The notes beneath the pieces are model-generated. The model was not told the DNA's origin. It did no database searches and was given only the letters and a program-made list of their open reading frames with translations. This document shows positions 1 through 32,000 of a stretch of 32,000 nt of DNA, in pieces (position 1 is the stretch's first letter; each line of letters starts with the position of its first letter). Made by a program: the position numbers and the translations under genes. The stretch lies in assembly GCF_000015585.1 (NCBI RefSeq), contig NC_008789.1:150001-182000 (forward strand), in the 5' to 3' direction. Origin of the DNA: Halorhodospira halophila SL1 (lineage in GTDB: Bacteria; Pseudomonadota; Gammaproteobacteria; Nitrococcales; Halorhodospiraceae).

Positions 1-48
1 GGCAAGCCGCGGTAGCAAGCCCTGGCGAGCCGCACACACCGCGCCGGC

Positions 49-675
49 TTACTCCTGCTTGAGCACCGCCATTCCCCGCTCCACCGCTGGCCGCTCAGCG
101 ATCTCGTCCGACCAACGCAGCACGTTGGGGAAGTCGCCCATGCGCTGCCCCAGGCGCTCGGCGACCTGCACCCACGGGTAGGTCGCCATATCGGCGATGG
201 TGTATGCCGCCCCGCCCAGGTAGGGAACCTCGCCCAGGCGATGATCCAGCACCTTAAGCAGCCGCTCGGTCTCCCGGGTGTAGCGCTCGATACCGTACTC
301 CACCCGCTCCGGGGCCTGATTGCGGAAGTGGCCCGCCTGACCGAACATCGGACCGATCCCGCCCATCTGGAACATCAGCCACTCGATGGTGCGCATCCGC
401 GGCACCGGATCGGACGGCAGGAACTGCCCGGTCTTTTCGGCCAGATAGATCAGGATCGCGCCGGACTCGAACAGTGAGAACGGCTCTGCGTCGGGCCCAC
501 TGCTATCGACAATGGCCGGTATGCGGCCATTGGGGCTGATGCGCTGGAACTGCTCGGCGAACTGCTCGCCCTTGCCGATGTTCACCCCGTGGACCCGATA
601 CGCCAGCCCCATCTCCTCGAGGGCGATGTGGACCTTCTGCCCGTTGGGCGTCGGCCAGCTATAAAGTTCGATCAT
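49..675 (-). CDS. Glutathione S-transferase family protein (Nu-class, YfcG/YghU-like)
   Basis: Lies within ORF 49..849(-). The internal ATG at 673-675 has GGAGG (complement of 680-684) 4 nt upstream. This gives 208 aa starting [24 protein letters not shown], with [11 protein letters not shown] typical of the GST thioredoxin-like N-domain, followed by a helical C-domain. The 58 upstream codons are Arg/Gly/Pro-rich read-through. Confidence 0.85.
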
Positions 676-783
676 TGTGCCTCCCTGATTGAAAATGCCT
701 CGCCGGAGGCCGCCGAGGCCTGGCGATATCCTAGAAGACGAATGTTTTCCGGGTCGACGTCGGATTCCGCTACAATAGCGACC

Positions 784-2025
784 ATGGATGCAGAAACCCG
801 TCCCATTGAAGCCGAGCCGTCGCCCCGGCGCCACAGCCGAACAGTCCACATCGGTGGCCTGCGTATGGGCGGCGACGCCCCGATCGTGGTCCAGTCGATG
901 ACCGACACCGACACCGCCGACGAGGTGGCCACTGCGGTCCAGGCCGCGGATCTGGCTCGCGCCGGATCCGAACTGGTCCGGGTGACCATCAACAACGAGG
1001 AAGCCGCGGCGGCCGTGCCGCGCATCCGCGAGCGGCTAGCCCGGATGGGGGTCGAGGTGCCCATCGTCGGCGACTTCCACTTCAACGGCCACAAGCTGCT
1101 GCGTCGCCACCCCGAGTGCGCCGAGGCCCTCGCCAAGATGCGCATCAACCCGGGCAACGTCGGCAAGGGCAGCCGGCGCGATCCGCAGTTCGCGGAGATG
1201 ATCGAGATCGCCTGCACCTACGACCTTCCGGTACGCATTGGCGTCAACTGGGGAAGCCTGGACGACAGCGTGCTCACCCGGCTGATGGACGCCAACGCCG
1301 CACGCCAGCAGCCGCTGCCGCCGGAGACCGTCATGCGCGACGCGGTGGTCACCTCGGCGGTGGAGAGTGCGCAGCGCGCCGAGGAACTCGGGTTGCCGGG
1401 TGATCGCATCGTGCTCTCCTGCAAGATGAGCGGCGTCCAGGATCTGGTGGCGGTCTATCGCGACCTGGCCCGCCGCTGTGACTACCCCCTGCACCTGGGC
1501 CTGACCGAGGCCGGCATGGGGGTCCCTGGTGTGGTCGCCTCCTCCGCGGCCCTGGCCATCCTGTTGCAGGAGGGGATCGGCGACACCATCCGGGTCTCGC
1601 TCACACCGGATCCCGGCGGAGCCCGCACCCGGGAGGTCGAGGTTGCCCAGCAGGTCCTGCAGAGCATGGGCCTGCGCGATTTCACCCCGCGGGTCACCGC
1701 CTGCCCGGGCTGCGGGCGCACCTCCAGCGACTTCTTCCAGCACCTGGCCGAGCACATCCGCAACCATATCGACAAGCGCATGCCGGAATGGCGCGAGCGC
1801 TACCCCGGCGTCGAGGGGCTGCGGATCGCCGTCATGGGGTGCGTAGTCAACGGCCCCGGCGAGAGCCGCCACGCCGATATCGGCATCAGCCTGCCCGGCG
1901 CCGGTGAGCAGCCCTCGGCACCGGTGTTCATCGACGGCGAGCGCTCGGTCACCCTCAAGGGCGATCAGATCGCCGAAGAGTTCGAGCAGATCGTCGAGTC
2001 CTACGTGCAACGGCGGTTCGGCTAG
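784..2025 (+). CDS. ispG: 4-hydroxy-3-methylbut-2-en-1-yl diphosphate synthase (flavodoxin), MEP pathway
   Basis: The translation [28 protein letters not shown] ... RINPGNVG ... ACPGCGRT ... [11 protein letters not shown] matches the IspG/GcpE TIM-barrel plus the Cys-rich 4Fe-4S domain. Starting at ATG 784 gives an N-terminus of E. coli-like length. An alternative in-frame ATG lies at 742. The track ORF start at 589 overlaps the divergent GST gene. Confidence 0.95.
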
Positions 2026-2040
2026 CCCAACGCCACAAGC

Positions 2041-2083
2041 CAAGCCATCGGGGGGGGGGTGGACGATCCCGCCCCTCGGCTTG
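2041..2083. terminator. Imperfect GC-rich hairpin between convergent ispG and the Rrf2 gene (candidate bidirectional terminator)
   Basis: CAAGCC (2041-2046) pairs with GGCTTG (2078-2083). The G10 run (2050-2059) pairs with CCCGCCCC (2068-2075) with one mismatch, leaving a loop of about 10 nt. There is no flanking U/T run on either strand, so this is not a classical intrinsic terminator. Confidence 0.3.
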
Positions 2084-2090
2084 CGTGGCC

Positions 2091-2621
2091 CTAGCGCACG
2101 CGCCGCGCACGCGCCGAGCGGTGCGTGGGATGCTTGGGCCCTCGCTCGGTCAGTACGCCGCATACCTCGCAGCGCCACGGACCGGTCTGGTACTGGCGTG
2201 CCAGCCACTCCCGTGCTGCCGGCCGTTCCACCAGATCGGCAACGGTGAGGCGCTCCATGAAGTGGGCGATATCCGCCATCAGCCGGCTCCATACAGCGCC
2301 CTCAAGCGCGCTGCGGTAAGTGGTACCGGCCTCCCGGCGCTCCACCGCCGCAATGATCTCGGCCACCGTCACCTCGCTAGCCGGCCGGGCCAACCGATAC
2401 CCCCCACCCGGCCCAGGGATCCCCTCAATGATCCGGTGCGGCCGCAAATCGGCAAAGATCTGATCGACGTACGAGGTGGAAATGTTCTGACAGACCGAGA
2501 TCTCGGCCAGCGGTACCGGGCCGATCTCGTCGTGCAGCGCGATATGCAGGACCGCACCGACGGCATAGCGTCCGCGGGCAGTAACCTGCACCAGGGTGTT
2601 GGGATCGGCATTGGCGTACAT
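2091..2621 (-). CDS. Rrf2 family transcriptional regulator (no canonical Fe-S cluster cysteines)
   Basis: Starting at ATG 2619-2621 within ORF 2091..2960(-) gives 176 aa. RGRYAVGAVLHIAL ... LAEISVCQNISTSYVDQIFADLRPHRIIEGIPGPGGGYRLARP is the Rrf2 winged helix-turn-helix. The upstream 113 codons of the track ORF are Arg/Gly-rich junk spanning the intergenic region. Confidence 0.85.
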   Translation of the reverse strand: MYANADPNTLVQVTARGRYAVGAVLHIALHDEIGPVPLAEISVCQNISTSYVDQIFADLRPHRIIEGIPGPGGGYRLARPASEVTVAEIIAAVERREAGTTYRSALEGAVWSRLMADIAHFMERLTVADLVERPAAREWLARQYQTGPWRCEVCGVLTERGPKHPTHRSARARRVR

Positions 2622-2655
2622 GGCACAGCCCTCACGGTTTTGAGCGATTCTATTG

Positions 2656-2672
2656 TGGACCAGTTTAGTCCA
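2656..2672. promoter_or_regulatory. Inverted repeat TGGAC-N7-GTCCA upstream of the Rrf2 gene (candidate autoregulatory operator)
   Basis: TGGACCAGTTTAGTCCA lies 35-51 nt upstream of the Rrf2 start, in a locally AT-richer stretch. The core GACCAGTTTAGTC resembles the GAC-N7-GTC core I recall for IscR type-1 operators (GACTRWWWYAGTC). Confidence 0.3.
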
Positions 2673-2719
2673 TTTCTCGCTCTGTGCCAATTTGCCGCAG
2701 CACACCGCCCCCTCCCCCC

Positions 2720-3535
2720 TCAGTAAGGGGGCACATTGAAGGCGTGATTGACCGGCCCGGCACCGCCCCCGAGACCACGGGCGGTCCGCAACGCCTCCTG
2801 GAGGTAATCCCGGGCGTGCGGCACCGCGTCGCTCAAAGGCAACCCACGGGCGACACCGGCGGCGATGGCGCTCGCCAGGGTGCACCCGGTGCCGTGATTG
2901 GAATTCGTCTCGATGCGTCGGCTGCGAAAGCACACCTCGCCTTCGGGAGTCGCCAGGCAATCAATGACCTCGTCGCCGGGGGCGTGCCCGCCCTTGACCA
3001 GCACGGCCTCGGCGCCGTAACCGCGCAGGGCCCGCGCGGCCTCCTGCAGACCGGACTCGGTAGCGGGGACGGAGCGCCCGAGCAGTACCTCGGCCTCGGG
3101 CAGGTTGGGCGTGAGCAACGTCGCCCGCGGCAGGAGCACGTCGCCAAGTCGCTCGGCCGCAGCCTCGGCCAGGAGGCGATCGCCGCTCTGGGCCACCATC
3201 ACCGGGTCCACCACCAACGGCACCCCGGGGGCCAAGGCGTCGAGTTCGGCGGCCACCGCGTCGATGACGGCCGTATCGTGGAGCATGCCTGTCTTCACGC
3301 AGTCGGCCCCGATATCGGTGAGCACCGAGCGGATCTGGGCACGGATGAAGCCAGGCGGGACCGTGTGCACATCCTGCACGCCCTGAGTATTCTGCGCCGT
3401 CAGGGCGGTGATCGCCGTACAGCAATAGCCGCCGAGCGCCATGACCGCTTTCAGGTCGGCCTGGATGCCGGCGCCGCCGCCCGAATCCGAGCCGGCAATC
3501 ACCAGCACTCGCGCGTTACCGAATCGATCCGTCAT
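2720..3535 (-). CDS. thiD: Bifunctional hydroxymethylpyrimidine / phosphomethylpyrimidine kinase
   Basis: 271 aa. VLVIAGSDSGGGAGIQADLKA ... TALTAQNT ... VVDPVM ... LLTPNLPEA ... VLVKGGH ... HGTGCTLASAIA is the ThiD/ribokinase-family signature. The ATG overlaps the stop of the upstream ligase gene (ATGA, 3532-3535). Confidence 0.93.
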   Translation of the reverse strand: MTDRFGNARVLVIAGSDSGGGAGIQADLKAVMALGGYCCTAITALTAQNTQGVQDVHTVPPGFIRAQIRSVLTDIGADCVKTGMLHDTAVIDAVAAELDALAPGVPLVVDPVMVAQSGDRLLAEAAAERLGDVLLPRATLLTPNLPEAEVLLGRSVPATESGLQEAARALRGYGAEAVLVKGGHAPGDEVIDCLATPEGEVCFRSRRIETNSNHGTGCTLASAIAAGVARGLPLSDAVPHARDYLQEALRTARGLGGGAGPVNHAFNVPPY

Positions 3536-5133
3536 GCCTGCTCCTCTCCTGATGCCGCTGCGTTCTCTCGGGTCAGCTGTTCGCGGACGCGGTTGCGATC
3601 CACCTTGCCGGCCCCGGTCAGCGGCAGCTCCTCAAAAAAGCGCATCAGTCGCGGCACCTTGTACCGTGCCAGCTCACGCTCGGCAAACTGCCGGATCTGC
3701 GCCGCATCCACCTCGGCCCCATCGCGCGCGACCAGCGCCGCCGCCGGCACCGCCCCCCAACGCGGATCGGGCACACCCACTACCGCCGCCTTGCGCACGC
3801 CGGCGTGGCGCAGCAGGACCCGCTCCACCTCCTCCGGGGCAATGTTCTCGCCGCCACTAATGAACATGTTGTCCACGCGGCCGACCAGGCGCACGTAGCC
3901 CTCATCGTCCTGGTAGGCCAGATCGCCGCTGTAGACCCAGCCATCCGCCAACAGGGTGTCGGCGCTGCGCTCGGGCTCATCCAGGTAGCCATCGAAGTTG
4001 TGCGGGCTGCGCATCAGCAGCACCCCCACCTCTCCCGCTGGCACCCTCTCCAGTCCCTCCGGATCGACGATGCGGTAGTCCGTGTGGAACATCGAGGTCC
4101 CCACGGAATCGTGGTGCTCGCGCAGCTCGTCGATCCCCTGGTCATCGCCGATATAGAGGAAGTTGGAAGGCCCCGCCTCGGTCATCCCGTAGGACTGGCT
4201 CACCCGCACGCCGCGCTGCCAGAACGGCTGCATGGTCCAGGAGGAGCACGGCGCCCCCGCCGTGGTGATCTGTTCCAGGGTGCTCATATCCACCCCGGCG
4301 AAACGCGGGTGCTCAGCCATGAGCTGCAGCATCGCCTCAACAGCCCCGAAGTGGGTGATCCCCTCCCCCTCAATGAGCTCCAGAGCCTGGCCCGGATCAA
4401 AGCTGCGCGGCATGACGGTGTAGCCACCGGCGTAGAAGACCGGCGTCAACGTATTCCAGCCACCGATATGAAACAGCGGGAAGGTCAGCAACTCCTGCTG
4501 CGGCCCCAGCGAGCCGCCGCTGGTGACCAGGATGTCGATAGCGTTCCAGACCATCTGACGATGGGAGACCACGCAGATCTTGGGCGTCGCCGTCGTTCCG
4601 CCCGTGTGAACGTAGAGGTACGGGTCGGCGAGCGCCAACGGCCGGTTCTGAATACTGGCCGGACCCTCGCCGGCCTCCACGGCCTCGAAGTAAGGCCCCC
4701 GGCCATCGGCCAACTCGATGCGCTGGGCCCCCGCCGGGAGATCCAGCTTGCCGGCCAGGTCGGCGAACGCCTCGTCGTAGAACAGGGCGCGGGGCGCGAT
4801 GCGCCGCACCAGATCGCTGAGCTCGCTCTGCGCCAGACGATAGGACAGCGGCGCCAGAACCACCCCGGTCTTGCCGCAGGCCAGATAGAGATCGACGGCC
4901 TCAAGCCGGTTGCGCGAGAGCAGGCAGATCGGTTCGCGAGGGCCGATCCCCAGTGTCTCCGTCAGCATCGCCGCTGCCCGCTCGGCTCGTCGATCGGCCT
5001 GCCGATAGGTAAGACAGCGCTCGCTGTCGGGCTCGTAGAGCGCCAGTCGTTCGGGGGTCAACGCCGCGCGCCGCCCGGACCAGTTGCCAACCCACTCCAT
5101 GGGCAGATCGTCGTAGCTCAAAACCGCTGCCAT
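3532..5133 (-). CDS. AMP-dependent acyl-CoA synthetase/ligase (ANL superfamily)
   Basis: ATG at 5131-5133 has AGGAGG 4 nt upstream, which I prefer to the track start at 5154. ANL motifs are present: HTGGTTATPK (A3), SYGMTEAG (A5), SGDLAYQDDEGYVRLVGRVDNMFISGGENIAPEEVE (A7/A8) and LPLTGAGKVDR (A10 Lys). Confidence 0.9.
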   Translation of the reverse strand: MAAVLSYDDLPMEWVGNWSGRRAALTPERLALYEPDSERCLTYRQADRRAERAAAMLTETLGIGPREPICLLSRNRLEAVDLYLACGKTGVVLAPLSYRLAQSELSDLVRRIAPRALFYDEAFADLAGKLDLPAGAQRIELADGRGPYFEAVEAGEGPASIQNRPLALADPYLYVHTGGTTATPKICVVSHRQMVWNAIDILVTSGGSLGPQQELLTFPLFHIGGWNTLTPVFYAGGYTVMPRSFDPGQALELIEGEGITHFGAVEAMLQLMAEHPRFAGVDMSTLEQITTAGAPCSSWTMQPFWQRGVRVSQSYGMTEAGPSNFLYIGDDQGIDELREHHDSVGTSMFHTDYRIVDPEGLERVPAGEVGVLLMRSPHNFDGYLDEPERSADTLLADGWVYSGDLAYQDDEGYVRLVGRVDNMFISGGENIAPEEVERVLLRHAGVRKAAVVGVPDPRWGAVPAAALVARDGAEVDAAQIRQFAERELARYKVPRLMRFFEELPLTGAGKVDRNRVREQLTRENAAASGEEQA

Positions 5134-5166
5134 GCAGCCTCCTCTTGGTACCAACAGGGCGGGGTC

Positions 5167-6084
5167 TCAACCCTGTTTCTGCTTCCAGTAGCGCCGCAGC
5201 CCTAGCGCCGACATCCACGCCGGATTGATCGCCTGGTGCCCGGGCCAGTCGGCCGCGTCCAGCCCCTGTTCCAACGCCCACGCCTCCAGCCAGTCCGTAT
5301 ACCGGGCCTGCAGATCGGTGACGTCGGCTGCCCGGGGCACGTTCTCGTCGGCCCAATGGCACACCGCCCGCAGCCCCCGGCGCAGGGCAGCCAGATGCTC
5401 CGCAGGGTCCAGGAACAAACCGAAATGGGTCAGCGCCAGGTATTCGGGCTGCTGCGCAGCGATATGGGCCAAACTCCGTCGCCACCGCTCGGGGGCGAAC
5501 TCCGGCGGTGGTGCCGGGGGAACCACCACCCCGGAGTGCGGCATGCGCACCCCGGCCACATCCCCGGTAAAGCAGATGTCGTCGAGCTGGAAGGCCAAGT
5601 GGTGCTCGGCGTGCCCCGGGGTATCCAGCGCCACCACACCAATCCCGCCGACGGCGACCTCATCGCCATCTTCCAGCGTGGTGATCTGCTCCTCGGGAAC
5701 GGGCAGGCACTCCCCCCAGAGGCGGTCCATGTCGTCGCCGTAGATCCGCGCGGCGCTCTCGAGCAGACGGGAGGGATCGATCAGGTGCGGGGCACCCCGC
5801 GGATGCACATACACGCGGGCGCCCTGACGGGCCAGCCAGCCGGCCGCACCGGCGTGGTCCAGGTGGATGTGGGTCAACAGGAGGTGGGTGATATCCCCCG
5901 GTGCCAGCCCCCGCCGGCGAAGCTCCAGCTCGAGGCCGCCGATTGTGCTCCCGGGGCCGCTCTCGATCAGCATCGCCCCGCCCTGATGACGGATCAGAAA
6001 ACTGGCGATACGCCCGGGCTTGCCCTGGAAGTGCAGGTCGATCGCCTCCACCGAAACACCGGTACGCGAGCGTAGACTGTCCAC
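5167..6084 (-). CDS. MBL-fold metallo-hydrolase
   Basis: The HxHxDH motif LLTHIHLDHAGAAGW and a later TPGHAEHH are present. I prefer GTG at 6082-6084, which has GAGGAGG 6 nt upstream. The track ATG at 6144 would leave only 5 nt to the divergent gene. Confidence 0.85.
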   Translation of the reverse strand: MDSLRSRTGVSVEAIDLHFQGKPGRIASFLIRHQGGAMLIESGPGSTIGGLELELRRRGLAPGDITHLLLTHIHLDHAGAAGWLARQGARVYVHPRGAPHLIDPSRLLESAARIYGDDMDRLWGECLPVPEEQITTLEDGDEVAVGGIGVVALDTPGHAEHHLAFQLDDICFTGDVAGVRMPHSGVVVPPAPPPEFAPERWRRSLAHIAAQQPEYLALTHFGLFLDPAEHLAALRRGLRAVCHWADENVPRAADVTDLQARYTDWLEAWALEQGLDAADWPGHQAINPAWMSALGLRRYWKQKQG

Positions 6085-6149
6085 GACGGACCTCCTCTGC
6101 TTGAATGGTAGGGGCCGCACACCGTCTACGCTAGCACGGAGCAAGCGCC

Positions 6150-7310
6150 ATGATCCGAGTCACGCCGCGCGTCGCTGCCCTCGCCGGTCTCCCGCTGATC
6201 GGCGGGTCCGCCCTCGCCGGGGAGGTGATCGAGGCCAACCACGACACCGAGTACCACGGCGTGCGCATCGTGCAGGTGGCCACGGACCTGGAACACCCCT
6301 GGGGGCTGGCCTTCCTGCCCGACGGCGGCATGCTGGTCACCGAGCGCCCGGGCCGCATCAACCGGATCGAGGACGGCCAGGTCGAGCGCCTATCAGGCGG
6401 CCCCGAGAACGTCTTCGCCCGCAACCAGGGCGGGATGCTCGATATCGCCCTCCATCCGGACTTCGATGACAACCGCCAGGTCTACTTCACGTACGCGCAC
6501 GGTGATGCCGACGAGACCACCGTAGCGCTGGCGCGGGCACGCCTCGATGAAGACGCGCCCCGGCTGACCGACCTCGAGGAGCTCTTGGTGGCCGATGCCG
6601 GGGCCAGCCCCGGGCGGCACTACGGCTCACGGATCGATTTCAAACCGGACGGGACCCTGCTCATGACCGTCGGTGACCGCGGCGATGACGAACACGATCC
6701 GGACAGCCACCGCGCCCAGGACAACAGCAATCACGTCGGGACCACCCTGCGCCTGAAGGACGACGGCTCGGTGCCCGCCGACAACCCCTTCGTTGAAGAC
6801 GACGAGGTGCGCGACGAGATCTACACCTACGGCCACCGCAACGCCCAGGGTCAGTTCATTCACCCGGAGACCGGTGAGATCTGGCAGAGTGAGCACGGGC
6901 CGCGAGGTGGCGATGAACTCAACCGGGTCCAGGCCGGGCATAACTACGGGTGGCCGATCATCTCCCATGGCCGCGACTACGCCACCCAGGAACCGATCGG
7001 GACCGGGCGCCATGCCGAGGGCATGGAATCGCCCATCCGGGACTGGACCCCGGCCATCGCACCCTCGGGGCTGGATCACTACAGCGGCGAGGCGTTCCCG
7101 CGCTGGGAGGGGGATTTCCTGGCCGGCGCGCTGGTGCGCCCGGCGGTGCGCCGCGTGGTCGTCGAGGACGACACGGTGGTCCACGAAGAGGAGATCCTGC
7201 GCGACGCCGTGGGTCGGGTCCGCGCCGTCCAGGAGGGCCCCGAGGGACGGATCTATCTGCTGACCGACGAATCCGATGGCGGCATCTACCGCCTGGAACC
7301 TGCCGACTGA
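6150..7310 (+). CDS. PQQ-dependent sugar dehydrogenase (soluble aldose sugar dehydrogenase YliI/sorbosone dehydrogenase family), secreted
   Basis: There is an N-terminal signal-like sequence, MIRVTPRVAALAGLPLIGGSALAGE. Beta-propeller family motifs are present: HPWGLAFLPDG, HYGSRIDFKPDGTL and YGHRNAQG...SEHGPRGGDELNRVQAGHNYGWP. GGAG lies 9 nt upstream of the ATG. Confidence 0.88.
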   Translation: MIRVTPRVAALAGLPLIGGSALAGEVIEANHDTEYHGVRIVQVATDLEHPWGLAFLPDGGMLVTERPGRINRIEDGQVERLSGGPENVFARNQGGMLDIALHPDFDDNRQVYFTYAHGDADETTVALARARLDEDAPRLTDLEELLVADAGASPGRHYGSRIDFKPDGTLLMTVGDRGDDEHDPDSHRAQDNSNHVGTTLRLKDDGSVPADNPFVEDDEVRDEIYTYGHRNAQGQFIHPETGEIWQSEHGPRGGDELNRVQAGHNYGWPIISHGRDYATQEPIGTGRHAEGMESPIRDWTPAIAPSGLDHYSGEAFPRWEGDFLAGALVRPAVRRVVVEDDTVVHEEEILRDAVGRVRAVQEGPEGRIYLLTDESDGGIYRLEPAD

Positions 7311-7318
7311 GGGAGCCT

Positions 7319-9250
7319 GTGCCGCTACTCGAGCTACGCAACGTTCAACTCGCCCTGGGGCACCATCCGCCCCTGCTGGAAAACCTCAACCTGACCATCG
7401 ACCCCGGGGAACGGGTCTGCCTGGTCGGGCGCAACGGCGCCGGGAAGTCCACCCTGATGCGCATCCTCACCGGTGCCGTTGAGCCCGACGACGGCCAGGT
7501 CCTCTGCGACCCCGGCGTCCGCGTCGCACAACTGGCCCAGGAACTGCCCGAAGACACCAGCGGCACGGTCTATCAACATGTCGCCGCCGGCCTGGGCGCA
7601 CTCGGCGAAACCGTCGAACGCTACCACCGGGTGGCCGAGGCCGTTGCCGCCGGAGATACCGAACGCCTCGACGAGATGCAGGCCTGCCAGGACGCCCTGG
7701 ACGCCGAGGGCGGGTGGGACCTAAAGCAGCGCGTGGAGGCGGTCATCTCCCGCCTCGACCTTGACCCCGACGCCCCCATGGCGCACCTCTCCGGCGGCGT
7801 GCAGCGGCGGGTACTGCTCGGCCGCGCCCTGGTCACCGATCCGGACCTGCTCCTGCTCGACGAGCCCACCAACCACTTGGACATCGAGGCCATCACCTGG
7901 CTCGAGGGGTTCCTGCGCGACTGGCCCGGGGCGCTGCTATTCATCACCCACGACCGCACCTTCCTGCAGAGCCTCGCTACCCGCATCGTGGAGATCGATC
8001 GAGGGGCGCTGATCAGTTACCCCGGCGATTACCAGAACTATCTGCGCCGGCGCGAGGAACGCCTGCACGCCGAGGAGCAACAGCGCGCCGAATTCGACAA
8101 GCGCCTGGCCCAGGAGGAGGCGTGGATCCGCCAGGGGATCAAGGCCCGGCGCACCCGCAACCAGGGCCGGGTCCGCGAACTCCAGCGCATGCGCGCCGAA
8201 CGCGCCGAACGCCGCGAGCACCAGGGCAAGGCGCGTTTCAGCGTCCAGGAGGCCGAACGCTCCGGCAAGATCGTCGCCGAGGCCGAGGGGGTCCACTTCG
8301 CCTACGGCGACACCACCATCGTCCGCGACCTGAACACCTCCATCCTGCGCGGCGACAAGGTGGGCATCATCGGCCCCAACGGCTGCGGCAAGACCACGCT
8401 GATCCGCCTGCTCCTCGGGGCGCTGGAACCCACCCATGGGGTCATCCGGCGCGGCACCCGGCTGGAGATCGCCTATTTCGACCAGCAACGCGCGGTGCTC
8501 GACGAAGACGCCAGCGTTCAGGACAACGTCGGCGGGGGGCGCGAGCACATCGACATCAACGGCCAGTCCCGCCACGTGCTCAGTTACCTGCAGGACTTCT
8601 TGTTCCCGCCCCAACGGGCCCGTCAGCCGGTTCGCGCCCTCTCCGGCGGCGAGCGCAACCGCCTGCTACTGGCCCGGCTCTTCAGCCAGCCGGCCAACCT
8701 GCTCGTCCTCGACGAACCAACTAACGACCTCGATGCCGAGACCCTCGAGCTCCTCGAGGAGAGACTGCTGGATTTCTCCGGCACCGTACTGGTAGTCAGC
8801 CACGACCGATCGTTCCTGGATGCAGTCGTCACCCAGAGCCTGGCCTACGAAGGGGATGGGCGCTTCCGCGAATACGCCGGGGGCTATAGCGACTGGCAGA
8901 GACAGCGCCCCGGCCCAGCACCGCAGCGCCCCTCCGAGCGGGGAGGAAAGAACACCAAGGAGCGGGGCCACGCCAGTCCAACCGGAACGCCGGCGGCGAG
9001 CACCACCGGCAGCGGTCGGAAACGCCTGACGCGCAATGAGGAGCAGGAACTCGCCGCCCTGCCGGAACGCATCGAGGCCCTGGAGCGGGAGCAGGCGCAG
9101 CTGCATGAGCAGCTGGCCGATCCCGCCCTCTACCAGAGCGACGACGGCCGTCTGTCGGCCTTGCAGGAACAGCTGGCCGAACTGGAGGCGCGCCTGGAGT
9201 CGACCTACGAGCGGTGGCAGGACCTAGAGGCGCGCAGCCATGCCGGGTGA
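7319..9250 (+). CDS. uup: ABC-F family ATPase Uup (two ABC cassettes plus C-terminal coiled coil)
   Basis: GTG 7319 is in frame with track ORF 6950..9250 and follows GGGAG. Translation begins VPLLELRNVQLALG. Two Walker A sites (GRNGAGKST, GPNGCGKTT), two signature motifs (LSGGVQRR, LSGGERNR) and two Walker B sites (LLLLDEPTNHLD, LLVLDEPTNDLD) are present. A coiled-coil tail follows (EELAALPERIEALEREQAQLHEQL). The 5' part of the track ORF overlaps the dehydrogenase gene and is Arg/Gly/Pro junk. Confidence 0.93.
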   Translation: MPLLELRNVQLALGHHPPLLENLNLTIDPGERVCLVGRNGAGKSTLMRILTGAVEPDDGQVLCDPGVRVAQLAQELPEDTSGTVYQHVAAGLGALGETVERYHRVAEAVAAGDTERLDEMQACQDALDAEGGWDLKQRVEAVISRLDLDPDAPMAHLSGGVQRRVLLGRALVTDPDLLLLDEPTNHLDIEAITWLEGFLRDWPGALLFITHDRTFLQSLATRIVEIDRGALISYPGDYQNYLRRREERLHAEEQQRAEFDKRLAQEEAWIRQGIKARRTRNQGRVRELQRMRAERAERREHQGKARFSVQEAERSGKIVAEAEGVHFAYGDTTIVRDLNTSILRGDKVGIIGPNGCGKTTLIRLLLGALEPTHGVIRRGTRLEIAYFDQQRAVLDEDASVQDNVGGGREHIDINGQSRHVLSYLQDFLFPPQRARQPVRALSGGERNRLLLARLFSQPANLLVLDEPTNDLDAETLELLEERLLDFSGTVLVVSHDRSFLDAVVTQSLAYEGDGRFREYAGGYSDWQRQRPGPAPQRPSERGGKNTKERGHASPTGTPAASTTGSGRKRLTRNEEQELAALPERIEALEREQAQLHEQLADPALYQSDDGRLSALQEQLAELEARLESTYERWQDLEARSHAG

Positions 9251-9436
9251 TGACCCCGTATGCATACAGCGCACTCCGCGGTTGGCCGGGTCGCCTGGCA
9301 CCTGCGGGCGCTCCCCGGCTCCTCGGGTTCGTGACCCAATTCCGGCATCGGGACAACCCCCGCGGACGCGGTGTCTTATACTTCCAATGGCAGCTGCCAA
9401 CGCCCCGCAACGCGAACCCAGGACCCACGCCCACCG

Positions 9437-9943
9437 ATGAGCCACCCTGTCGACACCTTTCGAAGCCACTTCCGCTTCGCGCTCGTGGCCTCGGGCCGGG
9501 CGCGGGATACCATCCACGTGGTCTATACCGCCCCCCCGGCGGAGCAGGAGGTCACCGCTGCCAGCGCCGCCCTGGACCGGACCCCGCGGGACGCCCTGTT
9601 GCAGGATGTCCGGGTCGAGCCAGCCTTCCTGAAGCGTTTTGGCGAGGGCGGGGACCAGCTCGGTGATCTGAAGAGCCTGCGCAGGATCTACGGCCGCAGC
9701 TTCCCGTTGCCCTATGCCGCAGCCATGGCCGGCGCCCTCGGGCGTGCCCACAACCGGGGTTGCGCCCAGCTGCGCGGCTACCTCTCCCGCGACGAGGAGC
9801 GCATCCTGCCCCGGCTGTTTCCGCTCCAGCACGTCCGGCACCGCGAATATCGAGCGAGGACCAGCGCACTGCTTCGGGCCGCCGGCGACCGCATGCCGGT
9901 CTTCTACGAACTGATCGGCCTCGCCTGCGAACAGCTGGATTAG
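9437..9943 (+). CDS. Hypothetical protein (no family recognised)
   Basis: The frame has high GC3 and a balanced amino-acid composition (F, Y, K, D, E present). The antisense ORF 9224..9946 is Gly/Ala/Arg/Pro junk. The start is uncertain: ATG 9437 or GTG 9371, neither with a clear SD. Confidence 0.5.
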   Translation: MSHPVDTFRSHFRFALVASGRARDTIHVVYTAPPAEQEVTAASAALDRTPRDALLQDVRVEPAFLKRFGEGGDQLGDLKSLRRIYGRSFPLPYAAAMAGALGRAHNRGCAQLRGYLSRDEERILPRLFPLQHVRHREYRARTSALLRAAGDRMPVFYELIGLACEQLD

Positions 9944-9973
9944 CAATGATTGCCCGGCGCACAGCCGCGGCTG

Positions 9974-11173
9974 CTAAAGGCTCTCCTCCAGGATCGACCG
10001 CCACTGCTCGGCATCCAGCGCCACCGGGTTGCGCCGGTTCGATCCCTTCGCCACGACGGCCTCCAGGTGCCGGGGCTCGATGCCGTAGCCGGACAGCCCC
10101 ACCAGTCCGGCGTGCGTACGCGCCTCCTGCCGCCAGTGCTCTAGGGTTTCGACCAGGGCGTCGGCCCGGGCCTCGCCGCCGAGCCGGCCGGAGACCGCAG
10201 CCATCCGATCCTCCACCCGCTGCCGAGACGCCCCGCCCACGGCTCGAGCCTGGCGCAGGGTATGCGCCATCGCCGGGGGGAGCACATTGGCGCAGGCCGC
10301 CCCGTGGGGGACGGACGCCACCGCCCCGAGCGGCCCGATGAGCCCGTGGACGATGCCTAGCCCGGTATAGGTGAGCGCCACCCCCGAGAGACTGGCAGCC
10401 AGCGCCATGTCGTGGCGCTGCGCCTCGAGATCGGCATCGCCGTGGCGGCGGATCAACTCCGGGAGGGCCCCACCGGCCAGCTCCAGGCCGTAGACCAGCC
10501 AGCCGTCGAGCAGCGGCGAGGAGGTGGGCGCCAGGTAGCTCTCCAGCAATTGCGAAAAGGCGTCCATCCCCGCACTGGCAACCACCGAACGCGGCACGGA
10601 CGCCGTCAGCCGCGCATCGAGAACCACCCGATCCGCCACGTAATGGGGATGACGCAGGGATTTCTTGTAGCCCTGTTCCAGGCCGGGTTGGCCGAGTACG
10701 GCGTTATGGGTGACCTCGCTGCCCGTCCCCATGGTGGTCGGCACGGCCAGCCAAGGCAGGCGGCGCCCGGAGGGCGTCCGATCGCCCACGCCCTCCAGGT
10801 AGGCCCGTGTCGGCCCCTCTTCACAGGCCATCGCCGCCAGGGTCTTGCCGACGTCGAGGACACTCCCCCCGCCCAGCGCAATCACCAGATCTGAACCGCC
10901 GGCCGGGATACCCTGACGCTGCTCATCTACCCACTCGGCGCTCGGCTCGCCGGTGACGATGACCGTCGCCACACGCCACCCCTGCGCCTTTAGGCTGTCC
11001 ACGGCCTCCTGCGCCGCCGCCAGGTACGCCAGCGTATTGCGGCCGGTGACCAGGACCAGCGTACCGGGCTCCGGGCAAAGCTCTTTCACCCAGGGCTGCA
11101 ACCGTTCTACCGCCCCGGGGTAGTGGGCCGTGCGCGGCCAGTGGATGGGCTGGAGGATCTGCGCCCCTGCCAT
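9974..11173 (-). CDS. Iron-containing (group III) alcohol dehydrogenase
   Basis: Starting at ATG 11171-11173 gives 399 aa. Fe-ADH signatures are present: VIALGGGSVLDVGK, WLAVPTTMGTGSEVT and HGLIGPLGAVASVPHGAACANVLP. The track ORF extension to 11314 overlaps the upstream gene. Confidence 0.9.
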   Translation of the reverse strand: MAGAQILQPIHWPRTAHYPGAVERLQPWVKELCPEPGTLVLVTGRNTLAYLAAAQEAVDSLKAQGWRVATVIVTGEPSAEWVDEQRQGIPAGGSDLVIALGGGSVLDVGKTLAAMACEEGPTRAYLEGVGDRTPSGRRLPWLAVPTTMGTGSEVTHNAVLGQPGLEQGYKKSLRHPHYVADRVVLDARLTASVPRSVVASAGMDAFSQLLESYLAPTSSPLLDGWLVYGLELAGGALPELIRRHGDADLEAQRHDMALAASLSGVALTYTGLGIVHGLIGPLGAVASVPHGAACANVLPPAMAHTLRQARAVGGASRQRVEDRMAAVSGRLGGEARADALVETLEHWRQEARTHAGLVGLSGYGIEPRHLEAVVAKGSNRRNPVALDAEQWRSILEESL

Positions 11174-11177
11174 GCCG

Positions 11178-11933
11178 TCAGTCCTTCTCGGCGCCCTGCT
11201 CCACCCAGCGGATGATCCGGTCCTTATCCCGCTGCGACAGGCTGCCACCAAGGGGCATCTGCGGCTCCGTCGTGCCGTCGATGCGCTTGACCAGCTCGCT
11301 CTCGCCAGGCTCACCGGGGACCACGATCGGCCCGTTCTTACTGCCCTCCATGAGCGCCTCGTAGGTGGTCAGGTCCAGATCCCAGATGTCGTTGCCGGGT
11401 GCGTGACAGGAGACGCAGGCGTCCCGCATGATCCGATCGATCTGCGCATAGGAGACCCGCCCGTCGGGATCGTCTTCTTCTTCCTCTTCCGCCGGGGGAC
11501 TGGCCGAGCCGTGCACCAGCTCGCCGCCGTAGTAGCCGAGAACCACCACCACCAGGAACGACGCCAGGTAACTGGCCAGCACCGCTGGCGAGCGGTAGGT
11601 CAGCTTGGCCGGGAGCAGGGCCGCGATGCCGAGGAGGACCGCTAGGATCAGACCAAACGTGACCTTGATCTTGAAGGTGGTGGTCCACCCCCCACCGTAG
11701 TAGTAGAGCCAGTCCATGAAGCCGAGGAGGATGGTCGGGAAGACCATGATGAACCCCAGCGTGACACAGTGGCGGGCCGTCACCGCATACTTCTCGTAGC
11801 GCGGCGACAGGGCCAGCAGCGCAAAGACCAGCGCAGCCACCACCAGGCCGATGGTGACGTGGACCGCAATCGGGTGCACCGGATGGGTGTATCCGAGGCC
11901 TGCCAGAAAGTTATAGAAGAAATCGACGCTCAT
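11178..11933 (-). CDS. Membrane protein: about 4 TM helices (DUF2231-like) fused to a C-terminal mono-heme cytochrome c domain (PSCyt1-like)
   Basis: Hydrophobic helices are present (IAVHVTIGLVVAALVFALLAL, VTLGFIMVFPTILLGF, VTFGLILAVLLGIAALL, LASFLVVVVLGYYGG). An acidic linker (PPAEEEEEDDPDG) follows. Then comes the heme-binding CVSCH, followed by GPIVVPGEPGESELVKRI ... MPLGG. The stop lies 4 nt from the ADH start. Confidence 0.8.
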   Translation of the reverse strand: MSVDFFYNFLAGLGYTHPVHPIAVHVTIGLVVAALVFALLALSPRYEKYAVTARHCVTLGFIMVFPTILLGFMDWLYYYGGGWTTTFKIKVTFGLILAVLLGIAALLPAKLTYRSPAVLASYLASFLVVVVLGYYGGELVHGSASPPAEEEEEDDPDGRVSYAQIDRIMRDACVSCHAPGNDIWDLDLTTYEALMEGSKNGPIVVPGEPGESELVKRIDGTTEPQMPLGGSLSQRDKDRIIRWVEQGAEKD

Positions 11934-12028
11934 GCCTCACCTTTGTTGATCGTGCGCTGCACCGCCAGGTCCCTCGCACCCCCCCTTCCATCGACAGGGC
12001 AGCGAAACCGGACCGGCTAGCATCGCGC

Positions 12029-12080
12029 ATTAAATTATCAGTCAGCAATCTTTTTGACCATCATCAATGGCGTTTTTCGT
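12029..12080. promoter_or_regulatory. AT-rich block in the divergent intergenic region (presumed promoter zone for 11933(-) and the Hsp70-module operon)
   Basis: attaaattatcagtcagcaatctttttgaccatcatcaatggcgtttttcg is conspicuously AT-rich for this window. It contains TTGACC (12054-12059), but I could not pair it with a convincing -10 element. Confidence 0.3.
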
Positions 12081-12133
12081 CACCCCAAACGATCCTGTTC
12101 GCCCCGGCCTTCCATCGTCCAGACCGTAGGAGG

Positions 12134-14398
12134 ATGAGCACAGCTGTCCGCACGCGTATCATGCCCATCATGGGGCGCTCGTCACCGAGGGCCTCATTCC
12201 GGAGTCGCAAGCAAGGGACCGATGTGGCCGATCCAATGACCCCGCGGGAACAGCAGCAACCGCCCCTGCACGCCGCCCACCTGACCGTGGAACCGTACGC
12301 GCGCCAGGCGCTGGCGGATGGGCGCTACCGCGAGGCCATCAAGCACTTCCGCACCCTCGCCCAGACCGAGCCCGAGGTGGTCTGGGCCGAAGGGCTGGCC
12401 GACGCATACCGCGGTCGGGCACTGGAGCTCACCGCCAAGGGGATGCCGCGCGAGGCGCTGGCCATCTGGGAGAATCGCGAATGGCGTTGCCCGGGTGCCC
12501 TGCCGGAGCCCGAGCAGATCAGCCTGCTCCTGGAGCTGGGCGAGATCGATACGGCCCAGTCGGCCTACGCGCGCCTGCGCGAGGCCGGTGCTTGCGAGGC
12601 ACTGAGCCGGGCCCGCCCTCACCTGGCCGCCTACGCTCTCGTCCACCCCGACTCACTCCGTACCCTAGACCCCGAAGACCCGGTGCGAGCCGATGGCGAA
12701 ACCGCGCAGGCCGCCCTGGCGGCTTACTGCGCCGGCGAGGATGAGACCGCCGCCGGATACCTGCGGGCGATCCCGTATCGATCGCCTTACCGCGACTGGG
12801 TGACCGTCCTCAAGGCCCTGATGAGCGACCCCGGGCAAGAGCGGGCCGTGGAGCGGCTGCTTGCGGGCATGGACGAGAACTCCCCCTTCGCGCCTCTGGC
12901 CGACGCGGTGCGCCTGGCCCGACTGGCCGAGCCCGAACTGCTGCCGGCGCTAACCACGGTGAGCGAGCCGGTGCGCCGGTTCGCCACCGCCCTGCGCGGC
13001 TGGTCAGCCCAACGCTACCGGCTCTGGCGCGAGCTGTTCAGCCCCGAGGCACCGGAACAGGCCACCGACCCGGTGACGGTCCTGGCCGACTGGCGCGAAG
13101 ACCTCGGCGAAGACTGGTCTCGGCAACAGCGTCTGCGCTACGCCCTGCACCACCCGGCGGTGCACGCCCCCGAGGACGCCGACGAGTTCGAGCGTGCCCT
13201 GCTCCAGGCCTGGCGGACCGAGGCCTTTCACGCCGATGACCCGGGTGCAATCCTCGCCGCCTGGCAGGGGGTGATCGAGGCGCTGCGCGGCGCTGCCGAG
13301 CCGACCCCCGGCGATCGGGCCGCGTTGCGGATCGCCGCCATCCAGCGCCACCTGGTCAGCGATCTGCATCTGCTCGACACCCCGCTGGCTGCCGAGGCGG
13401 AGAACGCCCTGGCCGAGAGCGTGGCGCTGGATCCCGACCACCTCCCCGGTCACCGCCTGCTCATCCAGCGCCACCGGGAGTGCGGCCGCCCCATCCAGGC
13501 CCGGCGGGCGATGGATCAGGCCCTGGCCCGCTGGCCCGAGGATCTTGGTCTGCTACAGGAGGCCCTGGAGATCGCCCTGGATGGCGAGGATTTCGAAGGC
13601 GCCGCCGTCTATGCCGGGCGCCTCCTCGAGCGTGACCCGATCAACCGCCGCGCGCGGGCGGTGCTGCACGAGGCGCTCCTAACCCGAGCTCGCTCGGCCT
13701 GCACCGAGGACGACCCGGAAGCCGCTCGCGCTGCCCTCGATCAGGCCGACGCCTGGGCGGAGTCGGCCCCGGCCCGAGCCCAGCTGGAGCGTCTGCGGGC
13801 CGTGGTCGATGCCAGCCACGGTAACGGCGCCGAGGCACGCCGACTGCGTGATCGCGCCACCGCCGAAGGCGACACACTGGGCAGCGCCCTGGCTTTGGCG
13901 GTGGAAGCCGAGCGGGCCGGTCAACCGGCCGAAACGGTACTGACACGAAGCGGCCTGACCCCGCCGAAGCGGATCGAACGCCCCGCGTTGCTCGAACTCG
14001 CCCAGCGCATGCACGAGGTCGCCGCAACCACGGACGATGTCCCGGAGCGTGCCTTGGCCCCCTTTGCCCCGACCCTGCGTCGGGCCGTTCGCATCAAGAC
14101 ACTCAGCCTGGACGACTACGCCGCCGTCTGCGAGGCCCTGCGCGCGGTCGGCCAGGACGAACTGCGCGACCGCTTCGCACGCGAGGCGTTGCGCCACCGG
14201 CTGGAGGATCCGCTGTTCACCGTACACAGCCTGGAAGCCCGGTATCGGCAGGACGGCGGTGGCCGCCCCACCAGCCGGGAACTCGACCAGCTCCGCCGGG
14301 CCTTCCGGCAGGCACGCCGCGACGACGACAAGCGCACCGCACACCGGGCCGGGGAACTGATCAAGCGACTGGTCCCCCACCCGGAGAGCGGTGCCTGA
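12134..14398 (+). CDS. Large all-helical TPR-like repeat protein (first gene of the Hsp70 module)
   Basis: 754-aa ORF with high GC3, rich in Ala/Leu/Arg/Glu. TPR-like segments are visible (YREAIKHFRTLAQTEPE, EALAIWENRE, AAVYAGRLLERDPINRRARAVLHEAL). No catalytic motif was seen. The start is ambiguous: AGGAGG abuts ATG 12134 with zero spacing. Alternatives are GTG about 12224 (after AGGGA plus 5 nt) or ATG 12236. Confidence 0.7.
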   Translation: MSTAVRTRIMPIMGRSSPRASFRSRKQGTDVADPMTPREQQQPPLHAAHLTVEPYARQALADGRYREAIKHFRTLAQTEPEVVWAEGLADAYRGRALELTAKGMPREALAIWENREWRCPGALPEPEQISLLLELGEIDTAQSAYARLREAGACEALSRARPHLAAYALVHPDSLRTLDPEDPVRADGETAQAALAAYCAGEDETAAGYLRAIPYRSPYRDWVTVLKALMSDPGQERAVERLLAGMDENSPFAPLADAVRLARLAEPELLPALTTVSEPVRRFATALRGWSAQRYRLWRELFSPEAPEQATDPVTVLADWREDLGEDWSRQQRLRYALHHPAVHAPEDADEFERALLQAWRTEAFHADDPGAILAAWQGVIEALRGAAEPTPGDRAALRIAAIQRHLVSDLHLLDTPLAAEAENALAESVALDPDHLPGHRLLIQRHRECGRPIQARRAMDQALARWPEDLGLLQEALEIALDGEDFEGAAVYAGRLLERDPINRRARAVLHEALLTRARSACTEDDPEAARAALDQADAWAESAPARAQLERLRAVVDASHGNGAEARRLRDRATAEGDTLGSALALAVEAERAGQPAETVLTRSGLTPPKRIERPALLELAQRMHEVAATTDDVPERALAPFAPTLRRAVRIKTLSLDDYAAVCEALRAVGQDELRDRFAREALRHRLEDPLFTVHSLEARYRQDGGGRPTSRELDQLRRAFRQARRDDDKRTAHRAGELIKRLVPHPESGA

Positions 14399-14430
14399 AC
14401 GACGCAGCCCCCTTGACCCGAACACCGTCT

Positions 14431-14772
14431 ATGGATAAGACCCTGAACCCGATGCCAAGCCCCGAAATCGAACACGCCGATCCCTACCTCTGCCTGGGCG
14501 TCGCACGCGACGCGGAGGACGAAACCATCCATGGGGCTTACCTGGCAGCGGTCAGGGGCTGCCCGCCGGAGCGGGACCCCCGGCGCTTCGAGGCACTGCG
14601 CCAGGCGTATCAGGCCATCCGCACCGAGCGAATGCGCCTGGCTCACGACCTGTTCGATACCCTGCCAGCCACCGCACTGGATATCCTGGACCGGGCGGCG
14701 CCGGCCCACCCCCCAGGGCGCCCGGATGAGGAGAGCTTTCGCGCAGTGCTCGGGCAGAGGGGCGAGGGCTGA
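14431..14772 (+). CDS. Minimal J-like domain protein (HPD motif replaced by PPE)
   Basis: DPYLCLGVARDAEDETIHGAYLAAVRGCPPERDPRRFEALRQAYQAI aligns by eye to J-domain helices I-III of DnaJ (DYYEILGV...AYKRLAMKYHPDRN...FKEIKEAYEVL). There is no G/F region, zinc finger or C-terminal domains. Start options are TTG 14413, ATG 14431 and ATG 14452. The stop overlaps the next start (TGATG at 14770-14774). Confidence 0.75.
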   Translation: MDKTLNPMPSPEIEHADPYLCLGVARDAEDETIHGAYLAAVRGCPPERDPRRFEALRQAYQAIRTERMRLAHDLFDTLPATALDILDRAAPAHPPGRPDEESFRAVLGQRGEG

Positions 14773-15428
14773 TGGACAGCAACGAGCGCGAGGCGCTGGT
14801 CGCGCGCTTTCGCGACTACCTGGAACGCAGCGATGGGGCGCCGCAGGAGGAGCAGGCACCGCAGACCCCGGACCTCTACACCCTGCTCAACGAGATGGCG
14901 GCACTCAAGAACGACGTCCGCCTCGAGTCGCGCCAGTACAAATCGGCCCTCGACCAGCTGAGCGAGGACTGTGAGATGCTGCGCCAGCAGAATGGACAAC
15001 TGCAGGAACACCTGGAGCGGGAACGCCGCCGAGCGGATCTGGCCCACGACGACGCCGAACAGGCCGTGCTCCAGGAACTGCTCGATCTGCGCGACCGCCT
15101 CGCCGCCGGACACCGACAGGTCGCCACCCACCGGCCCGGCTGGCTGGCTCGGCTCGGCGGTACCCGCCGGTATCTGTCCAGCGTGGCTCAGGGCATGGAG
15201 ATGAACCTGCGCCACCTGGATGAGATCCTGGCGCGCCGCGGTGTGCAGGTCCAGGAGACCGTCCAGAAGCCCTTCGACCCGCAGACCATGCACGCCGTGG
15301 ATACAACCACCGAGCCCGGAGCGGATCACGGCGTCGTGGTGCGCGAGGTCCGTCAGGGCTTCCTGCGCGGCGGCCGGGTCCTGCGCACCGCCGAGGTCAT
15401 CGTCAACAAGAAGGACAGCAAGTCGTGA
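14772..15428 (+). CDS. GrpE-like nucleotide exchange factor
   Basis: 218 aa. It has a long N-terminal coiled coil (LLNEMAALKNDVRLESRQYKSALDQL...). The C-terminal GrpE beta-domain signature is PFDPQTMHAVDTTTEPGADHGVVVREVRQGFLRGGRVLRTAEVIV. The stop overlaps the Hsp70 start (GTGA at 15425-15428). Confidence 0.85.
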   Translation: MDSNEREALVARFRDYLERSDGAPQEEQAPQTPDLYTLLNEMAALKNDVRLESRQYKSALDQLSEDCEMLRQQNGQLQEHLERERRRADLAHDDAEQAVLQELLDLRDRLAAGHRQVATHRPGWLARLGGTRRYLSSVAQGMEMNLRHLDEILARRGVQVQETVQKPFDPQTMHAVDTTTEPGADHGVVVREVRQGFLRGGRVLRTAEVIVNKKDSKS

Positions 15429-17158
15429 ACGACATCATCATCGGCATCGATCTGGGCACCACCAACTCCGAGGTGGCCGTCGTTCGCAACGGCCAAGTGC
15501 AGCTCATCGAGGTCGAGGACGCCTACCTGATGCCCTCCGCCGTCGGGCTCGACGAGGAGGGTGGCCTGCTCGTCGGTTACGCGGCCCGCAACCAGCTGGC
15601 GCTGCACCCGGAGCGAACCGTGCGCTCGATCAAGCGGCGCATGGGAGAAGACATCAAGGTACCGCTGGGGGATCGCAGCTACACGCCCCAGGAGATCTCC
15701 GCGGTGATCCTCGCCCGTCTCAAGCAGGCAGCCGAGGTGCAACTCGGCGAGCCGGTGCGCAAGGCGGTGATCACCGTGCCGGCCTACTTCTCCGACGCCC
15801 AGCGCCAGGCCACCCGCGACGCCGGCACACTGGCCGGGCTGGAGGTCGTGCGCATCATCAACGAACCCACGGCCGCCGCGCTCGCCTACGAGAGTGACCA
15901 AGCCGAGCGCAGGCACATCCTCGTCTACGACCTCGGCGGCGGCACCTTCGACGTCTCCGTCGTGCGTATGGAGCAGGATGTGGTCGAGGTCCTCGCCAGC
16001 CACGGCAACAACCACCTGGGCGGCGACGATTTTGACGCCCTGATCGTCGATCAGCTGCGCGCCCACGTAAAGGACGAACACGGGATCGATCCGGCGGACG
16101 ACCCACGCGCCATGGCGCGACTCCGCCACACCGCCGAGGCGGCCAAGATGGAGCTCTCCAGCGCCCCGATCGCCCGGATCGAGGAGGCCTACCTGCTGGA
16201 AGGCCGCAACGGCCCTGTCAATCTGTCGGTGGACCTGACCCGCGCGGATTACGAGGCGATGATTGAGCCCCTCCTCGACGAGACCCTGGAGGCTGTGCGC
16301 ATCGCCCTTGAGGACGCCGAGCTGGCCGTCACCGACCTCGACGAGATCGTGCTGGTCGGCGGCACAACCCGCACCCCCCGGATCCAGCAGCGACTCGAGG
16401 AGCTGCTCGGGCTCCAGCCACGCAGCGAGATCGACCCCGATCTGTGCGTAGCGATGGGCGCCGCCATCCAGGGGGGCGTGATCGCCGGCGAGAAGGTGGC
16501 GAGCATGCTCGTCGACGTCACCCCGTATACCTTCGGCACCAGTGCCATCGCCGAGCTCAACGGGGAGCGCTACCCGTACTGCTTCATCCCGGTCATCCGC
16601 AAGAACACCCCTATCCCGGTGACCCGCAGTGAGGCGTTCTTCACCTCCTACGATGGCCAGGAGGCGATCGACGTCCGCGTCTTCCAGGGGGAGGACCCGG
16701 ATGCATTGAACAACACCCAGATCGGCTCATTCCGCATCGAGGGGCTGAGCGATGTACCCGCCGGCAACGTGATCATCACCACCTTCTCCCTGGACGTGAA
16801 CGGCATCCTGCACGTCTCGTCGGTGGAGAAGCTCACCGGCAAGCGCAAGGAGATCACCATCGACAGCGCCACGGCGCGCTTCGAACGGGAGGAGATGGGC
16901 GCAGCCCGTGAGCGGGTCCAGGATCTGATCGATAGCGACGCCGCCACCCAGCAGACCATGACCGATTCGGCCGGTTACCGGAGCACGGAGTTAATCGAGC
17001 GGGCCGAACGACTCCTCGATCACGCCACCCCCGAGGATCGCGAGGACCTCGTCGACGCCATCGAGCAGCTGCGCGACGCGTTGCAGCAGGAGGATCAGGC
17101 CGCCCTCGAACAGGCCCGCGAGGCCCTGTCCGATCTGGTGTTCTACCTGGAGTCCTGA
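15425..17158 (+). CDS. Hsp70 family ATPase, DnaK paralogue with a short lid (577 aa)
   Basis: GTG start has AAGGA about 10 nt upstream. Actin-fold motifs are all present: IGIDLGTTNS, VITVPAYFSDAQRQATRDAG..IINEPTAAALAY, LVYDLGGGTFDVSVV and IVLVGGTTRTPRIQ. The interdomain linker and SBD-beta are LVDVTPYTFG ... NGILHVSS ... KEITI. The helical lid is short and there is no acidic C-terminal tail. Confidence 0.93.
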   Translation: MNDIIIGIDLGTTNSEVAVVRNGQVQLIEVEDAYLMPSAVGLDEEGGLLVGYAARNQLALHPERTVRSIKRRMGEDIKVPLGDRSYTPQEISAVILARLKQAAEVQLGEPVRKAVITVPAYFSDAQRQATRDAGTLAGLEVVRIINEPTAAALAYESDQAERRHILVYDLGGGTFDVSVVRMEQDVVEVLASHGNNHLGGDDFDALIVDQLRAHVKDEHGIDPADDPRAMARLRHTAEAAKMELSSAPIARIEEAYLLEGRNGPVNLSVDLTRADYEAMIEPLLDETLEAVRIALEDAELAVTDLDEIVLVGGTTRTPRIQQRLEELLGLQPRSEIDPDLCVAMGAAIQGGVIAGEKVASMLVDVTPYTFGTSAIAELNGERYPYCFIPVIRKNTPIPVTRSEAFFTSYDGQEAIDVRVFQGEDPDALNNTQIGSFRIEGLSDVPAGNVIITTFSLDVNGILHVSSVEKLTGKRKEITIDSATARFEREEMGAARERVQDLIDSDAATQQTMTDSAGYRSTELIERAERLLDHATPEDREDLVDAIEQLRDALQQEDQAALEQAREALSDLVFYLES

Positions 17159-17415
17159 TGGATCGCTGCCCCAACTGTCGCGCCCGGGCCGACGATCAGG
17201 CGCAGCACTGCCGGCGCTGCGGCATGGAGCTGGCACTGCTGCGGTGCACCGATCAGGCCGCCGATCGGAGGCTCCAGGAAGGGGTCCGGCAGATGGCCGC
17301 CGGCGACCGGGGCGCAGCCGAGGAGGCGCTGCAACAGGTCCTGACCCTGCGCGCCGACCCCCTGGCCCGACACCTCATCGGTTTCCTGAGGGCACCCGCC
17401 GGATCGTCCGACTGA
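17158..17415 (+). CDS. Small zinc-ribbon protein (CxxC-N10-CxxC) with helical tail
   Basis: MDRCPNCRARADDQAQHCRRCG is followed by a helical, TPR-like segment. The ATG overlaps the Hsp70 stop (TGATG at 17156-17160), with GGAG 6 nt upstream. High GC3. Confidence 0.65.
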   Translation: MDRCPNCRARADDQAQHCRRCGMELALLRCTDQAADRRLQEGVRQMAAGDRGAAEEALQQVLTLRADPLARHLIGFLRAPAGSSD

Positions 17416-17452
17416 CCCACCGTGCACCGCCCTGCCCCGGCCCGACGCTGAT

Positions 17453-20400
17453 TCACTCCCGGTCGTCGAGCTGCTCGAGCATGTCGTCCACCGCCGCCTC
17501 GAGCTGCCGATCGCGGCCCGCCACTTCATCCTCCGGGCGCTGGCGCACCCGGATATCCGGCTCGGCACCGTGGTGCTCCATGTCGGTGCCGTCCGGCAGA
17601 TACCAGCCGCGGAAGGGACGGCGCACGGTGGCACCGTCGATCAGGGCGTGCCGACCGGTGGAGATCACGCCACCGTAGGTCTGTTCGCCCACCAGGGTGC
17701 CCCGTTCGAGGGTATTGAAGGCGTGCGCCAGGATCTCGGCGTTGGAGTAGCTCTTCTCGTTGGCCACCATGTTGATGGGCAGCGTATAGCGCGGGGCATC
17801 CAGGCGGTCCTGCGGGTAGTGACCAGTGCGCGAGGGGTCGGCGCCCGCGGGGATGGTGTAGGCGTGCTCGGCCGCCATGATCGAGGTGAGGATCCGATCG
17901 GTGGTATGCCCGCCGCCGTTGTTGCGGACGTCGATGATCAGCCCCTCCTTGCCCTCCGCCGCCGCGTAGAGACTGCCCTGGAAGGCCTCCAGGGAGGCCT
18001 GGTTCATCGCCTGGATATGGATGTACCCGAGCCGGCCATCGGAGCGCTCGTCCACCAGCCGGCGCCGCTCCTCCCGGAACGCGTCGTAGCGCAGCTCGGC
18101 CATACCCCGATAATCGACGGGCGTTACCAGGGTGTGCAAAAGCTGCCTGCCGTCCCCCTCCGGTTCGGGCCGACGGAAGGCGATGAGCAGCTCATCACCG
18201 ACCCGGCCCCGCAGGCGCTGGAGCAGGGTCTCATCGCGGTCGATTCCGCGGCCGTCGATGGCCACGATGGTATCGCCGCTCTGCAGGGGCATAGGCCCGT
18301 GGGCCGCCGGCCCGTTGGGAACCACCGACTCGACCCGGTATCCCGGGCGCCCGTCTGCCAGTTCGACGCGCTCATGTCGAATCCCCAGCCGCCCGGAGGG
18401 CTCGCGCAGGGCCGACCCGGGGCCGGGATTGCTCACCCCGGTGTGTGAGGCGGCCAGTTCGCCCATGAGGCGATTGGCGATGTCGCTGAATTCGCTGGCC
18501 GTCCGCGCCCGGCGGATCAAGGCCTCGTAATCGGATACCAGCGCCTCCCAGTCCAGGCCCTTGAGGTCCGGCCGATAGAACCCCTCTTCGATGATGCGCG
18601 CCGCCTCGCGGAACTTCTGCACGCCCTGGGCCTTTCGGTCGATGCGGATCCGGTCGCTGATGTCAGGGCGCCGATGCTCGCCACCGCCGAGCCGCACCAC
18701 CCCGGCCCGCCCTCCGGCGACGTAGACCACCCGATCGCCGCGCAGGGTCAGATGCTGGATATCGGCCACCGGGCCCAGGCGGCGCCGCTCGCTGCCGTCC
18801 CAGTTCATCACCATCAGCCCCTCGCCGGCGCTATTGAAGACGTAGCGGTCGCCGGCCGGGGTCATCCGGCTCGCGTACTCGTTGCCGGCCGCGCTGCTGA
18901 CTCGCTCCACGCGCCGCCAAGCACCCTCGAGCTCCAGCTCCGGCGGCTCTTCCTGGGTCACCGTCTCCGTCCGAGTCACATCCGTGGCACCCGGGGTGAG
19001 CACCGGCAGCGGCTCACGCCGCTCCGCCGCTTCGCGCCCCTGGCGATAGTAGCGGTCAAGCTCCAGGCGGCTGTAACGCGCCAGCTCCGGATCCAGGTAG
19101 ACCCGGTAGAGATCGTAGCTATCCCCGCTGCGGTTGGAGATGAAGGTCAGCACCCGACCGTCGGCTGACCAGTGCGGATTGAGATCGTTGCGTGGGTGAC
19201 GGGTGATGTTGACCGGCTCCGCCGACCCGTCCGCAGGGACGATGAAGACGTTGGCGCTGAAATCCAGGTCGTTCTGCGTATAGGCGATGTGGCGGCCGTC
19301 GGGCGACCAGCGCCAGTCGATTGTGGCGTCCCACCCCTCGACCAGGGTGCGCTCGCCGCCCCCGTCGAGGTCTTGGACCACCAGATCGCCGCGCCCGCGG
19401 CGGAATGCGATCCGGGTACCGTCCGGGGACGGCCTGGCATCGCGCTCGTGCTCCTCGCTCTGCACCAGAGGACGCAGAGTGAACTGCAGGGCGTCGTGCC
19501 AGCGATCCGGATCCGCGGCCGGTGCCACCGGATCGGCTTCCTCCGGCACGGGCTCCGGGTCCGGGGCCGGCTGCGGATCGGGCTCCGGCGGCGTATCCGG
19601 TTCCGTCAGGGCGGGCTCGAGACCCGGGTCGCCGGGGTCGGGATCCGACGGCGGCTCGATGGGGTCGGTGGGGGCGAAGGGGTCGTCCGGGTCGGCGGCT
19701 GCGCCATCCCCGCCGCTTGACTCCTGCCCCTCTGACGCGTCCGCCCCGGTCTCGGGTCGCGCCGGGCGCGGTGCACCCCCCGTTTCCCCGGAGGCCACCC
19801 AGCCGCGGCGTACCTCCTCGCGGGTCAGGGCCACCCCGGCGGTGTAGATCGATTCAGTGCCGTCGGCATCCCGGGTGAAGTACAACCGCAGACCATCCGG
19901 CGACCAGCGCAGGTCCCGATGACGGGCGTGGGTATCCGGGGTCACGGGGCGAGTCGGACTGTGCTCATCCATATGTCGCACGTAGACCCGGCCGTAGGCG
20001 ATGTACGCCATCACTTCGCCGTCGGGGCTCAGCGCGGCCTCACTGACCTGGCGGTCCACCGAGCGCAGCTCGTAGCGGTCGTGCCCCGGGTCGCCGGCCC
20101 GCAACGCCACCGGCTCCGGCTCGGCATCGAGCCTATCCAGATCGAGAAGGTAGAGCCGATCCCAGACCTGCAACACCGCCCGACCCGCTTCGGGCGCCAC
20201 ATCGAACGCCTGTACATCCCGCTCATCGAAGTGGGTCAGGCGCTCCACGCCACCGGACGCCCCCTCCACCCTCGCGCGGAAGAGGTTCACGGTGTTGTCC
20301 TCACGGTCCGAGAGGAAGATCAGGGTCCGCTCATCCAACCACTGTGCCTGGCCGTCGTCCCCGGCACGACGCTGGGTCAACGGGGAGAACGCCTCCTCGT

Positions 20401-21034
20401 CGCGGTCGTAGAGCCACACATCGCGGGCATCGGGCCCGTGGTAGTGGCGGCGACTCCAACCGTGATAGGCCCCGCCACGGGTGAAGGCTACGTATCGCCC
20501 ATCGGGGGAGGTGCTGGGCTCGGAGCCAAAGGCGTCATGCAGGCGCTGCGGCTCGCCGCCCCCCGGCGCGACGCCGTAGGGGCGCTGGTCCCGGTAGACA
20601 TCCGCCTCAAGCTGCGCCGAGAAGGTCACCAGCGGCTCGCCATCGCGGCCCACTCCGAAACCGGGGTGGCGCAGGAAACGATCGCCGTAAGTGACCTGCC
20701 TGAGTCCCGTCCCGTCCGGCCGCATGCGCCAGAGGTTGAGGTAACCGTCCCGCAAGGAGGAGAACACCAGCGTATCCCCGTCGCCGGACCAGGCGGAGTG
20801 GAGATCGTCCAGACGATGGCCGGTCAGCCGGGTCGCTGTGCCACCCTCGGCGGGGACCCGCCAGAGGTCGCCCCCCCAGCTGAAGACCAGCTTCTCTCCA
20901 TCCGGGCTGATGGACGGGAAACGGGGCAGCTCGACGGCCGTTTCACCCTCGTCAGCCGCCGCCACCGTCAAGGGGCCGACCAACCCGAGAAGGCCTGCGA
21001 GCAACACGAGCAGGAACGGGATGACGCTACGCAT
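17453..21034 (-). CDS. Tricorn protease homologue (PD40 beta-propellers, PDZ, S41 peptidase domain), secreted
   Basis: 1193 aa. It has a signal peptide (MRSVIPFLLVLLAGLLGLVGPLTVAAA). Repeated PD40 motifs are present (SPDGEKLVFS, SPDGRYVAFT, SPDGEVMAYI, SPDGLRLYFT, SPDGTRIAFR, SPDGRHIAYT, SADGRVLTFIS). A PDZ segment follows (VVPNGPAAHGPMPLQSGDTIVAIDG). The S41 core is GLIIDVRNNGGGHTTD ... NEKSYSNAEILAHAF. Confidence 0.9.
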   Translation of the reverse strand: MRSVIPFLLVLLAGLLGLVGPLTVAAADEGETAVELPRFPSISPDGEKLVFSWGGDLWRVPAEGGTATRLTGHRLDDLHSAWSGDGDTLVFSSLRDGYLNLWRMRPDGTGLRQVTYGDRFLRHPGFGVGRDGEPLVTFSAQLEADVYRDQRPYGVAPGGGEPQRLHDAFGSEPSTSPDGRYVAFTRGGAYHGWSRRHYHGPDARDVWLYDRDEEAFSPLTQRRAGDDGQAQWLDERTLIFLSDREDNTVNLFRARVEGASGGVERLTHFDERDVQAFDVAPEAGRAVLQVWDRLYLLDLDRLDAEPEPVALRAGDPGHDRYELRSVDRQVSEAALSPDGEVMAYIAYGRVYVRHMDEHSPTRPVTPDTHARHRDLRWSPDGLRLYFTRDADGTESIYTAGVALTREEVRRGWVASGETGGAPRPARPETGADASEGQESSGGDGAAADPDDPFAPTDPIEPPSDPDPGDPGLEPALTEPDTPPEPDPQPAPDPEPVPEEADPVAPAADPDRWHDALQFTLRPLVQSEEHERDARPSPDGTRIAFRRGRGDLVVQDLDGGGERTLVEGWDATIDWRWSPDGRHIAYTQNDLDFSANVFIVPADGSAEPVNITRHPRNDLNPHWSADGRVLTFISNRSGDSYDLYRVYLDPELARYSRLELDRYYRQGREAAERREPLPVLTPGATDVTRTETVTQEEPPELELEGAWRRVERVSSAAGNEYASRMTPAGDRYVFNSAGEGLMVMNWDGSERRRLGPVADIQHLTLRGDRVVYVAGGRAGVVRLGGGEHRRPDISDRIRIDRKAQGVQKFREAARIIEEGFYRPDLKGLDWEALVSDYEALIRRARTASEFSDIANRLMGELAASHTGVSNPGPGSALREPSGRLGIRHERVELADGRPGYRVESVVPNGPAAHGPMPLQSGDTIVAIDGRGIDRDETLLQRLRGRVGDELLIAFRRPEPEGDGRQLLHTLVTPVDYRGMAELRYDAFREERRRLVDERSDGRLGYIHIQAMNQASLEAFQGSLYAAAEGKEGLIIDVRNNGGGHTTDRILTSIMAAEHAYTIPAGADPSRTGHYPQDRLDAPRYTLPINMVANEKSYSNAEILAHAFNTLERGTLVGEQTYGGVISTGRHALIDGATVRRPFRGWYLPDGTDMEHHGAEPDIRVRQRPEDEVAGRDRQLEAAVDDMLEQLDDRE
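19505..19792 (-). other. Acidic, proline-rich low-complexity insertion inside the tricorn-like protease (about residues 415-510)
   Basis: The translation is SGETGGAPRPARPETGADASEGQESSGGDGAAADPDDPFAPTDPIEPPSDPDPGDPGLEPALTEPDTPPEPDPQPAPDPEPVPEEADPVAPAADPD. The underlying DNA has quasi-repetitive ccggatcc/gggtccggg-type units. Confidence 0.6.
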
Positions 21035-21126
21035 GCCCCGACGCTACCACCCGCGGCCTCGCCTCACCAGAGCGGCCGCCGGGATCACGGATCGACGCCG
21101 CCCGCGCCGGGACGCTCGGCAGGGGG

Positions 21127-21723
21127 CTACTCCTTGTGATACCCCGTGGCCATGGCCCTCAGGTATTCGTACCACGGGTTTCCGGTGGTCGCGGCCATGT
21201 AGATGTGGCCGATCAGGAAGACGATCATGGCGAAGGCCGCTGCCAGGTGAACGCCAGCCACGGCACCCAGCGAGAGGAGCGCCCCGAGCAGGGTGTCGTT
21301 CCAGAAGTTGTAGAACAGCAGCAGCAGGCCCGAGACCCACAGTGCCGGGGCGATCGCGGCCTTGAAGCCGAAGTAGGCCATCCGCTGCAGCGGGTTGTGC
21401 TTGGCCGAAGGCGTCTTGGCAAAGGGTTTGGCCTCGCCGGAGAACATGCCGTAGGCGTAATAGCCGACGGTACGCCCCAGTCCACTGCCCGTCGGCACAT
21501 ACTGCCGCCACTCGCCGGTGGTCAGGTGCCAGAAGATGGCAAACGCCCAGAGCCCGATCAGCCCCCAGGCCAGCACGATGTGCGTGGAGAACGCCGCACC
21601 GAAGCCGAGCAGCGCGTAGCTGCCGTGCATCTCCAGGCCAGTGAGCAGCAGCCCAAAGATCAGCACCGCCTGAGCCCAGTGCCAGAAGATTTCGAAGCGG
21701 GTGAAGATGCGTACCTGCGTCAC
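21127..21723 (-). CDS. Cytochrome b family membrane protein (Ni/Fe-hydrogenase b-type / cytochrome b561-like)
   Basis: 198 aa with 4 predicted TM helices and conserved His residues (FWHWAQAVLIFGLLLTGLEMHG, FSTHIVLAW, GVHLAAAFAMIVFLIGHIY). The GTG start overlaps the octaheme gene stop (GTGA at 21720-21723). Confidence 0.85.
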   Translation of the reverse strand: MTQVRIFTRFEIFWHWAQAVLIFGLLLTGLEMHGSYALLGFGAAFSTHIVLAWGLIGLWAFAIFWHLTTGEWRQYVPTGSGLGRTVGYYAYGMFSGEAKPFAKTPSAKHNPLQRMAYFGFKAAIAPALWVSGLLLLFYNFWNDTLLGALLSLGAVAGVHLAAAFAMIVFLIGHIYMAATTGNPWYEYLRAMATGYHKE

Positions 21724-23396
21724 GAGCTCGAGCCCTCCTCGCCATGGCGATTGCCGAGGCGCTCTCGACGGTAGAGGTAGTAGCGCACGCCGCCGTGGCC
21801 CAGCACCGCGAACAGGGTCAGCCAGACCGCCGTCCAGCCCACAGCCTCGATCCGCGGATGGCGATCCTGCCCCGGCACGTAGACCCCATCCAGCCCGGCC
21901 ATGCGGCCATCCCGGCTGTGGCAGTCGACGCAGGCGACGCTCTCCTCGGCCGGCGCCACCATGTGATTAACCGGCCAGTACATCCGAGTCTCGACGAAGC
22001 CGTACTCACCGCTGTATACCATCTCGGTCTGTCCCACGGCACGCGCCTCTTCCATGCCGGCCTCGATGGCGCGGTCCCAGTCGTAGTTCTGCCAGTAGGC
22101 GTTTTCATCGCCTTCCTTGCCGAAGAGCTGGGGCACCAGCAGCGTATGATGCTCAGCATCGTACAGCTGCTGGCCGTACATGATCTTGAACGGCCAGATC
22201 TTGGCGCCCTCCTCGCCCGGCTGCCCCTGGGGCCGATTGACGGGAACCTCGTCGTCCGGATCGATGGTGTCGTCGGGCAGTGTGTAGACCATGTTGCCGT
22301 CGAACCAGCGATAATCCGGCGGGTAGTCCTCGTCCCACTCGAACACCCCCTTCATGCCGTCGTAGACCACCCGCCCCTCGTCGTCCTTCTCGACAATGGG
22401 CTGACCGTCATCGTCGAGTCGGCCGGCCTCGGACCAGTCCCACAGGGTCTTGGTCGGATAGCCGCCCCGGGCGATCTCCGGCACGTGGCAGGTCTGGCAA
22501 GCGATGAACTCGCCATGGGCGTTGAGCTTGTCGTGGATGCGCCCTTCATGGGGCTCACTGCCGTGGCAGGCGACACAGGCCGGCTTGTCCTGCGGACGCG
22601 CCGGCACCGGGGCATCGTCGGTGTCCGGCATCGTCAGGTGGTAACGGCTGCCGCTCTGGATGTGGCCGGTGAATTCGTGGCAGTTCGAGCAGCTGAAGTC
22701 AGCGCCGTCCGGGGTCATGTGCACGTCGACGGAGCGCGGCGGGTCGAGTAACGAGCTGTCGAGATCGCCGTGCTTGACGGCGTTGCCCCCACCCCCCTCG
22801 AAATGGCAACTGCCGCAGGTGGCACGGCTGGTATCGCCGACGTTCCGTGCCACATGGGCCAGGTCCGGCGCCTCGAACAGGGTGCCGCGGAACTCGGTGT
22901 CTTCGTAGGGCGGATGGCCGGCGGCGGTGGGGAACTTGACGTAATCGCCGGTGGTGTCGTGACAGACCAGGCAGTCGACCTTCTCCTCGGCGGTGAAGTC
23001 GAAGTCGCGATCTTCCCAACCATACCCGACGTGGCAGGAGGAGCAGCGCTCATAGCTGCCGGCGATCCCCATGCACAGGTTGTTGAGCACGTAACGCTTA
23101 CCGAGGGTCTGCTCGGTCTCGGGCTGCTCGTAGGTCCAGGTCCAGTGGATGCTGCTGTGGACCTGTTTGGCAGCTTCGGTGTGGCATTGCAGGCACGCCT
23201 CAGTGACCTCGGGGCCGGTCTCGAAAGGCCCCTCAAGGATCGAGAACTGCGAATGGTCCGCCGTGGAACCGGGCTCCGCCGCCGCCTCTTCGCCAGGAAT
23301 GGGCGGTTCGACATCCTCGGCACCCGCCGCGGAACTCACCCCTACCGCAAGGACCAGCAGGCCTGCCAACCAGCGCCGAGCTATCACTGTGATCAC
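21720..23396 (-). CDS. Octaheme c-type cytochrome, tetrathionate-reductase (OTR) family-like, with C-terminal TM anchor
   Basis: It has a signal peptide (MITVIARRWLAGLLVLAVGVSSAAGA). Eight CxxCH motifs are present: CLQCH, CSSCH, CLVCH, CGSCH, CSNCH, CVACH, CQTCH and CVDCH. There is no CxxCK. A hydrophobic C-terminal helix (VGWTAVWLTLFAVLGHGGV) is followed by a basic tail. Confidence 0.88.
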   Translation of the reverse strand: MITVIARRWLAGLLVLAVGVSSAAGAEDVEPPIPGEEAAAEPGSTADHSQFSILEGPFETGPEVTEACLQCHTEAAKQVHSSIHWTWTYEQPETEQTLGKRYVLNNLCMGIAGSYERCSSCHVGYGWEDRDFDFTAEEKVDCLVCHDTTGDYVKFPTAAGHPPYEDTEFRGTLFEAPDLAHVARNVGDTSRATCGSCHFEGGGGNAVKHGDLDSSLLDPPRSVDVHMTPDGADFSCSNCHEFTGHIQSGSRYHLTMPDTDDAPVPARPQDKPACVACHGSEPHEGRIHDKLNAHGEFIACQTCHVPEIARGGYPTKTLWDWSEAGRLDDDGQPIVEKDDEGRVVYDGMKGVFEWDEDYPPDYRWFDGNMVYTLPDDTIDPDDEVPVNRPQGQPGEEGAKIWPFKIMYGQQLYDAEHHTLLVPQLFGKEGDENAYWQNYDWDRAIEAGMEEARAVGQTEMVYSGEYGFVETRMYWPVNHMVAPAEESVACVDCHSRDGRMAGLDGVYVPGQDRHPRIEAVGWTAVWLTLFAVLGHGGVRYYLYRRERLGNRHGEEGSSS

Positions 23397-23418
23397 CTAT
23401 CCTTCCGCTTAAGGATAG
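23397..23418 (-). promoter_or_regulatory. Perfect 8-bp inverted repeat (CTATCCTT-N6-AAGGATAG) abutting the octaheme start codon; candidate SD-sequestering hairpin or operator
   Basis: On the coding (minus) strand the sequence reads CTATCCTTAAGCGGAAGGATAG immediately followed by GTG. The 3' arm contains the only SD-like AAGGA. The element is AT-rich relative to its surroundings. Confidence 0.3.
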
Positions 23419-23470
23419 ACCATACCCCAACAGCCCCTCCGGTGCGAAGCCCTTCCAAGACTCCGCCGGT

Positions 23471-24319
23471 CTAACAGCCTCGCTCGGTGAGCGCCTCCAG
23501 CACTGTAGGCAAATCGCCGGGCAGCGGCGGCGCCGCACCTAGCTCCCGGCTCGGATGGCCGGGGCCGTGGAAATCCGATCCGATCGAGGCCAACAAGCGG
23601 TAGCGCCGGCACCAGCCACCGAGTTGCTGCACCTGCCGCGGCTCGGGTGAGGTCCCGCAGGAGACCTCCATACCCTCTCCACCGGCGGCGGCAAAGGCAT
23701 CGAGCACCCGGCGGATCCAGGCACCCGTCAGGTCGTAGCCGAGTGGATGGGCCAGCACCGCGATCCCGCCGGCCCCGCGGATCCACTCGATCCCCTCCTC
23801 CATCGCCACCCAGTCACCGTGGACATAACCCACCCGTCCCCGGCGCAGATACCTCCGGAACGCCTCCTCGTAACCACGCACCTTGCCGTTGTCGACCATC
23901 CACCGCGCGTAGTGCGCCCGCGTGATATCCGCCGCCCCCGCCGCGGCCCGCGCGCCTTCCCGCGCACCACTGAGCCCGGCACGCTCCAGACGCTCGCCGA
24001 TGGCCTCGCCACGCAGCTGCCGGGCCCGCTGCATCTGCGCCAGACCAGCCTTTAGTCCCGGCTCGTCGGGATCAACGCCGAGGCCGACCACATGAAAGGT
24101 CCGCCCCTGCCAGAGCACCGACAGCTCCAGGCCGGCAACCAACCGGAGCCCCAGGGGTGCGGCCGCCGCCCGCGCCTCCTCGATCCCCGCAACGGTGTCG
24201 TGGTCGGTTAGGGCCAGGGTCTCCACCCCCCGCTCCGCGGCGCGATGGACGACGGCCGCGGGGGCCAGGTGACCGTCCGAGGCCGAAGAGTGGCAGTGCA
24301 GGTCTTGGCAAGCGCTCAT
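23471..24319 (-). CDS. trpH: PHP-domain phosphoesterase (TrpH/YciV family)
   Basis: Starting at ATG 24317-24319 gives MSACQDLHCHSSASDGHLAPAAVVHRAAERGVETLALTDHDTVAGI, the PHP motif I/II. Later motifs are AHP and GSDFHGP. The ATG overlaps the ABC gene stop (ATGA at 24316-24319). Confidence 0.85.
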   Translation of the reverse strand: MSACQDLHCHSSASDGHLAPAAVVHRAAERGVETLALTDHDTVAGIEEARAAAAPLGLRLVAGLELSVLWQGRTFHVVGLGVDPDEPGLKAGLAQMQRARQLRGEAIGERLERAGLSGAREGARAAAGAADITRAHYARWMVDNGKVRGYEEAFRRYLRRGRVGYVHGDWVAMEEGIEWIRGAGGIAVLAHPLGYDLTGAWIRRVLDAFAAAGGEGMEVSCGTSPEPRQVQQLGGWCRRYRLLASIGSDFHGPGHPSRELGAAPPLPGDLPTVLEALTERGC

Positions 24320-26157
24320 CGAATCACGCCCTCCTGGTAGCGCCATAGACGGGCGTAGGCGCCGTCGCGCTCGAGCAGTTCACGGTGGGTCCCCGCCTCG
24401 ATGATCTGGCCGCCATCGATCAACAGGATCTGATCGGCATCCTGAATGGTCGACAGGCGGTGGGCAATGGCCAGCGTCGTGCGCTGCGCCGCCACCTCCT
24501 GCAACGTCGCCAGAATGGCCCGCTCCGCCGCCGAATCCAACGACGAGGTCGCCTCATCGAGGATCAGCAGCGGCGGATCCTTGAGCAGCACCCGGGCGAT
24601 GGCGATGCGCTGCTTCTCGCCTCCGGAAACCTTCAGACCCCGCTCACCGACCAGCGTATCCAGCCCGTTGGGCAGCTCGCGGATGAAGCCGTCGAGGTGC
24701 GCCCGGCGCACCACCTCACGGATCTCCGCCTCACTGGCATCGGGTCGGCCGTAGGCGATGTTGTAGCGGATGGTGTCGTTGAACAGCACGGTATCCTGCG
24801 GCACCACGCCAATGGCCGCACGCAGGCTGTGCTGGGTCACATCGCGCAGATCCTGACCGTTGACGGTGATCCGCCCGGCATCGACGTCGTAGAACCGGAA
24901 CAGCAGCCGCGCGATGGTCGATTTGCCCGCCCCGCTCGGCCCCACCAGGGCCACCTTCTGGCCCGGCTCGACGGTGAAGCTCACCCCCCGCAGGATGGGC
25001 CGATCCGGCTGATAACCGAAGCGGACCCCTTCGAAGCGGATCCGCCCGCCATCCGGCGCCAGGTGCGCCGCATCCTCCCGATCCGGCACCCCCGGGTGCT
25101 GATCCATGAGGCCGAACATGCGTTCAATGTTGATCAGCGATTCACGCATCTCCCGGTAGACGAACCCCAGGTTATTGAGGGGGATGAACAGCTGGAGGAG
25201 GTAGGCGTTGATCATGGTCAGATCACCCAGGCTCATCCGCCCCTCCAGCACCTGGAACGTCGCCATGCCCATCATCACGGTGATCGCCGCAGCGACGATG
25301 AACGCCTGACCGGAGTTGAGTGCCGCCAGGGAGAGACGGTGCTTGATCCGCGCCTGCTCCCAGGCGGCCAGGTCGCGATCGTAGCGCTCCGCCTCGTAAC
25401 GCTCCGCGTTGAAGTACTTCACCGTCTCGTAATTGAGCAGGCTGTCGACGGCCCGGGTGTTCGACTGGTTGTCCATCTCGTTGGCCTCGCGCACGAAGCG
25501 CGTACGCCACTCGGTGACGGCCAGAGAGAAGGCGATGTAGAAGATCACGGCCAGCACCACCGTCACCACGAACCCCCAATCGAAGGCGACGGCCAGGATC
25601 AGCGCCACCAGCAGCACTTCGAGCAGCGTGGGGACAATGTTGAAGACCAGCGTACGCATCAGGAACGACATCCCACTGGTGCCGCGCTCGATATCCCGCG
25701 CCAGAGCGCCGGTGCGCCGGGCCAGGTGGAACCCCAGGTCGAGTCGGTGGAGATGCTCGAAGACGCGCAGCGCCGCGCGCCGCATGGTCCGCTCGGCCAC
25801 CCGGGCGAAGACCGCATCACGCAACTCCTGGAACAACGTTGAGGAGAAGCGCAGCAGCCCGTAGCCGACCACCAGCGCCAGCGGCACAAACAGCGCGGCC
25901 TCGGTGCCGCGCACCTCGTCGAGGTGATCGACGAGGAACTTGAGCGCCACCGGGACGAGCACGTTGGCGAGCTTGGCCAGCACCAGCAGGCCAAGCGCCA
26001 GGAGAGCTCGGTTGCGGAATTCGTTCAGGTAAGGCAGGAGACTGGCGATGATCCGCCAGTTGGGACGCTCACCGGTATAGTCGTTCTTCCTGAACTTGCG
26101 CAAGATAGACCCCGGCTCGAATGGCCTGCCTATCCTACTGGGTCCGCCTCCCGTCAC
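24316..26157 (-). CDS. ABC transporter permease/ATPase fusion, ABCB7/Atm1-type exporter-like
   Basis: 613 aa with a six-helix TMD followed by an NBD. NBD motifs are Walker A GPSGAGKST, LFRFYDVDAGRITVNGQDL, signature VSGGEKQRIAIAR and Walker B LLILDEATSSLD. The NBD closely resembles bacterial Atm1-type exporters as I recall them. Confidence 0.88.
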   Translation of the reverse strand: MTGGGPSRIGRPFEPGSILRKFRKNDYTGERPNWRIIASLLPYLNEFRNRALLALGLLVLAKLANVLVPVALKFLVDHLDEVRGTEAALFVPLALVVGYGLLRFSSTLFQELRDAVFARVAERTMRRAALRVFEHLHRLDLGFHLARRTGALARDIERGTSGMSFLMRTLVFNIVPTLLEVLLVALILAVAFDWGFVVTVVLAVIFYIAFSLAVTEWRTRFVREANEMDNQSNTRAVDSLLNYETVKYFNAERYEAERYDRDLAAWEQARIKHRLSLAALNSGQAFIVAAAITVMMGMATFQVLEGRMSLGDLTMINAYLLQLFIPLNNLGFVYREMRESLINIERMFGLMDQHPGVPDREDAAHLAPDGGRIRFEGVRFGYQPDRPILRGVSFTVEPGQKVALVGPSGAGKSTIARLLFRFYDVDAGRITVNGQDLRDVTQHSLRAAIGVVPQDTVLFNDTIRYNIAYGRPDASEAEIREVVRRAHLDGFIRELPNGLDTLVGERGLKVSGGEKQRIAIARVLLKDPPLLILDEATSSLDSAAERAILATLQEVAAQRTTLAIAHRLSTIQDADQILLIDGGQIIEAGTHRELLERDGAYARLWRYQEGVIR

Positions 26158-26255
26158 GCCAGCCGCCCACGCCGGCGATCGTATCGGGCGGGGCGGCGAT
26201 GCTGTTAGACTGGGCGGTTACCAGTTAGCGGCAAGCGCTTGAGAGGCGCGGCAGC

Positions 26256-26696
26256 ATGCAGTACCTGCACACCATGGTCCGGGTCAGCGACTTGGAGACC
26301 TCTCTCGATTTCTACTGCAACCAGCTCGGGCTGGTCGAGATCAGTCGCCGCGAGAGCGAGCGCGGGCGGTTCACCCTGGTCTTTCTCGCGGCCCCGGACG
26401 ACGCCGAGCGGGCCAAGAGCGAAAAGGCCCCGATGCTGGAGCTGACCTGGAACTGGGACCCGGAGACCTACACAGGCGGCCGCAACTTCGGCCACCTGGC
26501 CTATCGGGTCGAGGACATCTACGCCACCTGCCAACGTCTGATGGACGCTGGCATCACCATCAATCGCCCGCCCCGGGACGGCCACATGGCCTTCATCCGC
26601 TCCCCGGACGGGATCTCCATCGAGCTGCTGCAGGCCGGTGACCCCCTGCCCGAGCAGGACCCCTGGGCCTCGATGCAAAACACGGGAACCTGGTAA
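26256..26696 (+). CDS. gloA: Lactoylglutathione lyase (glyoxalase I), VOC superfamily
   Basis: [26 protein letters not shown] ... LELTWNWD ... [22 protein letters not shown] ... [13 protein letters not shown] parallels E. coli GloA ([20 protein letters not shown]...). Confidence 0.82.
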
Positions 26697-26701
26697 ACCG
26701 A

Positions 26702-28519
26702 ATGGTCGAAAACCTCCGCAACATCGCCATCATCGCCCACGTCGATCACGGCAAGACGACCCTGGTCGATCAGCTGCTCCAGCAGTCCGGCACCCTCGAC
26801 GCCCGCGGCGGAGACGCCGAGCGGGTGATGGACAGCGACGACCTCGAGCGCGAGCGGGGCATCACCATCCTCTCCAAGAACACCGCCATTGACTGGCAGG
26901 GGTATCGGATCAACATCGTCGATACCCCCGGCCACGCGGACTTCGGCGGCGAGGTGGAACGGGTGCTCTCCATGGCCGACTCCGTCCTTCTGCTCGTCGA
27001 TGCCCAGGACGGTCCGATGCCGCAGACCCGCTTCGTCACTGAGAAGGCGTTCGCCCTCGGCCTACAGCCGATCGTCGTGGTCAACAAGATCGACCGCCCC
27101 GGCGCACGGCCCAACTGGGTGATCGATCAGACCTTCGACCTGTTCGCCGATCTGGGCGCCACCGAGGAGCAGCTGGATTTTCCGGTGATCTACGCCTCGG
27201 CCCTGGGCGGCTACGCCGGCGAGGAGCCGAACATCGACAGCGGCGATATGACCCCGCTGTTCCAGACCATCGTCGATCAGGTGCGCCCGCCGCAGGTGGA
27301 CAGCGACGGCCCCTTCCAGATGCAGATCACCACCCTGGACTACTCCAAGTATCTGGGCCAGATCGGCATCGGCCGGATCAAGCGGGGCCAGGTCACGCCG
27401 GGTACCTCGGTCACCGTGGTCGACCGGGAAGGCAACGAGCGCAGCGGGCGCGTCCAGACCCTGCTCGGCTTTCTGGGCTTGGAGCGGGTCGAGATCGAGT
27501 CCGCCGATGCGGGCAACCTGGTGGCCATCACCGGCATCGATCCGCTGGATATCTCCGATACCCTGTGCGACCCACAGCAGGTCGAGGCCCTGCCGGCGCT
27601 GACCGTGGACGAGCCGACGGTGAGCATGGGCTTCGAGGTCAACAAATCACCGTTCGCCGGCCGCGAGGGGCGCTACGTGACCAGCCGCCAGATCCGCGAG
27701 CGTCTCGACCGGGAGCTCAAGTCCAACGTCGCGCTGCGCGTCGAGGCCACCGACGATCCGGACCGCTTCCACGTCTCCGGCCGTGGGCTCCTGCACCTGT
27801 CCGTGGTACTCGAAAACATGCGCCGCGAAGGCTACGAGATTGCCGTCTCGCGCCCGGCCGTGATCACCCGCACGGGCGAGGACGGGCGCACCGAGGAGCC
27901 GTACGAACACCTGGTCGCCGACATCGAGAGCGATCACCAGGGCGCGGTCATCGATGCCCTCAACGAACGCGGCGGCCGCCTCCAGGACATGCAGGTCGAC
28001 AGCAATGGCCGCGTCCGCCTGGAGTACACCATCCCGGCGCGGGGGCTGATCGGTTTCCAGACGGATTTCATGAGCCTCACCTCCGGGACCGGCATCCTCA
28101 CCCACGTCTTCGACCACTACGGCCCCCGCAGCGACAAGGAGGTTGGCCAGCGCCGCGAGGGCGCGATGATCTCCGGCAACGACGGCAAGGCGGTGGCCTA
28201 CGCCCTGTTCAACCTGCAGGAGCGGGGGCGGCTGATGGTCTCGCCCAACGACCCCGTCTACGAGGGCATGCTCATCGGCCTGAACAGCCGTGACGCGGAC
28301 ATGACGGTCAACCCGCTGAAGGCCAAGGAGCTCACCAACGTCCGGGCGGCCGGCAGCGACGAGAACGTGATCCTCACCCCGCCCATGCAGCTGACGCTGG
28401 AGTACGCCCTGGAGCTGATCAACGACGACGAGCTGGTCGAGATCACACCGCAGTCGATCCGCCTGCGTAAGCGGCTGCTGACCGAGAGCGAGCGTAAGCG
28501 CCACAAGCGGGCGAGCTAA
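26702..28519 (+). CDS. typA: Translational GTPase TypA/BipA
   Basis: The translation is [23 protein letters not shown] ... [13 protein letters not shown] ... [18 protein letters not shown] ... [11 protein letters not shown]-like domains and the BipA-specific C-terminal domain follow. 605 aa. Confidence 0.96.
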
Positions 28520-30465
28520 CGGTCACCGGACCGGTGGTGGACCTCGGCGTCGAGGCGCAGCGCGCCCTCGGCGTCGAGGATCACCTGCCGCCCCCAGATC
28601 CGGACGCCGCCCTGGGCGTCCACGGTGATGCCGGCGGAGCCGGCGGTGTTGCGCAGCGTCACCACCCCTCCACGGCTGCGGAGGACGATATCCTCGCCCG
28701 CCGCCAGGCGGAGATCGCCGCGCTCCACCTGCCAGCAGCCATCGCCCTGCCGAGTCCGCAAGCGGGTTCCGTCGGCCGCCAGGACCTGCAGCACCTTGCC
28801 GGCGTGTAGGCGCAACTCGCGCCCAGCCCGGGCGGTGAGCGAGTCGTGGCCGCCGAGCCGTGCCTGCCCGGCCACCTGGAACGAACTCGTCTGCTCGCTG
28901 CGCCCCTCGACCCCGCCTTGCGCAGCAACCCGCCGGTCTCCGGCGACCCGTTCGCGGCGCTCTCCGCCGGCCCGCTCACGGATCCCCCCCGCGCCGGCAC
29001 GCAGACCCAGCGGCCCCGCTCCGGCATCCAGCTCCGCACCATCCCCGTGGTCCCCGTTGCCACGCGTCACGGCGACCCGGGGCGAACCACCCCCCGCATC
29101 GAGAACCACCGCCGATAGGTGCCCCTCACCGCAACGTCCGGCCCCGGGCAGGAGCAGCCGACGCCCTCCCGGCGTGGTATAGGCCCCCGCTTGGCCCCGG
29201 CTCTCCGCCCCGGGGTGATCCTGACCGGCCACCGGCAGGCTGCCCAGGATCACCGCCGCATCGGGATCGCCGTCGAGACAGCCCACCAGCACCCGCTCCC
29301 CGTCGACCAGCGGCACGTGCCAGGCGCCACGGCGCGCGCCGTGCGGCAGCGGCATCAGCCGCACCACGGACTCGGGCAGATACAGACCGCTGCGTTGCGC
29401 CTCCGCCCCCCGGCTCCCGTCGGCGCAGACCCGCGCTGGGATCGGTAGGTTGCGCGGGCATCGCGCCGGTTCCAGCGGCCGGTACGGCAGCGCCGCGTCA
29501 CCGACGATCTCCGGTACCGCCTCCAGCTCGGCCCGGTACTCCCCGCCACCGCCCGGCGCATCGGCCGTGCACGTCAGCCGGTGCCGGACCCGGGTAATCA
29601 GGCACCAGCGCCCCCAGTCGGCGACTTCGCGCCCGCCGTCCTCGGCGGCCACGACCACCGGGACCCGGAATCCGGCCCCCAGGCCGGCGCGCCGTGTCGC
29701 CACGTCCAGCCAGGCCTGACGAACGGCCTGCGCCTGTCGTCGCACCCGCATCCAGTGCGCCTTAACGTCGCCGTCCAGCCCGACGGGTGCGGGCCGTGGT
29801 GGGTGGGCGGGCTGCATGCGGTAACGCCATCCCGGCTCCGCCGTGCCCCTCGCCGGATCCGTCCCCGGCAGCCGCAGTTCCGTCTCGGCACAAGGGAACC
29901 CGGATGCGCTGTCGGTCAGCAGTGGCTGCTCACGCGCCCCATCCAGCCAGCCGAGGGTGACCCCGGCCTGGGCCCACAACCGCTGCAACAGCGCCAAATC
30001 GCTCTCACCGGCCTGCAGCACCCCGCACCGCCAGGCCGGCGCCTCATGCACCCGCCAACGCGGATCGGCCCACTCGTAGCCAACGGCGGACAACCAGCAC
30101 CGGGTGAGATCCTCCAAATGGACCCGGGGGAAGAACCGATGATCGGCCCGGTTTGCCAGCTGCACCAAGCCAGGCTCGATAACCGCCTCGAACCGGTCCG
30201 CGCTGCTCCGCGTACCCGGACCGGTCTGCCAGGCGGTCACACGCCCGGCCAGCGAGCGCGCGCCCCCGAGACCATCCCCCCAGCGCAACCGTGCCGGCTG
30301 ACCGAGGAGTTCCAGGCCGCCCTCGAGGCCTCCATCCCCCCGCCCGGTCACCCGGAACCGGAAGGGCCGCGAGAGCGCCTCCTCCCCCTCGAGCCGTCGC
30401 AGGAGCAAGCGCATCCCCGCGACCTCCAGCTCGGCCCAAGGCCGCGGCTGCGGCGGCCCGCCCAT
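28516..30465 (-). CDS. vgrG: VgrG-family spike protein (T6SS/Rhs-element Vgr type), complete, about 649 aa
   Basis: The N-terminus LRRLEGEEALSRPFRFRV is the typical Vgr start. The gp5-like OB-fold region is GAWHVPLVDGERVLVGCLDGDPDAAVILGSLP. A C-terminal repetitive beta-helix follows (GCWQVERGDLRLAAGEDIVLRS...GITVDAQGGVRIWG). ATG at 30463-30465 has GGAGG 7 nt upstream and overlaps the upstream vgrG stop. Confidence 0.82.
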   Translation of the reverse strand: MGGPPQPRPWAELEVAGMRLLLRRLEGEEALSRPFRFRVTGRGDGGLEGGLELLGQPARLRWGDGLGGARSLAGRVTAWQTGPGTRSSADRFEAVIEPGLVQLANRADHRFFPRVHLEDLTRCWLSAVGYEWADPRWRVHEAPAWRCGVLQAGESDLALLQRLWAQAGVTLGWLDGAREQPLLTDSASGFPCAETELRLPGTDPARGTAEPGWRYRMQPAHPPRPAPVGLDGDVKAHWMRVRRQAQAVRQAWLDVATRRAGLGAGFRVPVVVAAEDGGREVADWGRWCLITRVRHRLTCTADAPGGGGEYRAELEAVPEIVGDAALPYRPLEPARCPRNLPIPARVCADGSRGAEAQRSGLYLPESVVRLMPLPHGARRGAWHVPLVDGERVLVGCLDGDPDAAVILGSLPVAGQDHPGAESRGQAGAYTTPGGRRLLLPGAGRCGEGHLSAVVLDAGGGSPRVAVTRGNGDHGDGAELDAGAGPLGLRAGAGGIRERAGGERRERVAGDRRVAAQGGVEGRSEQTSSFQVAGQARLGGHDSLTARAGRELRLHAGKVLQVLAADGTRLRTRQGDGCWQVERGDLRLAAGEDIVLRSRGGVVTLRNTAGSAGITVDAQGGVRIWGRQVILDAEGALRLDAEVHHRSGDR

Positions 30466-32000
30466 CACCGCCCCTCCTCGATGCGGTCGGCAGCGATCAC
30501 CAATTGCTCGGCGCTGAGCTCAATGTGCCGCCCCTCGACATAGACCGCACCACTGTCCTCGATGCGCAGCCCGAAGCCGTCGCCGAGCTGCAGACAGCCG
30601 CCCCCGGTGCTGACCAGGGCGACGTCGCCGGCCGCCTCCAGGCGCAGCGCGCCCGATTCAACCTGCCAGTCGCCCGCACCCTGTCGGGCGATCAACCGCA
30701 ATCCTGATCCCGCATCCAGCGACACCTGACGCCCCGCCTTCAGGGCCACTTCCCCGTCTGGCGCCTCGTGCAGCAGATCCCCCGCGCCGGTCTCCAGATG
30801 CAGGGTGTCGCCGGCAAACCAGTGCAACGCGCCGTCCTCCGTCTCCAGGTGGTAGCTCCCTTCGACCTCCACCCGATAGGCCCCGGCCACATCGAGCCGC
30901 TGATCGCCACCGCTGCGCACGCGCTGTTCTCCGCCGCTGGCCAGCTCGAGATAACCGTTGGGGGCCTCCAGCGTTGCCCCGGGGGCCTCCTCGTGCCCCT
31001 CCAGACTCAGTCGCGCGGCCTCGCCCACGGCCAGCTCCGCCCCCTCGGCCCCGGGCCGGTCGTCCAGCAGCAGGCGCTGCCCGGCCGCGGTCCGCAGCAG
31101 GTGCTGGTGGGGATTGCGGTCCGTCACGGGACCGGGCTGATCCTGACTGCTCAGGGCCCCCAGGATCACTGGCTGTTCCAGGTCGCCGTGCAACCCCGCC
31201 ACCGCCACGCGCGTCCCGGGCAGCAGGGGCAAGTGCAGGCCGTGCTGCGCACCGGCGCTCGGCTGGACGGCCCAGACCGGCGGCCCCGGTGGGGCTGCCT
31301 CGACCCCATCGGCCGCCTCGGCCTCGTCGAACAGGCGAATCCGGTACGCCCCGGCCTCGTCGACCTCGGCGCGCTCCGGATCCCCGCCAGCGACCCATGC
31401 CACGGCGACCCCCGGGATCGCGGGTGCAGGCACCGGGGCCGGCCGGTAACCGGGGTCGAGCGGCAGGAGCTCCACCCGCCCCCGGTAGTCCACCCGATCC
31501 GCACCACCACCGCCGTGAATCGCCGCGGCCTGGTCCCCCTCGTGCTCGGCGCGGTAGACCCAGTAAGCGCCATTGAGCGAAGCCTCCGGATGCCCGGAGA
31601 TGACCACCCGCATCCCGGGCAGCAACGGCGTCGCCACGACCGCCTCGATACGGCAGCGCTGGGCCGCGGAGGCCTCGTGCACGGCCTCGGCCCACTCTGC
31701 ATGGGCCGACTCACCACCCGCCGTGACCCCGTGGAGCCCCAACTCCATCGGACTGTCCTCCGCGGCGTCGGTGCCTGCCGTGGCGGGACGCCCGCGGTCG
31801 GGCAACGCCGGATCGAAACCGCCGACCCGCACCTGCCCCGGCTGCAGCGTCCAGCGGCGGGAGACCTCGGAGACGGTCGCCCGGGTGGTCGGGGTCGGCC
31901 CACCGCCCGGGCGCCAGGTCAGCGCCGCCGCGTCGAGTTCGGCCTGCGCCAGATGATCGACGATGCGGACCTCTGGCCGCCCACCGGCATCCCGCACCAC
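30465..32000 (-). CDS. vgrG: VgrG-family spike protein, 5' end outside the window (511 aa visible)
   Basis: The gp27-like region is LLPGMRVVISGHPEASLNGAYWVYRAEHEGDQ. The gp5 OB-fold is GLHLPLLPGTRVAVAGLHGDLEQPVILGALSS ... HLLRTAAGQRLLLDD. A beta-helix follows (GDWQVESGALRLEAAGDVALVS...). The ORF is open to the window edge. Confidence 0.85.
   Translation of the reverse strand: MVRDAGGRPEVRIVDHLAQAELDAAALTWRPGGGPTPTTRATVSEVSRRWTLQPGQVRVGGFDPALPDRGRPATAGTDAAEDSPMELGLHGVTAGGESAHAEWAEAVHEASAAQRCRIEAVVATPLLPGMRVVISGHPEASLNGAYWVYRAEHEGDQAAAIHGGGGADRVDYRGRVELLPLDPGYRPAPVPAPAIPGVAVAWVAGGDPERAEVDEAGAYRIRLFDEAEAADGVEAAPPGPPVWAVQPSAGAQHGLHLPLLPGTRVAVAGLHGDLEQPVILGALSSQDQPGPVTDRNPHQHLLRTAAGQRLLLDDRPGAEGAELAVGEAARLSLEGHEEAPGATLEAPNGYLELASGGEQRVRSGGDQRLDVAGAYRVEVEGSYHLETEDGALHWFAGDTLHLETGAGDLLHEAPDGEVALKAGRQVSLDAGSGLRLIARQGAGDWQVESGALRLEAAGDVALVSTGGGCLQLGDGFGLRIEDSGAVYVEGRHIELSAEQLVIAADRIEEGR

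Follow-up and report, generated by a model that had tools for sequence, protein, structure and literature searches.

Specialised bacterial Hsp70 proteins with a known task are few, essentially HscA with HscB and HscC with DjlC. HscA and HscB, which are encoded in the isc operon, represent a dedicated Hsp70 and a small J-protein serving one client pathway; HscB has an HPD motif, and the pair is not known to have a dedicated GrpE. HscC of E. coli, a specialised Hsp70 of reduced length and without the NBD insert, is not a general chaperone. Its locus (ybeT-ybeU-djlC / hscC) adjoins its own J-protein (DjlC/DjlB) and a Sel1/TPR-like repeat protein; the HPD of DjlC is normal, and HscC functions independently of GrpE. 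In the mitochondrial PAM import motor (mtHsp70, Mge1, Pam18/Pam16, Zim17/Hep1) the Hsp70 is fixed at a site and has its own GrpE-type factor. This motor contains a small zinc-finger partner and, with Pam16, an HPD-less J-like subunit that serves as a regulator or tether. For most DnaK-derived paralogues, recent reviews describe the roles as unknown. GAP1-N2 GTPase systems, which are found mostly in Actinobacteria and Firmicutes, combine HSP70 and GrpE with an FNIII protein fused to DnaJ or TPR and have the GTPase and the FNIII-repeat protein at their core (Kaur et al., eLife 2020, PMC7159879). CnuD of the Type III CoCoNuT is an Hsp70-like unit with HEAT repeats found in McrBC-type systems, whose ATPase motifs are degenerate and which is tied to McrB/McrC and HEPN nucleases (PMC11090510).

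Here we analyzed a locus within a 32,000-nucleotide stretch of Halorhodospira halophila SL1 DNA (referred to as the window), in which five ORFs on the plus strand specify, in this order, a scaffold that forms a TPR solenoid, a J-like protein of small size, a GrpE, an Hsp70 and a protein with a zinc ribbon. The evidence presented below makes it on balance probable that this locus is a dedicated, self-contained, scaffold-bound Hsp70 remodelling module of five co-made proteins.

Organization of the five-gene locus

The genes, their upstream region and the short motifs discussed in the text have the following positions in the window:

11178-11933, minus strand, membrane cytochrome c gene, divergent neighbour upstream of the operon
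11934-12223, plus strand, intergenic/leader region upstream of the operon, in divergent arrangement to the cytochrome c gene
12134-14398, plus strand, TPR-like all-alpha solenoid scaffold (ORF of 754 aa; 724 aa from GTG 12224, the NCBI start, P0121)
14413-14772, plus strand, small J-like protein (119 aa from TTG; 113 aa from ATG 14431, the NCBI start, P0192)
14563-14571, plus strand, P-P-E codons at the site of the catalytic H-P-D (hhalign: 'cPPeRDp' opposite 'yHPDlNp')
14772-15428, plus strand, GrpE-type nucleotide exchange factor (218 aa)
15425-17158, plus strand, Hsp70 (577 aa)
17132-17155, plus strand, Hsp70 C-terminus DLVFYLES (family consensus [IVL][FY]YL[EQ][STA]-COOH)
17158-17415, plus strand, zinc-ribbon protein (85 aa)

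All five ORFs that the earlier note had assigned to a single strand were found on the plus strand. The overlaps it had read at the last three junctions, TGATG, GTGA and TGATG, were exact (GGCTGATGGAC, GTCGTGAACG and TCCTGATGGAT, respectively), and the gap between the TPR gene and the J-like gene, given there as at most 32 nt, was 14 or 32 nt depending on the choice of the start codon. The sequence AGGAGG abuts ATG 12134 with zero spacer. In the surroundings of the operon no sigma-70-like promoter, heat-shock-type promoter, terminator, regulatory RNA or Rfam element was detected, and a sigma-32-like spacing was not seen when the leader was inspected by eye.

Conservation and distribution of the gene cluster

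Related loci were retrieved with the J-like protein, the Hsp70 or the scaffold as anchor. The gene order TPR-J-GrpE-Hsp70-Zn was present at all 18 genuine loci obtained with the J-like protein (two of the 18 end at contig ends and show the first genes only), in all Hsp70-anchored look-ups and in two scaffold-anchored look-ups, one of which concerned a distant member with 46% GC. The five-gene arrangement is far beyond chance. The concern that the linkage might be fortuitous can be set aside, as homologous Hsp70s keep their TPR, J-like, GrpE and zinc-ribbon neighbours across the Gamma- and Betaproteobacteria that host the module. Close packing of the genes was observed in most module-bearing genomes. 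A scan of 185,579 species yielded at least 18 species representatives with the module, and its spread is patchy, with only some species of Halomonas, Variovorax and Chromatiaceae carrying it. The scaffold family comprises 601 representatives (clusters at 50% identity) at E<=1e-30, and a search of plasmids and phages with the scaffold as query gave no match.

The flanks are unrelated and differ in every genome; no Pfam family recurred among 72 flanking proteins from 18 related loci. Most of the flanking genes at the related loci are housekeeping genes, and about 3 of the 72 proteins are defence-related. Neither a GTPase nor an effector nor an FNIII protein was present among the neighbours in the window or the 72 flanking proteins, and no replication or repair gene recurred beside the module in the flanks of the related loci. 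Nor could any gene at another place be connected with the module. We found no published description of the five-gene module in the literature, in agreement with the earlier note, which had not recognised the arrangement as a characterised system. In existing annotations the J-like protein is mislabelled as DnaJ or CbpA and the scaffold as 'hypothetical', and the gene for the zinc-ribbon protein is frequently missed.

The Hsp70 belongs to a separate clade

The 577-aa protein matched the Pfam HSP70 family with an E value of 9e-154. Its scores against the equivalog models stayed below the cut-offs both for DnaK (NF001413, 560.9 bits with a cut-off of 648; TIGR02350, 553.3 bits with a cut-off of 822.55) and for HscA (TIGR01991, 430.4 bits with a cut-off of 708.55), and it is about 41, 38 and 36% identical to DnaK, HscA and HscC of E. 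coli, respectively. In a small neighbour-joining tree with few reference sequences, the module Hsp70s formed a separate monophyletic clade apart from HscC, although with so few references a deep relationship is conceivable. An insert of ~24 residues in the NBD, which is present in E. coli DnaK, the L025 DnaK and HscA, is absent in the window Hsp70 and all module homologues examined. The sub-cut-off scores, the separate clade and the missing insert place the protein outside DnaK, HscA and HscC, as the view of a non-housekeeping locus had implied; NCBI labels it as 'Hsp70 family protein' only.

With respect to its architecture, the protein has an intact NBD, a hydrophobic linker, an SBD-beta carrying an 8-residue NGExYPY insertion, and a short lid without an acidic tail, which agrees with the short lid and missing C-terminal tail reported before. 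Residues D8, K70, E171, D194, T199, P143, R151, R167, N170, K414, F426 and Q433 are conserved in 119 of 119 sequences and T173 in 118 of 119, and the linker reads V-L-V-D. Judged from these residues, the Hsp70 keeps the catalytic centre, the allosteric switch, the linker, the substrate pocket and the J-domain docking surface. The consensus at its C-terminus is shared by essentially every one of the 120 closest homologues and by distant members as well. This end may dock to the TPR scaffold as a peptide of the EEVD-like kind, which we offer as an idea only; just as well, the last helix of the lid may end here in a buried position.

The J-like protein lacks the HPD motif

The J-like protein, whose homologues are ~97 aa long, combines a J-fold with a conserved extension on its C-terminal side (LFDTxPP..D[IV]LDRAAP..RP..ALLRG). 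The Pfam DnaJ domain matched with an E value of 4.7e-5, which is under the gathering score. Comparison with the canonical DnaJ J-domain by hhalign gave a probability of 97%, every match in a PDB profile search was a J-domain (E about 1e-5), and all top Foldseek matches of an AlphaFold2 model with a core pLDDT of 93-97 were J-domains. PPE or PPD replaces the catalytic HPD in 120 of 120 database homologues, none of which has HPD, and in 20 of 20 locus copies inspected; the distant 46% GC member L029 has PP[ED] in this place, too. Due to this replacement, canonical stimulation of the ATPase cannot be assumed. Of the J-type partner ascribed to the module in the earlier note, what stands is a J-fold protein encoded within it; the protein does not have the appearance of a functional J-domain, as HPD is replaced. 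The description of a small protein (97-119 aa) without a G/F region, a CXXCXGXG zinc finger and C-terminal client-binding domains was correct, the J-fold being all that was detected.

GrpE and the zinc-ribbon protein

The GrpE domain is complete (Pfam PF01025, E 7.7e-29, 100.9 bits, profile positions 4-165 of 165), which is in accord with the proposal that the module has its own nucleotide exchange factor. Since the window GrpE stayed under every NCBIfam equivalog cut-off for GrpE, with 47 bits versus 137 in the best case, it is a divergent paralogue. It was aligned with a canonical GrpE and carries a clade-specific insert, RPGWLAR..GG.

The zinc-ribbon protein consists of an N-terminal four-cysteine CxxC...CxxC ribbon (Cys codons within 17167-17220) and a TPR-like helical hairpin. 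Matches to Zn_ribbon_3/DZR and HemY_N were all under the gathering scores, and TPR-motif matches in the helical half were weak and non-significant. Residues R3, C4, P5, C7, C18, R20, C21 and G22 were invariant in 17 aligned homologues, and the 85-aa CxxC..CxxC protein described before was thus confirmed with all four cysteines. A homologue of Hep1/Zim17 or of the DnaJ zinc finger was considered and rejected, as only generic zinc-ribbon and weak single-TPR matches were obtained. The idea that the zinc finger and client-binding parts of DnaJ had been split into separate genes found no support in homology, the matches being to generic Zn_ribbon/DZR and not to the CXXCXGXG finger of DnaJ.

The scaffold and its C-terminal tail

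Pfam revealed weak TPR_19/TPR_14 matches in the scaffold sequence. Its AlphaFold2 model (pLDDT 92.2) is an all-alpha solenoid of about 41 helices, which in a Foldseek search resembled large TPR scaffold subunits (Ctr9, IFT-A, Naa15, APC/C, Ski3). With 30-40% identity between genera compared to 59-70% for the Hsp70, the scaffold is the fastest-evolving component, as expected of a specificity subunit.

Most scaffold homologues possess a disordered C-terminal tail of 80-190 residues with a QLDLF-type motif. The pattern Q..[LMIF]F was present in the last 9 residues of 51 out of 80 and 66 out of 128 scaffolds, where shuffled tails expect 0.12, and Gln is conserved at position 1. The motif matches the published consensus for binding to the beta sliding clamp, QL(S/D)LF, including the acidic flank and the C-terminal location, and of the binding peptides known, QLDLF is the strongest. 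A clamp-binding pentapeptide of the QL[SD]LF type also ends the disordered tail of Pol II, Pol IV as well as Pol III alpha, next to an acidic flank or a free carboxylate. None of the known clamp partners in the literature is a chaperone or TPR protein. The codons of the tail motif differ synonymously between scaffolds, which indicates selection on the peptide. The possibility that the motif arises incidentally from a ribosome-binding site of the J gene, which overlaps here, was rejected because its codons show synonymous variation and are not rich in purines.

About 40% of diverse scaffold representatives are without the clamp-type motif; roughly half of these end polybasic, and the others have different endings or are tail-less. 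The window scaffold ends with ...KRLVPHPESGA and, unlike the three polymerases, has no QLDLF-type motif; the tail is missing here and in all Halorhodospira relatives. Elsewhere in the five proteins of the window, the sole loose match to the clamp-type motif sits inside a structured helix.

Comparison with known systems

The module resembles HscC and its locus in the specialised, shortened Hsp70 without NBD insert and in the adjoining genes for a J-protein and a repeat protein. However, the two Hsp70s share 36% identity and fall into different clades, and both the zinc-ribbon gene and the large solenoid scaffold are absent from the HscC/DjlC locus. HscA/HscB provides a parallel for a dedicated Hsp70 with a small J-protein, whereas HscA differs by its NBD insert; no isc genes were found in the window. 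The PAM motor is comparable in having a site-bound Hsp70 with its own GrpE-type factor, but the module has no equivalent of the HPD-bearing Pam18, its zinc ribbon gave no match to the DNL-type finger, and its platform is a TPR solenoid instead of a membrane translocase. This likeness is an analogy, and we claim no homology beyond the Hsp70, GrpE and J folds.

As in the GAP1-N2 systems, a non-housekeeping Hsp70 and a GrpE are encoded together with J and/or TPR modules, and CnuD likewise joins an Hsp70-like NBD/SBD to alpha-helical repeats in an accessory unit. In contrast to CnuD, the module has intact ATPase residues and J and GrpE partners. Both identities were rejected because the defining neighbours are absent, i.e., the GAP1-N2 GTPase and FNIII at the window and related loci in the case of the GTPase-centred Hsp70 systems and the McrBC genes in the case of CoCoNuT.

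A model for the function of the module

We propose that the overlapping stop and start codons lead to coupled, roughly stoichiometric synthesis of the five proteins, which would assemble into one machine. The TPR solenoid would be the platform that decides which specific client or site is served. Docked on the Hsp70 surface with the conserved R167/N170/T173, the J-like protein would fasten the Hsp70 to this platform through its C-terminal extension. In this role it would be a tether or regulator like Pam16 rather than a classical ATPase trigger, may insulate the module Hsp70 from the housekeeping DnaJ and could also be an inhibitor of the Hsp70. GrpE would reset the ATPase cycle, and the zinc-ribbon protein might cap or extend the solenoid or escort the Hsp70. 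The machine would therefore perform ATP-driven remodelling or disassembly of a dedicated client and not general folding.

In most relatives, the platform has a flexible, basic tail at its end that carries a motif of the clamp-binding type, so that the clients of the family are in most lineages probably associated with DNA or the replisome. The tail-less scaffold of H. halophila must find its target in another way. As a tentative generalization, the module might represent an undescribed class of bacterial Hsp70 machine that is permanently mounted on a TPR platform via an HPD-less J-like adaptor, has a private GrpE, is mostly leashed to the clamp or DNA by a C-terminal clamp-binding motif and works, as a protein-remodelling motor at the replisome, without a classical J-domain trigger; H. 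halophila would then harbor a tail-less derivative.

Alternative explanations

DnaK, DnaJ and GrpE remodel replication complexes in lambda and P1 replication, and the tails suggest a comparable role for the module, which would be a narrower form of our model: the QLDLF-type motif of the scaffold would bind DnaN, the basic stretch would bind DNA, and the Hsp70 would dismantle or recycle clamp- or DNA-bound complexes at sites of replication or repair. The literal match to the clamp consensus where a disordered tail terminates, accompanied by an acidic flank or a free carboxylate, a motif frequency (51/80 and 66/128) to be compared with about 0.1 by chance, the peptide-level selection evident from the synonymous codons and the polybasic tails of roughly half of the motif-less scaffolds, which are compatible with nucleic-acid binding, argue for this role. 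However, a five-residue motif can serve other partners, such as the TPR groove of the module itself or its Hsp70, neither recurring replication or repair neighbours nor chaperones among the known clamp partners point in this direction, and the tail is missing in the very scaffold of the window and throughout Halorhodospira. A clamp-tethered function is possible but doubtful. Alternatively, the module might be an anti-phage or conflict system in which the fast-evolving TPR protein recognises a protein of an invader, with the Hsp70 cycle serving as a switch or inactivating that protein directly. Hsp70-like units are known in predicted conflict systems; the patchy distribution, the varied chromosomal contexts and the fast evolution of the TPR protein would fit, and a few loci adjoin TacAT toxin-antitoxin, Fic, transposases, Cas3 or a Type IIG restriction-modification enzyme. 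Yet the module contains no recognisable effector (nuclease, protease, TIR, pore), the scaffold search revealed no copy on plasmids or phages, housekeeping genes predominate in the flanks over the about 3 defence-related proteins in 72, and the very strong conservation of the Hsp70 (59-70% identity) is unusual for conflict systems. PADLOC 2.0 gave no match for four of the proteins and a single weak match for the Hsp70, which is not meaningful (E 0.006). A known defence system was rejected, as PADLOC was negative with the five proteins and almost entirely so with the flanking ones. The conflict or defence role brought up in the earlier note did not gain from these results and appears unlikely.

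The module could also be the divergent housekeeping DnaK/DnaJ/GrpE set of H. halophila, as the catalytic and allosteric residues of its Hsp70 appear intact. This is hard to reconcile with an Hsp70 below both DnaK equivalog cut-offs and without the NBD insert, with a J partner that has neither HPD nor G/F region, zinc finger and client-binding domain, and with the rarity of the module (at least 18 species representatives in 185,579 species), which moreover occurs in genera where DnaK is otherwise universal. Swiss-Prot presumably holds DnaK, DnaJ and GrpE entries for strain SL1, which would likewise speak against it. The entry for SL1 in an mSystems dataset, in which DnaK was counted by RPS-BLAST to PRK00290 at E<0.01, reads 'DnaK numbers = 1' and does not name the protein; such a single copy would favor the housekeeping explanation. 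On the other hand, dnaK was reported for 98.9% of bacterial genomes, and according to a review derived Hsp70 paralogues were never seen without a bona fide DnaK. In view of these points, a housekeeping role is highly improbable, and we keep to the dedicated remodelling module as the preferred explanation.

Significance

Among the specialised bacterial Hsp70s, the module is a clean, conserved case that is open to experiment, with 601 scaffold clusters available. It poses the questions of how a fully allosteric Hsp70 works when its obligate J partner is universally devoid of the HPD histidine and what a TPR platform of 700-900 residues recruits. If true, a clamp-linked chaperone would be a new class of partner for the clamp hub and would establish a new link between proteostasis and replication.

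Organization of the operon and its surroundings

The module consists of five genes on the forward strand, located where the earlier note had placed them:

12134-14398, +, TPR-like scaffold, 754-aa ORF
14413-14772, +, J-like protein, 119 aa if started at TTG
14772-15428, +, GrpE-like protein, 218 aa
15425-17158, +, Hsp70, 577 aa
17158-17415, +, zinc-ribbon protein, 85 aa

The three overlaps TGATG, GTGA, and TGATG were found to be base-exact. In the NCBI annotation, the scaffold (a 'hypothetical protein') starts at GTG 12224 (724 aa) and the J-like protein at ATG 14431 (113 aa), so that both the previously given gap of at most 32 nt and the J-like length of 113-119 aa are correct. Searches of the window proteins against Pfam and NCBIfam confirmed the HSP70 (E 9e-154) and GrpE (E 8e-29) domains. 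The DnaJ, TPR, and zinc-ribbon signals were all below the Pfam gathering score. The genes around the operon on either strand are unrelated to the module:

6150-7310, sorbosone dehydrogenase gene
6950-9250 (longest ORF), ABC-F ATPase gene
17453-21034, -, gene for a tricorn-like S41 protease of 1193 aa, convergent with the operon
DUF2231/cytochrome c membrane protein gene, divergent from the operon
iron alcohol dehydrogenase gene
cytochrome genes
PHP-domain protein gene
ABC exporter gene

A scan around the operon revealed no prominent sigma-70-type promoter, intrinsic terminator, or Rfam family. The 37 nt between the last gene of the operon and the S41 protease gene (17415-17453) contain no recognisable terminator. 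The first ~130 residues of the ABC-F ATPase ORF are of low complexity (Arg/Gly/Pro) and the ORF overlaps the sorbosone dehydrogenase gene; the true start is probably located further downstream. Between the ABC-F and alcohol dehydrogenase genes, a 190-aa ORF (9371-9943) has a high GC3 of 0.82 and no Pfam match.

Conservation and distribution of the module

The linkage of the genes is genuine and not fortuitous, as the five-gene order recurs across related loci. Four loci retrieved via Hsp70 homologues with 66-69% identity to the window protein all contained the J, GrpE, and Hsp70 genes and a small ORF, and a TPR protein of 311-821 aa was encoded upstream. A synteny scan with the J-like profile against one genome per species (185,579 species) returned at least 19 loci, 18 of them genuine. 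All 18 showed the order TPR-J-GrpE-Hsp70-zinc protein on one strand, two of them ending at a contig edge with only the first genes visible. The protein lengths were 810-926 (TPR), 96-104 (J), 213-232 (GrpE), 574-590 (Hsp70), and 81-116 aa (zinc protein). The hosts were Chromatiaceae, Ectothiorhodospira, Thiogranum, Halomonas, one Pseudomonadales MAG, and Betaproteobacteria (Variovorax paradoxus ISL-79, Burkholderiaceae MAGs). A distant relative from an organism with 46% GC has all five genes, the zinc-ribbon gene being uncalled in its annotation. At E ≤ 1e-30 the scaffold profile matched 601 representatives of 50%-identity clusters, indicating a large family, and the J-like profile matched 685 proteins at E ≤ 1e-3.

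The genes flanking the related loci were different in every locus; among 72 flanking proteins, no Pfam family occurred more than three times and no GTPase was present. A database search for the scaffold on plasmids or phages gave no match. In Thiobaca trueperi (L001:10127-16645), a 2172-aa RCC1/WD40-like repeat protein is encoded on the same strand 22 nt past the zinc-ribbon gene. It was not found in the other loci; it may be a sixth component specific to this lineage, or else a client.

An intact Hsp70 outside the DnaK, HscA, and HscC families

The window Hsp70 is 100% identical to an NCBI entry named just 'Hsp70 family protein'. It belongs to a separate clade, which is tight and monophyletic and whose members share 59-70% identity with the window protein. 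Its identity to E. coli DnaK (41%), HscA (38%), and HscC (36%) makes it roughly equidistant from all three, and its scores against the DnaK and HscA equivalog models did not reach their curated cut-offs. An insert of ~24 residues in the nucleotide-binding domain (NBD), present in E. coli DnaK and HscA, is missing in the module Hsp70 and in HscC; the top-scoring solved structure, Geobacillus DnaK, is also without it. Unlike DnaK, the protein carries a conserved 8-residue insertion (NGExYPY) in SBD-beta. The lid is short relative to DnaK and the C-terminus is conserved ([IVL][FY]YL[EQ][STA]).

All of the 119 Hsp70 sequences kept D8, K70, E171, D194, and T199, as well as P143 and R151 of the switch, R167 and N170 of the J-contact surface, K414, and F426 and Q433 of the pocket; T173, also on the J-contact surface, was kept in 118. 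The linker retains its hydrophobic core. Judged by these residues, the module Hsp70 is non-degenerate.

The J-like protein lacks the HPD motif

The proposed J-type partner has a true J-fold, but its catalytic HPD is replaced by PPE or PPD, which is the chief correction to the first reading. Comparison with a canonical DnaJ J-domain by hhalign gave 97% probability, and profile matches in the PDB were exclusively J-domains. The AlphaFold2 model (core pLDDT 93-97) likewise retrieved J-domains throughout as top Foldseek matches, the best being a 'pseudo DnaJ'. In the alignment, 'cPPeRDp' lies over the canonical 'yHPDlNp'. Proline occupied the position of the catalytic histidine in all 20 loci inspected and in all 120 database homologues (94 PPE, 26 PPD, no HPD). 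The loop past this motif is about six residues shorter than the canonical one, and a conserved extension follows the J-fold (LFDTxPP..D[IV]LDRAAP..RP..ALLRG). Since the HPD histidine of J-domains is necessary to stimulate ATP hydrolysis by Hsp70, the J-like protein looks like a docking or regulatory subunit, comparable to mitochondrial Pam16, and not like a classical trigger.

GrpE-like protein, scaffold, and zinc-ribbon protein

The GrpE-like protein matched the entire GrpE domain, has a clade-specific insert, and remained below every GrpE equivalog cut-off. The scaffold was confidently modelled as an all-alpha solenoid of ~41 helices (pLDDT 92.2). Its structural relatives, with low TM-scores, were solely large TPR scaffold subunits (Ctr9, IFT-A, Naa15, APC/C, Ski3). 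With 30-40% identity between genera, it is the fastest-evolving of the five components. Among close genomes the scaffold gene encodes 311, 645, or 856 aa (L003:6125-7060, L005:5123-7060, L008:5424-7994), and in L016:1485-3967 it is split over two ORFs, suggesting that some copies are truncated at the N-terminus, frameshifted, or misassembled. One scaffold-family representative of 719 aa (P0440) ends with 'DLGGGTFDVSVVRL', a segment of an Hsp70 NBD; either two genes are fused here, or the gene call contains a frameshift or is chimeric.

The small protein consists of an invariant zinc ribbon (RCPxC...CxRCG) followed by one TPR-like helical hairpin. Domain-profile searches detected no kinship to the zinc fingers of DnaJ or Hep1/Zim17, so that the former suggestion of DnaJ functions spread over separate proteins has no support from homology. 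In public gene calls, its gene is mis-started with loss of the ribbon or uncalled (L003:9658-10047, L005:9658-10062, L029:12291-12554), and annotation-based neighbourhood surveys would therefore miss the fifth gene. In L005, L007, and L008, the protein ends with PP[AED]DWYLT, a subgroup feature missing from the window protein that may be another short docking motif.

A clamp-type motif at the C-terminus of most related scaffolds

Most scaffolds outside Halorhodospira have 80-190 additional residues, comprising a disordered, unalignable Pro/Lys/Arg-rich tail and then an acidic patch (e.g., L007:5214-7994, L008:5424-7994, L013:5260-8019; P0128-P0173). The tail terminates in QLDLF or a near variant (QLDLFS, QLKLF, QLELF, QGDLFE, QKDLFDD, and others) at most three residues from the C-terminus. 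Of 80 non-redundant scaffolds, 51 had Q..[LMIF]F within the final nine residues; 1000 shuffles of the tails gave a mean of 0.12 and a maximum of 2. In a diverse set of 128 full-length representatives, 66 carried the motif and nine others had partial variants of it. About half of the 53 motif-less representatives have a polybasic tail, the remainder other endings or no tail. Strongly polybasic C-termini without a clamp-type motif (e.g., ...KRRKHTKRKKKKKR), which define a second class of scaffolds and were found in P0316, P0396, P0404, P0413, P0441, P0444, and others and in L029:7001-9439, could bind nucleic acid or membrane.

QLDLF literally matches the published consensus for binding to the beta sliding clamp, QL(S/D)LF, and is the strongest clamp-binding peptide known. 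Clamp-binding motifs are located in disordered tails with an acidic flank or a free carboxylate; no chaperones are among the clamp partners known from the literature. The codons of the motif vary synonymously and are not purine-rich, showing that the constraint acts on the peptide and ruling out a ribosome-binding site for the overlapping J gene. The scaffolds of the window and of all Halorhodospira relatives stop right after the last helix, without tail or motif, and the other four module proteins of the window contain no compensating clamp-type motif.

Relation to known systems and alternative explanations

By functional analogy, the module comes closest to E. coli HscC/DjlC, HscA/HscB, and the mitochondrial PAM motor. 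A Sel1/TPR-like repeat gene is likewise present at the hscC locus, and PAM combines mtHsp70, Mge1, the HPD-less Pam16, and the zinc-finger protein Zim17. In E. coli K-12 (L028, NC_000913.3 679000-687000), this locus encodes the atypical Hsp70 HscC together with a J-protein (DjlC), a DUF1266 protein (YbeU), and a protein with Sel1 repeats (YbeT), and parallels, on a small scale, the theme of Hsp70, J-protein, and helical repeats. The closest published gene-neighbourhood theme is that of the GAP1-N2 GTPase systems with HSP70, GrpE, and DnaJ/TPR-FNIII proteins (Kaur et al., 2020; PMC7159879); a remoter parallel is CoCoNuT Type III, in which an Hsp70-like unit is paired with HEAT repeats (PMC11090510). 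Because the module falls outside all five by the tests that define each of them, we file it as a variant among the specialised Hsp70/co-chaperone modules. A literature search yielded no description of it, in agreement with the earlier view that the arrangement is not a characterised system.

That the module is the housekeeping DnaK system of the organism is very improbable, even though a published table lists a single, unnamed DnaK-type protein for strain SL1: the equivalog scores lie below the DnaK cut-offs, the NBD insert is missing, the J partner is crippled, the module is rare in genera that otherwise all bear DnaK, and according to a review derived paralogues always occur alongside a bona fide DnaK. 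A role in defence or conflict, as raised before, would fit the patchy distribution, the rapid evolution of the TPR protein, and a few neighbours of toxin-antitoxin, transposase, or Cas3 type. However, the module contains no effector, PADLOC was negative, and the flanks are mainly housekeeping genes, which makes this role unlikely.

Proposed mechanism

The module is a tightly packed, conserved five-gene unit with an intact allosteric Hsp70, a private GrpE, an obligatory HPD-less J-like protein, a solenoid, and a zinc-ribbon/TPR-hairpin protein. The five proteins would be made together and assemble, and the scaffold would pick the client or site. The J-like protein could dock on the conserved J-binding surface of Hsp70 and tether it to the scaffold via its extension, while the GrpE-like protein would recycle Hsp70. 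The scaffold tails suggest DNA or the sliding clamp as the site in most lineages; a clamp-tethered assembly, proposed from these sequences, is a tentative possibility. In general, the module probably forms a scaffold-bound Hsp70 assembly that would remodel a dedicated client in an ATP-driven manner.
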